From: a virus
Lineage: Duplodnaviria; Caudoviricetes
Length of the DNA stretch: 64,000 bases
IMG/VR virus record: IMGVR_UViG_3300013105_000843
Location: 1 to 64,000 of that record
Reading direction: 5' to 3' (one strand)
In this document: piece after piece, positions 1 through 64,000 of the stretch
Position numbering within the stretch: the first letter of the stretch is position 1
Layout: every line of letters starts with the position of its first letter
The notes under the pieces: model-generated
The model's input: the letters and a program-made list of their open reading frames with translations, nothing else
The model's database searches: none
Told to the model about the DNA's origin: nothing
Made by a program: the position numbers and the translations under genes

Positions 1-673
1 TTACAGCAGCAGCTCGAGCCGGCCGGCCATCACCTGCTGCAGCAGCGCGCGCCGCCCAGTCCGGTGGTCGGTGACACCGTCGGCGCGGTAGGTACGCACC
101 TTGTCACCCCTCTGGCCCGTGCCCACGTGCGCCTTGCGCTGCTGGTTCTCGGCGCGCTGCGCGGCGCCGGCGTAGTGCGCCTGCACGCGCTCGCGTAGTG
201 TCGCCATCGCCACGCGTCGATTCGCTTCCTGCGTGCGTTCGACCTCTGCCTTTACCTCGATTCCAGTTGGCCGATGAATTAGGACTACACACGTTTCTCG
301 CTTATTGCGATTTTGCCCGCCCGGACCCTGACCGCGAGTGATGCGCGTGTGAATGTCGGTCTCGCGCAGCTCTGGCATGGCCGGCACGCTGCCTTCGAAG
401 ACGGCGACGGTAACGGTGGAGGTATGCACGCGGCCACGTCGTTCGGTGGGCGGGACGCGCTGGTGTCGATGGCCACCCGCCTCCTGGAGCAGCGGCATCA
501 GTATGGCCGCATCGCCTTCCAGGAGAAGGAGGTCAAAGATGGCTCCGCGCCTCGAGGGATGCCTTCACGCCATGGCGCGCGGCATAGGCTTGGTAGATGG
601 CTGCCTGGTCGTGAACCAGCAGCTTCGCATCGTCGCCGCCTTCCGCGGGACGGATTTCAATCGTAAGCTTCAT
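1..673 (-). CDS. RF1-like peptide chain release factor lacking domain 1, with a probable +1 programmed frameshift at 538-532 (about 223 aa)
   Basis: ATG at 673 gives MKLTIEIRPAEGGDDAKLL (RF domain 2 start) up to CAT CTT TGA C. The +1 frame continues DLLLLEG...QRVPPTERRGRVHTS (PxT motif)...GPGGQ and ends at TAA 1-3. Confidence 0.88.
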
Positions 674-850
674 GACCATCTCCTGTAAATGGTGAAAATA
701 GTATATGAAGTAATCACGAGCATGTCCAGCAATCGCGTAATGTGCAATGAAAAACCCCGCGTCGCGCGCGGGGTCGAGTAGCGGCCTGACGTGCTCACGC
801 GGCCGAGGACTGTGCTGCTTTCGTAGCCATGTGATGCAGTCCGCGCGGGC

Positions 851-1312
851 TCAGTGCTTCCCGGTGCTGCCGAAGCCGCCATCGCCGCGCTCGGTGACCG
901 TCGAGAACGTGTCGACGTACTTCAGCGCGACCTGGATAACGGGCTGGAACATCAGCTGCGCGATGCGTTCACCCGGCTGGATGACGTAGGGTTCCTCGCT
1001 GTCGTTGGCGAGGATGACCCCAATCTCGCCGTGGTAGTCGGCGTCGATGACCCCGACACCTTGTGCCACGCGAATGCCGTACTTCAGCGACAGCCCCGAG
1101 CGCGAGGCGACGATGGCCACGAGTCCGGGGTCCATCATGTTGATGGCGATGCCGGTTTTCACCAGCATGCGACCACCAGGGTTCAGGGTCACCGGCTCCT
1201 CGATGCACGCCCGCAGGTCCAGGGCCGCGGCGCCTTCCGTCGCGTAGCTCGGCAGTTCAATCTTGTCGCCCAGCAAGGGGCTAACCACTCGGGTTTCGAT
1301 GCGTCGATACAT
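851..1312 (-). CDS. dut: dUTP diphosphatase
   Basis: Motifs [38 protein letters not shown]. Confidence 0.97.
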
Positions 1313-1416
1313 GTCTGTTCCTCAATAAATGTGACTGGAGCTTCGTATAGCGCGCGGGCGCCCTACGAAGCTCCATTGACGCGTCGAGCACCCGGTCAGG
1401 CGCCCGGCATTCCGTT

Positions 1417-1740
1417 TTAGTGCGGAACCTTCGCCGCCGATGCCGAGGCCGGCGCCGTCGCGTGCGGCGGCACGATGACCGGATGCGGGGCGATGACCGG
1501 GCGCGCCGTGGCCTCCACCGGGTGTGCCGTCGGCGCCGCGCTCGCATGGGCGCTCGCCGTTTCCACGGGGTGCGCTGCCGCGGCGGCAACCGGATGCGCT
1601 GTCGCAACAGCGACCGGATGCGCCGCGACCACGGCGACGGGATGTGCGGCGACCACGGCGACCGGGAACGCGAATGCAGGGTGGGCGGCGACAGCTGCTG
1701 CTGCCGTCGCGAACAGGAGCGCGACTTTGATGTGCTTCAT
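1417..1740 (-). CDS. Small secreted protein with tandem AAHPVAVV-like repeats
   Basis: Signal peptide (MKHIK, hydrophobic core, AFA) followed by 8-aa AHPV repeats. Confidence 0.7.
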   Translation of the reverse strand: MKHIKVALLFATAAAAVAAHPAFAFPVAVVAAHPVAVVAAHPVAVATAHPVAAAAAHPVETASAHASAAPTAHPVEATARPVIAPHPVIVPPHATAPASASAAKVPH

Positions 1741-1826
1741 GAGTGAGCCTTCAGGTTAGAAATGATTCGGAACTGCATTCGCGTATAGCTCGGTATCGAG
1801 TGGTCCGACGCCAAATATCGTGCGCG

Positions 1827-2606
1827 TTATACCTCGGCCGGCTGCGGCGCTGCGAGCAGCGGTTGACCGTTCTGGATGGCGGCCAGTAGACGCGGCTCGT
1901 CGTGCATGAACGTCTGCACGCGGCGCGACAGCTCGGCCATGCTCTCCATCATGCGATGGAAGAACAGCGCCGCCTCCGGCGTGTACGGCATTTCCTTCAC
2001 ATCTCGCTCAGGCAACGAGAAAGCACACCAGCCATTGAGCAGGTTCAGCGGGTCAGACGGGTCACCGACATGCCCGGTCGACACGTAGTCGTATTCGACC
2101 TTGACCGCATCGCCGCGGCGGATAGTCCGTTTGTCCCATACACGCGCGCCAATCGTGAGCGAATAGCCGCCTCGTGCGGGGTTGGTCGCGTGATGGTCCC
2201 CGTACAGGTTTCTGTCGCACCAGCGCGCGTCCTTGAACGAGCCGTTCGGATAGATGGTGCCGTCCGGCGTCTCGGCGAATGACACATGAGACGCGACACT
2301 GTAGCGGATGACCCGTTCGGTCGTGACCTCTGGCGTCGCCCAGGCCTTGAGCAACGCCGTCAGCGCTTGCTTGAGTGTGTCCATCGTCTTGCTGTGCAGG
2401 CGCGTGTGCGCGCGGCCGACGCTCCACCGGACGCCGGTCGGATGCGTCAACGTGCGCGCCAGCTCGGCGAGATGGTCCGGCAGCGTCGCCATGAACTCGC
2501 CGTCTGCGTCGACCGACGCCGGGCACGCGAGCTTGACCTGTGCGTCTTCGCGCGAGGCCGAGGTCGGATTGTCGACGGCAACCTGGATGTCGGCCAGCTT
2601 GACCAT
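1827..2606 (-). CDS. Hypothetical phage-like protein
   Basis: 259-aa ORF with AGGAGA RBS, co-oriented with neighbours. Confidence 0.75.
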   Translation of the reverse strand: MVKLADIQVAVDNPTSASREDAQVKLACPASVDADGEFMATLPDHLAELARTLTHPTGVRWSVGRAHTRLHSKTMDTLKQALTALLKAWATPEVTTERVIRYSVASHVSFAETPDGTIYPNGSFKDARWCDRNLYGDHHATNPARGGYSLTIGARVWDKRTIRRGDAVKVEYDYVSTGHVGDPSDPLNLLNGWCAFSLPERDVKEMPYTPEAALFFHRMMESMAELSRRVQTFMHDEPRLLAAIQNGQPLLAAPQPAEV

Positions 2607-2628
2607 GGGCTTCTCCTGTTGTGCAGGC

Positions 2629-2847
2629 TTACTTGCCTGCGGTGTTGTTCAGGGCGGCGCGGCCGGCATCCGTGATGATGCCGCCGGCGGCCATGTATCC
2701 GAGGCGCTTGAGGACTTGCACCGTCGCCCTCGCACCGCCATAGGCGCTCCGGCCCGACAGGTGCGAGTCCCACGGAAGGCCCGCTTCGAGGTTGCGCAGA
2801 ACGGCTTTCTGCGCCTCGGTCAGCCTGTGCTTCTTCTCTGCAACCAT
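2629..2847 (-). CDS. Small hypothetical protein, possible winged helix
   Basis: LTEAQKAVL...LKRLGY...ITDAGRAAL pattern. Confidence 0.65.
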   Translation of the reverse strand: MVAEKKHRLTEAQKAVLRNLEAGLPWDSHLSGRSAYGGARATVQVLKRLGYMAAGGIITDAGRAALNNTAGK

Positions 2848-2858
2848 GTCTGCCTCGT

Positions 2859-3293
2859 TCAGTCGATGGGCTGGAGTTCAGCGGGTGCACGCCGCGCGGC
2901 GCCCTCGAGGGCAAGCTCAACGCTCGACACCACACGCACCAGCGGATGGTTTATCCAGGAGCCGATGGGCCGGCAGGACCTGGGCTCGATTACCACGCCA
3001 GGCATGACAACGAATACTGGAATACCTACGGCAATCGCGATTCCCGCCTCGAGATAGGCGCCCTTCAACGGGAAATCACCCTCCTCGGCATAGACAATCA
3101 CGCGCTCGGCGCTCTTCACTTCTGCCTCGATGCGCAACCACAGCTCGGCGAAGTCCGCGGTCTCACCCTCGCCTGCCTCGTCAATCCACGAAGAGACGAT
3201 GTGCCAGCCATCGACGTCGCGCAGGTGCTTCCAGCGCGCCGCCCGCTCTGGCAAGGCGCGGCTGGCGATATAGGTGCCGGCTCGCTTAGGCAT
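2859..3293 (-). CDS. Nucleoside 2-deoxyribosyltransferase-like protein
   Basis: YIASR N-terminus and GAYLEAGIAIAVGIPVFVV motif. Start at MPKR overlaps the upstream stop. Confidence 0.65.
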   Translation of the reverse strand: MPKRAGTYIASRALPERAARWKHLRDVDGWHIVSSWIDEAGEGETADFAELWLRIEAEVKSAERVIVYAEEGDFPLKGAYLEAGIAIAVGIPVFVVMPGVVIEPRSCRPIGSWINHPLVRVVSSVELALEGAARRAPAELQPID

Positions 3294-3738
3294 TCGCGAC
3301 CACCAGGTTAAGCAGGCGGTCGCGCGAAGACTCGAGGCTTTCTTCGTGCCCGAGATAGCCGATGTCGCCATGCAGGCGCACCGTGCTGCGCGAAGATGCG
3401 CCGTGCGTTGCCGCGCTCATGTCCTTGCCCGTCCTCTCACTCACCGGCACTGCGTCGCAAATCCACTTGGACAGTTCGGGGCGCAACGGGTCGACGTCGA
3501 CGTTGACGACCTGCACCACCCGGAATGTCCGCGTGCCGCGGTCGTTACCTGACATCGTCTGAACGCGCACCAGATACTCGGGCACTGGTCGCCGGTTCAG
3601 TTCCAGGAGTGTGCCGGCCGGCAGGAGCGCACGCATCGCGCGCAGCATCACGTCGGCGAGCGCAGCGCGCGCGGCGTCGGCTTCCTCGCGCTTGACCAGC
3701 GCGGCCTGGAAAATCTGTTGAGCTTCGGCGTTGTTCAT
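3286..3738 (-). CDS. Hypothetical protein
   Basis: 150-aa ORF overlapping both neighbours. Confidence 0.7.
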   Translation of the reverse strand: MNNAEAQQIFQAALVKREEADAARAALADVMLRAMRALLPAGTLLELNRRPVPEYLVRVQTMSGNDRGTRTFRVVQVVNVDVDPLRPELSKWICDAVPVSERTGKDMSAATHGASSRSTVRLHGDIGYLGHEESLESSRDRLLNLVVANA

Positions 3739-4148
3739 GATGCTTCCTGTATGTCAGTGAACAGCTCGACAAATCTCTCGCAAATCAGCCTGTAGAGGTT
3801 CTGTTGCACTTCGTTTAGCCCGGTCAGTGCGAGCCGCGCGGCGGTTGCCTTGAGCGGGACGATTCCGTGATGCACAGTAACCCTTTCATCGTTCCACACC
3901 GAGCCCTTGGTGCGGGGGTTGAAACCAGGGGTACGTGCAATACCAACCAGACTTTTCGCTACTTTTCGCATGTCCTTAATCAGCATCGTCGGAAGGTATC
4001 CGCAGTCAGTGCGCGGGTAGCTAATCAGGCCTTGGCCATAGAGTCCGTACAGCTCATGCAGCGCATGCTCATGCGCGTAACCAAAGCGTTCGTATGCGGC
4101 CCGAAGCAGCGCCTCGCGAGTCCAAGCAAGGACAGGATTTCTTGTCAT
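3735..4148 (-). CDS. Stand-alone type IA topoisomerase (TopB-like) catalytic fragment
   Basis: LYGQGLISYPRTD (catalytic Tyr motif), HHGIVP, LYRLICERF. No TOPRIM domain. Confidence 0.75.
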   Translation of the reverse strand: MTRNPVLAWTREALLRAAYERFGYAHEHALHELYGLYGQGLISYPRTDCGYLPTMLIKDMRKVAKSLVGIARTPGFNPRTKGSVWNDERVTVHHGIVPLKATAARLALTGLNEVQQNLYRLICERFVELFTDIQEAS

Positions 4149-4450
4149 GTGGCACCGGGAATAAATGAACTTACCTTAAGACAAGGTTACTTTTAATACG
4201 TATTATTGTCAAGTGCCAATATATCGTACAGCAGCATTAACGCGAGTTTGTGTTTGTGGTGTGAGCGTTGGTACCGAGTCGATGCCGGCGCAATGCCACG
4301 CGCTCCGTTGTTCTATGATTTCGGCCCGGGCGATTCCGAACTGCGTCGACTGGACGCGCTCCCTTGCTGGACCCAGGCTGCAACCGCGTAATACTCGCCG
4401 GTCTACTCTGCCCCGCGCTTTCGAGCCGGGGCTTTTCACGGCTGCGGGCG

Positions 4451-4483
4451 AAAAAAAGCCCGGCCTCTCGCGAGGTCCGGGCA
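4451..4483 (-). terminator. Intrinsic terminator
   Basis: GCCCGG...CCGGGC hairpin followed by a T7 run on the minus strand. Confidence 0.7.
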
Positions 4484-4563
4484 GCAGCATAGGGTGTTGC
4501 GCTTCGTCGAGAGGCGTCCCCAGCGTGGTTGTAACGGTATAGCGGTGCCGTGGGCACCGGGCC

Positions 4564-4965
4564 TCACCGGCCGCGTGTGGCCGGCGGGCGAGCGGCCACT
4601 GGAGGCGCCAGTTCGACGCGCATCGTATTCACGTCCTCGAGCTTTGCCCAGAACCGCACCTGGCGTTTGGACACCGCGCCATCTCGCGGATACGTCGGCG
4701 CCGCGGCACTCGCGCCGGCGATACGGAAGCTCACGCTGTCGTAGCCCTCCAGGCCTTGGCGGATGTAGTACCGGTCGATGATGAGCACGGTGCCCGGCGG
4801 CAGTGTGGCGGGGCTCGGTTCCGGCTCGCCGTAGACGAGAGGACGAGTGTCACCCAGCAGAGCCATCAGCGTGGCATTGCGGCGTTCGTTGTAGAGGCTG
4901 AAGCTCCACGGCTCCGCCAGCAGGAGCCGGGCGCCGAGCGGCGGTACGAAGAGAGTGAAGGCCAT
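4564..4965 (-). CDS. Hypothetical phage-like protein
   Basis: 133-aa ORF with DRYYIRQG...RFWAKLEDVN. Confidence 0.7.
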   Translation of the reverse strand: MAFTLFVPPLGARLLLAEPWSFSLYNERRNATLMALLGDTRPLVYGEPEPSPATLPPGTVLIIDRYYIRQGLEGYDSVSFRIAGASAAAPTYPRDGAVSKRQVRFWAKLEDVNTMRVELAPPVAARPPATRGR

Positions 4966-4991
4966 TCGGGAATCCGGTGAGGTGGGTTGCG

Positions 4992-5774
4992 TTACGCCGC
5001 GATGAGCGTCGGGCTGCGGCGCGCGACGGCCTCCAGGACCCGCTCGACCTTCGCGAGGTCGAACTGGTTGTCGGTGCGCACGCCGCTTTCCATGTCGAGC
5101 CAGTAGCGCGCACCTGGCAGCCCATGCTCGCGCACGGCGGCTTCGGTTGCGTCGAGCACGGCCTCGATGTTCTCCGGCGAGATGCCGCCCGCGTAGCCGG
5201 TATCCAGCGGAGTGCCGTCTACCGTGGCGGGCGCTGCCCAGTTCTCGGGCACCAACCCCAGGCCGCGCGACGCATCGAGCAGCACGGACACACGCTCGGG
5301 CATGGCCAGCCAGCTCTTCGGCAAGCTCGCGAGGAACCGGTCAATGGCGTTGGCCGAGCGGTTATGCCGCTGCAGGATGAGGCTTTTCTGATAGGCCCAC
5401 AGGGTTTCGTACACGGTGACGATTTCGCGGGCGGTGAAGACATTCGCGCGCGCGTTGATGTTCACCTGCAGACGGTCGTACTGCTGCAGCTCATGGATGA
5501 AGCCCATCCCTTCGCGGTGCATGAGCAGCGTCCAGAACGTCTCGTTGCAGCATAGGTGCAGCGCGGTGCGCAGACTGTGCGCCTTGCGCGCGGCCGCGAA
5601 CTCCCAGCGCCAGTCGCTCGTCGGATTGCGCGGCTTGCCAGCTTTCTCCGGAAGGTACAGCAGCGCCCACTCGACAAACGGATAGGCTCGACTGAGCGCA
5701 ACCAGGTCCTCGACGCGCACGGCATCATCGGCGCCGGTGATGGAAACGCAGAAGGGATGAATGGTCGAAGTCAT
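4992..5774 (-). CDS. TrpF/phosphoribosylanthranilate isomerase-like TIM-barrel protein
   Basis: LLDASRGLG, GYAGGISPENI, WLDMESGVRT motifs. Confidence 0.75.
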   Translation of the reverse strand: MTSTIHPFCVSITGADDAVRVEDLVALSRAYPFVEWALLYLPEKAGKPRNPTSDWRWEFAAARKAHSLRTALHLCCNETFWTLLMHREGMGFIHELQQYDRLQVNINARANVFTAREIVTVYETLWAYQKSLILQRHNRSANAIDRFLASLPKSWLAMPERVSVLLDASRGLGLVPENWAAPATVDGTPLDTGYAGGISPENIEAVLDATEAAVREHGLPGARYWLDMESGVRTDNQFDLAKVERVLEAVARRSPTLIAA

Positions 5775-6034
5775 GGTCGCTGCTCACCGGCGGACGTATT
5801 TGCGATACCACGGCGCGGGCGTCGGCGGGCGGCGCGGACTCGAATTCACCTTGCGGTCGAGCATGCGCGGGACAGGTGTGATGCCCCCTTGCTCGCCGTA
5901 GATGTGGTTGAAGCTGCTTCCAGCGTGCTGCTCCCGCGAGCTGTGCGTACGTGTCATCACTTAATCTCCATGCCTCGCGGCCGCGAGAACCGTTGCGAGA
6001 AAATAGAATACTTCGAAAAGCGCTATTCGTCAAG

Positions 6035-6535
6035 CTAAACGGGGCGTTGCATGTGCAAGCCAAGGGCCGCAAGCTGCTCGAGTGTGTCCTCGGTGCGCAC
6101 GTGCTGGATACCGACTCCGCCGGCGGCGCGAAAGGCGAGGATATTTCGTTCGATGTCGTCGACGAGCACGCGCCGTGGATGAGCGTGCCGCGCTTTGGCG
6201 AGGCCGTTCTCGACGGTGGTGACGGGCAGCGCGGGCGACAGGTGCTCGGCAACCCACAGACGCTTGTCGGCGTCGGCCGTGACCAGATAGCCCGTCGGCT
6301 TCGGCAGTGCGGACAGCACGCGCTTGCGTGCCGAGCACGATTGCAATGCGTTCCAGAGGAGGAGGCCCTCGGCGAGCGGAGCGAGGTCGCGAAAGAGGTG
6401 CGGGACCTGCTCGAGCACGGCCCACGCTTCGGCCGGCGGTAGGCCTTTGTAGGGCTGCCCGAGCAATTCGGCCGCGCGCCCATAGAAGTCGGCAAACACG
6501 CCGTCGAGGTCGAGCAGAATCTCGTCGCAGCTCAC
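6035..6535 (-). CDS. HAD-family 5'(3')-deoxyribonucleotidase-like protein
   Basis: ILLDLDGVFADF (motif I) and LVDD (motif IV). Confidence 0.85.
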   Translation of the reverse strand: MSCDEILLDLDGVFADFYGRAAELLGQPYKGLPPAEAWAVLEQVPHLFRDLAPLAEGLLLWNALQSCSARKRVLSALPKPTGYLVTADADKRLWVAEHLSPALPVTTVENGLAKARHAHPRRVLVDDIERNILAFRAAGGVGIQHVRTEDTLEQLAALGLHMQRPV

Positions 6536-7467
6536 GACCCCACCCTTTCCGCGCTGGTCAAACCGTCACCGCTGCGGAGTAGCCGAATTGCCCGCCCAAC
6601 GAGTTGAGCGTCGCTGACGAAGCCCCAATAGCGGCTGTCGTCGCTGTTGTCGCGGTTATCGCCCATCATGAAGTAATGACCAACCGGGACCTTGCAGGAG
6701 AAACCCGAATCAAAGTAGCGGCAGTGTTCCTGGCCAGCAAAACTCTGGACACCTTCCGGCAGGTAGACGGGGGAGCCCGGTATCTCGGCCGCGAGGTAAT
6801 TCGAGCCATCCAGCTGCTCGCGGAACAGCGTGACCGTGAGGCTCCCTCGGTGCTCGTCGGTGTAACGGAATTCCCCTGCTCGCTCATGCGGCACGGGAAC
6901 GCCATTGATGGACAGCCGCTTGTCTCGATACGTGACGACATCGCCGGGCAGGCCCACGGCGCGCTTCACGAACACCTCGCTGTCGTTACCAGGGAAGCGG
7001 AACATGACGATGTCGCCTCGGTGCACAGACCCGGTGCGGAGAAACACGTGCCGCAGAAATGGCACGTGCACTCCGTAGGCGTGCATGTTGACCAGCCACG
7101 CGTCGCCAGCGGACATCGCCGGCCGCATGGAGCTGGATGGCACGTACATGTAATCGACGATGAATATACGGAAGAGCGTGAGCGCAACCAGCCATGGCGT
7201 GGCGCTGCGTACCAGGCTGAAGAGGGGCGGAGCCGAAACATGGTCCAGCCGACGACGCGAGAGGATGAGCCGGTCAAGCAGGTAAAGCGTGACCAGCAAC
7301 AGGACGAAGCCAGCGAGCACATCGGTCAGGTAGAACCAGTGCGTCAACGCGGCGCCCAAGCCCCAGGCGAGGAGGCAATAGCCGACCATCTTCCTGCTAT
7401 TCGTAGCCGACATAGCGAGCGTGGTGCCCGCGAGGGTTGCTGCAGCCGAAATGAAGAAAATCAGCAT
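6532..7467 (-). CDS. lepB: Signal peptidase I
   Basis: N-terminal TM helices, VPSSSMRP, FVKRAVGLPGD, YFMMGDNRDNSDDSRYWGFV. The longer ORF-track start overlaps a tRNA. Confidence 0.93.
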   Translation of the reverse strand: MLIFFISAAATLAGTTLAMSATNSRKMVGYCLLAWGLGAALTHWFYLTDVLAGFVLLLVTLYLLDRLILSRRRLDHVSAPPLFSLVRSATPWLVALTLFRIFIVDYMYVPSSSMRPAMSAGDAWLVNMHAYGVHVPFLRHVFLRTGSVHRGDIVMFRFPGNDSEVFVKRAVGLPGDVVTYRDKRLSINGVPVPHERAGEFRYTDEHRGSLTVTLFREQLDGSNYLAAEIPGSPVYLPEGVQSFAGQEHCRYFDSGFSCKVPVGHYFMMGDNRDNSDDSRYWGFVSDAQLVGRAIRLLRSGDGLTSAERVGS

Positions 7468-7484
7468 CGTCTGTTCATAAATGA

Positions 7485-7571
7485 TGGTACCCAGAGAGGG
7501 GCTCGAACCCTCACGCCGTTGCCGGCACAGCGCCCTCAACGCTGCGCGTCTACCATTTCCGCCATCTGGGC
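7485..7571 (-). tRNA. tRNA-Leu(GAG)
   Basis: Cloverleaf, loop TT-GAG-GG, long V arm, encoded CCA. Confidence 0.93.
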
Positions 7572-7604
7572 AAAAAAGGCCGCTTGTCAGCGGCAAAAAT
7601 CATC

Positions 7605-7680
7605 TGGTGCCGGAGATAGGAGTCGAACCTACGACCTTCGCATTACGAATGCGCTGCTCTACCAACTGAGCTACGCCGGC
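7605..7680 (-). tRNA. tRNA-Thr(CGT)
   Basis: Canonical 76 nt, loop TT-CGT-AA, CCA. Confidence 0.95.
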
Positions 7681-7710
7681 GAATCCGGTCAGAAACCGGG
7701 GTAAATCTGG

Positions 7711-7788
7711 TGGTGCCGTCGGCGCGATTCGAACGCGCGGTCTCCGTCATACCAAGACGGCGCCTTAGACCAGCTGGGCTACGACGGC
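7711..7788 (-). tRNA. tRNA-Thr(GGT)
   Basis: CCGTC TT-GGT-AT GACGG, CCA. Confidence 0.92.
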
Positions 7789-7811
7789 GATGATGCAAAA
7801 TCCTGAGTTGC

Positions 7812-7988
7812 TTACAGCCTCTTCCACGCGCGCTTGGCGGCCTTGTCCTCCAGCTCGGCGGCCTTCAGTTGGGCCGCCGCATGCTGCAGGCGCTGCCACT
7901 GCGGGAACAACTCCGGCGTGACTTCCTTCAACACCTTGATGCGCGCGCGTGCTTTCTTAATCTGCTTGGCCAAGGACTGGTCCATCAT
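7812..7988 (-). CDS. Small hypothetical protein (58 aa)
   Basis: GGAGA RBS, MMDQSLAKQIKKARAR...KRL. Confidence 0.55.
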   Translation of the reverse strand: MMDQSLAKQIKKARARIKVLKEVTPELFPQWQRLQHAAAQLKAAELEDKAAKRAWKRL

Positions 7989-8321
7989 TCGTCTCCCGGC
8001 TGGTGCAGCAAGAACACAAGCCTGTCAATGAGTGCAGTATAACGCGCAATGCGTTAAACGCAACATCCAACAGGGTTGTGCAGCAGCCTGCTGCACAATT
8101 CACGCAGCCTGGGGACGGTCGGTGGGCTTGGCCGGCAGCAGATACTGGCGCGACGCCGCGAGGAATGCTTCGATGGTCTGCTTCATGCTGAATCTCCCTT
8201 TGTTATCAGCTTGATATCGTTGTAGGCGCGCGGCACCAACGGGCGTGATACCGGCCGATGTCGTTTGCGACACTGGTTGGTGGTTTCACGCCACTGAGAT
8301 TGCACGGCCGCGCGGGGAATC

Positions 8322-8397
8322 TGGTGCATCCTGGAGGCATCGAACCCCCGACCCTCGTCTTGTAAGGACGCCGCTCTACCAGCTGAGCTAAGGATGC
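8322..8397 (-). tRNA. tRNA-Val(TAC)
   Basis: Loop CT-TAC-AA, CCA. Confidence 0.93.
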
Positions 8398-8431
8398 AAA
8401 GAAGAAAACTTTGTACTACGAATAGAATTCA

Positions 8432-8548
8432 GGCAAAGACGTGAGGGATTCGAACCCTCCCTGCCCGCCCATTTCGCCGTGGCGTCGCCGGACAGCGACT
8501 CCCTCGGGTACTCCGGGCCGGAGTGCACAACCATGACACTTCGTCACC
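8432..8548 (-). ncRNA. tRNA-like RNA with replaced anticodon arm
   Basis: Perfect T arm GAGGG-TTCGAAT-CCCTC, D-like GTG-TCATGGTTGTG-CAC, bulged acceptor-like pairing, no anticodon loop or CCA. Confidence 0.5.
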
Positions 8549-8630
8549 ATCAGGCTGGCATGTCCGCGCCCACCTGAAGTCCTGAAACCTGTGGCGTATC
8601 GAGCGCCTTGCTGTCTCGGTTACAGCCAAT

Positions 8631-8720
8631 TGGCCGAGAGCCAGGGAGTCGAACCCTGTGACCTCGTTTCCGAAGCCTACGGATTAGCAATCCGCTGCAT
8701 TACCATCCTGCCCGCTCTCG
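8631..8720 (-). tRNA. tRNA-Ser(GCT)
   Basis: Loop TT-GCT-AA, long V arm, G73, CCA. Confidence 0.92.
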
Positions 8721-8732
8721 TCGTTAAAATCG

Positions 8733-8809
8733 TGGTGGAGAAAACGGGACTCGAACCCGTGGCCCCCGGATTATGAGTCCGGTGCTCTAACCAGCTGAGC
8801 TACATCTCC
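8733..8809 (-). tRNA. tRNA-CAT (elongator Met or Ile2)
   Basis: CCGGA CT-CAT-AA TCCGG, CCA. Met versus Ile2 cannot be resolved by eye. Confidence 0.88.
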
Positions 8810-8825
8810 AGGTACTGCGAATTCT

Positions 8826-9053
8826 TCAATCCTCGCCAATGTCCTGGAACAGACGTCGTTCCTGCATCGTGCGCTCGAGGAAGTATTTGCGGGGATTGCC
8901 GCACATCGCGCACGAACATCGTGCCGCGGTCGTGACGGTAATCCCCAGTTCGACCGGGCTCTGCGCGAGGTCCCTGCCGAAGTAATGCCGGCGGTTATGT
9001 TTCAGCCGCTCGATATGGTGGCGCCGAAGCGCGCGGGTCATGGGCTTGGCCAT
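8826..9053 (-). CDS. Small basic hypothetical protein with CSCxMCGNPR motif
   Basis: GGAGA RBS, 75 aa, Cys cluster. Confidence 0.75.
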   Translation of the reverse strand: MAKPMTRALRRHHIERLKHNRRHYFGRDLAQSPVELGITVTTAARCSCAMCGNPRKYFLERTMQERRLFQDIGED

Positions 9054-9182
9054 ACAGTCTCCGTAGAGTGTCGGCCGCCAGCTGTACAGGACCCTCCTGC
9101 ACTCTTATACGCTGACGGCCGGTCGTATGACCGCAGCCGACCAGTAATTCCGCACGTCAATCTCCCACGGACTACTGAAAAA

Positions 9183-9258
9183 TGGTGGAAACGACGGAAT
9201 TCGAATCCGTGACCTCCGCAATGCGAGTGCGGCGCTCTCCCAACTGAGCTACGTCCCC
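9183..9258 (-). tRNA. tRNA-Ala(CGC)
   Basis: G3:U70 pair, loop CT-CGC-AT, CCA. Confidence 0.94.
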
Positions 9259-9271
9259 AAGCAAGAAAATC

Positions 9272-9347
<76 letters not shown>

Positions 9348-9407
9348 AATGAGCCTTTGCGTACTGTGAAAAAACAACGCGGCGCAATGGCTTTGAAACG
9401 GTTGTTC

Positions 9408-9499
9408 TGGCGGAAAGGAGGGGATTCGAACCCCTGTAGGACATCGCTGCCCTCATCTGCATTCCAAGCAGCGCCATTCGACCTCTCTGGCACCTTTCC
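9408..9499 (-). tRNA. tRNA-Ser(GGA)
   Basis: Loop TT-GGA-AT, long V arm, GCCA end. Confidence 0.92.
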
Positions 9500-9506
9500 A
9501 TAAAAA

Positions 9507-9623
9507 CTGTTTCAGCGCCGGCCCCTGCGCAACAGAGTTCAGGTCTGTCCGCTTGAGCCCATCCGATTTCAGCAAAGGCCTACTGGATTCGGCCCCGCCT
9601 ACGTCCAACCGACGCCTACTCCG
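9507..9623 (-). ncRNA. Unclassified structured RNA, CGGAGUAG...UGAAAC family, copy A
   Basis: Conserved end motifs flanking stem GCGUCGG/CCGGCGC. Confidence 0.65.
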
Positions 9624-9629
9624 AAATAC

Positions 9630-9706
9630 TGGTTGCGGGACGCGGAATTGAACCGCGTATCTTCAGCGTATGAAACTGACGGGGTAACCGGCTCCCTCTA
9701 CCCGCG
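9630..9706 (-). tRNA. tRNA-Met(CAT) with initiator-like acceptor stem
   Basis: CGCGGG...CCCGCAACCA (C1:A72), loop TT-CAT-AC. Confidence 0.85.
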
Positions 9707-9764
9707 AAGCGTTCGTGCTTCGTTGCAAAAGCACTTTGGTTTGGGTAAAACCGAAATGCTCTCG

Positions 9765-10935
9765 ATGGTGTACAGGCCTGAGACTACAGCCTGACGCGTC
9801 ACGACTTTCGAGCGGATTATCACGCGGCTTGCGGCCGGCGTTCCCACCTTGTCCACCCCGTCAAACGAGGTATCGTGACATGGCTGCCGTTTCGGGTTTC
9901 CCCAGGGAAGGCGGTCTCCCTGTCGCGATGCACTATTCGATTCTCGTCCTACCGCCGACCTTGCGAGCCGTTCGAGGTTGCAGCCTCTACGTGCGGATTC
10001 CAATCAACATCCTTCACCTTGCGGGCGTCAGACGCCTGCCTTCACGTTTCCGTGGACAGGATTAAGCCATTTTCATGCATCACCGGACACGGCTTTGCGT
10101 TTTTTGACAACGAGGATTTGAACCCCACCGTCGGCTTAAGAGGCCGATGCTCTACCGAATTGAGCTAATTGCATCCACTGCCACGAGCGTGTCCAAGAGC
10201 TTCACCACCTTTTGAGCGGCAAAATACTCCTCGCGGCATGTCTTTCGCCTGCCGGCTACTCAACGGTCCTTCTGGACTCCGTGCCATTTCTGGCCCGAAC
10301 CCCATTGAACTGCGCTGTCGCCATTGAGGGCATCTACGACAACAGCGCTACCCTTTCCCGTACAGGTTCGCATGTTGGTTAGGCTGGACCGCGGCACCAC
10401 CCGCTGCTGTTCGCCACCTCGGGTTCCCGTCCTTGCGGACGGCCCGGCAGGTAACGTTCTTCCCCAGCCACATGCTTCTCCCTTATCGCCACCGCTTTGG
10501 TCAGTGACGCGCTCCTTTCGGAGCCGGGGAGGCTTGCATGGATTGACCGCACCGGTCCCCGAAGAGACCGGCATGGCGCGAGTTAGTGGACTACCTCGCT
10601 TTGACCGCATTGCTGCGGCTGTCCTCCCCATGCGGAGTTGTCAGTGTCTCGCCGCGCAACGTGCAAGCACGCTACCCGGCCAGCATCGACGCGTTGCGGA
10701 GCCTTTCGGACTGGGCGCCTTACGGAACCCCACCGCATACGAGCTGACGTCGTCGAATCCTTGTTCTGCCAGACCGTCTCCGGCCGCACGCTCAACCTTC
10801 ACCGCTGTCCTGGTGCGCTGTCTTTCGACACGGGCCTCCTTTCGGTTAACCCAAGCGTGACGGGTGTTGTCTGCCGGGCCAGAACCCGACGGCGCAGCTG
10901 AAGCATCTGACGATGCACAATCGGGCACCGCCCGA
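9765..10935 (-). ncRNA. Very large structured ncRNA, GOLLD-like, with an embedded tRNA-Lys(CTT)-like element (10105-10174)
   Basis: About 1.15 kb with no credible ORF, dense GNRA/UUCG hairpins and its own promoter. The 3' part resembles recalled GOLLD motifs. Boundaries are approximate. Confidence 0.65.
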
Positions 10936-10945
10936 AAGAGAATGC

Positions 10946-10973
10946 AGTATAGCATTATAAATGTCGATGTCAA
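10946..10973 (-). promoter_or_regulatory. Sigma70 promoter for the large ncRNA and distal tRNAs
   Basis: TTGACA-N16-TATACT with extended -10 TG. Confidence 0.8.
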
Positions 10974-10992
10974 CACATTTACAATGAAATGT

Positions 10993-11069
10993 TGGTCGGC
11001 GTGACAGGCTTCGAACCTGCGACCTCGTGCTCCCCGAGCACGCGCTCTACCTGACTGAGCTACACCCCG
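10993..11069 (-). tRNA. tRNA-Pro(GGG)
   Basis: CGG...CCGACCA acceptor, loop TC-GGG-GA (atypical C33). Confidence 0.82.
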
Positions 11070-11077
11070 ATGAAACC

Positions 11078-11157
11078 TGGCCTCCCCGACACGATTCGAA
11101 CGTGCATGCGTCCATTTAGCCTTTCGACGGCTTCGGAGGCCGAGGGCATACGGGGAG
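11078..11157 (-). tRNA. Atypical tRNA-Arg(CCG)-like RNA with no D arm in the normal position
   Basis: 7-bp acceptor with GCCA, perfect T arm, CGGC-CTCCGAA-GCCG. A D-loop-like segment lies 3' of the anticodon arm. Confidence 0.65.
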
Positions 11158-11165
11158 AGCGAAGA

Positions 11166-11258
11166 CTGTTTCAGCGGCGCGACTCCTCAGCCCCAAATGG
11201 CTGGCCGCCCGGGAGGTTGCTGGTCCCGGGCGCGCGCGTTTTCACGCCGCCTACTCCG
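11166..11258 (-). ncRNA. Unclassified structured RNA, CGGAGUAG...UGAAAC family, copy B
   Basis: End motifs plus stem GCGGCGUGA/UCGCGCCGC. Confidence 0.65.
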
Positions 11259-11311
11259 ATATGCGTTGCTTCAGACCCACGCTGCACGTTGCCGGCGCGA
11301 AAGGCGAAAAG

Positions 11312-11401
11312 CAGTTTCAGTGGCCTGAGCATTTAACCAGCGTTCCAGGCTGGGGCGGCAGGAGGTTGCAATTCTGTCGCGGCATCAGTCCACCTACTCC
11401 G
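11312..11401 (-). ncRNA. Unclassified structured RNA, CGGAGUAG...UGAAAC family, copy C
   Basis: End motifs plus stem GUGGACUGA/UCAGGCCAC. Confidence 0.65.
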
Positions 11402-11407
11402 ATGAAT

Positions 11408-11493
11408 CTGTTTCAGCATCCCGGGGTGACCGACAGCGTTCAAGGCCGGCGGCCGCACGGGCATGGAGCCCGCGTCCCGAGATGCCTACTCCG
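11408..11493 (-). ncRNA. Unclassified structured RNA, CGGAGUAG...UGAAAC family, copy D
   Basis: End motifs plus stem GCAUCUCGGG/CCCGGGAUGC. Confidence 0.65.
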
Positions 11494-11514
11494 GTTGTTC
11501 GTTGCACTGCTCTG

Positions 11515-11600
11515 CAGAGGGGGCGGGATTCGAACCCGCGTGGCCTTTCGACCCATCCGCTTTCGAGGCGGCGCCGTTCGACCAGCTCCGGCACCCCTCT
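11515..11600 (-). tRNA. tRNA-Ser(CGA), CCA not encoded
   Basis: Loop CT-CGA-AA, long V arm, G73. Confidence 0.9.
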
Positions 11601-11654
11601 GCACAACAGTGCGTACATGGTGCCGCGCGACACATGACGCGCGGCCCTTTTGAT

Positions 11655-11743
11655 TGGCGGAGAGCGGGTGCATTCGAAGCCCATCCGGTTGCCCGGACCC
11701 TCGGTGTTCAACGCCGCGCCCAGCCCTGCCGGGTTCGCTCTCC
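11655..11743 (-). tRNA. tRNA-Ser(TGA), atypical, possible 8/4 structure
   Basis: 8-bp acceptor GGAGAGCG/CGCTCTCC, 6-bp D stem, loop GT-TGA-AC, long V arm, GCCA. Confidence 0.7.
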
Positions 11744-11803
11744 AGAAAACTGCAAAAAAGAGACCGCTCGTGAGCGGTCCGTGAGACATCTTTGTGCGCC
11801 AGG

Positions 11804-11983
11804 CTATGCGCCGTGAGGCAGCAAGGCGCGCGCAGGAACGGTCATGCGCTTGCCGACACCTGCGTCATCGACTCGCTCCACTGTCCACGTCGCCTGCCCG
11901 CAGTACGGCTCACTGGGTACGACCGTACGTACCAAATGTCCAGACTTCGTGAACCGGTAGGTCTTGCCGGGCTCAATCTTCAT
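11804..11983 (-). CDS. Small hypothetical protein (59 aa)
   Basis: MKIEPGKTYRFTKSG..., overlaps the upstream stop. Confidence 0.55.
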   Translation of the reverse strand: MKIEPGKTYRFTKSGHLVRTVVPSEPYCGQATWTVERVDDAGVGKRMTVPARALLPHGA

Positions 11984-12263
11984 GCCGCGTCTCGCTGCTG
12001 GAAAACCGCGCGGCCAGGTCGCACAGCCACTTTTCCTGCGGCTCGCTCAGCGGCACGCCAGTGTTCAGGCGATACTCGCAGCTGCGAATGAAGCTGCGCT
12101 CGCGGGAGCTGAGCTGCTCGTCTTTGTCGACCAACACCCTGAGCCAGCTTCGATGCTTCTCTTCGAGTGCCTGGGCAGCCGCCGCAGCAGCTTCCTGCTC
12201 ACGTCGCACCTTCGCCTGGTGCTCCGGGTCCATCAGTTTCGAAAAATCGATTTTGAATGCCAT
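11973..12263 (-). CDS. Hypothetical protein
   Basis: GAGGA RBS, LSSRERSFI...LSEPQEKWL. Confidence 0.7.
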   Translation of the reverse strand: MAFKIDFSKLMDPEHQAKVRREQEAAAAAAQALEEKHRSWLRVLVDKDEQLSSRERSFIRSCEYRLNTGVPLSEPQEKWLCDLAARFSSSETRHED

Positions 12264-12352
12264 GTGTGTCCTCTCGGGTGGATATGCCACCACGGTATAG
12301 GCACACCGGCGCGCGACTCGAATTCGAACCGCGCGCCGGCGGGCATCAATGC

Positions 12353-12928
12353 TCAGTTGAGCAGCAGGCGCGAGTGCCTCGGCAGCTGCGCGGCCAGGTA
12401 CTCGTGCTGGTCGGCCAGCACGTTGCGTCCCGACAGGATGAAGTGCTCGGCCCGGTTCGGTACGTACGGCAGGAACAGCAACGGCCGGAACTCATGCACG
12501 GGCTTGTCGCGCTTCGCCTGGTTGCAGTCGAAGCACGCAGCCGTGCAGTTCATCCATGTGTCCGCGCCGCCCGCAGCACGCGGGACGATGTGGTCACGCG
12601 TGAGCTGGTGCCGCGGAAACCGGACCCCGCAGTAAGCGCAGGTGAACCGGTCGCGCTTGAACAGCAGGTCGTTGTCCCGCGGGCTGAGCGGCAGCTCGTG
12701 CCGCAGCCAGCGCGCCGAGACTTCGCTGCCGGCAAGCGCGATAATCGGCTTGACCGTGATGACCGACGATACGCCGAGGCGCGAGGTGCCGCCGCGAAAC
12801 ACGCGTTGTGCGTCACCCAGCTCCCAGGCTACTTTGCCCTTCGCGTACGCCTTCACGGCGTCCTCGGGTGTGAGCCAATCGAACGGCTGGCCCGAGAGGT
12901 TGAGCACCAACACCTGCTGAATCTGCAT
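12353..12928 (-). CDS. HNH endonuclease
   Basis: RDRFTCAYCG, TRDHIVPRAAGG, NCTAACFDCN. Confidence 0.93.
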   Translation of the reverse strand: MQIQQVLVLNLSGQPFDWLTPEDAVKAYAKGKVAWELGDAQRVFRGGTSRLGVSSVITVKPIIALAGSEVSARWLRHELPLSPRDNDLLFKRDRFTCAYCGVRFPRHQLTRDHIVPRAAGGADTWMNCTAACFDCNQAKRDKPVHEFRPLLFLPYVPNRAEHFILSGRNVLADQHEYLAAQLPRHSRLLLN

Positions 12929-13002
12929 GATAGTCCCCTAATGCATACGTTTCCGAAAGAGGTAGTAGAGAAGTCAAGCCGCTTCCCTGGTCGGCATGAA
13001 GG

Positions 13003-13089
13003 TGGTGCCCGACGTCGGACTCGAACCGACAAGTGCCTCGCGGCGCCTGTTCTTGAAACAGGTGCGTCTACCGATTCCGCCAGACGGGC
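13003..13089 (-). tRNA. tRNA-Leu(CAA)
   Basis: Loop TT-CAA-GA, long V arm, CCA. Confidence 0.93.
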
Positions 13090-13274
13090 AATGGCGTCGG
13101 CTCTTCCCCGACACGCCGCTTCCTGCTGAAAGCGCGGATGACTCGCCTGCAGTTCCTTTTACGTCGCGCAGGTCTAACAGCCCGAAGGCTCGACGTCATC
13201 GCATCCGGGTACGCTGCGCGCAGCCAGTACGAGCTTCTCGTACAGACTGGAAAGAACGTACACGGAGCAATGCG

Positions 13275-13361
13275 TGGTACCGAAGGTGGGACTCGAACCC
13301 ACATGGCCTTGCGGCCACCTGCTCCTGAGGCAGGCGCGTCTACCAGTTTCGCCACTTCGGC
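13275..13361 (-). tRNA. tRNA-Leu(CAG)
   Basis: Loop CT-CAG-GA, long V arm, CCA. Confidence 0.94.
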
Positions 13362-13366
13362 ATTGT

Positions 13367-13442
13367 TGGTCGGTGCGACCCGATTCGAACGGGCGACCCC
13401 CTGGCCCCAAACCAGGCGCGCTACCAGCTGCGCTACGCACCG
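13367..13442 (-). tRNA. tRNA-Pro(TGG)
   Basis: Loop TT-TGG-GG, CCA. Confidence 0.94.
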
Positions 13443-13662
13443 ATAGAAGATATCTGCCGGGTCCGCGAGAGCCTCTATCCCGCGCTCTTACCTCAAGTCC
13501 GCGCACGCTCATGCGTGCCGACCAGAGGGCCGTTACTGCTACTCGGCAGACAGAAAATCGTGGGCTGCTTAGGCCAGCCAATCCGCAGGTTACGGGTTCC
13601 TGCGTTCCGCCCTATCGTTGCGGTTCGGTTTATCGCCGCGCAGGTGCTGCGCCGCGGGGTTA

Positions 13663-13778
13663 TGGAGGAGACGGCAGGGCTCGAACCTGCGACCACGCGC
13701 CAAACCAAGTGCGGACGTTAGCGCCGAAGCGCAGGGCGCCGCACAGGGGCCGTGCTCTACCGACTGAGCTACGTCTCC
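13663..13778 (-). ncRNA. tRNA-like RNA whose anticodon arm is replaced by a long UUCG-capped stem
   Basis: Perfect acceptor, D arm, T arm and UCCA end. Insert GTGCGG...GCGC-TTCG-GCGC...CCGCAC. Confidence 0.75.
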
Positions 13779-13788
13779 AGCTGGATAC

Positions 13789-13865
13789 TGGTCGGGGCGG
13801 TGGGCATCGAACCCACGACCTTCGGATTAAGAGTCCGCTGCTACTGCCAGCTGAGCTACACCCCG
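13789..13865 (-). tRNA. tRNA-Lys(CTT)
   Basis: Loop CT-CTT-AA, CCA. Confidence 0.92.
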
Positions 13866-13869
13866 GTTG

Positions 13870-14395
13870 TTGTTGGGTATGGCGTTGGTGCCGGTTCGAC
13901 CCGGCGGGCACGCGCAGCGAGAGCGTAGGAACTGAATCTACGTGTGCAGCTGCGACGCATCGGATTCCCTGCCCTTGCTACTCCAGTCCATTCACCTGCC
14001 ACCTTTTCCGGTCGGCAACAGATTTCCGTGTCGTTTGGCTTGGCAACCAACAATTCAGCCGACTGCTTCACCCCTTTCGCTCGCGCGCGCTAATCAGGAT
14101 GGAACCCGCATCTGTTCGGATGTGCCTGCGGTCAGCGCCTCGGCAATCGACTGAATTGTTGGATGACGTGCGCGATGGTTTGCGGCCACTACGGCTTGCA
14201 GCTTGCCTGCCAGCATGAAGCTTCCGATTCGCGGGTGTCAGCTTCCGAACCTGAGATGGTCGAGGCAAGACGTTTCGTCTGCCGCCATCACCCACCGGGG
14301 AAATCGACCCCGGCTCCTACTCCGGCATTCATCGTTACCCCCGGCGGGCAGAGCCACGTTGAACACCCGTGTGGCGGGGCCTGGACTACAGGCTT
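13870..14395 (-). ncRNA. Large structured ncRNA, ROOL-like
   Basis: About 525 nt non-coding interval between tRNAs, with a 20-bp stem (14047-14066/14143-14162). Segments resemble recalled ROOL motifs. Confidence 0.5.
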
Positions 14396-14401
14396 GGCAA
14401 C

Positions 14402-14477
14402 TGGTGGAAACGACGGGATTCAAACCCGCGACCCCCTGCTTGCAAGGCAGGCGCTCTCTCAGCTGAGCTACGTCCCC
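14402..14477 (-). tRNA. tRNA-Ala(TGC)
   Basis: G3:U70 pair, loop CT-TGC-AA, CCA. Confidence 0.92.
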
Positions 14478-14538
14478 AATGTCCTGGCGCATACGTTTGT
14501 GCAGCTGCTGCACGCGTGTATGCGTCAAGTTGTGAAAC

Positions 14539-14616
14539 TGGCTCCCCAGGTAGGGCTCGAACCTACCCGCTCCGGATTAACAGTCCGGCGCTCTACCATC
14601 GATGAGCTACTGGGGA
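14539..14616 (-). tRNA. tRNA-Asn(GTT)
   Basis: Loop CT-GTT-AA, GCCA. Confidence 0.93.
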
Positions 14617-14625
14617 ATTGAAACC

Positions 14626-14868
14626 TCAAGCGACTGGCGGTCGCGTCGCGACGCCATGCGTTTGATGTCTCAGATGGTGAGGGCGGAGAGGCTCGAACTC
14701 TCGCCGACCGGGTAAAAGCCGGTTGCTCTGCCCGTGAGCTACACCCTCGAGTGCCACCTTGTCGGCACGACGCTGCGCCTTGTGAGGCTTGTCGTGCGCG
14801 CCCGCTTTCTTGAAGAGACTGGCGACCACGAACGGGTTGCGTGGTGCCAGCTTCGGTTTTCGCTTCAT
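14626..14868 (-). CDS. Small basic protein whose frame runs through tRNA-Lys (40 codons precede the tRNA)
   Basis: GGAGG RBS, ATGA coupling to upstream ORF, MKRKPKLAPRNPFVVASLFKKAGAHDKPHKAQRR. Confidence 0.65.
   Translation of the reverse strand: MKRKPKLAPRNPFVVASLFKKAGAHDKPHKAQRRADKVALEGVAHGQSNRLLPGRREFEPLRPHHLRHQTHGVATRPPVA
14675..14748 (-). tRNA. tRNA-Lys(TTT)
   Basis: Loop CT-TTT-AC, CCA. Confidence 0.9.
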
Positions 14869-14990
14869 GCGACCTCCGTGTGCTTCATCATGTGCCTGCC
14901 CAGCGGCCGACGCCGGCTGGCGCGCGGCGTGCGCGCGTTCAACCGGCTCAGCTTCCGGGTCGGCAGGTCAATATGCTTGTGCTTTCGCAT
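14865..14990 (-). CDS. Small basic protein, truncated paralogue of the upstream ORF
   Basis: MRKHKHIDLPTRKLSRLNARTPR...MKHTEVA. Confidence 0.55.
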   Translation of the reverse strand: MRKHKHIDLPTRKLSRLNARTPRASRRRPLGRHMMKHTEVA

Positions 14991-14996
14991 AGCCGC

Positions 14997-15182
14997 TCAG
15001 GCGACCTCCGACGCCTTCATCGTGCACGGGCCGTGCTTGCACCCGCAGTTTGCGCATCGCTGGCCGACGCCTACCTTGTAGGCGTCGCAGCGGCCGCACC
15101 AGAACAGGCCCTTGCGGGGCGTTCGGGCGTTGAGCCGATTGAGCTTCCTTGTCGGAAGCTCGGTGTGTTCATGCAGGCGCAT
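14997..15182 (-). CDS. Small zinc-ribbon protein
   Basis: GAGGAG RBS, WCGRCD...CANCG. Confidence 0.65.
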   Translation of the reverse strand: MRLHEHTELPTRKLNRLNARTPRKGLFWCGRCDAYKVGVGQRCANCGCKHGPCTMKASEVA

Positions 15183-15210
15183 TACGCTGCTCCTCATCGA
15201 AGAGACCGCT

Positions 15211-15288
15211 TGGGGGTGGCTGGTGAGACTCGAACTCACGCATGAGAGGGTCACAGCCTCTCGCCTTACCCCTTGGCGACAGCCACCC
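15211..15288 (-). tRNA. tRNA-His(GTG)
   Basis: G-1:C73 pair, loop CT-GTG-AC. Confidence 0.93.
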
Positions 15289-15298
15289 CGAAACAGTC

Positions 15299-15628
15299 TC
15301 AGTTGCGCTCGAGCAGTTTCGCGGCGAACCGCTCGAACTGTTCGTCAGCGATGAAGTCGTCGCCGGGTTCGACCGCCTCGATTGCGAGGAACACATCGAA
15401 GACCTTTTCGTCGACGGGATGCCTGATGCGCTCGAGGAAACGCTGGCTGAACTTTACGCGCCAGTGGATGAAGCACTGTGCCGGTGCGTGCCAGCGCGCG
15501 ACGCGCGCATTGCGGCAGCGGCCGCGGTAGTAGCGCCCGTGCTCGAGCTGCTCCTTGCGCAACAGGCCGGCCGCATAAGCGGTGTCCATCTGCTCCGGAG
15601 ATGGGTCTGCGGGTAACCGGAACAGCAT
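15299..15628 (-). CDS. Hypothetical phage-like protein
   Basis: AGGAGG RBS, YYRGRCRNARVARW motif. Confidence 0.75.
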   Translation of the reverse strand: MLFRLPADPSPEQMDTAYAAGLLRKEQLEHGRYYRGRCRNARVARWHAPAQCFIHWRVKFSQRFLERIRHPVDEKVFDVFLAIEAVEPGDDFIADEQFERFAAKLLERN

Positions 15629-15647
15629 GGACGCCTCCTTGCGAAAG

Positions 15648-15724
15648 TGGTCTCCGAGACAGGGATTGAACCTGCGGCCTCCGCGTCCCGAACGCGGCGC
15701 TCTCCCAGACTGAGCTACTCGGAG
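15648..15724 (-). tRNA. tRNA-Pro(CGG)
   Basis: Loop TT-CGG-GA, CCA. Confidence 0.92.
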
Positions 15725-15737
15725 AATGGATAATCAA

Positions 15738-15815
15738 TGGTGCAAGGTCCTGGAATCGAACCAGGTTCTACGGATTTTCAATCCGTCGCTGAATCACCAG
15801 ACTAGCTCACCCTGC
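15738..15815 (-). tRNA. tRNA-Phe(GAA)
   Basis: Loop TT-GAA-AA, CCA. Confidence 0.9.
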
Positions 15816-16591
15816 ATGAGTCGTTCGTAAGCATCTTTCTCGACAACAACTATCCGCTTATCCGGATGTTGCTCCCGCACAAGCTGCATCTTTCGTCGGT
15901 CATTGCCCCACCAGAAGCCCTTGATTTCAAGGTAGAGCTGCTGTTCTGCCAAATAGAAATCCGGTGTGTACGTGCGGTGTTTGCCGTCCATCACGTAGAC
16001 CAAGACGTCACGGTGGGTTCGAAGCTTCGTCCACGCGATTCCCAACGAGGACAACATCAAACCCACATTCCGTTCCCAGGTGCCTTGAACCATCTGTCCG
16101 TCGACCAGATACCATCTGCATCGACCACCATGGTTCTTGACAGAGCGGGCAAGGCTCAACTTCTGGCGCAGCTCCAAAGAGTGGGTCTTTCCCGTGAAAC
16201 TCGGAATGACTTCCCCTGCGGCAATCCGCGCAGCGAGAGTCGCACCAAACTTCGCGACGCGTTCGTCGGTGTCTTTGGTGCGGCCGTGATTCCACGCCTT
16301 ACGGCCCTCGTTGTAGCGTGAGCCTGGCGCGGTGCCTAAGTGCTGTTGCCCTTCGACGGTGTGAGCGCGCCATGCATGTGCAACCACGGCGTTTTTGCTG
16401 CCTACGAAGGAGCATTCGCGACATTGGAACTCGTCGTCGTGCTGCACCCAGGTTACGGCTGCCGCTTTGCTCGCTTCGTATTCCGCCCAGGCCTGTGGGC
16501 CGTGCGCTTTTATGTGTTTGTGCAATCCGTTTGACTTCTTCTCCACGCCACAAACGGGGCAAGCCGCTGTCGTGTAGACATACTTTGGCAT
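15794..16591 (-). CDS. Putative homing endonuclease (Zn fingers, NUMOD3-like region, PD-(D/E)xK domain)
   Basis: CPVC...H...H, CREC...H...H, AWNHGRT, FTGKTHS, YTPDFYL...LEIKG. Lower GC than flanks; stop codon lies inside tRNA-Phe. Confidence 0.8.
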   Translation of the reverse strand: MPKYVYTTAACPVCGVEKKSNGLHKHIKAHGPQAWAEYEASKAAAVTWVQHDDEFQCRECSFVGSKNAVVAHAWRAHTVEGQQHLGTAPGSRYNEGRKAWNHGRTKDTDERVAKFGATLAARIAAGEVIPSFTGKTHSLELRQKLSLARSVKNHGGRCRWYLVDGQMVQGTWERNVGLMLSSLGIAWTKLRTHRDVLVYVMDGKHRTYTPDFYLAEQQLYLEIKGFWWGNDRRKMQLVREQHPDKRIVVVEKDAYERLMQGELVW

Positions 16592-16617
16592 ACGAGGTCG
16601 CCTCACGATGCATTGTT

Positions 16618-16692
16618 TGGTGTGCGATAGGGGAATCAAACCCCTCTTCCCTGGGCGAAAACCAGGTGTCCTAGTCGATAGACGAATCGCAC
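16618..16692 (-). tRNA. tRNA-Glu(TTC)
   Basis: Loop TT-TTC-GC, CCA. Confidence 0.87.
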
Positions 16693-16740
16693 GATGAAAC
16701 AGGTTGCTGCTGGCCAGACCGTGATGAAGGCCAGCGGTGT

Positions 16741-16847
16741 TGGTGCGCAGCGGAAGGAACCGAACCTCTTGCCCATAGGGAACCGGGTTACGGTCGGCCG
16801 AGAGGGCAAGCAGCCACAACATCAGCTCGCCCATATTGGCGCCGCGC
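16741..16847 (-). tRNA. Atypical tRNA-Tyr(GTA)-like RNA with greatly enlarged D arm
   Basis: 8-bp acceptor with ACCA, GGGCGAGC/GCTTGCCC hairpin, loop CC-GTA-AC. Confidence 0.55.
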
Positions 16848-16853
16848 GAAAAT

Positions 16854-16931
16854 TGGTGGGGGAGGCAGGATTCGAACCTGCGAACGCCCTGGCTCAGAAC
16901 GGTGGCTTGGACCGCTTGCACTCACTCCCCT
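16854..16931 (-). tRNA. Degenerate tRNA-like gene, possible Gln(CTG)
   Basis: Good T arm and CCA, but unpaired anticodon stem around TT-CTG-AG. Confidence 0.45.
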
Positions 16932-16947
16932 ACAGGAAAACACATTG

Positions 16948-17020
16948 CATGGCAGGAGGGCATCGAACCCCCAACCTTCGGTTTTGGAGACCGGCGCTCT
17001 GCCAGTTGAGCTACTGCCAT
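16948..17020 (-). tRNA. tRNA-Trp(CCA), CCA end not encoded
   Basis: Loop CT-CCA-AA. Confidence 0.92.
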
Positions 17021-17051
17021 GCAATGTGCTTTTTTCGGTACTACGAATTAC

Positions 17052-17128
17052 TGGCAAGGGCGGAAGGATTTGAACCTTCGACACGCGGAATCAAAATCCG
17101 CTGCTCTACCGGACTGAGCTACACCCCC
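17052..17128 (-). tRNA. tRNA-Gln(TTG)
   Basis: Loop TT-TTG-AT, GCCA. Confidence 0.92.
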
Positions 17129-17158
17129 ACGGACAACGATGCTGCAATGAGCGCTTCG

Positions 17159-17244
17159 TGCGTCGAGCTAGATTCGAACTAGCGTGGCCACGTCGTGACA
17201 ACAGATTTACAGTCTGCCCCCTTCAGCCTCTCGGGCATCGACGC
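17159..17244 (-). tRNA. tRNA-Tyr(GTA), CCA not encoded
   Basis: Loop CT-GTA-AA, long V arm. Confidence 0.92.
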
Positions 17245-17274
17245 ACGAAGCGCTCACTACAGGTACATCAAATC

Positions 17275-17350
17275 TGGTACGTCCAGCAGGACTCGAACCT
17301 GCGACCCCCGCGTTCGTAGCACGGAACTCTTCCAACTGAGCTATGGACGT
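17275..17350 (-). tRNA. tRNA-Arg(ACG)
   Basis: Loop CT-ACG-AA, CCA. Confidence 0.93.
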
Positions 17351-17374
17351 ATTGTTGCGGATACAACGAAAATA

Positions 17375-17473
17375 TGGAGCCGGGATGCAGACTTGAACTG
17401 CGTGGGCGACGCCTGGGCTCCAAGTCGACGCTCTTATTGATTCGTACCGGCAGCCAGACCGGACTCTCCCGGC
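17375..17473 (-). ncRNA. tRNA-like RNA without a recognisable anticodon arm
   Basis: Acceptor GCCGGGA/TCCCGGC-TCCA, T arm GCAG-TTCAAGT-CTGC, non-canonical interior. Confidence 0.6.
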
Positions 17474-17486
17474 AAACAACGAAAAC

Positions 17487-17562
17487 TGGAGCGGGAAACG
17501 AGCTTCGAACTCGCGACCTCCACCTTGGCAAGGTGGCGCTCTACCAACTGAGCTATTCCCGC
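17487..17562 (-). tRNA. tRNA-Gly(GCC)
   Basis: Canonical, loop TT-GCC-AA, TCCA. Confidence 0.96.
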
Positions 17563-17580
17563 GGTGTACTGCGATGAAAC

Positions 17581-17656
17581 TGGCCGCCGACGAAGGGAAT
17601 CGAACCCTCATGGAACGGATAGACAATCCGCTGACCTACCAATGGCCCACGTCGGC
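17581..17656 (-). tRNA. tRNA-Asp(GTC)
   Basis: Loop TT-GTC-TA, one extra G before CCA. Confidence 0.85.
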
Positions 17657-17691
17657 AAAATCTGCACTACTAATAAAGCAATTTTCAATGC

Positions 17692-17766
17692 TGGAGTGCC
17701 CCACCGGAGTCGAACCGGTCTGAGTCGGATTTGCAATCCGGCGCCTGGCCGCTCAGCCAGAGGCAC
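17692..17766 (-). tRNA. tRNA-Cys(GCA)
   Basis: Loop TT-GCA-AA, U73, CCA. Confidence 0.93.
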
Positions 17767-17778
17767 AGCGAAAACGGT

Positions 17779-17855
17779 TGGTAGTGGACGTAGGATTCGA
17801 ACCTATCTGCCTCTCGCTTATCAAGCGAGTGCTCATCCAGATGAGCTTGTCCACC
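17779..17855 (-). tRNA. tRNA-Ile(GAT)
   Basis: Loop TT-GAT-AA, CCA. Confidence 0.9.
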
Positions 17856-17883
17856 ACGGTGCAACGGTGCAACGGTGCAACGG
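17856..17883. repeat. 8-bp tandem repeat (ACGGTGCA)x3.5
   Basis: Directly visible in the spacer. Confidence 0.85.
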
Positions 17884-17895
17884 ACCAACGAAAAC

Positions 17896-17969
17896 TGGAG
17901 CGGGTATCGGGAATCGAACCCGAGTGTTCAGCTTGGAAGGCTGCTGCTCTACCATTGAGCTACACCCGC
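17896..17969 (-). tRNA. tRNA-Gly(TCC)
   Basis: Loop CT-TCC-AA, TCCA. Confidence 0.94.
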
Positions 17970-17984
17970 ATGGAAATCCTTCAT

Positions 17985-18089
17985 CGCTGCCCGCTGGATT
18001 TGAACCAGCGCTGACGGGCGCCCGCCACCTGGAATGGATACCAGTCTCCCTCTGCAATGAGGTGCTCTACCAGCCTGAGCTAGAGCAGC
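17985..18089 (-). ncRNA. tRNA-like RNA with 6-nt anticodon loop and two-hairpin variable region
   Basis: Canonical D and T arms, CCTC-ATTGCA-GAGG, extra hairpins, no CCA. Confidence 0.6.
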
Positions 18090-18105
18090 GATGAAGAATC
18101 GTGAA

Positions 18106-18183
18106 TGGTGCCGTCGGCGTAGATTCGAACTCGCGACCCGCCGCCTACAATGCGGCCGCTCTACCGGGCTGAGCTACGACGGC
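18106..18183 (-). tRNA. tRNA-Thr(TGT)
   Basis: Loop AT-TGT-AG, CCA, bulge in T stem. Confidence 0.88.
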
Positions 18184-18397
18184 AGTGGAAACTTCACTGT
18201 ATCACTTTGTAAAGCCACATCGTCAAGGATGAAGCTTTAAAAAGTGCGGAGGTTGTCCCTCCGCATGCCCATCTTACTCCTGCGTTTCCGCCGCAGTTTC
18301 ATACCGGGACCCCGCCCATTCGCCATGTTTTTTGCCGTGCTGGCTGCGGTCTCGTTCCGCATGACACGTTGTTAGCCTGGTTGCGCCACTGGGGCAG

Positions 18398-18438
18398 AAA
18401 AGCAAAAACCCCTGGGTGCTTGCGCATTCCCAGGGGTT
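18398..18438 (-). terminator. Attenuator terminator upstream of the tRNA array
   Basis: AACCCCTGGG...CCCAGGGGTT followed by TTTGCTTTT. Confidence 0.85.
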
Positions 18439-18463
18439 CCTTGAACCTTTGTGGATGGACTCT

Positions 18464-18646
18464 TTAGAAGATGCCCGTCCCCTCGGAATGCGCTGCGGCT
18501 GACTTACCCTCGCTGGGCTGATAGCCAAAGCGCGGTGCCGTCGACGCAATGATGGAATCATTCGACAACACGTTCTGCCCGCGCACGGCTGCACGCCACG
18601 CCATCGGCGCGGTACAGCCATTTTGGAGGTGCAGAGCGAGTTTCAT
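18464..18646 (-). CDS. Putative attenuator leader peptide (60 aa)
   Basis: AAGGA RBS; lies between promoter and terminator; 3' end contains the antiterminator sequence. Confidence 0.6.
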   Translation of the reverse strand: MKLALHLQNGCTAPMAWRAAVRGQNVLSNDSIIASTAPRFGYQPSEGKSAAAHSEGTGIF

Positions 18647-18706
18647 TTCGAACAATTCCTTCAATCAATTCGGTTAAGGTCCGACAAGTTGGACCCGATG
18701 TGAGCA

Positions 18707-18734
18707 AGTATAGCGAGCATTGGGCTCATGTCAA
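18707..18734 (-). promoter_or_regulatory. Sigma70 promoter of the tRNA array
   Basis: TTGACA-N16-TATACT. Confidence 0.82.
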
Positions 18735-18875
18735 CGCTCTCGTGCAAAAATTTTCGAACTATTTTCAGATTCAGGTAGGATGTTTAGGCTAACCCATTGA
18801 AATTGAAGCATAATTAACGAAGCGCGCCTGCTGTGAAATCTTCACAACAGGCGCACGGATTGAGGCTGTTCAGCT

Positions 18876-20711
18876 TCAACTCTCGTTTTCGAAGGTGTCG
18901 GCTAGCTCGGTGAGCACCACTTCCAGCGCCTCCGGCCCCACCTCGAACGGGCTCTTCACAATCTTCAGCGGCCCGCGCGCCGCGTCACCGGTCATCGTCG
19001 CGACCGGCTGGGCAGTGCTCGGCTGCTCAACCTGCGGCGCGCTCGCCAGCACAGCGGCCGCCTGTGCCGCCCCTCCCTGCGGCGCCGGCTGACCGGCGGG
19101 GGGCGCGAGCTTGAGCATCGGGCGCGCTTCGAAGTCGCGGTCGGCGTAGTGTTCGGCGATGCGCTCGCGCTTTTTCGGGAACGCCAGCTTGACGCGGCAA
19201 ATCGGGTAGTCGCCCTTGAGCTTGAAGAAGCCATGGAGGTCCTTGAGCCGCTGCAGCTGGACCGGCATGACCGCGCGCTCGGTCTGCACCTGCTCGTTCA
19301 GGCCGGCGGAGCCTCCCGATTCCGATGAGGACTCGCCGCGCATCATGCGCGATACCTCCTTGTCTCCAATATAGGTGGAGATGTATTCGGAGGTCTCCGG
19401 GTCCGAGCAGCGCAGCACCAGCCACGATGACAGGCACGACAGGATGGTCTGAGCGCCCTTCTCGCCGTAGCGGTCCTGGAGTTGCGAAATCGCCTGCAGG
19501 CCAATGAGCAGGCACCCGCCCTTCTTGCGGGCCTTGGTCGCGAAGGCCTCGATGGTCTGCACCTTGCCGATGGACGCGAACTCGTCAATGATGAGCCACA
19601 CCCGACGCCCGCTATTCTCTGGCAGCGACAGGATGGTCCGCGCCGCGACGTCGAGCGCGCACGAAATCATGTTGCGCAGGGAGTCGAGCTGGTCGTCGCG
19701 GTACGTGAGGAACAGGAATCCGGGTTTGCCCGCACGGATGAACTTCGACACCGAGAACGGGTCGTCGCGGTCTTCCAGGTAGGCGTAGGTCGCCAGGTAG
19801 TTCGACGCGATGGTGCGAATCGAGCCGAAGGTGCGCTCGGAGACGAGCTGCGCGGCCGCCGGCGTGCCGGCCAGAAACTGCGCCAGCTCTTCAATGGGCG
19901 CGGCCTGCACGTAATAGAGCAGCTCCTTGACGGACAGGCGCTTCAGCTCATCGAGCTTGCGCAGCACCGAGGTCACGAACGTCTGGGCATACCCGTTCCA
20001 CTCCCGAGCTTCACCCTCGCCGTCGGGGACCATCGACTTGGACATCGCCTCGTCGTGCCCCGGACCGGAAATCTCGGCCGTCGGCGACCAGGGGGCACAG
20101 CGCTCGTCGAACGGGTTCAGGATGCGGTCACGCCCCTCGCGGTAGTAGCGCGAAGCAAACTCGCCGCCTGAGTCGACGACGAGCGCGATGTCGCCGCGCG
20201 CCTCGATATCGTCGAGCAGGCGCGTGATGGCGACCGACTTGCCGGTGCCAGTCGAACCCACGACCAGGAAGTGATAGGGCTCGGCGCTGCGCGGGATATT
20301 CACGCCGGCAATGGCCAGGCTTTCCTCGAAGTCAGACTTCGGCAGCGCCGACGCTGTCTTTCGATTGACGTCCGAGGGCGTGCTGACCGTGGCACCCCGG
20401 CGCAACTTCTCGCGCGGGCGCAGCCGGCGCGCCAGCAGGTTCAGGACAGGGGCGATGCCGGCGCCGAGCGCGAGCCAGGCCACGGTGACCCCGGTAGGGA
20501 GCGTGCCCGGCAATGCGTGCAAGCCCAGCAGGGCCACGCCGATGGCCGCCGCGTAGAGCATCAGGCGGGTCAGCTTCGCTGCGAGCGGAAACCAGTTCAC
20601 CCAGCGTGCGGCAAGCTTGCGCCAGACCGTAAAGAGGGAATACAGGGCAAAGCCGAACAGCACGAGCTGCGCGGGCTCGCTATCCAGCCAGGAAAGGATG
20701 GCTTCGTTCAT
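18876..20711 (-). CDS. traD: Type IV secretion coupling protein (TraD/TrwB family)
   Basis: N-terminal TMs, HFLVVGSTGTGKS (Walker A), LNPFDERC, WLIIDEFASIG (Walker B), GLQAISQLQDRYG. Confidence 0.9.
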   Translation of the reverse strand: MNEAILSWLDSEPAQLVLFGFALYSLFTVWRKLAARWVNWFPLAAKLTRLMLYAAAIGVALLGLHALPGTLPTGVTVAWLALGAGIAPVLNLLARRLRPREKLRRGATVSTPSDVNRKTASALPKSDFEESLAIAGVNIPRSAEPYHFLVVGSTGTGKSVAITRLLDDIEARGDIALVVDSGGEFASRYYREGRDRILNPFDERCAPWSPTAEISGPGHDEAMSKSMVPDGEGEAREWNGYAQTFVTSVLRKLDELKRLSVKELLYYVQAAPIEELAQFLAGTPAAAQLVSERTFGSIRTIASNYLATYAYLEDRDDPFSVSKFIRAGKPGFLFLTYRDDQLDSLRNMISCALDVAARTILSLPENSGRRVWLIIDEFASIGKVQTIEAFATKARKKGGCLLIGLQAISQLQDRYGEKGAQTILSCLSSWLVLRCSDPETSEYISTYIGDKEVSRMMRGESSSESGGSAGLNEQVQTERAVMPVQLQRLKDLHGFFKLKGDYPICRVKLAFPKKRERIAEHYADRDFEARPMLKLAPPAGQPAPQGGAAQAAAVLASAPQVEQPSTAQPVATMTGDAARGPLKIVKSPFEVGPEALEVVLTELADTFENES

Positions 20712-20850
20712 TTTGGTCCAAGCACTGAAAGGTCGCGTAGTGCGACCGCCGGACCGGTATAGGCAGATGAGCGAGGGATGGCGCGCGACGCGCCGCGCAA
20801 ATGAAAACGCCACCCGCGAGAGGGTGGCGCATGCGTGGTGGCGCGCTGGC

Positions 20851-21609
20851 TTAGAAGACGCCCGAAATCACGCGCACCAGGCCGCTGCGCAGCGGGGTCA
20901 CCGCTTCGCCGAAGTCGAGGTTGACCTTGTTCGCGACGCTCATCACGCGCGTCTGGTAGGTGCGGTAATCGCTATCCTCGTTGTACGTCACCGTCGTGCC
21001 GCCGCTGTTGCCCTGGTGCAGGTTGTGCACCGAGCTTTCGTGGCTCTTCACACCGCTGCGCTGGCGTTCGCGAATCATCACGTCCGTGATGGCCGTGTAG
21101 TAGACGTCCTTGACGGCCGCGTTGGCGACCATCTCGGCCAGGCCGGTGACGAGCCCCGCGGCGAGAATCGGGCCGCCGTGGGTTGCGCCCATGCCCACCG
21201 CGGCGCCTGCCCCCAGGAACGCGGCGCCGAGCGGCGCGCCGTAGCCGCCGAAGGCCATCCGCGCGGCCGACGGCGTCACCTTGCCGACCTGCAGGATGTT
21301 CGCCTGCAGGATGAACTGCGCCTGGTCCGGGTCGCTGACGACGCGGTAGCCTTTGGCAGCGACGGCGGCCGACACGTCAGACGCGATATCGAAATCCGGC
21401 TTGTCGGAGGTATTGCGGACCTGCACGTAGATGGTACGTTTCGCGGCCGCGGTCGGCTCGAGGAAGATGGTATCGGACATCCGCGTCTGGACATCCAGGT
21501 TGCGTTTTTCAATCGCTATCTGTGTGGCTGCGCAGCCGGACAGCAGGCTGGTCTAACCGATGGCGGCCAGGACGGTTGCGACGAAAATGGTCTTCGCGTG
21601 AAATTTCAT
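20851..21609 (-). pseudogene. traT: TraT surface-exclusion lipoprotein with an in-frame TAG at codon 19
   Basis: MKFHAKTIFVATVLAAIG*TSLLSGC (lipobox)...RNLDVQTRMSDTIFLEP...TRVMSVANKVNLDF. Confidence 0.85.
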
Positions 21610-21790
21610 TCTTTTCCCCGTAGATAGGATGTCGTGTGCGCCCGCGCAACAGGATGAGTGCCGGGTGTTTAGTATGTATATCACTAATAGCGACATATGG
21701 CAACTTCACAATGCGCTTTTTGCAAAGTGAATCTTTTAGTGGAGTTAACTTGTTGCGAAATTAACTCGCGGCGTTCGCGCGGTATGCCAC

Positions 21791-22228
21791 TCAGTTGAAT
21801 GCGTACTCGAGCTTGCCGGGACGATAGCGGCCCTTGTCGACCGAGTTGAGCTGGAAGCCGTACCGGTTCACGAACGGCCGGCTGTAGAGGCCGAGCATTT
21901 CCTCGGCGACCGTGCAGTGCGGCCGCTCAGTCTCCAGCTCCTCGAACATCCGCTCGATGAGCCGCAGGCCGACGCCGGTGTTCTGCGCCTCCGGCACCAC
22001 GCGCACGCAACGCAGCTTGCGCTCGTCGGCCGTTCGCTTGCCGAGCGCAAGGCCCGTCGTCTGCTCGCCCTCCTTGGCCAGCAGCAGCACGTCATTGCCC
22101 AGCACAAGCCCCGGGATGACAGTGTTGACGTACCAGTACGAGAGGTCCGGATAGAGCGTGTCGAGCGACTGCAGCAGCGGGACTGCCATGAAGGCCTCGA
22201 CGAAAGACCGGGTGGCGACGATGCGCAT
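21791..22228 (-). CDS. GNAT-family acetyltransferase
   Basis: KLRCVRVVPEAQNTGVGLRL acetyl-CoA motif. Confidence 0.8.
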   Translation of the reverse strand: MRIVATRSFVEAFMAVPLLQSLDTLYPDLSYWYVNTVIPGLVLGNDVLLLAKEGEQTTGLALGKRTADERKLRCVRVVPEAQNTGVGLRLIERMFEELETERPHCTVAEEMLGLYSRPFVNRYGFQLNSVDKGRYRPGKLEYAFN

Positions 22229-22578
22229 GGAGTATCTCCGGCGCCTACGGCGAGCTATGCCGCGCGGTACCAGACGCGCAGTCCGCCCTCGCGGTACGGG
22301 CCGTCCATCAGCGTCTCGACATTGAGGACGGTGACGTTGTTCGCGGCTATCCAAGCGTTGGCCACGTGGACAATCGTGTCCATCATGTTGGCCGATTCGG
22401 TCTTCAGGAAGTCCTTAAACGCAATCTTCACTTTTCGCTCACAGGTTCGTTGGGCATGGTGCTGGACGGCAATGAAACGGTATAATATACTTCATAAAGC
22501 GCGTTACGCAAGTCCATGGGCGTGGCGTTTCCTATACATGGGCTGCCATTCCACGACCGTACCGCCTGAAGGGATTTC

Positions 22579-24549
<1,971 letters not shown>

Positions 24550-24559
24550 GGAAACGCTC

Positions 24560-24922
24560 ATGACGACGACAACGACGGGCATCGAATTCAAGCGCTTCTA
24601 TGGCGACCGCGCGTTCTGGCCGCAGGGCGGCAAAACCTATCACGACGACACGCTGTTCGTTGTAGACGGCCGGCCGTTGCGGGAGGAGGAAGACCCCGCG
24701 GACATTCCCGACCGGGTCATTCTCGAGATTCGCAGTGGATTCGTCATCGGGATTCCGCAGGGCGTCGCAGGCGGCGTCGAAGAGATGGACCTGGGTGAGT
24801 ATTTCCTGCTTTGGCAGAAGACCCAGTCGACCGTAACGCTCGTGCTCGAGTGTCCGCGTGACGCCCTCGACCAGGTCATCGCCGTCGCGACGCGCGCGGG
24901 CGCCAGGGTGCCTCAAGCGTAA
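24560..24922 (+). CDS. Hypothetical protein
   Basis: AAGGA RBS directly after parE. Confidence 0.7.
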   Translation: MTTTTTGIEFKRFYGDRAFWPQGGKTYHDDTLFVVDGRPLREEEDPADIPDRVILEIRSGFVIGIPQGVAGGVEEMDLGEYFLLWQKTQSTVTLVLECPRDALDQVIAVATRAGARVPQA

Positions 24923-24994
24923 CCGCCGTCAGGAACGTGGTGGGTGCCCGCCGGGGCTATACGCAAGCAGGACAACCAACCACGGAGTGGAACC

Positions 24995-25534
24995 ATGAAT
25001 ACGACTGTTGTGCGCAGCAAGTTTGCCCAAGTGAAAGCAGGTAGCGCTGTCGTGATGTCGGATGCAGAGCTGGACTGGCTCATCGACAACGACATGCATC
25101 CTGCGGACATGGTGTCGATTCGCAACCCCAACCAGTTGGGCACGCTCGATACGTACATGGTGGCGATGACAAGCCACCCGGTGATGCTGGCTGAACGCGA
25201 AAAGCAGGACCTTCTGACGTCGGCGATGCGTGCCTCGGTGTACGAGACCAATGCAGTCTGGGACGAGCCGAAAGGCGCCTCCTCGCCGCGCGGCTGGTAC
25301 TGGCCGGAAAGGAGCACGATTCACGGCAAAACGCCCTGCGCCGGGCACTACCTGGACTACGGCCCGGGCTCCCGCCATGACGACAGGCAAACGGTCGAAC
25401 CCGGCACCATCCATTGCATTGTCGTTGCGAAGGATACGGGTGGCGCAGTCAGCTGGCGCTATGTCGAAACGGTCGAAGAAGCTCGCACCTGGATTGAAAC
25501 CGAAGCGGCCAAGTTTGGCCATCCGCGTACCTGA
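24995..25534 (+). CDS. Hypothetical protein
   Basis: GGAG RBS, co-oriented. Confidence 0.7.
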   Translation: MNTTVVRSKFAQVKAGSAVVMSDAELDWLIDNDMHPADMVSIRNPNQLGTLDTYMVAMTSHPVMLAEREKQDLLTSAMRASVYETNAVWDEPKGASSPRGWYWPERSTIHGKTPCAGHYLDYGPGSRHDDRQTVEPGTIHCIVVAKDTGGAVSWRYVETVEEARTWIETEAAKFGHPRT

Positions 25535-25584
25535 TTCACCCTCAAAACGGCTCCTCGTGGGCCGTTTGTTCGCGCACACCACCC

Positions 25585-26133
25585 ATGCAATTGAATACGA
25601 ACAGCAAAACGATACCCGATTGCGAGCAGCGCATCGTTCGCGTACTGCCGCGCCTCGACGCCGTGCATCGTGTGCCGGACAGCGGCGAGGCGTGCATCTC
25701 CATCACGAACCCGAGGCAATCGCCAGCATCACTCGAGGACGGATGGGCGGAGGTGCTGCGTCTGGGCTTCCACGATACCGACCGTCGCGGCGGCGGGTTC
25801 ACGGAGATGACGCTCGAGCACGCGATGGACGTGCTGGCGTTTGGCCGCCGGCATGCTGCGGCGCCGCTCACGGTGCATTGTCAGTTTGGGCAGTCTCGCT
25901 CGGTCGCTGTGGGCGTCTTCCTCGCGGCCTGGCTCGGCCGTCCGGTGCAGCTCACGCATGACGTGCTCGCGCCGAACCCGTGGGTGGTGCGCCAGTTGCG
26001 GCGCGCCGCCCTGCTCTGCGCGCTGCGCTGGTGCGACGGACGGCTGCTCATGGTCGCCCTTGTCAGCCCGCTCGCCCCTCGATTCCGGTACGGGATGATG
26101 CCCAAGGCCATCGCCGATACCTACCTGCCTTAA
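25585..26133 (+). CDS. Protein-tyrosine/dual-specificity phosphatase-like protein
   Basis: VHCQFGQSRS (CX5R), LRLGFHD, PNPWV. Confidence 0.8.
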   Translation: MQLNTNSKTIPDCEQRIVRVLPRLDAVHRVPDSGEACISITNPRQSPASLEDGWAEVLRLGFHDTDRRGGGFTEMTLEHAMDVLAFGRRHAAAPLTVHCQFGQSRSVAVGVFLAAWLGRPVQLTHDVLAPNPWVVRQLRRAALLCALRWCDGRLLMVALVSPLAPRFRYGMMPKAIADTYLP

Positions 26134-26144
26134 CGGAGACTTCG

Positions 26145-26531
26145 ATGACTGATGCAACCAAGCCCGCAGACGCGGCGCTGTCCACCGATGACGCGGCGCG
26201 CCGCGAAGCCCTGCGCGAACGCATGCGCAAGGGGCAGGAAAAGATGCGTGAGATGCGTGAAGCCGGCTGGAAGCCGGTGCATCGCACTCCCGTCGAACAG
26301 GCACAGGCCAACCCGAACTCGCTCAAGGCCGCCATCAAGGCGTTCTGCTGGACGTGTGTGGGCGAAGACGCTGACCCGGGCGCGAAATTCCGCGTGCGCG
26401 ACTGCACGGTGACGCGCTGTGCGTTGCACCCGCATCGGCCGTGGCAGAACGTCAAGGGCGGCCACGGGGCGACGGGCGAGGACGGTGAAGTGCTCGCCAC
26501 CGCTGATTCCGAAGACACGAGCGAGGACTGA
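26145..26531 (+). CDS. Hypothetical Cys-rich protein
   Basis: AIKAFCWTC...VRDCTVTRCALHPHR. Confidence 0.7.
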   Translation: MTDATKPADAALSTDDAARREALRERMRKGQEKMREMREAGWKPVHRTPVEQAQANPNSLKAAIKAFCWTCVGEDADPGAKFRVRDCTVTRCALHPHRPWQNVKGGHGATGEDGEVLATADSEDTSED

Positions 26532-26534
26532 ACG

Positions 26535-26984
26535 ATGAGCGAACGTATTCGTGCCGCGCTGGCGGCTGCCCCCAGACGTGGTCAGCTAGTGCGTCATACC
26601 GACGGCGGCATCTACCGGTTCGTCGGACTTTCACAGAGTACCGAAGACCAATCGCTGTGGCATCTCTACGACCACGTATGGCCGTTCGACGCCTCGCTCA
26701 TCCCGTGGTCGCGACCATCGGAACAGTGGGAGTCGCGTTTTGTCGTCATCAGCGAGAGGGACCTCGCCGAGGCCATGAAGCAGGACCGCTTTCAGGCCCA
26801 GGTAGCCATCCAGGAAGCAAAGGCGGCACGGCGCGCGAAAGCATCAGCACCACCCGAAATCGATTACGGCACCGCCCCACTGATGCGGGTGATTAACCGG
26901 CGTACCGGCGAAGTAATTCTGGACTCAGAGCTGGCAGGCGATGGTCCGGGTATGGAAACTCAGCGGGGAATCAAGCATGACTGA
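26535..26984 (+). CDS. DUF1653-like protein
   Basis: [12 protein letters not shown]...STED...WSRP. Confidence 0.6.
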
Positions 26985-29409
26985 AGTTCTCAATTCCGTG
27001 GACACCCACACCGAGACCGGCGTGGAAATGGGCGCCTACGCAGAGCGGGCCTACCTCGACTACGCGATGAGCGTCGTGATGGGCCGTGCGCTGCCGCTGG
27101 GCGCCGACGGCCAGAAGCCCGTGCAGCGCCGCATTCTTTACGACATGGTGCGCCTGGGGCTCCACGACAAGGCGAAGCCGGTGAAGTGCGCACGCTTCGT
27201 CGGCGACATCCTCGGCAAGTATCACCCGCATGGCGACTCGTCGGTGTACGACGCGGCCGTGCGCATGGCGCAGAATTTCTCGCTGCGCTATCCGCTTATC
27301 GACGGTCAGGGCAATTTCGGTTCGCGTGATGGCGACTCGCCGGCGGCGATGCGCTACACCGAAGCGCGCCTGACGCCCATCGCCGAGCTGCTGCTGGGCG
27401 AGTTGGACATGGGCACCGTCGACTTCGTGTCGAACTACGACGGCACGCTGACGGAGCCGCGCGTGCTGCCCGCACGCCTGCCGGTGCTGCTGCTCAATGG
27501 CGCCTCTGGCATTGCCGTGGGCATGGCGACCGAAATTCCGTCACACAACCTGACGGAGGTGGCGCTCGCCTGCGAGCACCTGATTCAGCATCCCGACGCG
27601 ACGCTCGAGGACCTGCTCGCCATTGTGCCCGGCCCCGACTTCCCGGGCGGCGCGCAGGTCATCTCCTCGCCGGAGGATGTCGCGAAGGTCTATGCGAGTG
27701 GTCGCGGTCCGCTGCGCACCCGCGCGCGCTGGACTGTCGAGCAGCTCGCGCGCGGCCAGTGGCAGATTGCGATTACCGAGTTGCCGCCCGATACGTCGAC
27801 GGCCAAGGTGATGGGCGAAATCGAGGCGCTGACCAACCCGCAAATCAAGGCGGGCAAGAAGAGCCTCACGCAGGACCAGGTCAACCTGAAGGCGCTCGTG
27901 CTGTCGGTGGTCGACCACATCTCGGACGACTCGGATGGCCAGCATCCGGTGCGCCTCGTCATCGAGCCGCGTTCGTCGCGCCAAAGCCCCGACGAAGTGA
28001 TGCAGGTGCTGCTCGCGCACACCAGCCTCGAGTTGAACTACGCAATGAACCTGGTCACCATCGGCCAGGATGGCAAGCCGCAGCAGAAAGGTCTGCTGCA
28101 GGTGCTCCGCGAGTGGGTCGCGTTCCGCTTTGAGACGGTGACGCGTCGCACGACGCACCGCCTCGAGCAGGTGAAGACACGCAGCCACATCCTCGAAGGC
28201 CGGCTGGCGGTGTTTCTGCACATTGACGAGGTCATCCGGATTATCCGCGGCGCCGAGGACCCGAAGGCCGAGCTGACGAAGACGCTCGGGCTCACGGACG
28301 CGCAGGCAACCGACATTCTCGAAATCCGCCTACGGCAGCTCGCGAACCTCGAGCGGGTCAAGCTCGAAGCCGAGCTGGCCGAGCTGGCCAAGGAGGCGGC
28401 ATTCCTTGAGGGACTGCTCGCCGACGGCGACAAGATGACCCGCCAGGTGCTGCTCGAACTCAAGGCCGACCGGGAAAGGTTCGGTGACGCGCGCCGCACG
28501 CTGATTGAAGCTGCGGGCCGGGTGACGACGGGCGCAGTGGCCGCGGCCGCCGACGACCCGGTAACGCTCATCGTTTCGAAGCAGGGCTGGCTGCGTGCGC
28601 GCACCGGGCACAAGGTCGACCTGTCCGCGCTGGGCTGGAAGGCGGGCGATGACGCGCTCGCGATTCTGGAGGCGCGCACCAACCAGACCATCGTGGCGCT
28701 TGACACCACGGGACGGGCCTACAATCTGTCGGCCGCGGCGTTCCCGACCGGGCGCGGCGATGGCGTGCCGGCCTCTTCTCTCATCGAGCTGAATGGCAAC
28801 ACCCTCGCACGCGTGTTCGTGCTGGATGCCGCCGCGCACTACCTTCTCAGCCACTCGGGCGGCTATGGCTTCCTGTGCCCGGGCAGCGAGCTGCAGACGC
28901 GCCAGAAGGCCGGCAAGGCCCTGGTGACACTCGAGAAGGGTGAGCAGCTGCTGCCGCCGGTGGCGGTGGCGCTGCCGGTCGAGGGTGACTCCGCCGGCGA
29001 GGCGGTATTCGCCTCGAGCGCGGGCAAGCTGCTGGTCTGCCCGCTCGCCGAAATGAAGGTGATGGGCAAAGGGCGCGGTGTGCAACTGATGACGCTCAAC
29101 GGCAAGGACCGCCTGACCGCCGGTGCGGCATTCGAGCGGCCCGTCGACACGCTGACACTGACCGTGCCGGCCGGAAAGGTGGGCGAGCTGCAGCTCGCGC
29201 CGGCCGACGTCGAGCGGCATCGCGGCAAGCGGGCGCGCGCAGGCGCGGTGCTGCCGCACAAGGCTGTGGTGAGCAACATCACGGCGACTCTCACCGATAC
29301 GTCGGCAACGGCCGGCGCCACACGCGAAGCGGCAGCAACCAAGCCAACGGCAGCGACGCAGGTCCAAGCGCCTCCCGCATTCGACTTCGGTGATTCGGAC
29401 GAGATTTGA
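26977..29409 (+). CDS. parC: DNA topoisomerase IV subunit A
   Basis: [27 protein letters not shown] (catalytic Tyr), C-terminal beta-pinwheel repeats. Confidence 0.95.
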
Positions 29410-29505
29410 GCGCATACCCTCCTCTTTGTCCCAGCGGATAGGGAGGAGGCCAACAAGATTGGCGCAGCATGCTGTGCCACCCTGTTTCTGAATCGTGAGG
29501 ACCAT

Positions 29506-30258
29506 GTGAATTTTCTGACCATGCTGGACTGGAGCGCCATCGCGAAAATCGTGATGCTCGATGTCATGCTGGGTGTCGACAACGCCGTCGTCATTGCGCT
29601 CGCCTGTGCGGCGCTCCCGGCCGCACTGCGGGTCCGCGCAATGGTAATGGGCACTGCCGGCGCTGTCCTCCTGCGCGCCGCCCTGCTTGCGGGAGCGGAT
29701 TATCTGATGGGCCTTCCCTACCTGAAATTGGTGGCGGGTGCGTACCTGCTGTATATCGGATTCAAACTGCTCGCCGCGGCCGAAGACGGTGAACCACATG
29801 TGAAGGCTGCCAACCGTGTATTCGCGGCGGTCTGGACCATCCTCGTGGCCGACTTCATGATGAGCCTTGACAACGTCCTGGCCGTGGCCGCGGCTGCGCA
29901 TACATCCGGGGCGCACAGCACTCTCTACGCCATTGCCGGCATTGGCCTGAGTATCCCCGTCATCGCGTTTGGCGCAGGCTTCCTGACGAAGGTGATGGCC
30001 CGCTTCAAAGCCATTATTTGGCTGGGGGGAGGCTTGCTCGGCTGGGTCGGCGCCGAAATGGCGATGGCGGACCCGCTACTGAAACCGTACTCCGACTTTA
30101 CAACGGTCACCCTCTTCGACCATGCCCTGCCAATTATTGAAGCGCTGGGTTTCGGCGTGGTCATCTTTGCCGCCCTGGTGTCCCGCCGCCGCGCGGCGGA
30201 CAAGGGTCCTAAGCTAGATGCGACCCGGGACGAAGTCAGCGCGCGTGTGACGTTTTAA
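29506..30258 (+). CDS. TerC/YjbE-family membrane protein
   Basis: DNAVVIALAC and ADFMMSLDNVLAVAAAA. Confidence 0.9.
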   Translation: MNFLTMLDWSAIAKIVMLDVMLGVDNAVVIALACAALPAALRVRAMVMGTAGAVLLRAALLAGADYLMGLPYLKLVAGAYLLYIGFKLLAAAEDGEPHVKAANRVFAAVWTILVADFMMSLDNVLAVAAAAHTSGAHSTLYAIAGIGLSIPVIAFGAGFLTKVMARFKAIIWLGGGLLGWVGAEMAMADPLLKPYSDFTTVTLFDHALPIIEALGFGVVIFAALVSRRRAADKGPKLDATRDEVSARVTF

Positions 30259-30432
30259 AGCGCGCGCACTGAACAGACCATCTCGAGACGCCTCTCGCGT
30301 TTTAAGCCCGCCAAGCGCGGGCTTTGCGCGCTAGGTATGCCGGTCGATATTGTGGAAAACTTCGCATGAGCTGGGCTACGCGTCGAAGCCGAAGAAACGG
30401 CGCAGCGCATTTGTGAAGCGGAGCTGGCCTGC

Positions 30433-31503
30433 CTAGCGCTCAGGGACGAGCTTGCGGGCAGCGTGACGCGTTGGAACTTGGGACGGCGTATTGAATTCGT
30501 CTTCGTAAATACGAGGGAACCAATCGTTGAAGGAAATAAATACAGTTTCCTCAAACGCATCCAGAAGCGTTTCAATTGGCATTCTCCAAATTAAACTCTT
30601 GAATGGCTGACCTTTCGCACTTCCAGACTTTTGCTCCAATTTAAGCCGGCCGCTAAGTATCGCTTCTTTTACAACTGAAAAATTACTAAAAAACGTCTCT
30701 CCGGTAGGTAAATTTACTGAAGAAATTACGTTCATTTTAGATTTATGCACCCATCCCAATTCGCCTGTCGTTTGATTGCAAATATTTTCATAAGCGTGGG
30801 AGCCAGAGTACCGTTCGGATTTTACATCTATGGCAATTTTCTTTTGCGCCGAGCCGCCTGTTCTTCCTCGCACAAGGATGTCAATACCGTCTTTCTGATA
30901 ATCGTTATCATTTTCCACATTCTCGACATGATGGGAGCCATGGACATGCTGTAGTAACATTGTAACCGCTCCGGCACCTTTATCGCCAATCAAAAAGCTT
31001 TCTTCTGTATTCCAACCTTTATGAGTGTTCAAGCGCGGCGGCCGACGTAGGGGCGTCGGTGTCAGACTGAAAACGAGGAACTCCTCCAAAAGAAGACGAA
31101 CTGGTGAGTCAGCGGATAAACCGCCGATATATCCAATTCTCGATTTCAACCAGGTGCAATATGCTGCGTAATCGCCGACGTGCACGCGTAGGGTTGGTGA
31201 TTTATGCCCCAACCGGGTACGATACGTCGCGATTTGCGCCTGCGAAAATCCATGCATTACTACGTACTGCTCATCATATTTGCTGGCTCGCATGTCGTCA
31301 GCAAGGTAGTTGAGCAGAGGTTCGATGCAGGGTTCGTTGAGGATAAGTCTCACCGGAATGACATGGCTCCCAAGACGCAGTAGAACGGCGCCGCACAATA
31401 CTTCGCCGGAGCGACAGTTCAGGGTGCCGACCCACCCCGCGTCGCGCGCCGGCGCGGCGAGGTCGAGCCCAGGTGGCGCGGGCACGGTAATGTGCGATAA
31501 CAT
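30433..31503 (-). CDS. Hypothetical protein with a C-terminal PD-(D/E)xK-like nuclease motif
   Basis: YQKDGIDIL...IAIDVKSE, markedly AT-rich. Confidence 0.6.
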   Translation of the reverse strand: MLSHITVPAPPGLDLAAPARDAGWVGTLNCRSGEVLCGAVLLRLGSHVIPVRLILNEPCIEPLLNYLADDMRASKYDEQYVVMHGFSQAQIATYRTRLGHKSPTLRVHVGDYAAYCTWLKSRIGYIGGLSADSPVRLLLEEFLVFSLTPTPLRRPPRLNTHKGWNTEESFLIGDKGAGAVTMLLQHVHGSHHVENVENDNDYQKDGIDILVRGRTGGSAQKKIAIDVKSERYSGSHAYENICNQTTGELGWVHKSKMNVISSVNLPTGETFFSNFSVVKEAILSGRLKLEQKSGSAKGQPFKSLIWRMPIETLLDAFEETVFISFNDWFPRIYEDEFNTPSQVPTRHAARKLVPER

Positions 31504-31672
31504 CGGCAGGGTCCGGATTCGGGTGACCGATAGTATATCTCATAAAGCGTAAAACGCAAGGTTGAAGGTCGGATGGCTTACCCTTTCGTTGTCAGAATTG
31601 CCATTGATTGATATAATGACGCCATTCTCACGAGGTCAACCGCCTCGCTCGCAACGCACCCTCATACCGCCC

Positions 31673-32167
31673 ATGAACCTGCTCGTGCTCGACGCCACCC
31701 AGCCCCATGTCTCCTTCGGGGTGTTCTCCACTTTCCCGTTTCTCGAAGAAGTCCTGACCGGCACCTTCCAGTGCGACAGTGACCAGCCGCTGTCTGTGAA
31801 AGACGCCAGCGGCCGCGAACTGGCGACGTTCAAGGTTCCCCCGGGACTGGGCGACGAAGCATGTCTCGCCTGGATGCTGCAATGGCTCGACAACCGCAAC
31901 ATTCGTATCGACGCGCTGGCGCACCGTGTGACGTTCGGCGAGCAGCGCGCCGGCGGCGGGCACGACCGGGCCATCAGCTTCCTGAGTAGCGCGTACCCTG
32001 GCCGGCCGCAGGTTGCCTGCCTTGTGCAGGACGATGGGCTGGCCAACCTTGCCATCGAGGCGATGGCCTCGCTCGCGCTGCCGCTCCTGGAATCGCTCGC
32101 GCTGCCGCGCCTGGCCGCGCGGGGTCCCCGCAGCATCGTTGCAATTGCGAGGCATTCAGCGGCATAA
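31673..32167 (+). CDS. Degenerate acetate kinase N-terminal-like protein
   Basis: MNLLVLD... and IDALAHRVTFG resemble the AckA N-terminus; much shorter than AckA. Confidence 0.45.
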   Translation: MNLLVLDATQPHVSFGVFSTFPFLEEVLTGTFQCDSDQPLSVKDASGRELATFKVPPGLGDEACLAWMLQWLDNRNIRIDALAHRVTFGEQRAGGGHDRAISFLSSAYPGRPQVACLVQDDGLANLAIEAMASLALPLLESLALPRLAARGPRSIVAIARHSAA

Positions 32168-32214
32168 AGTGCCTATACCTCCATGGAATTATTCAACGTG
32201 GAGGTCATAGACAA

Positions 32215-32607
32215 ATGCTGAAACTGAAGCACATCAACGCCCTGAACCGTTTTGCCCTGCTCTACGGTTACGGCTGGCGTCGTCGACTGCTGGCGTCGCT
32301 GGAACACGGCGAGGAGATGCCGGCGCGCACCTCAGAGCATGACGCGGGGTTGCTGCGGGAGCTGTTTGCCACCGCCGGCAAGGGCCTCATCGAGAAGTTC
32401 AAGCCGCTCGAGGGCGGGTACGGGAAGGTGGCGTATCTGCGCAAGGACCACATGGAGCGTTTCAACACGCTCCGCGCGTGGGTGGTGAACGCCTGGCGGT
32501 TGGTGGACGCCGACGGCAGGGACATCATTCAGCCGTGGTCGCACACGAGGACGGAGGCGCGCAAGACGGCGGGCGCCAACAGCATCTTCCTCATCGAGGA
32601 CATCTGA
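32215..32607 (+). CDS. Hypothetical protein
   Basis: GGAGG RBS, 130 aa. Confidence 0.7.
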   Translation: MLKLKHINALNRFALLYGYGWRRRLLASLEHGEEMPARTSEHDAGLLRELFATAGKGLIEKFKPLEGGYGKVAYLRKDHMERFNTLRAWVVNAWRLVDADGRDIIQPWSHTRTEARKTAGANSIFLIEDI

Positions 32608-32647
32608 GGTAGTCAAGCGGCGCGTGCCGTATCACAACTCCATGCAC

Positions 32648-32681
32648 GAGGGCGAACCACTGGTTCGCCCTCTTTTTTCTT
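32648..32681 (+). terminator. Intrinsic terminator
   Basis: GAGGGCGAACCA/TGGTTCGCCCTC followed by a T run. Confidence 0.8.
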
Positions 32682-32702
32682 CCGGGTCGCGCTTACCTCG
32701 CG

Positions 32703-33128
32703 TCAGGCGCTCGGCCACTTACCCGGGGCAGGCACTTCGCACGGGCCTTCGACGCCGATGCTCGTGAAGTCGGCCGGGCCGACGATTTCGAGATATTCCA
32801 TGTCGGGCGAGTAGTCGAACAGGAAGTGGCGGATGCCCGGACGCTGGTGGACGCAGTCGCCCGCCGCGACCAGCGTTTCCTGGTCTTCGTACATGAATCG
32901 CGCCCAACCCTTAAGCATGTACACGATGTGGAATTGCGCGCCGTGGATGTGCCAGCCGGTGCCGTGTTCCGGCGCCTCGTTCGCTCGCACCAGGTGCGCG
33001 ATGACCTTGCCGTTGGTCGCCTTCGCGATACCCAGGTCGCGGTACACGAAGAAATCGCGCAGGCCGCCGGCCACGAACGGGGTGCTGTCGGTCTTCACGT
33101 GGGAAAAAGTTGTCGTCTCTTCAGCCAT
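32703..33128 (-). CDS. Cupin domain protein
   Basis: GWHIH...YMLKGW...AGDCVHQRPGIRH. Confidence 0.9.
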   Translation of the reverse strand: MAEETTTFSHVKTDSTPFVAGGLRDFFVYRDLGIAKATNGKVIAHLVRANEAPEHGTGWHIHGAQFHIVYMLKGWARFMYEDQETLVAAGDCVHQRPGIRHFLFDYSPDMEYLEIVGPADFTSIGVEGPCEVPAPGKWPSA

Positions 33129-33214
33129 TTTTGAGTCTCTCTGTTGGGGCGGCTTGTCCAGCCAGGATAACCGGGGCAAATCATCGGTTCGCCCGCCTTC
33201 GGTGTCCGTCCGTG

Positions 33215-33853
33215 TCACCCGCCGTTGACCAGGACACGCAGGCCAGCGGCGAATTCGTTCGCGCCGCCGTTGGCCGGATGCCGAATCTGGCCGGCGGTAC
33301 GAATGTCCATCCGGTGCAGGAGCTGCTCGGCCTTGCGTCCTACCGCCACGACCTTCGCGTGCGGGAAGGCCTGCACGAGCACGGCCATCGCGGCACGACC
33401 CAGCTGCAGCTCCGAGTCGGTCGGCGTGCGGTTCGAGTCGGGGTCGCCAGGTTTGAACGGGTGCATCGGCAGCGCGTTCCAGAGGACGGTGCGCTCGGCT
33501 ATCCCGAGGTGTTTCAGCGTCTTCCAGACAATGGTGGCGCTCGGCTCGCTGTACGGCAGGCGGCGCGTCGTCAGCCGGCCGGCGGGAACCGGCACGCGCG
33601 GAATCGCGCCGTCAAGCAGGAGCCGCTCGCTCGTGAAGGCGATGGCGCTGCGGCGCATCCCGAGGTAGCCGCTTGCTTCCCCCACCACCAGGAATTCGGG
33701 GTGGCAGTCGAAGTGGGCGGCCAAGCGCGCGAGCCGCGCGTTCGCGTCGTTGAGCGCCGTGTCCCCCGGGCACGGGTCCAGCCAGGGGTTGAAGAGCCCC
33801 GGCGTGCCGGTGGGCAACGTCGAGACGAGCCTGTCTACGAGCGCGCGTGCCAT
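33215..33853 (-). CDS. Uracil-DNA glycosylase superfamily protein
   Basis: VVGEASGY, FTSE, EPSATIVW, WNALPMHP, RHPANGG. Confidence 0.85.
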   Translation of the reverse strand: MARALVDRLVSTLPTGTPGLFNPWLDPCPGDTALNDANARLARLAAHFDCHPEFLVVGEASGYLGMRRSAIAFTSERLLLDGAIPRVPVPAGRLTTRRLPYSEPSATIVWKTLKHLGIAERTVLWNALPMHPFKPGDPDSNRTPTDSELQLGRAAMAVLVQAFPHAKVVAVGRKAEQLLHRMDIRTAGQIRHPANGGANEFAAGLRVLVNGG

Positions 33854-33864
33854 GCTGCCCTCGC

Positions 33865-34773
33865 TCAGAAGCGAATCGTGACCGCCACGCCAACTTCGCG
33901 CGTACGGCTCTTCGATTCAGTCATCGCGTTCGCGCCGCTGGACGACACGTGCCACATGCGCGCGTACGGCGTGAACACCAGGTCACGGCCGCCGCTGTGG
34001 TACGTGATATCGACCGCCGCTTCGGCGCCGAAGCCGTGCTCGCTGACACTGGCGCCGTTACCGAGGTCAGAATACTGCCGGCCAAGAATGATGTGGCGGT
34101 ATTCGAGCCGCGGCGTGACCGTCCAGGCTTGCGCGAAACGGAACGGACGCGCGACGCCCAGGCTCGCGTAGACGCGGTGATTACGACGGAAATACTGGCC
34201 CGACCGGGCAACGCCTGAGTCGTCGAGCATCCGGTAGCCCACCCCGACGAGCAGCGCGGTCTGATAGAAGCCCGTCTGCCACTTGTAGCGCGCGTCGGCA
34301 ATGAGCATCGAGCGGTCCAGGCCGTCGACGCTGACCGAATGCTCCGGCGCGCCCGCGACCGGGCCGGAATAGCTGCTGGTGCCGCGGAAGTACGACACGC
34401 TGCCGGCAATCTCGTCACCGTTATGCAGCGTCTGCGCTACGCCGAGCTTTACGCCCGGCAGCACGGCTTCATACTTGTGCTGGCCATCGGCGCCGTCCGT
34501 CTCGTAGGATTCGTGCTCGACCGCCGCGCCGACTTCGACGCGCAGGCCAGGGGTCACCGATGCCGCAGCCGACGTCGGCGTGGGCGTGTCCGGGATATCC
34601 AGGTTCGAGGCCGGCCAGTCCTTCAGCGGGGCCTTCTGCCAGACCGGCTCCGAAGGTTGCGCCTGCTCGGGCGCGGGATACGAGCTGAAAGTAAACGTCG
34701 ACCCCTCGGCGAAGGCCGAGCCGGCGGACAGCAGTGCGGCCGCGGCAGCCGCCGCGATTGCGAGCTTCTTCAT
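33865..34773 (-). CDS. Outer-membrane beta-barrel protein
   Basis: Signal peptide, amphipathic strands, C-terminal Phe. Confidence 0.75.
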   Translation of the reverse strand: MKKLAIAAAAAAALLSAGSAFAEGSTFTFSSYPAPEQAQPSEPVWQKAPLKDWPASNLDIPDTPTPTSAAASVTPGLRVEVGAAVEHESYETDGADGQHKYEAVLPGVKLGVAQTLHNGDEIAGSVSYFRGTSSYSGPVAGAPEHSVSVDGLDRSMLIADARYKWQTGFYQTALLVGVGYRMLDDSGVARSGQYFRRNHRVYASLGVARPFRFAQAWTVTPRLEYRHIILGRQYSDLGNGASVSEHGFGAEAAVDITYHSGGRDLVFTPYARMWHVSSSGANAMTESKSRTREVGVAVTIRF

Positions 34774-35029
34774 GTACAGTCCTCTATCGTGTATGGTGCC
34801 TCATAGACGGATGCACGCCAGATGGTCGTCGCCCGCCGCGGAGTAGCAGTAATATACGTAGAAATAGCATATTCGTCAACGCGAAAGCGAAAATTTTGGT
34901 TTGGAGCCCGTGGAGTGGCTGATGTTCGAGGCATGAGATATTGTCTTGTTGCAATATAATAGGTATACTAATCTCGCCTCAACCTATCTCAATCCGGCCT
35001 GAGGGCCATTCCGAGCGGGGACTTTACCG

Positions 35030-35437
35030 ATGAATCCAGTCATGGCGGCGCTGGCGCCGTTCTGGCACGCGTGGCGGGTGCTCACGTTCAGACACACCGC
35101 GAAGGGCCTGCCGACCAAGGTCAATTTCGACTTCATCACGCTCGCCGCCTTGGGCGCGGCTATTGGCACCGCGCGGTGGAGCATCGGCAATCACAGCATT
35201 CCGCTCGTCACGTTGCTGAGTTACTGCTTCTGGCCGCTCGTCTTCTGCCGGACCATACCTGTCCCTCGCATGGTCGTGGTGCTTCTGGCACTCCTGGGCA
35301 CCGACCTCATCGCCCTCGCGCTGGCGCTGTGCGGGCTCGACACGTCGAACGGCCTCCTCTACAGGGTATTCCTCGTCTGGAATGTCAGCGCCGGCATCGT
35401 CGGGACACGCAACATCGACCAGGCGAAAAAATCATGA
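35030..35437 (+). CDS. Hypothetical membrane protein
   Basis: About four hydrophobic segments. Confidence 0.65.
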   Translation: MNPVMAALAPFWHAWRVLTFRHTAKGLPTKVNFDFITLAALGAAIGTARWSIGNHSIPLVTLLSYCFWPLVFCRTIPVPRMVVVLLALLGTDLIALALALCGLDTSNGLLYRVFLVWNVSAGIVGTRNIDQAKKS

Positions 35438-35961
35438 CCACCTCCTCTTCCATTGCCGTGAGTTCCAATCGGCTAGCCGGCAGGCCCAGCGGGTCGTGCG
35501 CGTATGCACGGTCTGCCGGTGCGTACACGGTCTACACCGACGGCGGCTGCCGTCCAACCAACCCGGGGCCGGCCGGATGGGGCATCATCGTCGTCGACGG
35601 TGGCACGGTCATCGAGGAAGCCGGTGGATTCATCGGCCACGGCACCAACCAGATAGCCGAGCTTGAAGCAGCCATCCAGGGGCTGCGCCGCACGCCGGAA
35701 GGCGCGACCGTCGAGCTGGTGTCGGACAGTGAGTACGTGCTCAAAGGTCTGTCGGAGTGGCGGCGTGGATGGGAGGGTCGAGGCTGGCGCACGGCCGCTG
35801 GCAAGCCGGTCGCAAACAAGGACCGGTGGCAGCTGCTGTTTGCGCTGGCGGACAAACGCACCGTGCGAACGCGCTGGGTGAAGGGGCACAACGGGGACGC
35901 CTTCAACGAACGCGCCGACGGGCTGGCCACCAAGGCCATCACGACTCGGGAAGGAGCCTGA
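35434..35961 (+). CDS. rnhA: Ribonuclease HI
   Basis: YTDGGC..NPGPAGWG, TNQIAEL, DSEYV, WVKGHNG..NERADGLA. Confidence 0.95.
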   Translation: MTTSSSIAVSSNRLAGRPSGSCAYARSAGAYTVYTDGGCRPTNPGPAGWGIIVVDGGTVIEEAGGFIGHGTNQIAELEAAIQGLRRTPEGATVELVSDSEYVLKGLSEWRRGWEGRGWRTAAGKPVANKDRWQLLFALADKRTVRTRWVKGHNGDAFNERADGLATKAITTREGA

Positions 35962-35962
35962 G

Positions 35963-36496
35963 ATGGGCTGGAAAAATGTCAAGGAACACTACCGCATCGG
36001 ACATATCGTCCGAATGAGCGGGGAAGAAATTCACGTCGGCTCGCCCTACATCTCCGATATTCTGGTAATCAACCAGAAAGGCGAACTGCTGAAGCGCTAC
36101 GACGGTTGGGATGAAGACCTGGCGCGGTATCAGCGCGAAATGGAAGCGGACCCGCAGCGGCTGCGCCAGCTGATTGAAGCGCCCGACACGTTCGGAAGCC
36201 TGACCACCGTGTACACCTACGCGGGTGCGGAGATTATCGAGAAATTCTGCGAGGCACCGGGTTGGCCAAACGTCACGAGCGACGGTGAATTGATGTATGA
36301 CAATGCGTTCTCCACCGACAAGCAGAAGGTCGTCTTGTGGGCGAAACGGTACGCATCTTCAGGGGCGGCCCACTATCGTCGTGATATCGCGGCGGTCGAG
36401 CTGCAGCTCCAGACTTTGAAGACGCGGCTTGCCGAGTGCGAATCGGACCGAGCCGCGCTTGACGCCCGCTATCCGAACGTCTTCATCGAGAACTGA
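35963..36496 (+). CDS. Hypothetical phage-like protein
   Basis: MGWKNVKEHYRIGH, coupled to rnhA. Confidence 0.75.
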   Translation: MGWKNVKEHYRIGHIVRMSGEEIHVGSPYISDILVINQKGELLKRYDGWDEDLARYQREMEADPQRLRQLIEAPDTFGSLTTVYTYAGAEIIEKFCEAPGWPNVTSDGELMYDNAFSTDKQKVVLWAKRYASSGAAHYRRDIAAVELQLQTLKTRLAECESDRAALDARYPNVFIEN

Positions 36497-37234
36497 CATG
36501 GGTGAAGCGAAACGACGCGGCACGCGAGCAACGCGTGGCCAGCGCGCCGCCGCGTGAGCCCAGGATGGGTGCAGAGGAGCGCCGCCGCATGCACATGGAA
36601 GTCATGAGCCAAGTGCTCGCGCAGGTGCTGACGCCAGTCCTTACTGCCCTGCAGCCGCGCTCTCGAGCCCCGATGCCGAAGGCAGAGCAAGAATAGCGTT
36701 GCCGCGCCAGCGGATGACGAGACTGGCTGGCCGCGCGTCGGCGAGCAGCACGTGGTGCCGGCCGGGTGGCATCAGCATTGACATCGAAAGGACCAGGGCC
36801 AGGGCGATACGGGTGATACACATTGCAACCTCCTGTTGCGAATGAAGTTGCTTCGTGTAGCCCGGCTTTTTAGTCCCCCTACTGTGACCCTGGTTATTCG
36901 TGGTCTCGATGCAGACCCCTACTTCTCAATCACCACGAGCTGGCTGCGCGGCAGCCATTCGGTTCCGTTTCGCGGCCAACGTACGAGCACCTGGCCAAAC
37001 GAACCCACTTCAACGACGACGCCATCGCAATTGACGGGGGCGCCGAAGCGTACGTGGTTGACGCGCGTACCCGGCGCGATAGGCGGAACTGGTTCGGTGA
37101 ACCACGACAGGATACGGGCGAGAAGGAAGCTCACGGCTGACTCCAGACTTGGGGTGGCCGTATAGCGCAATCACGTTGGCATGAGCAAAGTTTCTCGGGA
37201 AATCGAACAGTGGGCCCGCGGACCTAACGAAAAT

Positions 37235-37507
37235 TTATCCGGATTGTTCTGTGGTCGGGCCGCCTCGGCGGACCAGCTTGAGGTTTGGGTGCTGGTTCGT
37301 CAGCAGCAGGAAAAATTCCCAGGTCGCGAGGGGTATCGCACGATGGTCCGCGCTGTCCAGCGACGCTTCGTAACGCTGCCAGGTGCGGTAGCCTTTCGAG
37401 CCGGCATCGGATACCAACTGACTGGCTTCAGTTTGAGATAGACCGGCCGCCTTCCGAGCAGTCCTGACTTGCTCGGGAGATGGCTGCGGCAGCTTATTGC
37501 GCTTCAT
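37235..37507 (-). CDS. XRE-family HTH regulator
   Basis: VRTARKAAGLSQTEASQLV...RTWQRYE. Confidence 0.8.
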   Translation of the reverse strand: MKRNKLPQPSPEQVRTARKAAGLSQTEASQLVSDAGSKGYRTWQRYEASLDSADHRAIPLATWEFFLLLTNQHPNLKLVRRGGPTTEQSG

Positions 37508-37562
37508 GATGTGCGGGCAGCGTGCGTTCTCGCGTCGAACGACATCTGCTAGGCTCCCGGTC

Positions 37563-38054
37563 TCAGTCGGACACTGCGTCGGTGGCGCGGGCACAAGCTG
37601 CGCCGAGCCTGGTAAATTCCGCTTCGTCACCTATGCGATGTACGACGCCTTTCTTGACCAGGCCAGCGACGGCCCGGCCTTCCGTGTGGTCGATTCCCAC
37701 TCGCTTGCCTGCCTCGAGCTTCCCTTCGGCCGCTTCGAGTGCACCGCGCACGAACGCTTGCTCCCCTGGCGACAGCTTGACCTTTTTTGCCTCGAGAGTC
37801 AGAAGCACGTCCTCAATCGAGCCTTGGTCGTGTACGCTCTTGGCCCACGACGCGAAGGTCTCGAGGCTCACAACTGCTATCTCGCCGATACGCGACTTCA
37901 TCGCGCGCGTCTTGTAGTCGTACTCTTGCGTCTGTTTGGCGGCCAACAGCTTGTATTTCACGCGCAGCGGCCCTCCTTCGATAGCAAGCACTTCACGCAC
38001 GCCCTCTTTAGCGTCGTGGTAGTACTTTCCAACCTGGATTTCATTCACCTTCAT
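37563..38054 (-). CDS. Hypothetical protein
   Basis: 163-aa ORF in a minus-strand run. Confidence 0.7.
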   Translation of the reverse strand: MKVNEIQVGKYYHDAKEGVREVLAIEGGPLRVKYKLLAAKQTQEYDYKTRAMKSRIGEIAVVSLETFASWAKSVHDQGSIEDVLLTLEAKKVKLSPGEQAFVRGALEAAEGKLEAGKRVGIDHTEGRAVAGLVKKGVVHRIGDEAEFTRLGAACARATDAVSD

Positions 38055-38065
38055 GATTTTTCTCG

Positions 38066-38293
38066 TTAGGAGTGCTGAGCCCAGCGGTAAGCCGCGTGAC
38101 GAAACAACGAGTATTCCAACACCTTTCTCGCCTCCTGCTTACCGATGCCCGCGTAATCTGCAAGCTCGACACCGAGGCGACGGACCACTCCGTCAGGGAG
38201 AACAGCCTGCTCGTCGAGCACCTTCAGCTCGCGAATTGCAGCCTTCATGTCGGCATCGGATATCGCATCCAGAAATTCGGTAACGCGTGTCAT
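38066..38293 (-). CDS. Hypothetical protein
   Basis: AAGGA RBS, MTRVTEFLD. Confidence 0.6.
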   Translation of the reverse strand: MTRVTEFLDAISDADMKAAIRELKVLDEQAVLPDGVVRRLGVELADYAGIGKQEARKVLEYSLFRHAAYRWAQHS

Positions 38294-38312
38294 CGGGATT
38301 ATTCCTTGTGGG

Positions 38313-38573
38313 TTAGAGAGCGTCTCGCACCGCACACCGCAGGTCAAACAGCCAGCCCTTGATGTCAAAGTCAGCACGATACTGACAGTGCGCCAGCAAG
38401 ATAGTGTCTGCTGCAATGCTGATGCGGCCCTCGTCCTGCGCATCCAGCGCTTCTTGGGCCTGCTGAAGCCAGCTCGCGGGCGCTTCAGGTACCTGCCCGG
38501 GTTGCTCTTGAGCTGTGAGAACCGCGCATCGCAGCGCATCTTCTACCGATACGTTATGTGCCATTTTGCGCAC
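38313..38573 (-). CDS. Hypothetical protein
   Basis: 86-aa ORF downstream of an AT-rich promoter-like site. Confidence 0.55.
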   Translation of the reverse strand: MRKMAHNVSVEDALRCAVLTAQEQPGQVPEAPASWLQQAQEALDAQDEGRISIAADTILLAHCQYRADFDIKGWLFDLRCAVRDAL

Positions 38574-38700
38574 CTGATTTGGGTGATTCCCGGATGACTC
38601 TCAAAATACGCCCAATAGGCGTATTTGTCAAGTGAACTGACCTCCCAACATGGAAATCCAGATACCAAAAAAGAAGCCCGCAATTGCGGGCTCCAGAGAG

Positions 38701-39273
38701 TCATTCGCTGTAGAAACAGCGTGCACATACCTGCTTGTAGGTGACGTCGCCAATGAGCACTTGCGGCCCTTGCCGGACCCGCTGGCCACGCTCGTCGACG
38801 CGCATGTTCATCGTGGCCTTGGAGCCGCACGCACACACGTTTTTCAGCTCCTCGATGTCTTCCGACAGGGTGAGCAGCATGGCCGAGCCTGCGAACGGCT
38901 TGCCCTGGAAATCCGAGCGCAGGCAAAAGCACAGGACGGGTACATCGAGCTGATGCACGGCACGATGGAGCTGCTGCACCTGCTCGACGGTCAGGAACTG
39001 CGCCTCGTCGATGAGCACGGCACCCAGCGCATCCCCAGCCTGGTCGCGAAATGCGACGACGCGCGCGAACATATCCACGCCGGCATCAAACACTTCCGCG
39101 TCCTTGCTCACGCCAAGCCGCGAAGTGATTTTGCCCACGCCGAAGCGGTTATCTATCTTCGCCGTCAGCAGCAGCACCTGCTTGTTGAGTGCAGCATAGT
39201 TGTGCTCAATCTGCAGCAGTTGCGTGCTCTTGCCGGCGTTCATCGCCGCATAGCGCGTGTAAAGCTTGCTCAT
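38701..39273 (-). CDS. tdk: Thymidine kinase
   Basis: AMNAGKST, ITSRLG, LIDEAQFL, LRSDFQG, C-terminal Cys pairs. Confidence 0.96.
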   Translation of the reverse strand: MSKLYTRYAAMNAGKSTQLLQIEHNYAALNKQVLLLTAKIDNRFGVGKITSRLGVSKDAEVFDAGVDMFARVVAFRDQAGDALGAVLIDEAQFLTVEQVQQLHRAVHQLDVPVLCFCLRSDFQGKPFAGSAMLLTLSEDIEELKNVCACGSKATMNMRVDERGQRVRQGPQVLIGDVTYKQVCARCFYSE

Positions 39274-39288
39274 GGTGACTCCAGTGAA

Positions 39289-39597
39289 TCAATATGCGAC
39301 GTCTCGTTGCTGGTAACGCCGCACGTGCTCGGGATTGGCCGGGTCGAACGGCACCTCGGTGATGAAGTAGAACGCACGGTTCACGAGGTGATAGCCTTGG
39401 GCAATGTGGAACTTGCCGTCGTTGACGAGCATCGTCCAGACCGTTTCCGGTGCGTACTTCGAGGTAGCCAGCACCTGGTCCAGGTCCTGCCCCATGGCCT
39501 CAAACCGCGTGACCTCGCCCGAAGCCGGATGCTTGCGCGGATTCTTGATGGGATGAAACGTGTCCACCCAGATATCGTATTGCGTGCGTCGTGTCAT
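39289..39597 (-). CDS. Hypothetical phage-like protein
   Basis: AGGAGA RBS, GYHLVNRAFYFITE. Confidence 0.75.
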   Translation of the reverse strand: MTRRTQYDIWVDTFHPIKNPRKHPASGEVTRFEAMGQDLDQVLATSKYAPETVWTMLVNDGKFHIAQGYHLVNRAFYFITEVPFDPANPEHVRRYQQRDVAY

Positions 39598-39733
39598 GTC
39601 CTTCTCCTGTGTCCTTGGGTTGAGCCACGAAGCGTGGCGGTACTACGCTCCCGTATAGCCACGCCGCCAGGAGACCCGCGAACGGCCAAAGAAAAACCCG
39701 GGCAGAAGCCCGGGCTGGAGCGAGATGATACCG

Positions 39734-40486
39734 TTATGCCACCTTCTTCTCCGGCGCCGGCAGCGTGAGGAAGTCGGAAATCTGGTGGATGTACACTTCG
39801 GCGCCGCGAATGACAAACCCGTCCACCCGATGGCGCTGCACGTTATCAAACTTGAACACCTTCGACGAAGGCAGGCGCGTCTTGAACAGCTCGCATAGCG
39901 CATGGCGGCTCGCGTCGCAGTCGGCCAGAGCCCACTCACGGTCGTCTTCGATGAGCACGAAGCCGCGCTCGCGTAGGCTGTCGTACCAGCAGTCCTTGCG
40001 CTCTTTGTCCGTCACGGGGGTGTCCGAGTCAATCAGCCGGAAATCGCCGAACATACTGCAGCTGAAGTTTACTTTGCAGACGTACTCGCCGAACGCAATG
40101 TCGGAAATATGCCCGAACCCTTCGTGGCGCCACCACCGCCGTAGCTGTTCGGCCATCTGCTTCAGGCTCATCTGGGTCACTTCAGGAGCCTGCACGTTGC
40201 CGAGCTGCGCTTCGAGTTCGCGGATGCGTTCGTTTGCCTGGCGCAGCTGAACGTAGCGCTGGTCACGCTCCTGCGCGCTATCAGTCTCGATTCCCAGCGT
40301 CTTGCAGAGATACGCCAGCTCGAACTCGGCCACCTTCACGCAGTTGGTTGCCAACTCCGCGTTGATAGCCGTGCCGTCCTGGATGATGCCGAAAATCGTG
40401 CCGACCGCTTCGCGGACTTGACGGATTTGGCGCAGCGCAACCGCGTTCTTGTCGCGCGAAAGCTTGAGTGTCTGGTTAGAAGACAT
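39734..40486 (-). CDS. Hypothetical protein
   Basis: AAGGA RBS, coiled-coil region. Confidence 0.75.
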   Translation of the reverse strand: MSSNQTLKLSRDKNAVALRQIRQVREAVGTIFGIIQDGTAINAELATNCVKVAEFELAYLCKTLGIETDSAQERDQRYVQLRQANERIRELEAQLGNVQAPEVTQMSLKQMAEQLRRWWRHEGFGHISDIAFGEYVCKVNFSCSMFGDFRLIDSDTPVTDKERKDCWYDSLRERGFVLIEDDREWALADCDASRHALCELFKTRLPSSKVFKFDNVQRHRVDGFVIRGAEVYIHQISDFLTLPAPEKKVA

Positions 40487-40521
40487 GATGGTGTCCTTTA
40501 CGTTGAGGGATGTGTCCTGCC

Positions 40522-42810
40522 TCACCGTATAGCCGCGGGCTCGACTCCCTGGCCGCCCGTCACGTACTGCGGAACCACGAGCGGCGCACCGGCCTTCGGC
40601 GCCCACTCGGCCGGCTTCGCGCAGGCAGCAACGCTGGTCGCCGGCGTGAACGGCTTGAGCACTGTGTAGAGGTCGTTCGGTTGTTGGCCGAGCCCGTTCG
40701 TGAGCATCGACAGGCGCAGGCGCATCGACGTCGTTTCAATGACCGGATGGTCGAGCGTCGAGAGCGGTTCGCGGCCCGTCGGCAGCAGCGGGCCCGGCGT
40801 GGTCCAGCCGCTGCAGCTCACTGCGCGCAGCAGGCTGATATCGTCGGCCAGCAGCTTCTGGTCGGCGGCGCGCGTGACCAGCCGGCCGAGGTCGATGGTC
40901 GCGCCCGGCCGCAGCTCGCGGTCCGAGGCCAGGATGATGGGATAGGGACTCGGTGCGATGTACAGGTGCGCGAAGTGCCGGGCCACCGGCGCGAGGAACG
41001 TGCGGACCTGCTCCTGGCTCGCACCTTCGTTTTCGTCGACGTACAGCTGCAGGATGCCGCCCGGCTTCAGGCAGCGCTTCGCCGCGCTGACGAACTCGTC
41101 GGTGTACAGCTTGTACGCGTTGAACATCATCGCGTAGGTCGACGTGTTGAAGATGAAGTCGTAGCTGCCCGGTGCGCAGTGGCGCACGAAATCGAGCGCG
41201 TCGTCGCGATGAATCGTCGCGTCGGGGCGCGCGCCGACCCGATGGTTGTACGCGGCCATCGTCGGCAGCGCCTGCAGCACGGCCGGCGAAATCTCGACAA
41301 CATCGGTGTGGGCGGAAATGAGGCTGGCGCCGAGCGCGGATTGCCCGGACCCCAGGCCAATCACCAGGCTGCGCGCCAGCGGCGCATCGACCACCTTGGC
41401 CGGAAAGAGCGCCACGGCCGTCTCGCGTTCCGTGTTGAGGAAATGGCTCAGGTGGCCGTCGACGAAGTAGACCCGGTCGAGCGGCACGTTGAGCACGCTC
41501 GCCGGAATCTGCGTGGTGCGCGCCGAGATGAAGCCAGCGGTGCTGCCGAGCACGGTCGACAGCGTCGCGCCCGTCATCCGGAGGGCCGGCAGTTCCTTGA
41601 ACGCGTAGGCCGTTGCTACCGGCTGGAAACCGACACTCACCCCCATGGCCAAGCCGACCGCGGAGGCCACCAGCCAGGTGCCCAGCGCGAGCGGACGCCG
41701 CGGCTGCGTGACCGCGAGCAGGACCAGGACGAGCAGCGCTCCCGCTGCAAGCGCGGGCCAGACTGTCAGGAGCTGCGCGCCGCATGCAATCGCGGCCACG
41801 CCGCCGGCGACGTTGCCGAGCGCCGACACCAGCAGCAGCCGGCTGACGGACACGTCCCGCGCCTCCTTCATGGCGGCCGACAGGCAGCTGAAGAGCGCAG
41901 CGGACACCATCACGGGAAGGCTGAGCAACAGGGCCAGCATCAGCGCATAGGCCTCGAGCTGGATGAACCCGGAATGCAGCAGCCACGCCGGCGCTTCCCG
42001 GTAGCAGAGGAGCCCGGCGGCGAGCCAGACCCCTACCAGCGCGCTGAGCGCGGCCGGCGAGGTTCGCCGGCCCAGGGCCACGAGGCCGCCCAGTGCGAGA
42101 GCGAGCAACACCGCGCCGTTATACAGCCCGTTGTGCATGCGGGCGGGCAGCACGATGTACTGGTAGCCCTTTAGTCCCCAGCCGATAGCGAGGTAACTGG
42201 CGATGCTGGCCAGGAAGACGGCGATGACGGCCGTGCGATGCGCACGCAGCCAGGCTCCCCACGACGGCGCGGGCTGCGTCGCCGCGTCGGTTGCCGGCGC
42301 GCGACGGAGCGCCCTCGCGACCAGCACCCCCAACCCGGTCTGGATGGTGCCCAGCGTGAGCAACACACCCGACAGCGTCGCGAACGGCAACACGAACCAT
42401 TCGAGCGCAATCACGCCGAGCGCCGCACCGAGGTGGTAGACGCCGTAGGTCAGGCCGACATGCCGACGCACGAAGTGCGCATAGAGCGGCAGGTGCACGC
42501 CGAGCGCGAGCGCGGGCGGCGCGAGCAGCGCGACGGCGGCCCAGGTCGGGAGCGTGAGCTGGGCGAGCAAGCCGAGCCGGATGCCGACGCCCAGAGCGAC
42601 GGCATAGAGCCCGGCGCCGACCTCGACGAGTGGCAGCGCGCGCCTCAGCCGGGGCGCGACGAGATTGCCGAGCGCCGAGAAGACGATGAACGAAAGCGTG
42701 GTCAGGTAGTACGTCAGGTAATAGTCGCCGTTGGCAGCGCTGACGACGCGCATGAATACGGCCTGGCTGGCCAGGCAGGCCAGCCCACTGAGCAAGGCGA
42801 AAGGGAGCAT
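40522..42810 (-). CDS. Polytopic membrane protein fused to a spermidine synthase-like SAM-binding domain
   Basis: About 12 TMs followed by LVIGLGSG, DVVEIS, DDALDFV, LKPGGIL. Confidence 0.85.
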   Translation of the reverse strand: MLPFALLSGLACLASQAVFMRVVSAANGDYYLTYYLTTLSFIVFSALGNLVAPRLRRALPLVEVGAGLYAVALGVGIRLGLLAQLTLPTWAAVALLAPPALALGVHLPLYAHFVRRHVGLTYGVYHLGAALGVIALEWFVLPFATLSGVLLTLGTIQTGLGVLVARALRRAPATDAATQPAPSWGAWLRAHRTAVIAVFLASIASYLAIGWGLKGYQYIVLPARMHNGLYNGAVLLALALGGLVALGRRTSPAALSALVGVWLAAGLLCYREAPAWLLHSGFIQLEAYALMLALLLSLPVMVSAALFSCLSAAMKEARDVSVSRLLLVSALGNVAGGVAAIACGAQLLTVWPALAAGALLVLVLLAVTQPRRPLALGTWLVASAVGLAMGVSVGFQPVATAYAFKELPALRMTGATLSTVLGSTAGFISARTTQIPASVLNVPLDRVYFVDGHLSHFLNTERETAVALFPAKVVDAPLARSLVIGLGSGQSALGASLISAHTDVVEISPAVLQALPTMAAYNHRVGARPDATIHRDDALDFVRHCAPGSYDFIFNTSTYAMMFNAYKLYTDEFVSAAKRCLKPGGILQLYVDENEGASQEQVRTFLAPVARHFAHLYIAPSPYPIILASDRELRPGATIDLGRLVTRAADQKLLADDISLLRAVSCSGWTTPGPLLPTGREPLSTLDHPVIETTSMRLRLSMLTNGLGQQPNDLYTVLKPFTPATSVAACAKPAEWAPKAGAPLVVPQYVTGGQGVEPAAIR

Positions 42811-42923
42811 CAGGAACCCCAGGGTGCGGAACGCGAATAGTATGCCTTATAATGCGTGAAATGCCAACTCCAATGAAAATGGCCGCTCGGTGAGGAGCGG
42901 CCATGGGAGTCAACAGAACGGCA

Positions 42924-43601
42924 TCAGTACAGGTAGCCGTTGAACGTCTCTTCGATGCTGACCTTGTGCTTTTTCGCGTACTTCACGGCCTCGGCGACGT
43001 CGTCGAACGAAGGCCCCGGGGCGGACATCGCCCGGTCGTTCTCCGCCGAGCTGCGCGTCACGTGCAGCGTGCCGCCCTTGAAGTGCCCTTCGACGCCATG
43101 CTCTTTGGCCAGGTCGAGGACGGCCGGCGGGACCGGTTCGGCGTAGCTCGCTTCCGCTGAGCCATAGTCGGCCTGCACCCAGTCCCATACCGACTGCGAC
43201 ACCAGCTTCACGACCGTATCTCCGCCACCCGACAGCACGAGCAGGTACTGCTTGCCCTGGGTGGTGGATTTCGGCCGGGCCACGACATCGAAGCCGAGCT
43301 TGTCCGCCCATTCGCGCAGCATGCGCTCCTGCAGGGCCGGCTCCGTGTGGCGCCAGCCGTAGGTCTGCAGATGCGACACGCCGAGGTTGCCGCCGATAGT
43401 CACGAGCGAGGTGCTGTCGGCGTGATGCACTTCGACCACGTGCGCTGCATTGGCATGACCACCCGAGCCGACGTCCAGCCGGTCCGGACGGTGCGTCATC
43501 ATCAAGCGAATGGCATCGGCGAGGCTCTTGCCGAACGTCGGGTCCTTCTCCAGCCGGTCGAGCGCGTCGACCATCACCACGACAGTAGCGTTGTAGCCCA
43601 T
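42924..43601 (-). CDS. Hypothetical protein
   Basis: AAGGAG RBS, 225 aa. Confidence 0.7.
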   Translation of the reverse strand: MGYNATVVVMVDALDRLEKDPTFGKSLADAIRLMMTHRPDRLDVGSGGHANAAHVVEVHHADSTSLVTIGGNLGVSHLQTYGWRHTEPALQERMLREWADKLGFDVVARPKSTTQGKQYLLVLSGGGDTVVKLVSQSVWDWVQADYGSAEASYAEPVPPAVLDLAKEHGVEGHFKGGTLHVTRSSAENDRAMSAPGPSFDDVAEAVKYAKKHKVSIEETFNGYLY

Positions 43602-43613
43602 CAATTTTCTCCT

Positions 43614-43862
43614 TTATGCGGCGTCGACGATGTCGAAGCACCAGTTATCGATGAGGTAGGCGTCGATATCCGGGTTGTCCACCGACACGGCAAACGTCAG
43701 CTCCGGCGCCGTCAGCGATTCGCTGTCGACCTCCGTCACCGTCATGCGCAGCGTCTTCATGTGAGCCAACTCGTGGCAGGTGCCATACACCTGCCGCAGA
43801 CCGTGGTCGTTCAGCACGACCGTGTCGCCGACCTTCGGAACAGGATGAGAAAATATCTTCAC
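43614..43862 (-). CDS. Hypothetical protein
   Basis: GGAGG RBS, GTG start. Confidence 0.65.
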   Translation of the reverse strand: MKIFSHPVPKVGDTVVLNDHGLRQVYGTCHELAHMKTLRMTVTEVDSESLTAPELTFAVSVDNPDIDAYLIDNWCFDIVDAA

Positions 43863-43874
43863 GCTGTCCTCCGG

Positions 43875-44159
43875 TCAGGCCACGACGGCTTCGACTTCCA
43901 CCTCGTACGTGATGCCCGCCATCAGCGGTTCATCGGCACGAAGCTCCGCCCAGACATGCGGCGGCGCGTCGAGCGCCACCACCTGGCCGCGGGAGTTCAT
44001 CAGCCCCGCTTCCATCCACTGCTGCGGAAACTTGCTGTAGTGGTCACGCACGCTGCGCGCCTCGTCAGCGATTTCCTTGAGCGACGCGTTGCAGGCGACG
44101 ATGCGGCACTGACCGGCGATGTCGGTGAGTGCCGGCACGATGTAGAAGGTCACTTTCAT
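43875..44159 (-). CDS. Hypothetical protein
   Basis: ATGA coupling to upstream ORF. Confidence 0.65.
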   Translation of the reverse strand: MKVTFYIVPALTDIAGQCRIVACNASLKEIADEARSVRDHYSKFPQQWMEAGLMNSRGQVVALDAPPHVWAELRADEPLMAGITYEVEVEAVVA

Positions 44160-44647
44160 GCTGACGCTCCCTTCGTATCCGCAACCGGCACCGTCCAGCC
44201 AGGCAGCACCTGTTCGATGGCCCGGGCATAGTTCGCCAGGTCCGCCGGGTCGCTCGAGGCATCGCCCATGAAACTGTAGGCAAGGTCCCCCAGTTTTTGC
44301 ATTCCGGTGGCCTGCAGGTCGCCGCTGCGCTCGTGCATGGCATCCACCAGCACCTTGCCCAGCTCTTCGGTGACCTCGTACTGGAACACCCCAGGGAACC
44401 CCTCTTCGCACGCGGCGCCCAGGGCAAGCTCCACTTCCGCGACCTTCACGGCCAGTGGCGCCAGCTCGATGAGCCCGTCGAGAAAGCCTGCTCCCGACTG
44501 CTCCTGCACCAGGGTCACAAACGTTCCGGTGTCACCCATCTGGGCATGCATGCCGAACAGCAAGCTCATCGCATTGACGGCAACCCACATCTCACGTTCG
44601 GCGGCGGCCTTCAACTCGCGCGCCACCTTGCATTCTTGTTTGCACAT
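44156..44647 (-). CDS. Hypothetical protein
   Basis: GGAG RBS, co-oriented run. Confidence 0.7.
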   Translation of the reverse strand: MCKQECKVARELKAAAEREMWVAVNAMSLLFGMHAQMGDTGTFVTLVQEQSGAGFLDGLIELAPLAVKVAEVELALGAACEEGFPGVFQYEVTEELGKVLVDAMHERSGDLQATGMQKLGDLAYSFMGDASSDPADLANYARAIEQVLPGWTVPVADTKGASA

Positions 44648-44676
44648 ATCCAATCTCCGTATGGGGTTCAGCGAGG

Positions 44677-45105
44677 TCAGGCGGTGACGCCAGCCAGCTG
44701 CGCGAGCTGTGTGTGGTTCAAGTGAAAGACATCGGGGTTGACCGGGTCGACGTTCGCGAGCGCCAGCTCTTCTTCAGCCGCGGCAAGCCGCGCCTTCAGT
44801 ATCGAAATCTGACGTTGCCGGCGGGCCTTGAAGGACTCGAGGGCCTGCTCCAGCGTCTCGTGAGCAAAGCGCTTGCGCGACGTGTCGAGTACGAATTTGC
44901 GTTCGCCTTCAGCGCGAATCCACTTGCCACACCGGGTCACCTTCAGGATGGGATACTCGTACGCGTACAGCTGCGAGTAGCTCGTGCCGTAAGGGTCCCC
45001 GTCCTCGTCGAAACTGCCGACGCGACGCGACTCGACGCGAACCATCGTACCCAGTCCCTGGTCCTGCGAAAAACCAGCCACTCTGATGATGTTGGGATAC
45101 TTCAT
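44677..45105 (-). CDS. Hypothetical phage-like protein
   Basis: GAGGAG RBS, KVTRCGKWI...RFAHETLEQALESF. Confidence 0.7.
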   Translation of the reverse strand: MKYPNIIRVAGFSQDQGLGTMVRVESRRVGSFDEDGDPYGTSYSQLYAYEYPILKVTRCGKWIRAEGERKFVLDTSRKRFAHETLEQALESFKARRQRQISILKARLAAAEEELALANVDPVNPDVFHLNHTQLAQLAGVTA

Positions 45106-45174
45106 CGTTATCTCCTCGGCACAAAAAACAGGGTGAAGCACGCTTCACCCTGTCCTGAGTGCACTGTTTCTGGA

Positions 45175-45996
45175 TTAGCAGTAGCCGGCGTTGAGCAGCT
45201 TGTCGGCCGCCGAGAAAGCGCGGTTGGCGAGCCGGTCCGGGATGCGCGGCTTCCTGCCGTCATCGTCGTCCAGTGCCAGCTGCACCCGCATGCGGCCTTC
45301 CTCGAGGCCCGGAATGCCCAGCGTTGCCGCGCACAGGTACGCGGCCGTCTCGGCTTCCAGGTCGCGCAGGTCGGCTTCCTGCGGCACGCTCTTGCCCGGT
45401 TCATCCGCGGTATGGCCCAGGATGATGCGGGCCATCTCGCGCAGCCGGCCATAGACCGGATGCGCATCGAGCGGCGAGACCGCAATCGCATTGCCGCCGG
45501 CCCAGCCCAGACGCTTCGTGTCCGTGACGCTCGCGAACTCGAACGCACGTTCCTGGATTTCGAGGAAGTCCAGCGCGGCCTTCACGCTCCACTCCTTGCC
45601 ATCCGGTTCCGGCGGCTGATACTCCGCGCCGGCCGTCTGCCCGAGGTGGAACCAGTAGCTGCGCAGCATGAAGCGCGTGAAGCGCTTGTGCTCGACCTCC
45701 TCGCCGGTTTTCTCGTCCTTCTTCTTCGCTTTGACGGGCACCGGCATGACCAGCGCGATGCTCGCCTTCTCCCCTTTCTGGACCGGCCGCTCGACACCCA
45801 GCCAACCCTTGAAGGTGTTGATGGGCATCAGCGGCAGTCCGCGGGCACGCAGCTGCGTGCTCGCCAGCCAGCGGTTGGTCAGGCTGTACTGATGGAAAAA
45901 GCGGTACGCGGCCGCCAGCTGGCCGGGCTCGCGCACGGCCTCTTCCAGCAGCTCGTACCAGTCGGGGCTGTCTTGACGTGCGACGGTTGCTTCCAT
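45175..45996 (-). CDS. ArdC-like ssDNA-binding antirestriction protein
   Basis: YSLTNRWLA, TFKGW...VQKGEKA, FHLGQT, and a zincin-like region with LEAETAAY. Confidence 0.75.
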   Translation of the reverse strand: MEATVARQDSPDWYELLEEAVREPGQLAAAYRFFHQYSLTNRWLASTQLRARGLPLMPINTFKGWLGVERPVQKGEKASIALVMPVPVKAKKKDEKTGEEVEHKRFTRFMLRSYWFHLGQTAGAEYQPPEPDGKEWSVKAALDFLEIQERAFEFASVTDTKRLGWAGGNAIAVSPLDAHPVYGRLREMARIILGHTADEPGKSVPQEADLRDLEAETAAYLCAATLGIPGLEEGRMRVQLALDDDDGRKPRIPDRLANRAFSAADKLLNAGYC

Positions 45997-46138
45997 GGTG
46001 TTTTCCTCCGGTTTTGAGTGCGCGCAGGCTTGTTGCATGACAAACGCGCATTTAACGATATATGTGACCTGCAGCGGAGTATAGGCGTGGAGACGGGTTG
46101 AGAAATCGGATAGACTGCCGGCCGGAGAGGAGGATGGA

Positions 46139-46618
46139 ATGGAAGGGAAACTGTGGTTCAGCCGGCTGGAACTGACGCGCCCGAGCCTGGGGCGTCCGAT
46201 GCAGTTCAACGTGACGCTAACGGGCGGCCCGACCGGCCGGCCGGGCGTCTCCGCGCTGATACTGCGCACGCCCGGGCAGCCGGGGCTCGGCTGGTGCCTG
46301 CTGGCGGACCACCCGGAAAACGACGGGGTGTCGGTGACGAACGGCGCGATGGACTATGCCGACGCGGTATGCCGCGCGCTCGAGTGCTCGCGGATGGACC
46401 TCGCCTGGTTCGAGATGGACTCGATGGGGTGCATCGACGAACTGCATCTGCTCGGTGACGAGGCACGGTTCGCGCCGGTGCACGAGCCGGACTCCAAGCC
46501 GCGGACGCTGGTCGCCTTCCTGCGGCGCGCCGAGCGGGTACTCGGCCCCCTGCCGGCGGAGTTCACGGTGGCCGTCAACGCGTGCGCGCTGCGCTTTGGC
46601 TGGCGGAATCGCGATTGA
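46139..46618 (+). CDS. Hypothetical protein
   Basis: GAGG RBS, NDGVSVTN motif. Confidence 0.65.
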   Translation: MEGKLWFSRLELTRPSLGRPMQFNVTLTGGPTGRPGVSALILRTPGQPGLGWCLLADHPENDGVSVTNGAMDYADAVCRALECSRMDLAWFEMDSMGCIDELHLLGDEARFAPVHEPDSKPRTLVAFLRRAERVLGPLPAEFTVAVNACALRFGWRNRD

Positions 46619-46683
46619 GCGGCGGCGCCACGTGAAAAAGCCCCTGAGCGATGCTCAGGGGCCTGAAGATGGGGTGTGAGTGG

Positions 46684-46788
46684 TCAGCTTTCGTCGGTTT
46701 CCGACGGCTCGAAGCTGATGGGCTCGCCGTCGTTACCGTTTTTCGCTTGCTGCTCCAGGTAGTCTTCCACGTCGAAGTAACCTTCCAT
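46684..46788 (-). CDS. Small acidic peptide
   Basis: GAGGA RBS, MEGYFDVEDYLEQQ..., terminator downstream. Confidence 0.5.
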   Translation of the reverse strand: MEGYFDVEDYLEQQAKNGNDGEPISFEPSETDES

Positions 46789-46885
46789 GATGTTGTCCTC
46801 GTATGAATGTTCACGGCGAGGAGTCGCCGCACCCTCGTATAGCGTGCGATTCGAGCATGACGTGCAATCATTTTCTGCGTAGACG

Positions 46886-46962
46886 AAAAAAAGCCCGGGA
46901 GCTTCGCTCACCGGGCAAAATCCCTATCCCTTTCAGTCCGATGAAGATGCTGTCTCCACCGG
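46886..46962 (-). ncRNA. Candidate small RNA 1
   Basis: TATACT -10 at 46969-46974, 5' hairpin, GCCCGG terminator with T7. Confidence 0.45.
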
Positions 46963-47016
46963 CAGATGAGTATAGTGTCGCTGACGGCCATGATTGCCGG
47001 TTTCTGGACGGACAAC

Positions 47017-47155
47017 AAAAAAAGCCCGGCAGTGCATGCACTGACCGGGCAAAGTCTCTCGGAGGATTTTCATCCCCACCGGACTGGCCCTTGCGGGCCG
47101 CGGAGGAAACAACACAAAACTCGTTGCAGCTGCGATTCAATTTCTGCCATCCATG
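47017..47155 (-). ncRNA. Candidate small RNA 2
   Basis: TTGACA-N17-TAATGT promoter, CCUCC motifs, paralogous terminator. Confidence 0.5.
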
Positions 47156-47298
47156 TGAAGCACATTACCGAGATAATGCTTTGATGTCAAGTTAATATTC
47201 ACAAAGTTAACTTAACTGTCATTCTGACGTTTACACGCAACACCCGCATGTAAAACGCCCACCATGCAGGTGGGCGTCAAAGAGACATCGTGCGTTGC

Positions 47299-47997
47299 TC
47301 AGGCGGCCGTGCGAGCCCGCTCGAGCAGCTGGTCGACCTGCCGGTAGAGTCCAGCAAAGTCGCCCTCGCGATTGATGAGCGTAGCGTCGACCTGCGTGTG
47401 GAGCAGCGCGATTTCCGACACATGTTCCCCGCCCGTGTACGCGACCTCGGTGCCCGGGCGAACGATGCGCACGAGCATTGCGCCCATCTCTGCCAGCGCA
47501 ACCGGCTCATTCGGCATGCGGACGTCGGTTACCAGGAAGTCGTCGAGACCGCTGACCTTTTCACAGCCCTGCCGGGTCCAGTAGTCGTCGCCGTACCGCT
47601 TGCGACGATACTCGGTGCCCCAGAGCTGGGTCACCCAGCGCGGCGAGCGCGGTGCGTCCATTGCCGCCTGCAGCTCGTCCGCAGCTACGAGCAGGGTGCC
47701 ACCCGCCCCCACTGCGCCGAGATGCATGAGCGCGACCTCCACGAACTCCTGGTCCTGGCAGTGTTTCAGCGCCAGGTAGTCCTGCTGCGTCTCTTTCAGC
47801 TCACGCTGCTCGAGACGGGCCACCGTGGTGCCGTAGGCTTTCGCCACCTCCTGCTTCAGGCTGTCCGCGAAAGCCACCCGCGTGAAGCCCTTGAGCGCCA
47901 GATAGTCCGCCACCGTATCCTTGCCCTGCGCGAGCGTCGGATAACGCATGCCGGACGGCAGGCCATCGAGGCCGCCACCAATCAGGCCGATAATCAT
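47299..47997 (-). CDS. Deoxynucleoside monophosphate kinase (phage type)
   Basis: IIGLIG...GKDTVA, FADSLK, QLWGTE..R, VTDVRMPNE, HVSE. Confidence 0.85.
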   Translation of the reverse strand: MIIGLIGGGLDGLPSGMRYPTLAQGKDTVADYLALKGFTRVAFADSLKQEVAKAYGTTVARLEQRELKETQQDYLALKHCQDQEFVEVALMHLGAVGAGGTLLVAADELQAAMDAPRSPRWVTQLWGTEYRRKRYGDDYWTRQGCEKVSGLDDFLVTDVRMPNEPVALAEMGAMLVRIVRPGTEVAYTGGEHVSEIALLHTQVDATLINREGDFAGLYRQVDQLLERARTAA

Positions 47998-48010
47998 CAG
48001 GTATCTCCTT

Positions 48011-49369
48011 TCAGAAAAGGCTGGGCTGCACCGCCGGGGGCAGCGACCACGCGCGGCCGTCGGCCAGTGCTGCGAGCACGTCGCCATGGCAGAGCGCATG
48101 AGGGTTTTCTTTCGTCTTGCACCAGCAGCCGAGCCGCTTGCCCTTGAGCAGATGCACCTTGCCCAGCAACGCCTCGTTGCTTTGCGCATAGTCGGCGAAC
48201 TTCTGGACCACCTCCTCGCGCGTGCCGTCTTCCCCGATACGGAAGGGATTGGCGAACTCCGACTGCTTGAACGCACTGCCATCACCCATCTGCCGGCCGA
48301 TGTAGACGTCATACGGCTCCTCGCGTACATGCACCACGCGCGTCTCCGAGAACGACACATCCGCACCGGTGAGTGGCACCGTCCGCTTGCGCGGACCGAG
48401 CCACGGCTGCCAGGGTTCCGGGAACGAACAGTTGCTCGGCGCCTTCACGAAGAGCGGCGCGACCTGCTCGTCCTGGTAGCCCGCCAGGCCGCACCCGACG
48501 CGCGTGACAAAGAACCGCTCAGCCTCGTGCGCTTTCGCGTACGCGATGAACTTGTCGACGTACTGGCGGATGCTCTCGAGCGACAGGGTCTGTTCGGGGT
48601 CGTTGAACGATGGCCGTTCGTTGCCCGTAAGGGGCCGGCCGTCTTTCGTCGGAATGCCGAAACTCTGACCCTGTAGCCCAGCTCCCACGCCGGCCTGCGC
48701 GCCGAACTGCTCCTTTGCTACCGCAGCAGCTCCTTTGCCATGCCGTCCCGCGAGATTCGAGCCGAAGACGAACACTTCGCCGTTGCACGGCAGCGTGTTG
48801 TCCGGATGGAACTCTCGGTCCTCGGCCAGCACGTGCGCGACAAAGCGGTCGTAGCCGTCCGGCTTGGCCAGGTTGAACACAGGGATGCCCCAGCGGTCCG
48901 CCAGCACAATCGCGGTGGCCGTGCCGCCCGTGTCGCGGGTGCGCTGCGCTTCCGACTCGCAACCATCGCGGGTCCAGCACAGCACGAACGACACTGGCGT
49001 GGCGATATCCTCACCGAGCACCTGTCCTACATTGCGCGCGTGGAGACTGCGCGGGCCGCGCGTGAGGCGCTCCCACGCGGGATGAACCATCTCGGCCATC
49101 TCGTAGTGCGTTTCGCTGGGATACAGTTTCGTATCCGGATGGTCGTTGAAGCCCGGCCACGGCAGCCAGATTTCCTTGATGCCGCGGACTGCGATGCAAC
49201 CTTCCTCGAACGCCGTGTCCGCGCCGGGAGCCGCGCCGGAGCGCAGCACATAACCACGCGCGGCGAGCCTGCCCGCGAGCTTTTTCATCAGCTCCAGCAC
49301 ATGGTCGGGCGTCTCGCGCGAGCCCACGCCGGCATAGAATCGATTTGCAATACCAGTTACAGGTTTCAT
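48011..49369 (-). CDS. Three-domain fusion: SLOG/DprA-like, phage macro-like, DUF4326
   Basis: YAGVGSRETP/LRSGAAPGAD; VFVFGSNLAGRHGKGAA/TRVGCGLAG; YIGR/ANPF/LGCWC/CHGDVL. Confidence 0.8.
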   Translation of the reverse strand: MKPVTGIANRFYAGVGSRETPDHVLELMKKLAGRLAARGYVLRSGAAPGADTAFEEGCIAVRGIKEIWLPWPGFNDHPDTKLYPSETHYEMAEMVHPAWERLTRGPRSLHARNVGQVLGEDIATPVSFVLCWTRDGCESEAQRTRDTGGTATAIVLADRWGIPVFNLAKPDGYDRFVAHVLAEDREFHPDNTLPCNGEVFVFGSNLAGRHGKGAAAVAKEQFGAQAGVGAGLQGQSFGIPTKDGRPLTGNERPSFNDPEQTLSLESIRQYVDKFIAYAKAHEAERFFVTRVGCGLAGYQDEQVAPLFVKAPSNCSFPEPWQPWLGPRKRTVPLTGADVSFSETRVVHVREEPYDVYIGRQMGDGSAFKQSEFANPFRIGEDGTREEVVQKFADYAQSNEALLGKVHLLKGKRLGCWCKTKENPHALCHGDVLAALADGRAWSLPPAVQPSLF

Positions 49370-49541
49370 GGGGACCTCTCTTCGTAATTGACCTGGTGTC
49401 GTATAGGTCTAAAACGAGTGCGAGAAGGTAGTAGCGAGGCTTCGTTGAGTCGCTATAATATACCACGTAACGCGTAATACGCAACGTCAGAATGTTGCGC
49501 CCTCCAAGGCGCAGGTTCCCCATCACGTTCAGGAGCGTCGA

Positions 49542-49961
49542 ATGGTAGCGGTTGTCGTGCCCCGTCAGCATGAAGAAAAGCCTGTCTTTGTCAGCGTGCC
49601 GCGCAGTGTGGCCCTACCCCTTGCAGTGCGTGCGGCCGCGCGTCTCGAGCGCGAGCTGGCGTCGACCGAGCAGGACATGGTGGACAAAGAGCTGGCCCGG
49701 AGGGAAAGGTGGAACCGGCGCTGGTGGGTGCGGCTGCTGCCGTTTCTGAAGGCTGACACGTCGCGCGCCGCCATCGACGTCTGGGACACCGGTGGCGGCG
49801 ATGTTCTGGCACGGCTCGACGAAGTGTTCCTGCTCTCTTGGCTGGAGTCCCAGGCCAGGGAAGCGCGTCGTGTCGCCGCCGCTGCGCGAGGCGCTACGGC
49901 GGCGAACATTAGCGTCGAGCAACGAGTGCTGGACGTCATCGAGCGGTGGGCGGCGAAGTGA
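49542..49961 (+). CDS. Hypothetical protein
   Basis: AGGAG RBS, 139 aa. Confidence 0.55.
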   Translation: MVAVVVPRQHEEKPVFVSVPRSVALPLAVRAAARLERELASTEQDMVDKELARRERWNRRWWVRLLPFLKADTSRAAIDVWDTGGGDVLARLDEVFLLSWLESQAREARRVAAAARGATAANISVEQRVLDVIERWAAK

Positions 49962-50013
49962 CCCGCAGCGCTTCCCCGTCTGAGCGTGTCTGGACTCCGA
50001 TGAACCCCCCCGG

Positions 50014-50562
50014 CTAGTGCGCCTTGCAGGCGACCTCGCCCAGCCACTCAGCCAGGATACCTGGAGCGAAGCTCGCACCGACGTGTCGCTCGAGCAGAGC
50101 GCGGTCCTCCGCGATGGCCGTATCGACGGCGGCGCGCAGTACATCGAAGTGGGCGGCGAACAGTTCTCCGTGCTGATGCCACGGTGCGCAGGCCCGCTTG
50201 GCCCTTGCCTCGAGCCCGTGCGCGTCATATACCGACCAGCTGAACACGATGAGCCAGGGCGTGGCCATGCCGGCGCCGCCCAGTTCGGCGACGCGTGTCT
50301 GCACTGCACGCCGCGTGCAGCCGAGTTTGTACAGCCCCGGCCACGAGGCATTGGCAGCCAAGTACAGATGGCCTGCGCGGGCGGCGCACCAGAGTGGCAG
50401 CCCCTCGACGAGGGCTTCGCGCTCGAGGTCACCGATTTCGCTGTCGTCGAACGTGACCGGCACGCCCCGGCGCGCCTGCTGAACCGCGCGCCGCGCTGCG
50501 GGCAGCGGCTCGAGCTGTTCGAGCACGCGCGGATGTTGCTGCAGCGGGGCCGCGCGGTTCAT
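50014..50562 (-). CDS. GIY-YIG/T5orf172-domain protein
   Basis: GHLYLAAN...LYKLGCT...RVAEL...LE...ELF. Confidence 0.75.
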   Translation of the reverse strand: MNRAAPLQQHPRVLEQLEPLPAARRAVQQARRGVPVTFDDSEIGDLEREALVEGLPLWCAARAGHLYLAANASWPGLYKLGCTRRAVQTRVAELGGAGMATPWLIVFSWSVYDAHGLEARAKRACAPWHQHGELFAAHFDVLRAAVDTAIAEDRALLERHVGASFAPGILAEWLGEVACKAH

Positions 50563-51293
50563 ATCAGGTCCAGTTGCCGGACATTGGCCACTGCCCGCAG
50601 CGCCGGCCGAATCACTGACGGCGGGGACACCTGCTCAATCGGGACGCCGCGGCGCAACTGGGCGACGGCGTGGCTGATGGACGTCTTCGCGCCGTCACCC
50701 TGAAGCACTCGGGGGTGCGGGAACAGCGATTTCGCAAAGTCGACGATAGGCGAGCCATCATGGGCCAGACCGAGGCACATCAACGGCACGGGGATTTTTT
50801 CAAAGACCGTGTCGGACACCTCGGCGACTCGCCGCAAGGTCGTCTCGTGGGTCGAAAGCCCCGAGTCGGTAAGATTCGCGGTCTCGTCGGTCAACGAGAC
50901 ATGGATGGCGAGCGCGAGCCTGCCCTGTGCCTGCAAGTGCAGGAACTTGAAGATATCGCTGTAGAAACGGCCCACGTTGCCGAGCTGGACCTCCACGGCG
51001 ACCACCTGGCCGCCGCCGACCTGTCGGCAGAAGTCCACCCGCATGCCATTCGCGCCATCGCTGGCGCCGGTTGCCCGCCATTCGCGCTCCCAGCCCCGGT
51101 CTACCAGTTCCTGTTCGATGTAGGCGTTGAGCACCGGCTGCAGCACGCTTTTGGCCGCCTGCTTTTCCGACTTTCCCCGCCAGTACGGCACCGGCGTAGC
51201 CACGAGTGCGTCAAGCACACTGGCCGCGCATGCCGCCACCTGCTCGTCCCGGAGCGCGCGCTCAGTCTGGTGGTCGAAACGGATGACTTGCAT
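50559..51293 (-). CDS. BglII/BstYI-family restriction endonuclease-like protein
   Basis: RVDF...AVEVQLGN...FYSDIFKF. Confidence 0.75.
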   Translation of the reverse strand: MQVIRFDHQTERALRDEQVAACAASVLDALVATPVPYWRGKSEKQAAKSVLQPVLNAYIEQELVDRGWEREWRATGASDGANGMRVDFCRQVGGGQVVAVEVQLGNVGRFYSDIFKFLHLQAQGRLALAIHVSLTDETANLTDSGLSTHETTLRRVAEVSDTVFEKIPVPLMCLGLAHDGSPIVDFAKSLFPHPRVLQGDGAKTSISHAVAQLRRGVPIEQVSPPSVIRPALRAVANVRQLDLI

Positions 51294-51377
51294 GTGGCTT
51301 CGCCTTTGGCAAAGCCACGTATAGTTTCAGTTGAAAACCATAAACCGTCGAGTAACGATGGACGCGCTGCCGCGGGT

Positions 51378-51581
51378 CTACTCCGGATGCCCCGCGTAAC
51401 AGCCGAGCAGCGCGAAGACTGCCGTGAACTCGTACTGGCACGTTTCGCACGTGTACTCCTGATGCACCGTCATGGAGCCGATGCCGCACGCCCCGGCGGT
51501 GAGCCGGGTTGACTGGCATGCGGGGCAGAGAGTCAGCGACTGCTTGACCACCCTGGCCTTCCACTCGTCGGAATTCAGCAT
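51378..51581 (-). CDS. Small zinc-ribbon protein
   Basis: GGAGG RBS, CPAC...CETC. Confidence 0.65.
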   Translation of the reverse strand: MLNSDEWKARVVKQSLTLCPACQSTRLTAGACGIGSMTVHQEYTCETCQYEFTAVFALLGCYAGHPE

Positions 51582-51708
51582 CGTACCTCCCCTCGCCCTG
51601 GTTCCTGGCATGGTAGTGGGCTTTGGGGATAGCCGCCAGCCGGGCGCGCTCCGGGATTAAATCTGCGATTGGCTCGCGAGCGTTGAGACGTTTCAACGTC
51701 AGGGTAAA

Positions 51709-52218
51709 ATGAAGCACTCGACCGCTTTATCCAGACGCCAGAATCCTGTGAGCCGAAACCTCTCCGCCACCCGCAAACCTGTCCGAAAAACCATCTCTCC
51801 CTTGCTCGGCAAGCTGATGGCGACCGAAGCGGCACCCAATCTCCTTCTCCTCCAGCCCTATGTCGCCCTTGATGTCCTCTGCAGGGGCAAAGGCTCGTCC
51901 GGTGTTGTCACGATATTGGGGCAGCATCTGATTATCTCGGAGCAGTTGTGCCGGGCCGGGTTTGAGCGGACGCAGCTGGGTCCAATCCGGCAAGGCCATG
52001 CGGCGCTCGTGCGCATCGACGGGCAGGCGAAAGAGGGTGGCTCGTGGAGAGCTGAAGGCCAAGATTACGAAGCGCTGCGCGATGCGCTTCAGGTCTACGA
52101 CCGTCAGCTGAGCAGCGCCGCGGCGGCAGAAATCAGGATGGCTCAGTCAGCGATGTCGGAGATGCTCAACTCGCGCCGACAGAAACTCGCTGAGCAGCAG
52201 ACGAGTGCTGTGCGTTGA
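51709..52218 (+). CDS. Hypothetical protein
   Basis: 169-aa ORF. Confidence 0.6.
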   Translation: MKHSTALSRRQNPVSRNLSATRKPVRKTISPLLGKLMATEAAPNLLLLQPYVALDVLCRGKGSSGVVTILGQHLIISEQLCRAGFERTQLGPIRQGHAALVRIDGQAKEGGSWRAEGQDYEALRDALQVYDRQLSSAAAAEIRMAQSAMSEMLNSRRQKLAEQQTSAVR

Positions 52219-52234
52219 CGCGCGGCATTGCGCT

Positions 52235-52765
52235 TCAGGGCGAAATCGACAGCAGATATGCCGTCGGGTCGCGCAACATGGCCGGCCGCTCCTCGTGCAC
52301 CAGCCATTCGGGCGCGACGCGACTGCCTGCGGTATGGAGTTCCAGGTGCAGCATCGAGCGCGGCCGGCCCTTGTCCCTGGCCAGCACCGGCGTCACGTGG
52401 CCGAGCACCGTGCCCGCCGGCACCCGCGAACCGGAAGTCACACACGGCAGGAGTTCACCATACACCACGACACCTGACTGCCCCTCGACGAACACGGCCC
52501 ACGTATCGAGCCACCACGGTAGCCCCGCGTGCGGCCCGGTGAACGGCGTCACGGCGACCACCTCCCCCTCCTCCACGGCACTCACCGGCGTTCCCTGCGG
52601 CACGTAAAGGTCGACGCCCTCATGAGTGTGGTGCCGGCGCCGCACGCCGAACGCACTAGGGTGCGGCGGCAGCGGCAAGCCCGTGTGCCCGGCGGGCATG
52701 GTGGTGAACGACTCGCCATCGTCGGTGGGCACCAGCAGGAAGGGAATGGGCGTCAGCCAGGTCAT
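52235..52765 (-). CDS. M23-family metallopeptidase
   Basis: FGVRR..HEGVDL..GTPVSA, LHLEL, DPTAYL; no signal peptide. Confidence 0.85.
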   Translation of the reverse strand: MTWLTPIPFLLVPTDDGESFTTMPAGHTGLPLPPHPSAFGVRRRHHTHEGVDLYVPQGTPVSAVEEGEVVAVTPFTGPHAGLPWWLDTWAVFVEGQSGVVVYGELLPCVTSGSRVPAGTVLGHVTPVLARDKGRPRSMLHLELHTAGSRVAPEWLVHEERPAMLRDPTAYLLSISP

Positions 52766-52778
52766 GATGTGCTGGCGC

Positions 52779-53324
52779 TCAAAAGGCGCACGAGAGCACA
52801 GTGAGTAAGGCGGCAGCCAGCGCCAGTCCTCCAGCGATAATCGGTAGGTACGCGAGCACCACGACGATAGCCGTGGCAACGAAAACCAGTATCTCGGGCA
52901 CGCCACCCGCCGCCAGGAAAGCGTCATATAACGCCTGGGCAGACGGTTGGAACGTGTACAGCCACACGTACAACCCCAGACCGAAGACGAACATCAGCGA
53001 GACGACAGCGATGCGTCGACCCGACCAGATGACCGCATCAACCTTCCAGATGCACAATCCCACTCCGCCGACCAGATGGCCTCCGAGAAGGGCCAACATG
53101 AACCAGCAGAGCACCGGGTGATGTGCGGGCCATTGGATGGCCGCGACGGCCATGCTGATGACGTCGAAAGCACGGGAGAGCCAGTCACCGAGCCGCACAA
53201 GCCCAGGGCCCACGGTGAACGGACTCGTCACCAACAGTACGAGCGCGAAAATGATAACCAGATAGAGACGCAGCGGCGTCACGCGACGCCAATTGGCTGC
53301 AGTCGAATTCGAAGCGGTGGCCAT
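52779..53324 (-). CDS. Membrane protein, paralogue A
   Basis: TPLRLYL...TSPFTVGPG...DAFLAAGGVP. Confidence 0.7.
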   Translation of the reverse strand: MATASNSTAANWRRVTPLRLYLVIIFALVLLVTSPFTVGPGLVRLGDWLSRAFDVISMAVAAIQWPAHHPVLCWFMLALLGGHLVGGVGLCIWKVDAVIWSGRRIAVVSLMFVFGLGLYVWLYTFQPSAQALYDAFLAAGGVPEILVFVATAIVVVLAYLPIIAGGLALAAALLTVLSCAF

Positions 53325-53358
53325 GGGAATATCCTTGTCTTGTTGGCTTTCCGCGCGG

Positions 53359-53886
53359 TCACGCGCAGTTTTCTTCAGCTGCCGCACCCACGGTCAACAT
53401 AACGACGACGACCACTGCGCCATGGGGAATGTTGGCTAGAATCACCACCAGCGCGGTTGCAATGAAATTCAGCCATGTCGGTACGCCGCCTGCCGCCGAA
53501 AACGCATCGAACAGGTTTCCGATGGTGGGCGATGCCCAGAAGAACCACTGCTGGGCCGCCACGCCGATGATGCATCCGACTGCGGTCAATGCGATAAAGA
53601 GGCCGCGCGAACCGCCTTTCTTTTTCGCCGGGACGGCCAGTGCGCCGCTAAACAGGGAAAAGCCGATGGCTGCGGTAACGAACCAGGACGAGAGCGGGTT
53701 CCGCGCAGCCCACGCCTTTGTCGAGTCGAACAGACCGGAAAGCACCGTACCGGTATGTGCGAAACCGGGGCCGACCGTGAACGGACTCGTTATGACAAGC
53801 AGAAGCAGCGCCGTGCCGAGAAGGTACGCGCGCAGCGGCGTGAGGCGAAACCCGCAATTGGCGGGGGACTGGGTAACGGTGGTCAT
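53359..53886 (-). CDS. Membrane protein, paralogue B
   Basis: TPLRAYL...TSPFTVGPG...DAFSAAGGVP. Confidence 0.7.
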   Translation of the reverse strand: MTTVTQSPANCGFRLTPLRAYLLGTALLLLVITSPFTVGPGFAHTGTVLSGLFDSTKAWAARNPLSSWFVTAAIGFSLFSGALAVPAKKKGGSRGLFIALTAVGCIIGVAAQQWFFWASPTIGNLFDAFSAAGGVPTWLNFIATALVVILANIPHGAVVVVVMLTVGAAAEENCA

Positions 53887-53921
53887 GATTTTGGCCTTAT
53901 GTGTGGTCGGGTGCTGAGCAA

Positions 53922-54317
53922 TCAGGTCCGGGAGGGCGGCGGGACCGCGCCCGCGCCGAAAAGCTCACGCAGTCTGGCCACGCGCTCGGTGTCCAACAGC
54001 GCGGGATTCTCGAGCACGCGCTGGGCGCGATAGCGAGCGGCAGACAGCATGTCGAGCTGAACATGAAGCTTCGCGAGCGATTCGCCGGCCGGGCCGAGCC
54101 GTTTCGCTGTGTGCAGGAAGACCTTGCCATGGTCCCAGTCGAAGCCGGCCGACGCGTCGGTGATGGCCACCGTCGGACGGCCGCCCATAATGGTGTAGCC
54201 GGGGTCGAAGGCGATGACAGCAGGCTGGTCGCCCTGCCCTGCCGCGCACATGGCGTTCAGGCGTTCCGCCAGTTCGAGGACAGACAGTCCCAGCTCGTCG
54301 TGAGTCGATGCGGTCAT
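53922..54317 (-). CDS. Hypothetical phage-like protein
   Basis: AGFDWDHGK motif. Confidence 0.7.
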   Translation of the reverse strand: MTASTHDELGLSVLELAERLNAMCAAGQGDQPAVIAFDPGYTIMGGRPTVAITDASAGFDWDHGKVFLHTAKRLGPAGESLAKLHVQLDMLSAARYRAQRVLENPALLDTERVARLRELFGAGAVPPPSRT

Positions 54318-54602
54318 GATGAACTCCTCTACAGAAGTTCATGAACTATACCAATAAATGCCTTATTTGACAAGTTATGTTTGTGCGGGGTCACTCTGTG
54401 GCCCAGGGCACAACGTGCGCGCCGCCGCTTACTGGGCCACACCCATGACCAGGCCGTCGTCACGTGGCATGCCGACGAGGCTAGGCCCATCCGGGCATCC
54501 TTCCTTGTGCGGTGTGCCGATGAGCGCGAGGCAGTGCGGGCAGAGGTTGGCGGCCGCGGCTGGCGTGGTCGGGGGAATTGTGTTGTTCGGGTCCATCGCG
54601 CG

Positions 54603-55022
54603 CTACCCCTGACGAGTTTCGCGAGCTTTGCGGTCTAGAAATTCTACCAACCCAACGGTTTCGCTATTCTCGACCATCACCTCGAACTCTGAACGTCCCC
54701 AACGGGTCAGCCTGGCCTCGCGAAAAAGTCGCACGTTACGGCTGCTGTCAGCCGCAACCTTTCGGTCGGAGGGGGCCATCGATGCGGCAAGCCCTTCTTC
54801 CCACTGCTCGGCACAGATGAAAACCGCGAACGCCACTTTCTGTTCGGCAGCGTCGAGCTGTGCGAGCTTTCGGCCCTTGAGCTTGCGCATCGCCTCTGCC
54901 TCGGCCCGTGCTGCCTTCCAGTGTTCGCTCTCACGCGGATAAGCATCCGCCAGCGCCAGGCGGTCGGCGATGGCGAGAGGCAGCGCACGGGAGAACAACG
55001 TATCGTGGGAAAGCTTGGGCAT
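54603..55022 (-). CDS. Hypothetical protein
   Basis: AAGGA RBS. Confidence 0.65.
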   Translation of the reverse strand: MPKLSHDTLFSRALPLAIADRLALADAYPRESEHWKAARAEAEAMRKLKGRKLAQLDAAEQKVAFAVFICAEQWEEGLAASMAPSDRKVAADSSRNVRLFREARLTRWGRSEFEVMVENSETVGLVEFLDRKARETRQG

Positions 55023-55054
55023 ATCCGGTTCCTTTGGCAACGACGCGTACTGTA

Positions 55055-55804
55055 TCAGGCCTGGCGCGCGAAGCGGCTACGCCGATGCTGCAGATTCAGC
55101 GACTGCACGGTAGCGTAGCGCGGCACCACCTTCCCGCAGAGCGCTTCGACCCGGGCGCGATACGCGGCAAAGCCGTTTTCGGGTCTTTCGTTGTGCGGAG
55201 GTAGCGCGAGCATGCGGTATCGGCGCTCAGGGACAAAGCCGCCCGGTGCGCGTTCGTTTTCGTCGAGGAAGGCGACCGCCTGGTCCTCGTCGAGATGCAG
55301 GCTGACCGGCGCATCCTGGCGCCCCTGGCCCGCCGCCCACTCGGCGGTTGGCGCATACGTGACCACGACGACTTCGAAGGCTGCCTGATGGCGCAGCTTC
55401 CGGTTGTGCGCGTCCGCCATTTCGACGTGAAGCCGACGCAGCTCATCCGCGCATGCGGCCGACACCGCCGAGACAGTCGACAGATTGCGCAGGCAGCGCG
55501 CTTCCTGGGCCGCCTCCGACTCTTCCCCGCGCGGTCCGGTGTCGATGAACGCCCAGTCGCACACGAGCCGGAGCTGGCCACGGTGCCACATGCGTACCTT
55601 CACCGGCGCGTCGCCGTCGACATCGCGACCCCACTTCAGGTCCAACATCTCGCCGACGAGGTCATCGGCGGTGGTCAGCACTTCGCGCGGGATATTCGGC
55701 CAGTCCCCGTCGCCGTGGTCCGGCGTCATGAGGAAGGCCTTGAGCTTCGCGAGACAGGCGTCGACGGCGGCCTCGTGCTTTTTCATGTTGATGCGGTCGG
55801 TCAT
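55055..55804 (-). CDS. Hypothetical protein
   Basis: GAGGA RBS, 249 aa. Confidence 0.7.
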   Translation of the reverse strand: MTDRINMKKHEAAVDACLAKLKAFLMTPDHGDGDWPNIPREVLTTADDLVGEMLDLKWGRDVDGDAPVKVRMWHRGQLRLVCDWAFIDTGPRGEESEAAQEARCLRNLSTVSAVSAACADELRRLHVEMADAHNRKLRHQAAFEVVVVTYAPTAEWAAGQGRQDAPVSLHLDEDQAVAFLDENERAPGGFVPERRYRMLALPPHNERPENGFAAYRARVEALCGKVVPRYATVQSLNLQHRRSRFARQA

Positions 55805-55825
55805 GGTGTGTCCTCGATGCCTGAG

Positions 55826-56341
55826 TCAGTAGAGGTCGTCTTCGCTGCGGACCTTGAGCGCGCCGTCACGCCATCTGAATTCCCACGTCGTGTAGCAGTT
55901 GTGGCTAGTTTCGACGTGCAGGAATCCCCACAGCGAACCGTCCTCGTTCAGCCGCGCGGAATTGATGCGGTTGACGCGAGCTGTGACCTGCTGGCCCGAC
56001 ACATCGTTGAGCAGCTGGCGGCCGTCGGGCAGCGTGACGGCGCCGGCGGCCAGGAGCGCAGCCAGCTGCGCCGAAGCGTCGGCATTCGCCTGCGCGATGT
56101 TGGCCCGCATCCGCTGATTGAGCGAAGCACGGGCTTCGCGAAACGTGTCGATGAGCTGCTGGCCGTCAACGCCGAGACAACGAACCAGCAACGCGACGCT
56201 CGAGTCGTCGCGCTCGACGCCTTTCAGCACGAGGCTCAGCATGATGCTGGCAGAGAGCTGTCGCTCAGCCGCGGTGACGGCTTGCGCCAGGGCCTTTGCG
56301 TCGACCGTGCCGACGCTCCCGGTGACAGCACATTCATCCAT
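55826..56341 (-). CDS. Hypothetical protein
   Basis: GGAG RBS. Confidence 0.6.
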   Translation of the reverse strand: MDECAVTGSVGTVDAKALAQAVTAAERQLSASIMLSLVLKGVERDDSSVALLVRCLGVDGQQLIDTFREARASLNQRMRANIAQANADASAQLAALLAAGAVTLPDGRQLLNDVSGQQVTARVNRINSARLNEDGSLWGFLHVETSHNCYTTWEFRWRDGALKVRSEDDLY

Positions 56342-56397
56342 TCGGAACTCCACTAAGAAAGTAGCCGCACGCCGGGTCGACGTGCGTGGCGAGCGAA

Positions 56398-58233
56398 TCA
56401 GACCGTTGCTGGAACCAGGCGAATGCGTCCTTCGCCCGCGAGCACCTTCACGGTCGGGCAGCTGAACGGCTTCAGCGTCTCGGTCGGCACGTAGAGCTTG
56501 GCGCGCCCCGGCGAGTGTTCGGTGACCGTCATACCCCCCTCGCCCACCAGCTCGAGCTGAAGCTCGGACTCCATCGGCACGACGCGGTACTTCAGCCCCG
56601 GCGCGAAGCCGAACTGCTGGAGCCACTTGCCCTGCATCTGCAACCGCTTGCCCTCGGGAATCGAATAGCAGCCAACTTCCACGGCCGCGACCGGCTTGAC
56701 CCGATTGCGCTGGCGGCGAATGCGGCTCGCCTGCGCAACGTCCGACTGGCCCCGGTCGGTGCGCCGAGCCTTGGCGGCCGACTTGTGCTTGGCTGCGCGC
56801 CTTCCATACACGGGAAGCCCGTGGCGCTGCAGGAGCCGTTCAACATCCACTCGACCTACCGGCATCTGTTCGAGCCCCTCGCACAGCGCGGCGAGGTCGC
56901 TGTCCCAGCGCGTCAGGACCAGCCGGCCCGGCAGCGCGATGACCCGAAGCAAGGGCGCGTCGCGCAGCAGCGTCTGCTTGAGCGAGAAGTCGTGATAGGG
57001 CGAGTCCTGCGACGGACTGCCAACCCGGAAACTTGCCGCCGAGGCGGCATCGCACTTCTCGGCCACCAGGGCATTGTGATACTCGACCAGGTGGGCGGCG
57101 TCGCCGATGGCAAAGCCGGCGAGCGACCAGATGCGGCCGTAGACGTTCAGATGACCGTCAAGCACCGTCATGGCCTTCCATGTCGCCGGGCGGGCTTCAC
57201 CGGGCGCAAATACAGACAGGGGTGAAGCATTCCCGACAAGCGGGCGCCGCTCGTTGTCGAGGTCGATGGTGGGCTGCGCGAGCGGAGTGGCCGGCATGTC
57301 TTGTCGCGCGTCTTGCGAATTCGACAGAAGCAGCTCCTTGAGCGTCAGCCGCTGCGGGGTGCCATCGCAGAGGCGACCGATATTGGTTTCGGGCGTCGTC
57401 AAGATGAGCCGCCCGGGCAACGCGATGGCCCGAATCTTGTCAGCGTTGGCGATATCGCACAGCAGGCTGCCGACATAGTGCCGCGGTCGCTCGCTGTTGC
57501 CGTCTTTGACGAGGACGCTGTGCCTAGCGTCCTCGGTACACTTTTCCACGACCGTCGCGTTGCGATAACGGGTGAACCGTATCGCATCGCCAGCCACGAA
57601 GCCCGCGAGCCACCACACCGGGCCGGCAACGCTTGCGGTACGACTGACCGCGCCGGGACGCGTCAGGCAGAGCGTGAAATCCGACCAGCCGCGAACGTCA
57701 ATGCCGTTCGGACACAGTTCGTTTTTCAGCGCGGAGACGATGCCAAGGCCCATCCTTCGCCACATCTCATGCTCGTGCACTTCGACTTGAGCCGCAAGCT
57801 TCAGCGCATCAGTCATGGTCGTAACAATCAGATAGTCCGGACCCTGAACGAGGGCCATCGTGCGGTTGGTAATACGTTTCGGGACTCCGTAATTCCGGAC
57901 CAACGGGAAACCCTTGGACTCGGCACACTGCTGGAACTGCCCGCCGCGCGCATCGCCCCAGATGAGAACGCGATTGCCATGCGTCGCGACCTGAACACCT
58001 CGTTCGGGATGCATGCCGGCTTCGCGCATCAGCTTCACGGGAACGCGTAGTCGTGCCCACTGTCGCTTGAGCCCGAGGTTGGTGTGCACGGCAATGGCTG
58101 GCGCCAGCTCGGGCCAGTGGCGCAGCGCCGGATAGCCCAGCAGCCCAGTGCTTTTCAGTCCCGGGGTCTGCTTCTCGATGGCGGATGCCGGGGTCCCGGC
58201 AGGGGTCGGTTTCGAACTTGTCGATGCGTGCAT
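56398..58233 (-). CDS. Protein with four SymE/AbrB-like repeats
   Basis: LMREAGM, VWWLAGFVAGD, IWSLAGFAIGD, GKWLQQFGFAPG; IALPGRL occurs twice. Confidence 0.65.
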   Translation of the reverse strand: MHASTSSKPTPAGTPASAIEKQTPGLKSTGLLGYPALRHWPELAPAIAVHTNLGLKRQWARLRVPVKLMREAGMHPERGVQVATHGNRVLIWGDARGGQFQQCAESKGFPLVRNYGVPKRITNRTMALVQGPDYLIVTTMTDALKLAAQVEVHEHEMWRRMGLGIVSALKNELCPNGIDVRGWSDFTLCLTRPGAVSRTASVAGPVWWLAGFVAGDAIRFTRYRNATVVEKCTEDARHSVLVKDGNSERPRHYVGSLLCDIANADKIRAIALPGRLILTTPETNIGRLCDGTPQRLTLKELLLSNSQDARQDMPATPLAQPTIDLDNERRPLVGNASPLSVFAPGEARPATWKAMTVLDGHLNVYGRIWSLAGFAIGDAAHLVEYHNALVAEKCDAASAASFRVGSPSQDSPYHDFSLKQTLLRDAPLLRVIALPGRLVLTRWDSDLAALCEGLEQMPVGRVDVERLLQRHGLPVYGRRAAKHKSAAKARRTDRGQSDVAQASRIRRQRNRVKPVAAVEVGCYSIPEGKRLQMQGKWLQQFGFAPGLKYRVVPMESELQLELVGEGGMTVTEHSPGRAKLYVPTETLKPFSCPTVKVLAGEGRIRLVPATV

Positions 58234-58327
58234 GGCCTAAATCTCCTGGAGAGTGGCGCTAGTATACTCATTTAATCACACAACGCAAGTTAAAGATTGG
58301 AAAATCCCAGGCAATCACGGTGCGATT

Positions 58328-58903
58328 TCAGACCGGCGCGCGCCACTGCTGGCGACGGTGCCGCTTCCAGTTGCGGTCGTCACGAGCGGCTACCCCGAAA
58401 TCATCGTAGTCACTCGGCAGGTTCCGGAAGCTGCGTTTGGCGCGCGGCGCCGGTTCGTCCGCCACCACCTGCGCGAGGCGTCGCTCGTTGAGCGTGCCCG
58501 GCCGGCGGAAGTAGTGCCCCCCGCGCGGGCGGCGGACAAACGGCACCGGGCCGATGCCATTCCAGTTCGCCCACACACGGTCGCGGCGGCTCCGCCAGCC
58601 CGGGCGTCGCGAGAGCAGCGGCTTGAAGTCGTCTGCAGTGAGCGACTCGCCGAAGTCGCCGCGCATGATGTAGCGCGACTCGGTGTAGACCGGCTCCGTG
58701 AACCAGCGCAGCCGCCCGGTCAGCGGGTCCTGGACCGGGTAGCGCGCCGCGCGCGAAAACATGCGGAAGTCTGCCGCGACGTGGTTGCACATCCAGCGAT
58801 AGCCGAGCTGGCGAAGGGCGTCGGACATCGACGCGAAGACGCGGACCTCGCCGTCGCGGGAAAACAGCGTGACGGCGGGCTCGTGGGCCTTGATGACATG
58901 CAT
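58328..58903 (-). CDS. Hypothetical Arg-rich phage-like protein
   Basis: AGGAG RBS, LPSDYDD...RNWKRHRRQQW. Confidence 0.75.
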   Translation of the reverse strand: MHVIKAHEPAVTLFSRDGEVRVFASMSDALRQLGYRWMCNHVAADFRMFSRAARYPVQDPLTGRLRWFTEPVYTESRYIMRGDFGESLTADDFKPLLSRRPGWRSRRDRVWANWNGIGPVPFVRRPRGGHYFRRPGTLNERRLAQVVADEPAPRAKRSFRNLPSDYDDFGVAARDDRNWKRHRRQQWRAPV

Positions 58904-59103
58904 GGTGGGGCTCCTAGAGAAAGTCTCTAGTGCCCGTGCAGTGCAATGTAATTGCGGTAGGTCATGAAGAAGGCGGCGCAGCGAGGGCGGGTTGTTTCAA
59001 TGGAGTATACGTTATAATTGAAATATGGCAAGTTTAGCTGCGCCACATAGAAGAAAGCCCACCATGGTAGGCGGGCTTTCGTGAGGTATTGCGAGACAGT
59101 GCC

Positions 59104-59373
59104 CTATGCCTGCGGATTCGACGCCGCGGCGATGCGCCGGATGTGCTCCCGGTCCGCGAGCGCGGCATAGGCGCCTCGCGCGACACCATCGAGCAGCGAC
59201 ACGGCCACCCAAACCGTGCTGTCTTTCGACCACACGACCTTGCGCGGCTCTATCTTGTCCACCGCCCACATGTTGCCGACGCACGGTTCACGGCCCTCGT
59301 TCAGCGTGTGGAAGAGCTGGACAGCGAGCTTACAGGCCTGGGTCGGGTTGTCGACCGGAAACTGACCGGACAC
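59104..59373 (-). CDS. Hypothetical protein
   Basis: 89 aa, followed by a terminator hairpin. Confidence 0.55.
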   Translation of the reverse strand: MSGQFPVDNPTQACKLAVQLFHTLNEGREPCVGNMWAVDKIEPRKVVWSKDSTVWVAVSLLDGVARGAYAALADREHIRRIAAASNPQA

Positions 59374-59376
59374 GGC

Positions 59377-59646
59377 TCAGTGCAAGGTCGCTTCGTAGCG
59401 GTCGGTCAGCACCTGGACAGCACGCAGGGTTTCGACCACCAGCCTGTTGCGGGTGTTGGTCTCGACGTCGTAGTGCTGCTCGATGAGGTCGGCAAACTCG
59501 TCGAGCCGGTATTCACGCGGGGGCTGGCTCGACAGCAGGAAGCCGTAGGCCTCGATGGCGAAGTCGACCAGATGCCCCTGGATGGATATGGCGCGCACGC
59601 TCGTGCGGCAGATAGCCCGGGCGGGCGTAACAGTCAGGATGTTCAT
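59377..59646 (-). CDS. Hypothetical protein
   Basis: GAGGA RBS. Confidence 0.6.
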   Translation of the reverse strand: MNILTVTPARAICRTSVRAISIQGHLVDFAIEAYGFLLSSQPPREYRLDEFADLIEQHYDVETNTRNRLVVETLRAVQVLTDRYEATLH

Positions 59647-59730
59647 GATGTGTCCTCGGTTGTATTTCGGGAACTGCGCACGGTATAGCGCGACCGAGGG
59701 CACCAGGTGAGTGGAGGAGGACCCCCTGTA

Positions 59731-59988
59731 TCAATCTGCTGCTGTGTTGGAATCTGACGGGTGCAGCCGGTCGAAGGCGGCCTTGGGGTTCTCTGCGGCC
59801 AGGTCAGCCAGCTCCGGGGCGAGCGCCTTCAGCGCGTTCCAAGCCCAGGCGCGGTGCTTGTGTGCGCATTCGCGAAAATACTGGATGGCGACCAGCTCGC
59901 GAAGGCAAGTGGTCAGGGCATCATCGGTCAGCGGCGGAATCTCCGCGCGCGGCACATATTCGACGCCATCGATGACGACGGTCGGCAT
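59731..59988 (-). CDS. Hypothetical protein
   Basis: MPTVVIDGVEYVP. Confidence 0.65.
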   Translation of the reverse strand: MPTVVIDGVEYVPRAEIPPLTDDALTTCLRELVAIQYFRECAHKHRAWAWNALKALAPELADLAAENPKAAFDRLHPSDSNTAAD

Positions 59989-59991
59989 GAG

Positions 59992-60252
59992 TCACTTCCC
60001 GGAAAGCTGCTTCACCGAAACCTGGGCCGGAGCGGGTGTCAGGTGCCGGACCGGGAGACTGAAGAGTCCCTTGTCCGTGGTGATGGAGCACGCGGCGTGT
60101 ACCTGGCAGGCCTGAACGTCGGCCAGTTCGAGCTGGCCGCCGACATAAACCGCGAGCCACAGGACGCCGACCACCGCGGCGACCTTGAGTCCCAGCTGAA
60201 ACATGAGGATGTCCGCGAACAGTTCGCTCAGCAAATCGAGTACTTCAACCAT
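59992..60252 (-). CDS. Hypothetical membrane protein
   Basis: GGAG RBS, one TM segment. Confidence 0.55.
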   Translation of the reverse strand: MVEVLDLLSELFADILMFQLGLKVAAVVGVLWLAVYVGGQLELADVQACQVHAACSITTDKGLFSLPVRHLTPAPAQVSVKQLSGK

Positions 60253-60298
60253 GTCGTGCTCCCAGGCTTTCGCCGAAGGTGGTGTGTGCCGCGCAGGG

Positions 60299-60673
60299 TC
60301 AGGCCATCACGCGGTGCAGGTACGGCAGTCCGAAGGCGAAGAAGGCGCCCGCCGCGTAGACCGCGAGCGAGGCCAGATACGTAATGCGCGAAATGCGCTT
60401 GTAGCGCGCGCAGGCGGCAGCGAGACGCTTGTCGACGGGACAGGCCGCGGGCCGCAGCTGCCACAAACCGCCCGCGAGCAGCATGACGAGCGCGCCGCCG
60501 AACACCAGCCCCTTGTGCATCGAAATCCAGACGAGTTGCGGCACGGCCGACACCAGCGCCGCGAGCGTGGCGCCGGCGCCCAGACTGATAAGCAGTGCCG
60601 GCAGCGCGCAGCACACCAGTGTCGAGCTGCTGGTGGCCAGCGCGAGCCACATGAATCGGGTTTCTCCCTTCAT
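60299..60673 (-). CDS. MerT-like heavy-metal transporter
   Basis: SSTLVCCALPALL, three TMs, cytoplasmic Cys pair. Confidence 0.8.
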   Translation of the reverse strand: MKGETRFMWLALATSSSTLVCCALPALLISLGAGATLAALVSAVPQLVWISMHKGLVFGGALVMLLAGGLWQLRPAACPVDKRLAAACARYKRISRITYLASLAVYAAGAFFAFGLPYLHRVMA

Positions 60674-60680
60674 GGCCGCC

Positions 60681-61007
60681 TCAGCACGACAGGTCGCGAG
60701 CCTCGGCGAGGCTCATGTTGGTAGGCTTGACCGACTTCATCGTGAAGCCATTTGACTGCAGCGTGAGGCCCAGGCTCAGTTCATTGACGTGCGCCCCGGG
60801 TGCCATCTCGAGGAAGAGGAGCCCGCATTCAAGGCGCGGCAGAACCTCTTCCGCTCCAGACATATGCTTGAGCTGGGCCTTCATCGCGTCGCTGCACAGC
60901 GCGCAGTTGAGCCCCTGCAGCGAAACCTCGACCGTGCCGGCCATAGCTGCGGCCGACATTGCAAGCGCCGCCAGCATGAGACCGGCGCGAAGCTGTTTGG
61001 TGAACAT
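60681..61007 (-). CDS. Periplasmic heavy-metal-associated (MerP-like) protein
   Basis: Signal peptide and GLNCALC (GxxCxxC). Confidence 0.75.
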   Translation of the reverse strand: MFTKQLRAGLMLAALAMSAAAMAGTVEVSLQGLNCALCSDAMKAQLKHMSGAEEVLPRLECGLLFLEMAPGAHVNELSLGLTLQSNGFTMKSVKPTNMSLAEARDLSC

Positions 61008-61105
61008 GACAACCTGCTCGAATGAAAGTAGTGGATGTATATCGCCACGGAGAGTTGATGCCTGCGTCGAATTCGCGCCGCGCGCTATCGCTGTCTGCAT
61101 GCGCA

Positions 61106-61486
61106 TTACAGCCCGAACAGGCGCCCCAGGACCGAACGGCTGAAGCATGCCCGCCCTTCTTGTTCGACCTGTTTCTGATAGGCGGAAGCGCGCGCCATGA
61201 CCTCGGCCTTGCTCGGGCCGCACAGATTTTCGATGGGCTCCTCGACCGGCACGCGCGTCGAACGATTCACCCGGGTCCCGTAGGCACAGTATTCGAGCTT
61301 GCCGCGCGCGTCGCTCGGAATCACGAGGATGAACTGCAGTTCCGCCGCCTTGGAAGCCTTTTCCGGGCAGCCCGAGAAGCCATAGGCGATAAAGCCGACG
61401 ACCAGCGCCACTAAACCGCAAAGCTGCACGCGCCATGCAAGTCGCAGATTCCCCTCAGACAACCGGTTGGTGGCGTCGTCCGTCAT
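61106..61486 (-). CDS. Hypothetical membrane-anchored protein
   Basis: Follows smpB, one TM segment. Confidence 0.6.
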   Translation of the reverse strand: MTDDATNRLSEGNLRLAWRVQLCGLVALVVGFIAYGFSGCPEKASKAAELQFILVIPSDARGKLEYCAYGTRVNRSTRVPVEEPIENLCGPSKAEVMARASAYQKQVEQEGRACFSRSVLGRLFGL

Positions 61487-61487
61487 G

Positions 61488-61937
61488 TCACATCTCCCCG
61501 CGCGCTGCGGCGCGTGCCAGGTCGCGTTGCTTGAGCGTTTCGCGCTTGTCGTGTTGCTTCTTGCCGCGGGCAAGGCCAATCACGAGCTTCAACGTGCGCC
61601 GGCGCACCACTGCGAGCGGCACGACCGTGTAGCCTCGCTCGGCGACCTTGCGGCCGAGCTTCTCCAGCTCGTGCTTTGTCAGCAGCAGCTTGCGCAGCCG
61701 ATTGGGCTCGCGCGGCGTGAGCAGGCCCTGGTGATGTTCCAGCAGCGGCGTGATAGTCATGGCGTCGAGAAATGCCTCGCCGCCAGTGAAACGGATGAAT
61801 GCGCCGCCGCCGTTGAAATTGGCGCGGCCGCCGAGCATCGCCTTGACCTCCCACCCCTCGAGCACGAGCCCGGCTTCGAGCGTGTCCTCGATGGTGTACA
61901 GATGGCGAGCCTGGCGATTTTCGATTACGGTCGTCAT
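61488..61937 (-). CDS. smpB: SsrA-binding protein
   Basis: NRQARHLY, EAGLVLEGWEVK, RKLLL, GYTVVPL, ARGKKQHDKR. Confidence 0.96.
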   Translation of the reverse strand: MTTVIENRQARHLYTIEDTLEAGLVLEGWEVKAMLGGRANFNGGGAFIRFTGGEAFLDAMTITPLLEHHQGLLTPREPNRLRKLLLTKHELEKLGRKVAERGYTVVPLAVVRRRTLKLVIGLARGKKQHDKRETLKQRDLARAAARGEM

Positions 61938-62096
61938 CGAAGTCTGCCCTGCGTGCTTTTGCTGTTGTTTGCGTTAACGAATAGTATATTCGTTAAATGC
62001 GATATCGGCAAGTATTGGGCGAAGCGCAAACGCCCCGGCGGTCCGGGGCTCAAGGTTAGGCAGGGAACGCGGTTGGATGCCGTGTGCGGCTGTCGG

Positions 62097-62831
62097 TCAG
62101 CCTGGCATCTGGTGCGAGGACAGCGCTGCGGTCATCGCATCGTACATCCTGAGGGCATCCTGGATATTGTTCCGGAATTGCCCGGTCATGAACTGGTCGA
62201 CGGTCACGTAGCCCTTTTTCCCGCTAATGCGGATGACAATCTTCGAATCCGGGTGGATTTTGCGCAGGCCTTCGATATCGTCGGGCGTGGCAACGAAGTC
62301 GTACCGTTCGGTGACGCCGCCAGGCAGCTGGTCAGTGTCAACCCGAATATTCTTGAAATCGCGCGAGAAAACCACTTCACCATCGACCATCACGGCCACC
62401 TGTTCCATGAAAAGCCAGCCGTTCGGGCCAAAGTAGTATGGCTTCATGACCAGGACGGGCATCTTGCCATCGCGCAGGGAGATGTAGGTCTCGAGGGACG
62501 TGTCAATTTCCAGCTGGACACCCGGCGTGTAGAAGCGCAGATTTCGGAACGCATCGCGTTTTCCGAACGCCAGTGCACGTGGTATCCGTTTCGAGGCGGG
62601 AGGAAACTCGAAGTACGCGAGAAAGCTGGTGACGCCGTCCTTCTCGTCCTTACGCTGTTTCTCCTGGTAGACGCTGCCGAGCGCTCTCGTCCAGTCGGCC
62701 ATCGTGGGCGGCGGCGCGGCCGGAGCGACGGCCGCCGCGGGAGACCCCGAAGCAGCCTGCGCTACGGGTTTTGAGCATCCACCTAACGCGAATACAGCCA
62801 GCACGGCCACCACAATCGGCGTCTTCATCAC
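62097..62831 (-). CDS. Putative lipoprotein
   Basis: Lipobox LGGC. Confidence 0.75.
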   Translation of the reverse strand: MMKTPIVVAVLAVFALGGCSKPVAQAASGSPAAAVAPAAPPPTMADWTRALGSVYQEKQRKDEKDGVTSFLAYFEFPPASKRIPRALAFGKRDAFRNLRFYTPGVQLEIDTSLETYISLRDGKMPVLVMKPYYFGPNGWLFMEQVAVMVDGEVVFSRDFKNIRVDTDQLPGGVTERYDFVATPDDIEGLRKIHPDSKIVIRISGKKGYVTVDQFMTGQFRNNIQDALRMYDAMTAALSSHQMPG

Positions 62832-62943
62832 CCCTCTCCCCGTTTTTGTTGCCTGCGGAGCGTCTTAGGCCCCTTTCAGTTGACAAAAGCGTAGCGCAGG
62901 ATTGAGGGCTTGCAAAGCCGGGTTGGGCCTCATACGGCGGAGT

Positions 62944-62980
62944 AAAACAAAACGCCCCGGCTTTGGACCAGGGCGTTTTG
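62944..62980 (-). terminator. Terminator of the tmRNA gene
   Basis: AAAACGCCCTGG...CCGGGGCGTTTT followed by GTTTT. Confidence 0.8.
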
Positions 62981-62984
62981 CGCG

Positions 62985-63255
62985 ACTTTGGGCGACCGGG
63001 CAATCGCGGCCCGGTGGCAGTTTAGGCAACTGCCAGATAACGGCTGTCGTTAGCAGTTATTTTTTGCGTCTTTCGCCGCGCGAAACGCGCCGCCGGGCAT
63101 GCGCCTGCCCTCGTTGCCGCCTTTGCCTTCATGCGCTGTCAAAACCTGTCAGCCCCATCACATGCACACCTGAGACAGATGCGCAGGTGGTGGAGCTGGC
63201 GAGGAACTCGAACCCCACTTCCAACACACGTCAACTCTGGAGGAGTTACAACGAT
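62985..63255 (-). ncRNA. ssrA: Circularly permuted two-piece tmRNA
   Basis: Acceptor piece ending GGTTCGAG...CAGCTCCACCA (63188) precedes the coding piece starting GGGGCTG (63156). Tag ANDSRYLAVA* at 63054-63022. Confidence 0.9.
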
Positions 63256-63261
63256 TGAATG

Positions 63262-63290
63262 AGTATATCTCTAATATCGCAAAATGGCAA
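63262..63290 (-). promoter_or_regulatory. Sigma70 promoter of ssrA
   Basis: TTGCCA-N17-TATACT. Confidence 0.75.
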
Positions 63291-63292
63291 CA

Positions 63293-63592
63293 TTATCGTG
63301 CGGCCTCTGCGTGCGGAGAAGCCAGTTCTTCCATCCATTCGAGCCGTTCGAGCGCCTCCTCCCCGACGAGCGAAGGTGTCACGATGAACTCCGGGGCGTA
63401 GTGGTCGCCGTTGTCGCGCACAAAGATGAAGCCCGCATTTTCGAGGAGGCGCGCGGCCGTCGAGACCTGCTTCCTGGTCAGCTGCTGTTCAGCCACGCAC
63501 TCCTCCAGCAGGCGCCGCGCGTGACCACCGAGCCCGCGCAACACCACAGCGGATGCGCGAGCGTCTTCCTCGGTTTCGTGCGCCAGCAGCAT
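63293..63592 (-). CDS. Hypothetical winged-helix-like protein
   Basis: LENAGFI...TPSLVGEEAL. Confidence 0.55.
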   Translation of the reverse strand: MLLAHETEEDARASAVVLRGLGGHARRLLEECVAEQQLTRKQVSTAARLLENAGFIFVRDNGDHYAPEFIVTPSLVGEEALERLEWMEELASPHAEAAR

Positions 63593-63606
63593 GACAGCGT
63601 TCTGGC

Positions 63607-64000
<394 letters not shown>

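Follow-up and report, generated by a model that had tools for sequence, protein, structure and literature searches.

A prfB-like +1 frameshift probably gates a short RF1-type release factor gene on a mobile element and may sense RF2 in trans

A release factor gene that is divided between two reading frames lies on the minus strand of the window, by which we mean the whole stretch of DNA analyzed here (64,000 nucleotides, positions 1 to 64,000 of the IMG/VR virus record IMGVR_UViG_3300013105_000843). The reading that we consider likely is that a 223-residue RF1-type factor is made from this gene through a +1 frameshift of the kind known from prfB, that the UGA at the shift site acts as a gate sensing RF2 in trans, and that the factor adds UAA/UAG termination or rescue capacity.

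The coordinates of the gene and of the other features of the window are listed in Table 1. As read from the sequence, the gene starts with the ATG at 673-671 on the minus strand, and its product begins with MKLT(I/L)EIR, the common start of the homologues. A dUTPase gene ends further upstream with a terminator (775-753) that precedes a promoter-like site, one of two found by the consensus scan where 0.2 would be expected. Frame 0 closes with the codons CGG AGC CAT CTT followed by TGA C, in which CTT (538-536) is the slippery leucine codon. The hexamer CGGAGC is separated from CTT by a spacer of 3 nt (CAT), and a second Shine-Dalgarno-like element, GAGG, is located at 553-550 on the minus strand. 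The first codon of the +1 frame is GAC (Asp, 534-532), and the 177 codons of this second open reading frame contain QRVPPTE..HTS, with PPT at 453-445, as well as GGQ at 321-313. Joining the two frames gives the 223 residues of P0001, in which the junction reads ...ARSHL/DLLLLEGD and PPT and GGQ occupy residues 74-76 and 118-120, respectively. The open reading frame listed at 1-498 represents only the 3' part of the gene, and the downstream side of the gene is outside the record, which begins at its stop codon. A preliminary description of this DNA had proposed the split gene, the end of frame 0 and the +1 frame with PPT and GGQ, and all of these, coordinates included, can be found in the sequence; the junction peptide that it predicted, SHLDLLLL, is likewise obtained when the joined frames are translated. 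The heptamer alone is not unusual, with six copies of CTTTGAC in the window versus 6.4 expected. What goes beyond chance is that CTTTGAC sits exactly where two RF1-like halves meet and that it is kept in relatives. RNA near the shift site folds no better than shuffled sequences (z -0.37), and of the leucine codons only about 14% are CTT in the element, compared with about 19% across the family.

Table 1 Features of the window discussed in the text, with their positions, strand and the basis on which they were assigned.
Feature	Position	Strand	Basis or remark
Promoter-like TGGACA-17-TATACT	700-728	-	Consensus scan, 10/12 matches; upstream of the release factor gene; predicted
Ribosome-binding site GGAG	680-683	-	6-nt spacer to ATG 673; sequence reading
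ORF1, frame 0, codons 1-46	536-673	-	Begins RF domain 2; EIRPAEGGDDA helix tip
Internal Shine-Dalgarno-like GGAG	543-546	-	4-bp core, four bases from CTT; weaker than that of many relatives
Shift heptamer CTT-TGA-C	532-538	-	Frame-0 stop TGA at 535-533; T535 predicted to be skipped
ORF2, +1 frame, codons 47-223	4-534	-	Rest of domain 2/4 and domain 3
TAA stop of the full-length gene	1-3	-	The public record starts with these bases
33 tRNA genes, all 20 amino acids	7485-18183	-	ARAGORN and Rfam
tRNA-Leu(GAG)	7485-7571	-	Reads CUU; ARAGORN/Rfam
tRNA-Trp(CCA)	16947-17020	-	ARAGORN/Rfam
tRNA-Asp(GUC)	17581-17657	-	Reads the first +1 codon; ARAGORN/Rfam
GOLLD RNA, full-length	9775-10239	-	RF02032, 189.6 bits, gathering score 150; inside the tRNA array
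Permuted two-piece tmRNA	63022-63253	-	RF04321, Rfam 73.8 bits
Genes for TraD/TrwB-type coupling protein, TraT, GyrB- and GyrA-like proteins	18876-21480; 22579-29409	-; +	

P0001 is an RF1-type class-I release factor that has domains 2/4 and 3 and is without domain 1. Pfam recognizes PCRF (PF03462, 59 bits) at residues 3-89 and RF-1 (PF00472, 80 bits) at residues 101-204. The RF1 model of NCBIfam runs across the junction in one stretch, in which its positions 106-334 (of 347) are aligned with residues 3-222, and it scores 180 bits versus 93 bits for RF2, which bears out the earlier proposal of an RF1-type factor with PxT and GGQ. Owing to the absence of domain 1 (the first ~105 residues), this score falls far short of the equivalog cut-off of 400 bits. 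Among PDB chains, RF1 is matched with up to 145 bits and RF2 with 63 bits; here too the alignment continues across the junction, with the QRVPPTERRGRVHTST decoding loop of P0001 opposite QRVPVTESQGRVHTST of RF1 in the solved structures. Domain 2 is shortened relative to RF1. An AlphaFold model (mean pLDDT 86) places the junction within a beta-hairpin (strands 37-43 and 46-52, pLDDT 87-94), and the best Foldseek matches of this model are to ribosome-bound RF1 (TM 0.88, rmsd 2.3 A), with RF2 at TM 0.84 and PrfH at TM 0.67. In structures of RF1, the Gln and the Thr of the PxT loop, together with the Thr of HTS, specify UAA/UAG, and the reading of UGA is the task of RF2. The Gln, the PxT Thr (QRVPPTE) and HTS are all kept in P0001, and SPF is absent. 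On motifs alone, a specificity for UAA and UAG is predicted, from which a factor without domain 1 and with a shortened domain 2 could differ.

Other identities were considered for P0001 and rejected. It is not a prfA equivalog, given the missing domain 1 and the 180 bits set against a cut-off of 400. A comparison with PrfH had been made in the preliminary description; this was right about the missing domain 1 but goes no further, as the PrfH model gives 65.6 bits against a cut-off of 166.65 and covers only the GGQ domain (residues 97-197), and no RtcB (PF01139) was found in the 129.6-kb record, which ends at the gene's stop with the downstream neighbor outside. ArfB, which consists of a GGQ domain and a basic C-terminal tail and cannot read codons, was rejected on its model score (34.6 bits against a cut-off of 100, residues 101-132 only), and the codon-reading PCRF domain is present in P0001.

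A protein search places the gene in a large family, with its nearest matches, at 60-90% identity, coming from Burkholderia, Paraburkholderia, Novimethylophilus and metagenomes. Almost all of these have been called as truncated proteins that cover 56-91% of the query, which is consistent with a shared interruption, as this is what one would produce. Relatives were also read as DNA, taken from a species-representative genome (L003), viral contigs and metagenomes, by scoring the frames of the N- and C-terminal parts; the counts obtained in this way are exclusive of ~60 truncated near relatives known from the protein search. A search of the viral contigs with a single protein returned nothing, and alignment-based scans found the loci. 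Megablast of the first 3 kb against a phage collection gave no match, tblastn against the phage collection gave only RF1 genes at <41% identity, and among 400 sampled genomes of the class the gene was present only in one genome, which was already known.

A frameshift is needed to read through 29 of the ~178 family genes available as DNA. All 29 of these shifts are +1 and none is -1, and frame 0 ends in CTT-TGA in 25 cases and in CTT-TAG in four. GGAGG or GGGG is found three bases before CTT in most of the frameshifted genes (e.g., CGG AGG GGT CTT TGA C); a few, namely L134, L155 and L083, have no Shine-Dalgarno-like element. The shift sites are at codon 37, codon 47 (the window, L003, L014, L086-L088 and L115) or codon 53 (L083). 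That the prfB-style cassette of the window lies inside domain 2 (codon 46/47), and not near codon 25, had been pointed out before and is correct.

The family is also interrupted by a second device. In 137 other members an in-frame stop, nearly always TGA, is found instead of the frameshift. For the first set of genes in which no frameshift is needed, an in-frame stop is present in 136 of 146 (TGA in 133 and TAG in three), and the open members, only ten of the 146, are placed mostly at the base of the tree. These in-frame stops fall at codon 36 or 46/47, which are Gly-Trp positions (e.g., RKG-TGA-TTRL), and the frameshift sites come one codon after the same two Trp positions. Seemingly uninterrupted database proteins with a Trp at the gate (P0046, P0051 and P0063, among others) may be code-4 gene calls of the TGA. 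In the tree, the codon-47 clade is nested among genes with an in-frame TGA at codon 46. The two sites and the nesting describe a family that is stop-gated by two interchangeable devices, and UGA gating is a trait of this family.

Some members vary the gate. A TAG gate is found with a frameshift in L083, L140, L192 and L195 and in frame in L011, L067 and L142, with the loop unchanged, and several TAG-gated members are carried on low-GC contigs (25-37% GC). Two in-frame TGA codons, i.e., a double gate (e.g., codons 43 and 51), occur in L099, L101, L112, L120, L123 and L148. On plasmid 2 of Variovorax sp. SRS16 (L170, NZ_LR594667.1, 5971-6675), a 49%-identical homologue is annotated in RefSeq as two genes, with the names 'hypothetical protein' and 'peptide chain release factor-like protein', and a SecB-like gene lies directly downstream.

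The relationship between the gate and the decoding loop can be used to ask which factor reads the gate. The Q..PPT loop is present in 137 of 146 TGA-gated members, four of five TAG-gated members and eight of nine open members. This independence of the loop from the gate codon favors control in trans and disfavors self-recognition. The preliminary description had offered two alternatives, a factor that senses RF2 and a factor with altered specificity; the former is now favored because the decoding loop is RF1-type whatever the gate codon, whereas the latter loses ground with a loop that is the same across gates. Given that the frameshift is real, the sequences make it quite likely that RF2 is sensed in trans and that the gene is not autoregulated. 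Autoregulation as in prfB would require that the factor has acquired recognition of UGA and limits its own synthesis at CUU-UGA. This is unlikely, although the cassette is nearly identical to that of prfB, whose known purpose is self-regulation, UGA is overwhelmingly the gate of the family, and a domain 2 shortened with respect to RF1 could decode differently. Weighing against it are the retention of all RF1 determinants in a protein that has no SPF, the occurrence of the same loop in TGA-gated, TAG-gated and open members, and a sequence and fold that are nearer to RF1 than to RF2. The four CTT-TAG members may represent self-regulation for an RF1-type factor, and the family may not follow one rule.

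From the sequences we infer that frameshifting takes place and depends on RF2, which codons the product recognizes and what its physiological role is, and sensing of RF2 in trans would proceed as follows. After translation of 46 codons, the ribosome would pause while peptidyl-tRNA-Leu is paired with CUU and the A site holds UGA. Action of RF2 at this point would release the 46-residue peptide. If UGA is decoded slowly, the tRNA could re-pair on UUU, aided by pairing of the internal GGAG with 16S rRNA, and with GAC then read, the full factor would be made. The RF1-type loop predicts recognition of UAA/UAG, so that UGA would be read by the host RF2 and not by the product. As a trans gate, it would raise its output when RF2-dependent termination at UGA lags behind competing tRNAs, and the factor probably adds termination capacity at UAA/UAG, or rescue capacity, to the kit of the element, i.e., its 33 tRNAs and tmRNA. 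The logic of this circuit is incomplete, as an RF1-type product cannot itself relieve a deficit in UGA termination.

Another possible role for the gate is that of a plain attenuator, by which the amount of a factor that may be toxic would be held low and constant and nothing would be sensed. Release factors that are overproduced do lower fitness (PMC12421855), and readthrough and frameshifting both cut yield. A weak start site would suffice for this purpose, however, and what is seen is a very diverged family in which two different recoding devices have both settled on one stop codon and on the same pair of positions. This convergence suggests that competition at the stop codon itself matters and leaves the attenuator as a very improbable account.

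The case for a frameshift that is under selection can be made from the closest relatives. The clade of the window consists of five genes (the window, L003 and L086-L088), all with the codon-47 site, and has a support of 99-100 in the tree. Uninterrupted homologues lacking CTT-TGA had been named beforehand as the sign of a chance indel; the heptamer is in fact invariant in all seven codon-47 members (the clade plus L014 and L115), between which synonymous divergence ranges from dS 0.45 to >2 (saturation). The Shine-Dalgarno-like region of the clade members reads CGG GGC yAC. In comparisons with the clade members, the upstream frame has a dN/dS of 0.08-0.37 and the downstream frame one of 0.10-0.29. 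Both halves are kept coding, each in its own frame, under purifying selection. A constraint that places all frameshifted genes in a single clade is rejected (-197 log-likelihood units, AU p 1.2e-6), so that the shift cassette arose at least twice in the family; a single origin is not rejected for the codon-47 site (p 0.17) and is marginal for the codon-37 site (p 0.03). One complete host genome contains a homologue that is 69% identical over the whole protein, with CGG GGC CAC CTT TGA C in its gene. The prfB of this same host has CGG AGG TAT CTT TGA C at codon 26, a canonical cassette, which means that the host machinery there uses the +1 mechanism. The frameshift is very probably programmed.

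Set against these findings, a gene that functions with no frameshift fares no better than the attenuator and, if anything, slightly worse. Its products would be a 46-residue peptide and/or a 165-residue protein from ATG 498, and the upstream frame would be a relic. Such a reading agrees with public annotation, where only the downstream part is called (in relatives and Variovorax plasmids), and with the presence of an ATG with a long open frame at 498. The upstream frame, however, is under purifying selection in its own frame at the dN/dS given above, and RF domain 2 is completed by the helix and strands that it encodes. The starts called for relatives are not the same from one to the next and lie in the wrong frame upstream, and 29 genes share the exact CTT-stop junction. 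A pseudogene or an assembly error, that is, a chance one-base indel in a decaying gene, is scarcely credible even though single-base indels are common and the record starts right at the gene. Purifying selection on both halves excludes it, independent assemblies that are 69-75% identical have the same heptamer at the same position, the gene is not disrupted anywhere else, -1 cases are absent from ~178 genes, and more than one origin is supported.

The element on which the gene is carried is classed by IMG/VR as a provirus, and its record is 129.6 kb long, starting exactly at the stop codon of the release factor gene. The record is in the standard code, and its commonest stop is TGA (85 of 152 crude ORFs). 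HK97 capsid, TerL, VirB4 and TrwC were sought in the 129.6-kb record and none was found; genes of TraD/TrwB, TraT and gyrase type are present (Table 1). The element may have been mislabeled as a 'provirus' and could be conjugative. A tmRNA gives the element its own ribosome-rescue RNA beside the release factor. Weaker Rfam tRNA-like matches that ARAGORN does not call are found at 13666-13778, 17985-18089 and 10104-10173, the last of these embedded in the GOLLD RNA.

The tRNA genes are of interest for the gate. Within 3-4 kb of the gene, tRNA genes are found for 97 of 136 readthrough-gated members, six of 15 frameshift-gated members and none of the ten open members. ARAGORN and Rfam found no suppressor tRNA in the 33-tRNA array of the window, and a suppressor tRNA is present in only one of the family flanks. 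A coding-density test for recoding of TGA assigns the standard code to the window, with 95% coverage, and is a crude test for the flanks of relatives. The tRNA array may be linked to the frameshift. In L014, ARAGORN finds a tRNA with a four-base anticodon (acca) at 750-845, in a 22-tRNA array beside a frameshift-gated homologue, and coverage of the flanks by long ORFs is 39% in code 11 vs 87% in code 4; this phage may read TGA as sense.

RNA repair enzymes are a further kind of neighbor. In L003, the homologue at 3001-3670 is preceded, 70 nt upstream, by a gene at 720-2933 (+) for an RNA-repair enzyme of 737 residues, in which a P-loop kinase (AAA_33), a metallophosphatase and an RNA ligase of T4 Rnl1 type are fused. 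Related ligase genes are near the homologue in L029, L033, L080 and L170, and no Pnkp/RNA-ligase neighbor of the L003 kind was found in the window's record. The pairing of an RNA ligase with a short release factor in L003 recalls PrfH-RtcB.

A broader view can be taken in which the whole short-RF1 family would be a sensor-effector of the contest between tRNA and RF2 at UGA, with each of its two forms of gate having taken the place of the other at the same two sites. Readthrough with tRNA-Trp would open the in-frame UGA gate, and slippage and tRNA-Asp would open the CUU-UGA gate. Production of the factor would then follow when the cell is flooded by the tRNA array of the element or when RF2 falters, and the factor would form the catalytic arm of a termination/rescue kit together with the tRNAs, the tmRNA and possibly an ArfA-like partner. 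This extension is tentative, and we regard it as somewhat doubtful. If true, it would amount to a new principle, in which release factor homeostasis is imposed in trans by a mobile element.

The more immediate implications concern recoding and annotation. Within the literature searched, frameshifting at SD-CUU-UGA-C is described for prfB only, and here it is predicted on an RF1-type factor and in another domain. Across hundreds of genes on mobile elements, the cassette and an in-frame UGA gate can stand in for each other, and this offers a second natural system in which to study how +1 frameshifting works and evolves. Sensing of RF2 in trans would have one type of release factor regulated by the activity of the other type, and the setting hints at a role for short release factors in the tRNA islands of phages and plasmids. 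A systematic annotation error is also exposed, as RefSeq divides these genes in two, under the names 'hypothetical protein' and 'release factor-like protein'.

Several known systems can be compared with the gene described here. A literature search, with most subscription journals outside its reach, found no published account of this frameshift-gated RF1-type device. In a GeneTack survey, prfB was the only release factor cluster (PMC3711429), and a 2025 survey of 8,164 prfB motifs came across no gate with TAG and considered it unlikely that prfA is subject to programmed frameshifting (PMC12421855). A 2016 review of recoding treated readthrough of an early in-frame UGA in RF2 genes, as well as its UAG/RF1 counterpart, as unknown in bacteria (PMC5009743). 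The only case cited by the same review is an eRF1 gene carried by a giant amoeba virus, whose expression requires readthrough and, independently, frameshifting. This is also a virus-borne release factor that depends on stop-codon recoding, but it is of eukaryote type and from a eukaryotic virus, and its protein and signals are unrelated. RF1 genes have been reported in the code-change module of the TGA-recoded 'Jade' phages, where the module is stated to use the standard code (10.1101/2021.08.26.457843), and in tRNA arrays of Mycobacterium (PMC5966550). These genes too are on mobile elements beside tRNA genes and have been proposed to aid termination when tRNA supply changes; the reports describe no gene interruption, frameshift or UGA gate.

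Among bacterial release factors, RF1 (prfA) is the best match of P0001 in sequence and fold, and the two have in common the PCRF and RF-1 domains, QRVPxTE...HTS and GGQ; RF1 differs in its domain 1 of ~105 residues and its fuller domain 2, which are missing or shortened in P0001. PrfH, which works with RtcB2 when damaged ribosomes are rescued, is likewise a short class-I factor without domain 1, but the RF1 stop-codon loop is intact in P0001 and the fold match to PrfH is weaker (TM 0.67). The closest parallel for the gate is prfB, also a class-I release factor gene, which has the same heptamer, the same direction of shift and an internal Shine-Dalgarno-like element in the same register. The site in prfB is at about codon 26, in domain 1, whereas here it is at codon 46/47, in domain 2, with domain 1 absent. 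A CTT-TAG gate is found in some of the relatives described here and never among the 8,164 prfB motifs (PMC12421855), and the cassette arose more than once in the short-RF1 family. In prfB, control is exerted by the product on itself, while the sequences examined here point to an RF1-type product whose UGA gate would be read by another factor, i.e., to control in trans.

Follow-up and report, generated by a model that had tools for sequence, protein, structure and literature searches.

Small structured RNAs with a conserved terminal module in TraD-linked tRNA arrays

Four units with common ends lie within a tRNA array

The window analysed here is the whole stretch of 64,000 nucleotides, positions 1 to 64,000 of the IMG/VR virus record IMGVR_UViG_3300013105_000843. 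A preliminary description had placed four copies of a small RNA within its tRNA array. All four were recovered at the positions below, on the minus strand, which also carries all 33 tRNAs of the window. The features of the locus are listed in the direction of that strand.

11514 to 11600, minus strand: tRNA-Ser(cga); D-type or B-type units lie directly after this tRNA in five arrays
11408 to 11493, minus strand: unit D, 86 nt; 5′ handle 11493-11486, closing helix P1 11485-11476 with 11425-11416, P2 hairpin 11474-11456, P3 hairpin 11448-11434 with a 7-nt loop, resembling the anticodon arm of tRNA-Ser(UGA), 3′ handle 11415-11408
11312 to 11401, minus strand: unit C, 90 nt; 5′ handle 11401-11394, P1 11393-11385 with 11328-11320, P2 11376-11359, P3 11353-11337 (5-bp stem and 7-nt loop CUGGAAC), 3′ handle 11319-11312, with U rather than A as the eighth base
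11166 to 11258, minus strand: unit B, 93 nt; 5′ handle 11258-11251, P1 11250-11242 with 11182-11174, P2 11232-11206 (9-bp stem, 9-nt loop), P3 11203-11188 (6-nt loop, stem identical to the anticodon stem of tRNA-Ile(GAU)), 3′ handle 11173-11166
11078 to 11157, minus strand: tRNA-like element after unit B and before tRNA-Pro(ggg), not a member of the family
10973 to 10946: sigma-70-like promoter of GOLLD; the GOLLD RNA lies between units B-D and unit A
9775 to 10239, minus strand: conserved 3′ domain of GOLLD RNA (RF02032), 189.6 bits
9706 to 9630: tRNA-Met
9507 to 9623, minus strand: unit A, 117 nt; 5′ handle 9623-9616, P1 9615-9609 with 9521-9515, a second, internal handle-like AGUAG...UGAAA hairpin 9586-9566, P3 9549-9531 with a 7-nt loop, 3′ handle 9514-9507
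9499 to 9408: tRNA-Ser(gga)

Units A to D begin with CGGAGUAGG and end with CUGAAAC(A/U)G, and these common ends enclose a closing helix that differs in sequence from unit to unit, as had been described. When the cores of the 5′ and 3′ handles were searched jointly at a spacing of 40-130 nt, the 4 copies compared with 0.00-0.02 expected from dinucleotide shuffles. The joint pattern also matches 51384-51324, an unrelated stretch that has no closing helix. The closing stems pair as first listed, except for one A.G mismatch in unit C (8/9 pairs). RNAfold predicted the closing helix and two hairpins in units B, C, and D, and the same arrangement was obtained for unit A in a constrained fold. The 7-nt loops reported earlier are real in units A, C, and D (CCUGAAC, CUGGAAC, and CUUGAAC, respectively), but the fourth one cited falls within a 12-nt loop of the predicted fold, and unit B has none.

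The units form a sporadic family in TraD-linked arrays

When about 0.57 Mb of TraD-linked arrays were searched with a covariance model built from the copies, 17 units were recovered, with no other match at E<1; the homologues sought in other tRNA arrays thus exist and show strong covariation. The 17 units are distributed over 6 related tRNA arrays, each adjoining a gene for the TraD coupling protein: those of Paraburkholderia aspalathi, Paraburkholderia sp. EG287A, Novimethylophilus kurashikiensis, two metagenome contigs, and the window record. All of them lie on the tRNA strand, 2-20 nt from neighbouring tRNAs or from one another, and they measure 65-171 nt. The TraD proteins of the Burkholderiaceae and of Novimethylophilus are 64% identical, and the handle is identical. 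Orthologues of unit D (cmsearch score 77-84 bits) are found in L126, L125, and L172, directly 3′ of tRNA-Ser(cga) and with compensatory changes, and those of unit B in L126, L125/L173, and L137. Unit A scored 60-63 bits and has no orthologue at the corresponding position in P. aspalathi. The neighbouring tRNA-like element at 11078 to 11157 is very strongly conserved, with long invariant runs across four arrays.

The number and position of units vary between arrays. L126 (TraD 96%) lacks unit C as a clean 96-nt block, so that even close relatives differ by its presence or absence. No units occur in the arrays of L127/L128, L138, L140, or A. anxifer, nor at 24 metagenome TraD loci. Those 24 are part of a set of 28 loci in which no members were found with the first model (on 24), the second model (on 17 of these), or a descriptor script (on all 28); the rest of the Novimethylophilus and A. 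anxifer arrays gave none either. The tRNA megaplasmid of Variovorax, whose TraD is 53% identical, yielded only 16-18-bit noise away from the tRNAs. No match to the B-C-D block was found by blastn against INPHARED phages and PLSDB plasmids, and no TraD relatives were found in IMG/VR. An exact-handle pattern scan of IMG/VR returned at least 120 stretches; none of those fetched had a closing helix, indicating chance matches. A model search of 151 Burkholderiales genomes, a weak one with 29 candidates scored per genome, gave no match. From the sporadic distribution and the presence or absence of unit C it follows that the units are dispensable.

The invariant ends fit a bulged-G module

AGUAG in the 5′ handle and GAAAC in the 3′ handle are invariant in all 17 units. 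As a criterion for the bulged-G (sarcin-ricin/loop E) motif we required 5′-AGUA-3′ opposite 5′-GAA-3′, with canonical or wobble closing pairs on both sides. The assignment made in the preliminary description holds for each of the 17 units. The ends are thus predicted to meet as a bulged-G module, closed on the outside by G-C and Y-G pairs and followed on the inside by a G.U or G-C pair and a covarying helix of 7-11 bp. The G2-C7′ pair is kept throughout (17/17), and where base 1 is other than C (5 cases), Watson-Crick pairing with base 8′ occurs in 4. The inner pair is G.U in 12 units and G-C in 5, and the next is G-C in 15 and A-U in 2. The conserved ends show no complementarity to each other, pairing being confined to the variable inner helix.

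Pairing in P1 reaches 95%, and 9 of the 10 pairs show compensatory changes. Over all cells, 89% are paired, versus 29-48% when the partner was slid by 1-3 columns, and none of 500 shuffles reached any of the five observed pairing measures. The P1 table contains 24 G.U cells, which would be A.C on the other strand; the fold is therefore specific to the tRNA strand. Compensatory substitutions between orthologues also occur in P2 and P3. The earlier proposal of a modular structured RNA, constant in its handle and variable in its payload, is supported.

The units match no catalogued family

The earlier failure to recognise a named family was borne out by a scan against Rfam 15 (4227 models), in which nothing reached a gathering score and no real match was found at E<=10. 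The overlaps at E<=10 are noise: RT-2 at 16 bits (cut-off 40) and sX4 at 29.5 bits (cut-off 70), the latter mostly on tRNA-Ser. No description of the family was found in the published literature. The small RNA family is real and uncatalogued.

The units share a strand, transcription units, and spacing with the tRNAs of phage and plasmid arrays, and some share the geometry and sequence of an anticodon arm. They differ from tRNAs in lacking an acceptor stem, CCA, and, for the most part, D and T arms; ARAGORN and RF00005 find 33-37 true tRNAs and none of the units, and the tRNA model is silent on them at E<=10. In Novimethylophilus, units N2 and N3 each contain four hairpins with a loose likeness to D, anticodon, and T arms; most units have only two hairpins.

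YrlA-type Y RNAs (RF02553) are likewise small, modular, and non-chargeable, with paired ends that carry a conserved recognition motif and with mimicry of part of a tRNA. They have a Ro-binding bulged helix where the units have a bulged-G module, and they show no similarity in sequence or covariance model. YrlA mimics the D/T elbow, whereas the units mimic anticodon arms, vary in hairpin number, and sit inside the tRNA arrays of conjugative elements. The Y RNA models RF02553 and RF01053 did not match the units, their weak matches lying on genuine tRNAs.

Sarcin-ricin/loop E is a recurrent 3D motif rather than a family. The GAGA tetraloop of the sarcin-ricin loop is recognised by ribotoxins and elongation factors, and the loop E motif of PSTVd adjoins processed termini. 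The bulged-G modules of 23S rRNA H95, 5S rRNA loop E, and the PSTVd central region share with the units AGUA opposite GAA and flanking canonical pairs, but in the units the motif lies at the very ends and comes without a GAGA tetraloop. PSTVd is reported to carry a loop E motif (PMC6633198). 5S rRNA also resembles the units in its length of about 120 nt, paired termini, three-way junction, and loop E; its loop E lies in an internal arm, whereas that of the units forms a terminal clamp with a variable number of arms, and RF00001 gave no match at E<=10.

Several other candidates were rejected. Cassette ends of the integron attC or MITE type do not fit two conserved ends that form no inverted repeats. 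Judged against their consensus features, hammerhead, hairpin, and other self-cleaving ribozymes fail on the lack of a conserved interior, K-turns and C/D boxes on strand geometry, and type III antitoxin repeats because the units are not tandem-identical. There were no Rfam matches for T-box, retron msr, or IscB omega RNA, and their partner genes were not seen.

Several payload hairpins resemble anticodon arms

The payload consists of one to four freely evolving hairpins, several of which consist of a 5-bp stem capped by a 7-nt loop. By sequence comparison, several also appear to be built like, or copied from, anticodon arms of the Ser-UGA, Ser-GGA, Met-CAU, His-GUG, and Cys-GCA types. In 5 of the 17 units, a 17-mer lies within 2-3 mismatches of the anticodon arm of an array tRNA (empirical p<=0.02 each), and 5 of 11 independent 7-nt loops fit Y32-U33-NNN-R37, versus about 6% expected, in a post hoc count. 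The D-type P3 differs at three positions from the arm of the chromosomal tRNA-Ser(UGA) of Achromobacter anxifer (closing pair U-A to C-G, and A38 to C); ARAGORN found tRNA-Ser(UGA) in none of these arrays. The B-type P3 keeps its tRNA-Ile-like stem and has a different loop in every orthologue. The anticodon-arm likeness proposed at first therefore stands for part of the hairpins, including the tRNA-Ser(UGA)-like P3, but not for every one, as E-type and head-of-array units have no anticodon-like loops. Some of the likeness may merely reflect descent from tRNA gene fragments.

RNA-repair genes accompany the arrays

The record encodes an Rnl2-type RNA ligase adjoining an HD plus P-loop-kinase protein, and an RNA-ligase-family gene and TraD share one contig in relatives too. 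The ligase occurs in elements with and without units and so is not unit-specific. This context agrees with the theme of tRNA repair and anti-tRNase function in work on phage tRNAs (PMC10264068). RtcB, another candidate partner, is absent. An HNH_5 gene accompanies the units in Burkholderiaceae; a scan of 13 plus-strand array ORFs (>=70 aa) in Novimethylophilus did not find it.

Discussion

We tentatively favour, at somewhat less than even confidence, the reading that the units are excised from the tRNA-array transcript and act as non-chargeable tRNA mimics. They would be transcribed within the polycistronic tRNA-array transcript of a large Betaproteobacteria conjugative element and released by the cuts that mature the flanking tRNAs. 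The terminal clamp may make the end resistant to nucleases and present a docking surface common to all units, and the excised units would be stable; their expression, ends, and stability are all predictions from sequence. Acting in trans, the units would offer anticodon-arm-like hairpins to factors that recognise anticodon arms, for which anticodon nucleases of host defence or competitors and modification enzymes are candidates. As decoys or sponges, they would be a complement to the tRNAs and RNA-repair genes that the element itself carries.

Alternatively, the units may be cis-acting processing or insulator modules, structured spacers that let tRNAs fold independently and give RNase E, RNase P, or exonucleases a defined place to enter or stop; once excised, the RNA would be functionless. 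Their tight packing between tRNAs, the U-rich stretch often found 3′ of the 3′ handle, and their dispensability and variable number are consistent with such a role. Most tRNA junctions in these arrays have no unit, however, and an invariant non-Watson-Crick module in 17/17 units, together with payload hairpins kept by compensatory change, exceeds what a spacer needs. We consider this explanation unlikely.

A more specific form of the trans-acting reading is that the handle is a dedicated maturation and docking module, in which the helix and its loop E keep the two ends next to each other, and that it loads the units onto an element protein or lets the Rnl2-type ligase circularise them, so that long-lived displays of anticodon arms would soak up the anticodon nucleases of host defence or rival bacteria. 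We regard it as quite unlikely.

It is very unlikely that the units are cargo or docking partners of giant RNAs, whether GOLLD or the neighbouring large RNA, through the GGAGUAG motif. GOLLD shares the niche of mobile-element tRNA islands with the units, as do other large RNAs of such islands, and neighbours them in 4 of 6 elements (window, L137, L172, and Novimethylophilus). The CCGGAGUAG string noted in the large RNA is indeed present at 14325-14317, and GGAGUAG recurs at 14323-14317 and 13984-13978. The "ROOL-like" label was not upheld, as 13866-14401 matches neither ROOL nor another Rfam family even at E<=10; across 7000-19000, ROOL had no match at E<=10 and the GOLLD match was confined to 9775-10239. 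Obligatory docking on GOLLD is also unsupported, since L127 has GOLLD without units and P. aspalathi (L173) has three units with no GOLLD in 20 kb. GOLLD exceeds 800 nt, versus the 65-171 nt of the units, and the two have no common model and no strict co-occurrence.

We likewise find it highly improbable that the units are DNA-level cassettes, in which the handles would be recombination or target sites that move payloads and the fold would be incidental or formed in single-stranded DNA. Unit C is a precise indel with the 3′ handle at its boundary, and unit number and position differ between arrays, as such cassettes would predict. The ends are not inverted repeats, however; conservation follows an RNA tertiary-motif consensus, the G.U pairs exist on the tRNA strand alone, no integrase or transposase is a consistent neighbour, and a deletion between short direct repeats in the handle accounts for the unit C indel.

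Functionless remnants of decaying tRNA genes, or recombination scars, would account for the hairpins that resemble anticodon arms, and degenerate tRNA-like genes are common in these arrays. This origin is hardly credible given a handle that is invariant across hosts of two families, compensatory substitutions in P1, P2, and P3 between orthologues, and the absence from most units of any trace of acceptor ends or T arms, in line with the silent tRNA covariance model. Finally, Y-RNA-like (YrlA-type) RNAs with a stem that binds Ro/Rsr protein are suggested by the paired, motif-bearing termini and the tRNA-like module of N2 and N3, but are extremely improbable given the lack of YrlA or Deinococcus Y RNA matches on the units and of a TROVE/Rsr gene (PF05731) in the 129.6-kb record, which is only part of the element.

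The current view of tRNA arrays in mobile elements is that they counter immunity and toxins directed at tRNAs, and to our knowledge the non-tRNA RNAs inside them (GOLLD, ROOL, tRNA-like genes) are still unexplained. The new family adds a small, tractable array RNA whose terminal tertiary motif is invariant and whose payload is free and repeatedly shaped like an anticodon arm. The three cultured carriers, N. kurashikiensis La2-4, P. aspalathi, and Paraburkholderia sp. EG287A, make expression, ends, partners, and tRNase protection directly testable. In N. kurashikiensis La2-4 the units lie at about 50.3-50.7 kb of contig NZ_BDOQ01000007, and the P. aspalathi assembly is GCA_016621965.1. If the units are only processing spacers, the outcome would be a modest new RNA motif; if the handle is a portable stability or docking module, it would be a useful RNA scaffold. 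Should the circular or loaded-display reading prove true, the units would represent an RNA-only counter-defence class on conjugative megaplasmids and a natural scaffold for arbitrary hairpins.

Four units with constant ends lie in the tRNA array

As the preliminary description had claimed, four copies with shared ends are present on the minus strand of the window, in which both ends at unit spacing occur 4 times against 0.00-0.02 expected. These units and the GOLLD RNA are located as follows:

9623-9507, minus strand: unit A
11258-11166, minus strand: unit B
11401-11312, minus strand: unit C
11493-11408, minus strand: unit D
10239-9775, minus strand: GOLLD RNA

All four copies begin with CGGAGUAGG and end with CUGAAAC(A/U)G (the handles). 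The heptamer GGAGTAG by itself occurs 9 times in the window (3.1 expected), and an extra two-end match at 51384-51324 lacks any closing helix. The closing helix inside the ends (P1) had been described as differing in sequence yet still pairing; it does differ per copy and forms 7-10 bp, but with one A.G mismatch in unit C. Beyond it, the interior of each copy holds two hairpins (P2 and P3), and unit A contains a hairpin-capped second copy of the handle motif (9586-9566).

The window carries 33 tRNA genes (7485-18183), every one on the minus strand, the strand of the units, and a permuted tmRNA. A near-consensus sigma-70 promoter (TTGACA, 16 nt, TATACT with extended TG) was observed at 10946-10973 (minus). 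With ~730 nt between this promoter and the Rfam-matched domain downstream, the GOLLD RNA of the window is probably ~1.2 kb long with its own promoter. A tRNA-like element at 11078-11157 (minus), flanked by unit B and tRNA-Pro(ggg), is better conserved across four arrays than the surrounding true tRNAs, with long invariant runs (alignment A5). The array also contains an HNH_5 endonuclease gene (12353-12928, minus) and an ORF (15794-16921, minus) whose C-terminal part matches phage endonuclease I (PF05367, 8.5e-11).

Seventeen units are distributed sporadically among related elements

The family was searched with a simple descriptor and then with covariance models R1 (from 7 units) and R2 (from 13), which together recovered 17 units in six elements. 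R2 at E<1 over ~0.57 Mb of TraD-linked array loci gave no match beyond these.

Table. Units per element
Window: 4
Logan contig (L126; TraD 96% identical): 2
Paraburkholderia aspalathi (L125/L173): 3
Paraburkholderia sp. EG287A (L137): 1
JGI soil contig (L139/L172): 4
Novimethylophilus kurashikiensis (L133): 3

The units are 65 to 171 nt long, and all lie on the tRNA strand in tRNA-tRNA or unit-unit gaps, of which they leave only 2-20 nt free (in Novimethylophilus: tRNA-Ser, unit, tRNA-Gln, unit, unit, tRNA-Arg). Same-type units are syntenic between arrays: tRNA-Ser(cga) is followed by a D-type or B-type unit in five, and E-type units precede tRNA-Ala in two. The family is sporadic, and no units were found in the arrays of L127/L128, Burkholderia ubonensis (L138) and L140, in the whole Achromobacter anxifer array, at 24 metagenome TraD loci or in the Variovorax plasmid. 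Unit C is present in the window and cleanly missing, as a 96-nt block, from the 96% relative L126; because the 3' handle lies at the border of this indel, units are probably added or removed by recombination between handles.

The units share a covarying fold and an invariant handle

The units have a conserved, strand-specific, covarying RNA fold inside tRNA transcription units. Pairing was measured on the 17-unit alignment, itself fitted to the covariance model. P1 is 95% paired, with 9 of its 10 pairs changed on both sides, and compensatory changes between orthologues occur in P2 and P3 too. Of the cells of all 21 pairs, 89% are paired, compared with 29-48% after a shift of the 3' partner by 1-3 columns, and none of 500 shuffles reached any of the five observed pairing measures. 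With 24 G.U cells listed in the P1 table, the fold is confined to the tRNA-sense strand, which argues for RNA.

AGUAG and GAAAC do not vary in the 17 units. The bulged-G (sarcin-ricin/loop E) module has as its consensus AGUA opposite GAA between closed helices, and on this consensus the handle is assigned to that module, in agreement with the preliminary description. The pair directly inside the motif is G.U in 12 units and G-C in 5, and the next pair inward is G-C in 15 and A-U in 2. Directly outside it, a G-C pair is found in 17/17, and a pyrimidine opposite G precedes the unit in 15/17. Base 1 is mostly C, opposite A; four of the five units with another base form a Watson-Crick pair there.

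The payload hairpins partly resemble anticodon arms

The plan of a constant handle with variable payload was borne out, with invariant ends in 17/17 units. The interior hairpin count is one in the L139 head unit and four in Novimethylophilus N2 and N3; most units have two. The anticodon-loop likeness proposed earlier holds for part of the family: several hairpins have a 5-bp stem and 7-nt loop, as in an anticodon arm, but the likeness is not universal. Loops include CUGGAAC (Ser-GGA type), CUCAUAA (Met type), CUGUGAA (His type) and CUGCAAC (Cys type). Compared with 287 distinct anticodon arms from the arrays, 5/17 units contain a 17-mer within 2-3 mismatches of an array arm (each empirical p<=0.02), and the remaining 12 have no stand-out likeness. 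By our own post hoc count, Y32-U33-NNN-R37 fits 5 of 11 independent 7-nt loops, against ~6% expected.

The D-type P3 hairpin, kept in four arrays, differs from the anticodon arm of chromosomal A. anxifer tRNA-Ser(UGA) only by the closing pair (U-A to C-G) and A38 to C. Among serine tRNAs, ARAGORN called gct, gga and cga anticodons in these arrays (window 7485-18183, L173, L172, L133) and no tRNA-Ser(UGA). The D-type unit, with its Ser(UGA)-like arm, stands beside tRNA-Ser(cga). B-type P3 keeps a tRNA-Ile-like stem, with a different loop in every orthologue.

The family matches no catalogued RNA

Rfam 15, scanned over the window and Novimethylophilus, gave no unit match at gathering score or E<=10, including the tRNA, 5S, YrlA, GOLLD and ROOL models, and a literature search found no description. 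This is a genuine, rare small-RNA family in no catalogue or paper found, and its design of constant handle and variable payload is unusual; the preliminary description had likewise not recognised it as a named family. YrlA-class bacterial Y RNAs are the nearest analogue in plan (terminal recognition stem plus tRNA mimic); the tests for membership came out negative, as neither a match to the models nor, within the 129.6-kb record, a TROVE gene was found. The ROOL label given to the neighbouring large RNA is not supported: 13866-14401 (minus) is a gene-free stretch of ~530 nt without Rfam match at E<=10, and neither of its two GGAGUAG strings has a family-type closing helix.

The host element resembles a conjugative megaplasmid

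The 129.6-kb IMG/VR entry is classed as a provirus. Beside its array are gyrA, gyrB and the gene for a TraD/TrwB-type coupling protein. The closest TraD proteins are on 0.4-0.67-Mb contigs of P. aspalathi, Paraburkholderia sp. EG287A and B. ubonensis, and also in N. kurashikiensis and A. anxifer; their loci share the order gyrA-gyrB-(traT)-traD-tRNA array, with traT in relatives (L125, L137, L138 and L140 compared). No TraD relatives were found among IMG/VR viral contigs. Because of this gene neighbourhood, the lack of viral TraD kin and the large kin contigs, we interpret the record as a betaproteobacterial megaplasmid or other large conjugative element such as an ICE. Megaplasmids that carry tRNAs have been described in Variovorax (PMC7313664), and the record is similar to them; their TraD shares 53% identity with that of the record.

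Several relatives have AlkB-like 2OG-Fe(II) oxygenase genes (PF13532) within their tRNA arrays (L125:16553-17095; L138:16378-16923; L139:18201-18797; L140:15883-16431 and 18202-18816), which suggests repair of alkylated RNA in the same tool-kit. In Novimethylophilus, ARAGORN called a tRNA with anticodon tta (L186:19112-19187; G001:C7, ~74.1 kb), ~9 kb past the last array tRNA called before, a possible ochre suppressor.

The units may act as tRNA mimics

Outside the window, at ~89,474-91,550 (minus; L175:1-2079), the record encodes a 361-aa Rnl2-type RNA ligase (PF09414, 91 bits) and, downstream of it, a protein that combines HD and AAA_33 (P-loop kinase) domains; the pair resembles a cassette for healing and sealing RNA ends. 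In Novimethylophilus and A. anxifer, too, genes of the RNA-ligase family share a contig with TraD. Across related elements, unit presence is not tracked by RNA ligase, HNH gene or GOLLD, and no partner was identified; an obligatory link to giant RNAs is not supported.

Phage tRNAs have been argued to counter anticodon nucleases (PMC10264068). The units would be released by tRNA-processing cuts, the clamp may confer stability on them, and they could act as non-chargeable tRNA mimics. We hold this decoy or mimic role tentatively, at slightly below an even chance. A purely cis-acting processing module is unlikely, and other explanations are less likely still. The element's gene set (full tRNA set, release factor, tmRNA and GOLLD), together with the RNA ligase, fits the reading of the units as mimics.

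Follow-up and report, generated by a model that had tools for sequence, protein, structure and literature searches.

A gene-free kilobase of the window (the whole stretch of 64,000 nucleotides that was analyzed) encodes, on the minus strand, a genuine member of the GOLLD family of giant RNAs. Scanning the window with cmscan and Rfam 15 gives a match to the GOLLD model (RF02032) at 10239..9775 with 189.6 bits (E = 7.5e-52), the gathering score of this model being 150 bits, and the alignment runs over model positions 1–416 of 416 without truncation. An earlier note on this DNA had named the family from its 3′ motifs and had proposed a covariance search with the Rfam GOLLD model as the check; the search is positive and bears out the call. 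The reading that best explains the data as a whole, and that we hold to be very probable, is that of a promoter-driven minus-strand GOLLD with a covarying 5′ core, a tRNA-like domain retained in its linker, and, by homology, assembly into a cage. The features of the locus, all on the minus strand, are the following:

10946..10973, minus strand: sigma70-type promoter TTGACA-N16-(TGc)TATACT, predicted from its match to the consensus (11/12)
10626..10939, minus strand: putative 5′ extension or leader of ~315 nt, hairpin-rich, reaching from the promoter to the conserved core; its beginning is a predicted start
10240..10625, minus strand: conserved core of the GOLLD 5′ domain with GCAA and GAAA tetraloop hairpins, recognized by similarity and compensatory changes
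10570..10551, minus strand: UUCG hairpin CCGGUCUC-UUCG-GGGACCGG
10524..10511, minus strand: hairpin GCUCC-GAAA-GGAGC
10442..10427, minus strand: hairpin CCGUCC-GCAA-GGACGG
10240..10261, minus strand: junction motif GAGUAGCCGGCAGGCGAAAGAC, immediately 5′ of the Rfam model, invariant in five GOLLDs
9775..10239, minus strand: conserved GOLLD 3′ domain, including the pseudoknot and the L14 loop (RF02032 match)
10215..10209, minus strand: L14 loop UCAAAAG
10104..10173, minus strand: tRNA-Lys(CUU)-like domain in the GOLLD linker, matching the Rfam tRNA model (RF00005) with 43.8 bits against a cut-off of 29
10093..10105, minus strand: conserved linker-exit motif AAAAACGCAAAG, directly 3′ of the tRNA-like domain
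about 10058..10051, minus strand: 3′ motif GGCUUAAU
9778..9820, minus strand: 3′-terminal signature, AUAAUCC (9820..9814) followed by GUAGUCUCAG (9787..9778)
9707..9774, minus strand: trailer of 68 nt lacking an intrinsic terminator and leading into tRNA-Met (9706..9630)

The RF02032 model represents only the conserved 3′ domain of the family, P14–P27 of the published numbering (PMC12990946). The architecture of this domain is complete in the window, with the P14 hairpin and its A-rich UCAAAAG loop, the long-range pseudoknot, the CGCAAG-type tetraloops, and AUAAUCC together with GUAGUCUCAG at the 3′ end. Few pairs in the cmscan alignment are noncanonical, and the two strands of the pseudoknot, GAUGCA and UGCAUC, pair with each other while differing in sequence from the RF02032 consensus. 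The four 3′ motifs that had been named in the earlier note all lie on the minus strand where it put them, and so do its tetraloop and UUCG hairpins. This is the single GOLLD found by the Rfam scan in the whole 129.6-kb record from which the window is taken.

Directly upstream of the 3′ domain, about 385 nt (10625..10240) form a GOLLD 5′ domain, common to four other GOLLDs. A segment of ~200 nt in it (10549..10348) has 68–69% identity in BLAST to the metagenomic GOLLDs L223 and L224. When 10560..10236 is folded by RNAalifold with L224, L223, and L225 (n = 4), the consensus contains 47 pairs, 24 of them with compensatory changes, and takes in both tetraloop hairpins as well as a long-range helix (GCCUCCCCG / CGGGAAAGGGU). 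The block 10680..10545 contributes two further covarying hairpins, which start near 10625 and have compensatory changes at 13 of 18 pairs. The motifs GGUGGUGC..ACCAA and GUCC.GA..GACCGU are found again at the corresponding position in low-GC GOLLDs of aquatic viruses; hence, the 5′ core is the family's own 5′ domain and nothing new. A structured 5′ domain is thus present next to the 3′ domain, matched to those of its relatives by motifs and not helix by helix to P1–P13. Taken over its entire length of 700 nt, the 5′ region folds with z = −4.2 relative to 20 shuffles.

The boundary between the two domains is marked by a block, GAGUAGCC.GC.AGGCGAAAGAC (10261..10240), first seen in the alignment of the window with the GOLLD of the phiCbK-like phage CcrKarma (hereafter Karma) and invariant in the window, Karma, L223, L224, and L225. 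Used as a search pattern on metagenome contigs, this junction motif retrieves three loci, and all three have a GOLLD 3′ domain directly downstream (L225 with 208 bits, L223 with 179 bits, and L224 with 144.6 bits). In the minimum free energy fold, the extreme 5′ end of the RNA (UCUUUCG) pairs with CGAAAGA of the junction. This pairing is probably spurious, because the junction is a conserved local hairpin in the consensus and the relatives have no complementary 5′ sequence.

The promoter described in the earlier note as TTGACA-N16-TATACT is found on the minus strand at 10973..10946, where it carries an extended −10 TG and is the only promoter-like site in 9000–12000 (shuffled sequences have a mean of 0.5). 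The preceding tRNA-Pro (11069..10993) ends 20 nt upstream of the −35 hexamer. Two sites matching at 11 of 12 positions occur in the 12-kb tRNA array, identical in hexamers and spacing, and the second of them (18734..18707) stands at the head of the array. From the promoter, we infer a transcription start near 10939. At the other end, no intrinsic terminator is found on the minus strand between 9775 and 9000, the next terminator-like site being at 7594..7579, so that the transcript probably runs on through the trailer into tRNA-Met and the tRNAs that follow. The GOLLD would then be the first product of a GOLLD-plus-tRNA transcript starting near 10939, and RNase P cutting at +1 of tRNA-Met (9706), together with 3′ trimming, would free a GOLLD of about 0.85–1.2 kb. 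No comparable consensus promoter was found in the relatives, and the GOLLD of Karma ends in a strong terminator with a 17-bp stem. The proposed operon layout would therefore be particular to this element.

The length of the RNA, some 1.17 kb, is conditional on the predicted start site. The part with detectable relatives, to judge from the alignments, measures ~850 nt (10625..9775), which is the usual size of a GOLLD; those with solved structures have 833 nt (env-38) and 700 nt (S. agalactiae) (PMC12990946). The first ~315 nt (10939..10626) have no relatives among the DNA matches sought in phages, plasmids, and GOLLD relatives, and they align poorly with the GOLLD relatives. They lie in the stretch 10939..10561, whose fold is only slightly better than that of shuffled sequences (z = −1.7). 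Lack of relatives and weak folding both indicate that the mature RNA may be shorter than 1.17 kb, and there is a serious possibility that the mature GOLLD is the ~850-nt part (about 10625..9775), the first ~315 nt being a processed leader or a separate small RNA. Conserved, covarying sequence starts near 10625, as one would expect if this were so, the resulting size agrees with that of the solved GOLLDs, and the 5′ regions of relatives are shorter, with 455 nt separating the 3′ domains of the two Pseudomonas copies and ≤508 nt in Karma. However, 10939..10626 contains no internal promoter, terminator, tRNA, or Rfam family that would set it apart as a unit of its own. Moreover, the 5′ regions are the variable part of GOLLDs (PMC12990946), so that nonconservation is expected, and L224 and L225 likewise have several hundred unaligned nucleotides upstream of the core. 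The earlier note's description of a long, GC-rich example holds for composition, the GC content of the RNA stretch being 0.57–0.59, similar to that of the GOLLDs of Caulobacter phages and other proteobacteria; its length hangs on the predicted start.

The linker of the 3′ domain holds, just after its first hairpin (P14) and before the pseudoknot strand, the internal tRNA-Lys-like unit without CCA to which the earlier note had drawn attention, and the Rfam tRNA match at 10173..10104 (43.8 bits) confirms it. Its anticodon loop is CUCUUAA, with the anticodon CUU (Lys) at 10140..10138. The unit is no peculiarity of the window: an insert is present in seven of nine proteobacterial-type GOLLD 3′ domains, including those of the phiCbK-like phages of Caulobacter, and is absent from two (the first Pseudomonas copy and L225). 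The inserts lie between the P14 hairpin and an invariant AAACGCAAAG, which leads to the pseudoknot strand; the AAACGCA-AAG of the linker exit is invariant in six aligned GOLLDs and corresponds to AAAGCAAAAG of the model consensus. The six other inserts at the same site are the following:

Karma: anticodon CUU
Erythrobacter phage XM05: CUU with G33, in a GOLLD of 120 bits, under the cut-off
Pseudomonas 910-kb plasmid, second of two tandem GOLLDs: UUU
G053, an alphaproteobacterial genome: odd loop CCACUAA
L223: UUG
L224: ACG

The anticodons among the relatives thus range over Lys, Gln, Arg, and an odd ACU. Pairing over the seven inserts reaches 97–100% in the D, anticodon, and T helices, where both partners have changed in 9 of 14 pairs, but only 70% in the acceptor helix. 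Even in the best register for each sequence, the acceptor has 5–6 of 7 pairs in all seven inserts, and pair 1-72 is open in six. The linker tRNA is therefore a feature of the clade, a domain that is conserved and covaries but whose acceptor end is systematically imperfect. The insert of the window follows this pattern. Its D and anticodon arms are canonical, with an anticodon loop of 7 nt; the T stem has 4 bp, one short, and, given this T stem, the acceptor has 5 of 7 pairs, with 1-72 and 2-71 open, in place of a full 7-bp acceptor and 5-bp T stem. ARAGORN makes no call for it, also at relaxed settings, although it calls the other six of the seven homologous inserts. The insert is followed by AAAAACGC, so that CCA is not encoded, and none of the seven inserts is followed by CCA; among the free-standing tRNAs of the array, 30 of 33 encode it. 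A gene without CCA is still compatible with a tRNA, as CCA can be added after transcription.

The frayed acceptor and the absence of CCA suggest that the domain stays within the RNA. The linker unit is probably a tRNA-derived domain kept for its shape, which is not, or is poorly, released as a working tRNA. This is consistent with the Northern result in mycobacteria (PMC6582537) and with the idea of inhibited storage (PMC12990946). The alternative, which we regard as unlikely, is that the GOLLD is a carrier or precursor from which RNase P and 3′ enzymes excise a working tRNA-Lys(CUU), with CCA added afterward and the GOLLD cut in half. A73 and the anticodon CUU fit the identity rules for lysine, those of the E. 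coli tRNA-Lys, which would suit such a product. The Rfam score is that of a tRNA, compensatory changes maintain the three arms across seven GOLLDs, and ARAGORN recognizes most of the inserts. The anticodons vary among relatives, as is to be expected of tRNAs that decode or did so until recently, and it is this argument that leaves excision some small probability. Yet the window insert itself, with its short T stem and open end, goes uncalled and lacks the CCA usual in the array, which in any case contains a canonical tRNA-Lys(CUU) (13865..13789) and a tRNA-Lys(UUU). U33 is missing in XM05 and G053, and the invariant AAACGCAAAG, which is part of the GOLLD fold, begins 1–5 nt past position 73. 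In Mycolicibacterium aubagnense, the pseudo-tRNA of the GOLLD gave no separate product on a Northern blot (PMC6582537).

The whole stretch is noncoding. Open reading frames of 101–178 aa do exist on both strands, but the five longest in 9698–10976 have a GC content by codon position of about 0.6/0.6/0.6, against about 0.68/0.47/0.85 in five real genes of the element (GC3 of 0.54–0.60 vs. 0.78–0.88), and none of the ORFs in the stretch has a Pfam match at E ≤ 0.01, in agreement with the earlier statement that there is no credible ORF. The view that there is no functional RNA gene here, the stretch being a decayed GOLLD remnant, a chance resemblance in a GC-rich spacer, or protein-coding, could appeal to these ORFs and to the transcript being a prediction, but it is close to refuted, and we consider it extremely improbable, in view of the E value over a full-length model with few noncanonical pairs, the strong promoter match upstream, the compensatory changes in the 5′ domain, and the flat composition of ORFs devoid of Pfam matches.

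Two GOLLDs have been solved by cryo-EM, that of env-38 as a closed D7 14-mer (PDB 9MEE) and that of S. agalactiae as a 12-mer (9L0R); in these cages the 3′ domains form the ring, the 5′ domains form the caps, and the linker points toward the empty interior (PMC12286853, PMC12990946). Since the family model matches the 3′ domain of the window over its full length, this RNA would most likely behave likewise, 12–14 copies assembling by themselves into a closed RNA-only cage. Because the linker faces inward in the solved cages, the tRNA-like domain would be held inside, which would place 12–14 such domains in the interior. The cage is extrapolated from two homologs with shorter 5′ domains, and a 5′ region of 700 nt and a folded insert of 70 nt could alter the stoichiometry or block closure.

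One published hypothesis sees the interior of the cage as a place of storage or inhibition for the tRNA (PMC12990946). One may go further and regard the linker tRNA in the proteobacterial GOLLD clade as a permanent, deliberately unprocessable tRNA body, frayed at 1-72 and lacking CCA, neither passenger nor precursor, of which 12–14 would be displayed inside the cage; we consider this very doubtful. If it were true, host anticodon nucleases or other defenses that attack tRNAs could be drawn off by the cage as a multivalent decoy or sponge; PrrC and PARIS classically target lysine tRNAs. Another possibility would be that the cage sequesters a host factor that binds tRNAs. The GOLLD shares its element with a full set of tRNAs, a tmRNA, and, beside an RNA ligase, a kinase-like ORF, and this company suggests that its role is to support or protect translation in the service of the mobile element. 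Few natural RNAs are known to assemble into closed cages; GOLLDs are among them, and the present one offers several handles: it is a GC-rich representative, its simple sigma70-type promoter should make expression easy, and the other cargo of its host element is all about keeping translation going. The comparative set on the covariation of the linker tRNA makes the storage or inhibition hypothesis directly testable.

The IMG/VR record whose first 64 kb make up the window has 129,556 bp, is labeled as a provirus, and has a CheckV completeness of 63%. Between 7485 and 18183, ARAGORN finds 33 tRNAs, which together serve all 20 amino acids and lie without exception on the minus strand, and the Rfam scan of the window gives 35 tRNA matches plus a permuted tmRNA at 63253..63022. 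Beyond the head of this array lies a gene typical of conjugative elements:

18876-20813: TrwB/TraD-type T4SS coupling protein

The coupling protein is 53% identical to that of ~800-kb Variovorax plasmids; in the 800-kb Variovorax plasmid with the closest coupling protein, no GOLLD was found. The element also encodes GyrB/ParC-like topoisomerase subunits, an NAD-dependent ligase, a ribonucleotide reductase, an HNH endonuclease, a ParM-like actin, and RuvB, and an HD plus kinase-like ORF adjoins the RNA ligase ORF. A release-factor gene, counted here with the translation cargo, had been reported on the element in the earlier note. Of some 30 large ORFs, none was found to encode a phage structural protein, which makes the provirus label doubtful; a phage is no more likely than a conjugative or megaplasmid-like element. 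ROOL, another ornate cage-forming RNA of phage tRNA islands, builds an RNA-only nanocage with an internal disordered linker (PMC12286853). It shares this genomic niche and is unrelated to the present RNA in sequence and fold. No ROOL match exists in the window at the gathering score, nor in 11070–16620 at E ≤ 0.05, and a neighboring candidate that had been called ROOL-like (13870–14395) has no Rfam match.

Relatives of the RNA were sought by several routes. The 3′ signature as a pattern (ATAATCC-N15-40-GTAGTCTCAG, with 17 fixed bases) retrieves 90 viral loci and more than 120 genome loci, and an Rfam scan of 14 GC-rich loci among them gave no GOLLD. With 17 fixed bases, such matches are mostly due to chance, and the signature alone is nondiagnostic. 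About 14 low-GC viral loci with UCAAAAG at 381–405 nt from the 3′ end look genuine, and they served for the comparison of motifs only. An nhmmer profile built from the 3′-signature loci was too noisy as a filter, and two stricter patterns drawn from the alignment of the window with Karma recovered only Karma among viral contigs. The protein encoded nearby (12353–12928 of the window) led to no loci with relatives, and tblastx of L224, L225, L222, and L218 against the record revealed no genes in common. In 151 genomes of Alphaproteobacteria there is one GOLLD, of 148.8 bits and thus subthreshold, so that the family is rare among the genomes searched. From public genomes, 806 nonredundant GOLLDs have been retrieved (Kretsch et al. 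2025, PMC12286853).

It is already known that GOLLDs occur in the tRNA arrays of phages and mobile elements and that they have linker tRNAs or pseudo-tRNAs (PMC6582537, PMC12286853, PMC12990946). What stands as new is another example of the family, from which no new principle follows. Of minor interest are how long and GC-rich it is, that it has a promoter of its own, that its host element is possibly not a phage, and that the acceptor end of the linker tRNA is frayed throughout the clade. The present RNA resembles the RF02032 GOLLDs (Weinberg et al. 2009) in having a variable 5′ domain, a conserved 3′ domain, and the signature loops, and it shares with the family its location in the tRNA cluster of a mobile element. 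Like the solved GOLLDs, it has a linker between the first hairpin of the 3′ domain and the pseudoknot strand. In contrast, its GC content is 57–59%, whereas the RF02032 seeds are AT-rich, and, granted the predicted start, its 5′ region is longer than that of env-38 (~700 vs. 420 nt). Its linker holds a folded 70-nt tRNA-like domain, whereas that of the solved GOLLDs is a short disordered loop. The RNA also differs from them in being preceded by a sigma70-type promoter of its own and not being followed by a terminator.

The mycobacterial GOLLD lies in arrays of ~32–37 tRNA genes (Behra et al. 2019, PMC6582537; Morgado et al. 2020). It is associated, as here, with a near-complete tRNA array, an HNH endonuclease, a horizontally acquired element, and a GC-rich genome, and it also contains a tRNA-like unit, there a pseudo-tRNA (PMC6582537). 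Compared by description, the two differ in host phylum and in the insert, which in mycobacteria is reported as a tRNA-Phe or a pseudo-tRNA and not as Lys-like (PMC12990946).

The closest public sequence is that of Karma (CcrKarma, JX100811, 103.2–103.7 kb), with 69% identity over 10282..10081. The phiCbK-like GOLLD is also present in Magneto, Swift, Ccr5, and RBC57; for the locus in these phages and in Karma, the GenBank annotation gives only “tRNA-Lys,” and our search of the literature found no publication naming a GOLLD in the phiCbK-like phages of Caulobacter. The GOLLD of Karma has the junction motif, a tRNA-Lys(CUU) insert at the same site, an imperfect acceptor stem, and a similar GC content, and its genome also encodes a permuted tmRNA. 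Its 5′ domain is shorter (≤508 nt) and barely alignable to that of the window. Karma is a bona fide virulent phage, whereas the element described here has a T4SS coupling protein and a ParM-like gene.

The 12-kb tRNA array contains just two sigma70-like sites that match at 11 of 12 positions, and these two are identical to each other in hexamers and spacing. One lies at the head of GOLLD, the other at the head of the array. Combined with two terminator-like hairpins on the minus strand, these predicted promoters suggest that the array is organized as two transcription units.

Predicted signals and tRNAs lacking an encoded CCA end (window positions)
18707-18734, sigma70-like promoter at the array head (TTGACA-N16-TATACT, 11/12 matches)
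10946-10973, sigma70-like promoter at the GOLLD head (TTGACA-N16-TATACT, 11/12 matches)
11780..11761, minus strand, terminator-like hairpin
7594..7579, minus strand, terminator-like hairpin
11514-11600, tRNA-Ser(CGA), no encoded CCA (ARAGORN)
16947-17020, tRNA-Trp(CCA), no encoded CCA (ARAGORN)
17158-17244, tRNA-Tyr(GUA), no encoded CCA (ARAGORN)

According to the ARAGORN calls, the 3′ CCA is encoded in 30 of the 33 tRNAs of the array and is absent from the other three. The Rfam scan of window positions 13870-14395 gave no match at the gathering score and none at E ≤ 0.05. If this stretch codes for a large RNA, that RNA is no recognizable ROOL.

The gene content of the element suggests that it may be conjugative or megaplasmid-like, and the IMG/VR label of "provirus" is possibly wrong. 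Its coupling protein has 53% identity with one from Variovorax plasmids of about 800 kb, a ParM-like actin is also encoded, and no phage structural genes were found among about 30 large ORFs of the element.

Genes of the element
Window 18876-20813, TrwB/TraD-type coupling protein
Record 92673-93800, ParM-like actin
Record 89288-91552 (L094:6288-8552, a locus beyond the window), minus strand, two neighbouring ORFs

One ORF of this pair has HD and AAA_33 (kinase-like) domains and the other is an RNA ligase (PF09414), a composition resembling the Pnkp/Rnl-type pairs of RNA or tRNA repair. The pair shares the element with the tRNA array, the tmRNA, and GOLLD.

The 910-kb plasmid CP136011 of Pseudomonas sp. 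FeN3W has a tandem pair of GOLLDs at 122.4-123.8 kb, scoring 196 and 193 bits, and only the second contains a linker tRNA-Lys(UUU). Both are missing from the PLSDB gene table, which has no entries for RNA genes.

Tandem GOLLDs of CP136011 (plasmid locus L218)
L218:2417-2822, first copy
L218:3278-3739, second copy

Among phiCbK-like phages, GOLLD (171 bits) adjoins a permuted tmRNA of the opposite strand (in the Caulobacter phage CcrKarma, L002:1720-2038 and L002:2547-3033), and the GenBank annotation at this GOLLD is restricted to the embedded "tRNA-Lys". The element in the window has a permuted tmRNA as well (63253..63022). Another GOLLD occurs in L224, a metagenome contig of 49.8 kb that carries over 45 tRNAs. 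A weak tRNA-Sec-like match (L224:5378-5459; 33 bits, under the cut-off of 47) falls within the would-be 5′ region of this GOLLD.

Follow-up and report, generated by a model that had tools for sequence, protein, structure and literature searches.

The ORF-bearing spacer of the tRNA array

The window, i.e. the whole stretch of DNA that was analysed, comprises 64,000 nucleotides of the IMG/VR record IMGVR_UViG_3300013105_000843. It holds 33 tRNA genes, which are located on the (-) strand between 7485 and 18183. One spacer of this array is bounded upstream by tRNA-His(GUG) (15211-15287, (-), found by ARAGORN and Infernal) and carries an operon of three small open reading frames (ORFs). ORF A (14997-15182, (-)) heads the operon and encodes 61 aa with a CxxC...CxxC pattern; it is followed by the small basic ORF B of 41 aa (14865-14990, (-)) and by the ORF under study, which starts with the ATG at 14868-14866. 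A GGAGG Shine-Dalgarno sequence, read directly from the DNA, lies at 14877-14873 (-), 4 nt ahead of this start codon. The ORF consists of 40 sense codons (14749-14868, (-)), recognized by its translation, family profile and coding signal. Its translation, MKRKPKLAPRNPFVVASLFKKAGAHDKPHKAQRRADKVAL, contains 8 K, 4 R, 2 H and 2 D.

These 40 codons have no stop of their own. Codon 41 (GAG) begins at 14748, which is nucleotide 1 of tRNA-Lys(UUU) (14675-14748, (-), by ARAGORN). Infernal with the tRNA model RF00005 places model positions 1-71 at 14748-14678 with a score of 61.6 bits, and the CCA end is encoded. The tRNA has a cloverleaf, the anticodon UUU and a defined 5' end, from which the presumed RNase P site is placed between 14749 and 14748 (-). 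The frame of the small ORF stays open through the tRNA up to a stop at 14628-14626, which gives the 80-aa ORF of the ORF list. Its read-through part (14626-14748, (-)), i.e. the tRNA and a spacer read as codons, is unconserved as protein, judging from the tails of the homologues. The next tRNA past tRNA-Lys is tRNA-Asn(GUU) (14539-14616, (-), by ARAGORN).

The original prediction had described a strong ribosome-binding site, 40 basic codons and a codon 41 starting at tRNA +1 (14748). This description is exact, and ARAGORN and Infernal agree on the tRNA. By itself, the junction in the window is within chance, because the window has 62% G+C, many long spurious frames cross its tRNAs, and the prior chance of a frame matching tRNA +1 is 1-in-3. 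The significance of the junction comes from the comparison with homologues.

The TGA of ORF B overlaps the ATG of the small ORF (ATGA), which suggests translational coupling of the two. ORFs A and B (14865-15182, (-)) are basic paralogues with the common motif LPTRKLxRLNARTPR and a C-terminal (S/T)EVA, and the codons of (S/T)EVA form the GGAGGTCGC Shine-Dalgarno sequence of the following ORF. The LPTRKLxRLNARTPR motif was seen in the window locus alone, and genes of the ORF A/B type were therefore rejected as part of a conserved module. ORF A has three relatives of 61-62 aa and a weak match to phrog_32271 (E = 0.021).

Two further genes inside the tRNA array of the window encode an HNH endonuclease (12353-12928, (-)) and a protein whose C-terminus resembles phage endonuclease I (15794-16921, (-)). 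The array, which resembles that of the plasmid pM7012, directly adjoins genes for conjugation, namely those of a TraD-type coupling protein (18876-20813) and of TraT (20851-21480). IMG/VR labels the 129.6-kb record as a provirus. With these two genes next to the array, the label looks doubtful, and the better match is an element of the pM7012 kind, either a conjugative plasmid or an ICE. The same protein is also on record on a 417.8-kb contig.

The protein family of the small ORF

A word-indexed search with the peptide retrieved 20 relatives. An exhaustive profile search with the 40-column core retrieved 875 representatives at E <= 1e-3, with 145 of them at E <= 1e-10 and E-values reaching down to 1e-18. 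The core is N-terminal in almost all of the 875 representatives, and the total lengths of these proteins are 44-176 aa. In an alignment of 19 core sequences, LAPRNP, V14, AG-x-H and R33 are invariant. The family consensus of the C-terminal motif is RKAGAHxKxxKAxRR, with RKAGAH or RKGGAH variants.

At the DNA level, the core behaves as a coding sequence. Across 21 distinct DNA copies, the entropy by codon position 1/2/3 is 0.65/0.56/1.42, and pN/pS is 0.38 in frame as compared with 1.34 and 1.63 off frame. A GGAG-type Shine-Dalgarno sequence stands in the same place ahead of the start codon in nearly every homologous locus. Judged from these comparisons, the amino-acid sequence of the peptide is under purifying selection, and the 40-codon ORF is a real gene for a trans-acting, very basic protein of ~40 aa that belongs to a large unannotated family.

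Scans of Pfam, PHROGs and NCBIfam with the peptide and eight relatives gave nothing meaningful, and a profile search of all PDB chain sequences with the family gave no match at E <= 10. A search of the ESM Atlas returned unnamed clusters of 46-54 aa only. No relatives of the small ORF were found in a scan of viral contigs. The AlphaFold2 model of the core consists of two short helices with a pLDDT of 69 and is, at this low confidence, uninformative.

The stop-less junction with tRNA-Lys in relatives

Ten distinct tRNA-linked loci were checked at the DNA level, namely the window, L001, L002, L004-L007, L012 and L019, with tRNAs called by ARAGORN, and L017, with the tRNA called by Infernal. The downstream tRNA is tRNA-Lys(UUU) in all ten, and none of them has an in-frame stop ahead of it; the distance from the start codon to +1 is 117-126 nt. 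The expectation that homologues would likewise abut a tRNA without a stop codon is thus confirmed, and normal stops before the tRNA are absent. Beyond the conserved RRxxK there are 2-4 codons to the tRNA in every locus, and the other spacers of these tRNA arrays measure from 6 to >700 nt. In L001, L002, L006 and L019, just 29-47 nt separate the end of an upstream tRNA from the ATG, and the entire message of these loci is therefore an inter-tRNA spacer.

The remainder at tRNA +1 is 0 or 1 nt in the ten loci, and all three frames occur among the representatives. At least 72 of 161 retrieved proteins by a conservative pattern, and ~95 by eye, have a tail that is the tRNA read in any of three frames. 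The tail motifs AFT/AFN, RLLT/RLLP and GFYP all correspond to the CUUUUAC/A anticodon loop, and the tails of homologues diverge directly past the core. Since the tails read the tRNA in any frame, the exact frame at +1, emphasized in the original prediction, is, at the sequence level, incidental, and the missing stop is the conserved feature.

The sequences of tRNA-Lys have diverged among the loci, and a stop or spacer never intervenes between ORF and tRNA. From this divergence it follows that the ORF-tRNA-Lys module is old. A megablast search found the same module on plasmid pM7012 of Burkholderia sp. M701 and on a plasmid of Pandoraea pnomenusa (79% identity over 277 nt), and metagenome contigs supplied further tRNA-linked copies. 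The tRNA-Lys(UUU)-tRNA-Asn order is common to the window, pM7012 and the Pandoraea plasmid. The link with tRNA-Lys(UUU) may be constant because these loci all inherited a single module, and not because it was selected repeatedly.

Some arrays have decayed remnants of tRNA-Lys past the core (L008-L011, at about 573-640; L017, at 3072-3134). These remnants keep the acceptor stem, a T-arm-like hairpin and CCA, and the other arms are lost. The L017 remnant is a 63-nt tRNA with 36.5 bits; those of L008 and L010 were detected by neither Infernal nor ARAGORN. The surviving parts are what an RNase P minihelix substrate would need.

Hairpins, terminators and ordinary stops in other relatives

Free-standing copies of the gene, with no tRNA, have ORFs of 67-82 aa (L003/L014, L015/L018 and L013/L020). 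All six of these loci contain an in-ORF hairpin of 20-30 bp that starts from codon 45-51, with z of -2.7 to -5.2 against dinucleotide shuffles, and the stop codon is located inside or after its 3' arm. A U-run stands directly past the hairpin in L003 and L015, and a terminator-like site spans the stop in L003. In the locus L033, a 13-bp GC-rich stem (1629-1661) is followed by T7, and the TAA (1675-1677) comes 8 nt later. This arrangement, which was missed by a simple terminator scanner and is plain in the sequence and fold, is by its sequence an in-ORF intrinsic terminator of the brfA kind. Hence the expectation that homologues might end at such elements also held for relatives without a tRNA, which end in in-ORF hairpins or terminators in the style of arfA and brfA.

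One hairpin subfamily, represented by five DNAs, shows compensatory double changes in 6 of 23 pairs. The 39 chromosomal copies, drawn from two genome samples, show a bimodal distribution of tail lengths. An in-ORF hairpin of dG <= -20 is present in 16 of the 20 copies that have at least 18 codons past the core, as compared with 36 of 111 control ends, i.e. the ends of long frames at these loci (Fisher p = 1e-4). Where 5-13 extra codons follow the core, the gene ends in an ordinary stop and then a terminator. The same analysis of genuine arfA genes gave hairpins from codons 44-56 to 64-75. Because the background rate of hairpins in these GC-rich genomes is high (32% of control gene ends), the evidence from in-ORF hairpins is supportive rather than conclusive.

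Normal stops occur in L074 (46 aa), L075/76 (45 aa), L077/78 (47 aa), L022/23 (43 aa) and L024 (53 aa), and an ordinary stop with a terminator was found in about 14 of the 39 chromosomal copies. L077/78 stand beside DNA ligase and ribonucleotide reductase genes and are thus phage-like. The copies with normal stops fix the size of the predicted functional protein at roughly 40-50 aa. Within the family, the non-stop layout appears to be common without being obligatory, which also holds for the known rescue factors (PMC6299226). Judged by sequence, the architecture of the gene in the window is that of the ArfA/BrfA class, with a putative stop-removing element at the end of the ORF.

Distribution and genomic neighbours

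Members of the family were found in 12 of 401 genomes sampled from the class, and in 48 of 401 (~12%) from the order containing Niveibacterium. Canonical ArfA was found in 5 of 400 genomes of the class and 3 of 401 of the order, and it was not found in Niveibacterium. No genome contained both the family and ArfA, the expected overlap being just 0.15 (class) and 0.36 (order), so that the lack of overlap is no more than chance would give.

Of 40 chromosomal loci, 12 have rtcB, the gene of the RNA-repair ligase RtcB, within 1.5 kb upstream of the small ORF on the same strand, with gaps of 0-71 nt in most of them. Seven tight rtcB pairs have the in-ORF hairpin design. The arrangement looks like an undescribed rtcB-peptide operon. 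The rtcB-linked chromosomal loci include L033, L028, L089, L090, L095, L096, L102, L103 and L108, which are of the Burkholderiales type. RtcB is also adjacent in L022/23, L079 and L080. Many copies of the family have no RtcB nearby, and RtcB is absent from the record of the window and from both related plasmids. The surroundings of L003 and L014 are of the housekeeping type, with the gene of a PHO4 (phosphate) transporter on one side and that of an M24 peptidase on the other.

Genes for HNH nucleases, Fic and RelE-like proteins are found repeatedly near members of the family. An HNH gene neighbours a family member in unrelated contigs, e.g. L079. In two unrelated metagenome contigs, L013 (2342-2929) and L020 (2209-2907), a fusion of a GIY-YIG nuclease with a HU-type DNA-binding domain is encoded directly upstream of the free-standing copy. 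A regulator with HTH_3 and Peptidase_M78 domains (ImmA/IrrE-like) is located immediately upstream of the hairpin-type copy in L015 (768-2012) and L018 (78-1292). This neighbour suggests a stress- or SOS-type switch on mobile elements.

The window also contains a release factor (RF)-like gene (4-498, (-)) encoding 165 aa. It matches the C-terminal half of RF1 best (NCBIfam, 151 bits, far below the full-length cut-off), scores 65 bits against PrfH (cut-off 167), and keeps just the last 27 positions of the PCRF domain. It had been proposed that the small protein might partner this domain-1-less RF. No RF-domain gene was found beside any of 46 related loci, nor an RF gene anywhere on the two complete related plasmids, pM7012 and that of Pandoraea. 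Since these loci and plasmids have no RF gene, the partnership is not conserved, and an element-encoded RF as an obligatory partner was rejected as a conserved feature.

Comparison with known rescue factors

ArfA is taken here to be the alternative ribosome-rescue factor A, i.e. PF03889 and E. coli yhdL. The peptide has no Pfam match to the ArfA profile even at E <= 10, and an hhalign comparison of 161 cores of the family with 30 genuine ArfA sequences gave a probability of 0.2% and E = 0.35 over 8 aligned columns. The ArfA motif KGKGS(Y/F) is absent from the family, which has RKAGAHxKxxKAxRR in its place; K[GA][KR]G[SA][YFW] was found in all 30 ArfA controls. The likeness lies elsewhere: both are small basic proteins with a conserved N-terminal part of ~40-55 aa, and in both the ORF runs into an RNA structure, which removes the stop in arfA and is predicted to do so in the family. 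In the free-standing relatives, this structure is a hairpin from codon 45-51, as compared with codon 44-56 in the arfA controls, and in some genomes the gene occupies a housekeeping chromosomal site, as arfA does. The two differ in the device, which is an RNase III hairpin in arfA and would be a tRNA (RNase P) in the window. By sequence, the resemblance to ArfA is one of logic, not of descent. Of the ArfA-like logic that had been proposed, the stop-less architecture stands; homology to ArfA, which the original prediction had not claimed, was not found, and a sizeable minority of relatives have ordinary stops.

The proteins known to come from programmed non-stop mRNAs, ArfA and BrfA, both serve in ribosome rescue (PMC6881298). 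By exploiting non-stop ends, the arfA and brfA genes restrict accumulation of the factor to conditions in which trans-translation fails (PMC6881298, PMC10107115). BrfA of B. subtilis depends on RF2 and has an mRNA ended by an in-ORF terminator (PMC6881298), a design that L033 resembles. It differs in lineage, the present family being found in Pseudomonadota and their mobile elements, and also from the window copy, which has no terminator. No sequence relation to BrfA emerged from the profile search of PDB chains at E <= 10, in which the BrfA chain is assumed to be included, or from Pfam and NCBIfam.

ArfT of Francisella is a protein of 40 aa that works with RF1 or RF2 (PMC6299226). The likeness, judged by eye, is in this size and in a basic Gly-containing C-terminus, KKGGSTNKK in ArfT and RKAGAH...K..KA.RR in the family. 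Unlike the stop-less copies described here, ArfT appears to have a normal stop and not to be tmRNA-gated, and it is known from Francisella only (PMC6299226).

Some RtcB operons encode the ribosome-rescue factor PrfH, which acts before repair (PMC9304027). The RtcB2-PrfH system (PMC9304027, PMC9223846), which adds a factor for stalled ribosomes to an rtcB operon, resembles the rtcB-linked loci, the family standing directly downstream of rtcB in the 12 of 40 loci. The difference is that the rtcB-linked product in these loci is a 40-aa peptide that lacks a GGQ domain and not an RF homologue. The window locus itself is not a PrfH module: the peptide has no RF domain, the RF-like ORF scores below the PrfH cut-off, and the record has no RtcB.

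With the tRNA arrays of plasmids and phages (pM7012 and the Pandoraea pnomenusa plasmid) the window shares both the Lys-Asn order and the ORF-tRNA-Lys module. The small ORF is absent from the gene tables available for these two plasmids, the PLSDB tables being incomplete. A literature search found no paper on a coding spacer in tRNA arrays or on a regulatory non-stop mRNA generated by RNase P.

Proposed mechanism and alternative explanations

RNase P cleaves pre-tRNA at +1, and ribosomes that reach a 3' end without a stop codon are substrates of tmRNA-SmpB. From this tRNA biology, a cut at +1 of tRNA-Lys would leave an mRNA that ends in the last sense codon of the small ORF. [quoted passage not shown] By analogy with arfA and brfA, tmRNA-SmpB would tag the peptide for degradation as long as trans-translation capacity is to spare, and untagged peptide would accumulate only when tmRNA is saturated or damaged. 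The accumulated peptide could rescue stalled ribosomes: it would probe the vacant mRNA channel with its Lys/Arg-rich C-terminal half and recruit a release factor of the host. In a more cautious version, the peptide would be some effector of the response to translation or RNA damage. In relatives, either a long hairpin or an intrinsic terminator within the ORF would lead to the same stop-less state. In the setting of a mobile tRNA array, rescue would complement tRNA replacement under attack by anticodon nucleases or ribotoxins.

With a probability of about one half, judged from sequence and from the analogy with known factors, the small ORF encodes a small, tmRNA-gated protein with a part in the response to translation damage, which is probably an alternative rescue factor of a new kind and whose stop is removed in a new way, by RNase P cleavage. 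A wider proposal is put forward more tentatively. It holds that the ~40-aa family, with at least 875 clusters and an occurrence in ~12% of the genomes sampled from the proteobacterial order, on plasmids and on phage-like contigs, is a new class of rescue factors that is tmRNA-gated by three interchangeable devices; that it provides the first case of tRNA 5' processing producing a regulatory non-stop mRNA; and that it may be the missing RtcB rescue partner of many bacteria and may serve mobile tRNA arrays as an accessory for counter-defence.

Several other readings of the locus were weighed. That there is no gene at all, and a chance open frame crosses a GC-rich tRNA spacer, would suit a window full of long spurious ORFs over tRNAs; it is effectively refuted by the codon-position pattern, the pN/pS values, the conserved Shine-Dalgarno sequence and start codon, and the number of representatives (875, with E to 1e-18). 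The ORF could also act in cis as a leader, with its translation sensing the supply of tRNA-Lys and modulating the processing or transcription of tRNA-Lys(UUU) and the peptide having no function. The richness of the ORF in AAG and AAA (8 Lys codons in 40) and the constant tRNA-Lys(UUU) downstream in arrays (10/10) would agree with such a role. This explanation is nonetheless very improbable, given the purifying selection on the amino-acid sequence and given that the protein is conserved also where no tRNA is nearby, in loci of the free-standing, RtcB-linked and phage-like types.

A further explanation takes the product as an ordinary small basic protein, e.g. one binding ribosomes or nucleic acids, and the loss of the stop as a tolerated by-product of compaction, with translation of unprocessed precursors ending at whatever stop happens to lie in or past the tRNA or hairpin. 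Homologues of 43-53 aa with normal stops, as found here, agree with this account, and hairpins are frequent in GC-rich DNA. However, three structurally unrelated devices all begin close to where the core ends, at most a few codons away, the tails are unconserved as protein and use all three tRNA frames, the distance from core to tRNA is held at 2-4 codons in 10/10 loci while other spacers vary from 6 to >700 nt, and one hairpin subfamily has compensatory changes. Taken with these observations, an ordinary protein is unlikely. Somewhat less unlikely is an accessory peptide of RNA repair or of tRNAs, which would bind broken tRNA, rRNA or RtcB and aid ligation or protect tRNAs instead of rescuing ribosomes; the non-stop layout might still gate it via tmRNA. 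The same-strand rtcB upstream in 12/40 loci fits a repair role equally well, the ORF resides inside tRNA arrays with HNH nucleases, and its very basic composition would suit RNA binding. Against this, many copies have no RtcB nearby, such as L003 and L014, as do the record of the window and the two plasmids, and tmRNA gating has a clear rationale for a rescue factor and no obvious one for a ligase cofactor.

Implications

To our knowledge, the known solutions to non-stop rescue are few, namely tmRNA, ArfA, ArfB, ArfT, BrfA, RqcH and PrfH, and we know of no identified back-up in many bacteria with a dispensable ssrA. If the function as a tmRNA-gated rescue factor holds, the small ORF represents a new family and a new device within the ArfA/BrfA type of regulation. 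The family would then fill part of the back-up gap in bacteria of the Burkholderiales type, of which only 3 of the 401 genomes sampled yielded an ArfA. Since antibiotics are aimed at rescue pathways, an unrecognised bypass would matter for such work. In the rtcB-linked loci, RNA repair by RtcB would be tied to ribosome rescue beyond PrfH. The making of a non-stop mRNA by tRNA processing would be a new regulatory principle. It would also give a reason for coding spacers in mobile tRNA arrays, which could combine tRNA replacement with ribosome rescue during attack by anticodon nucleases or ribotoxins.
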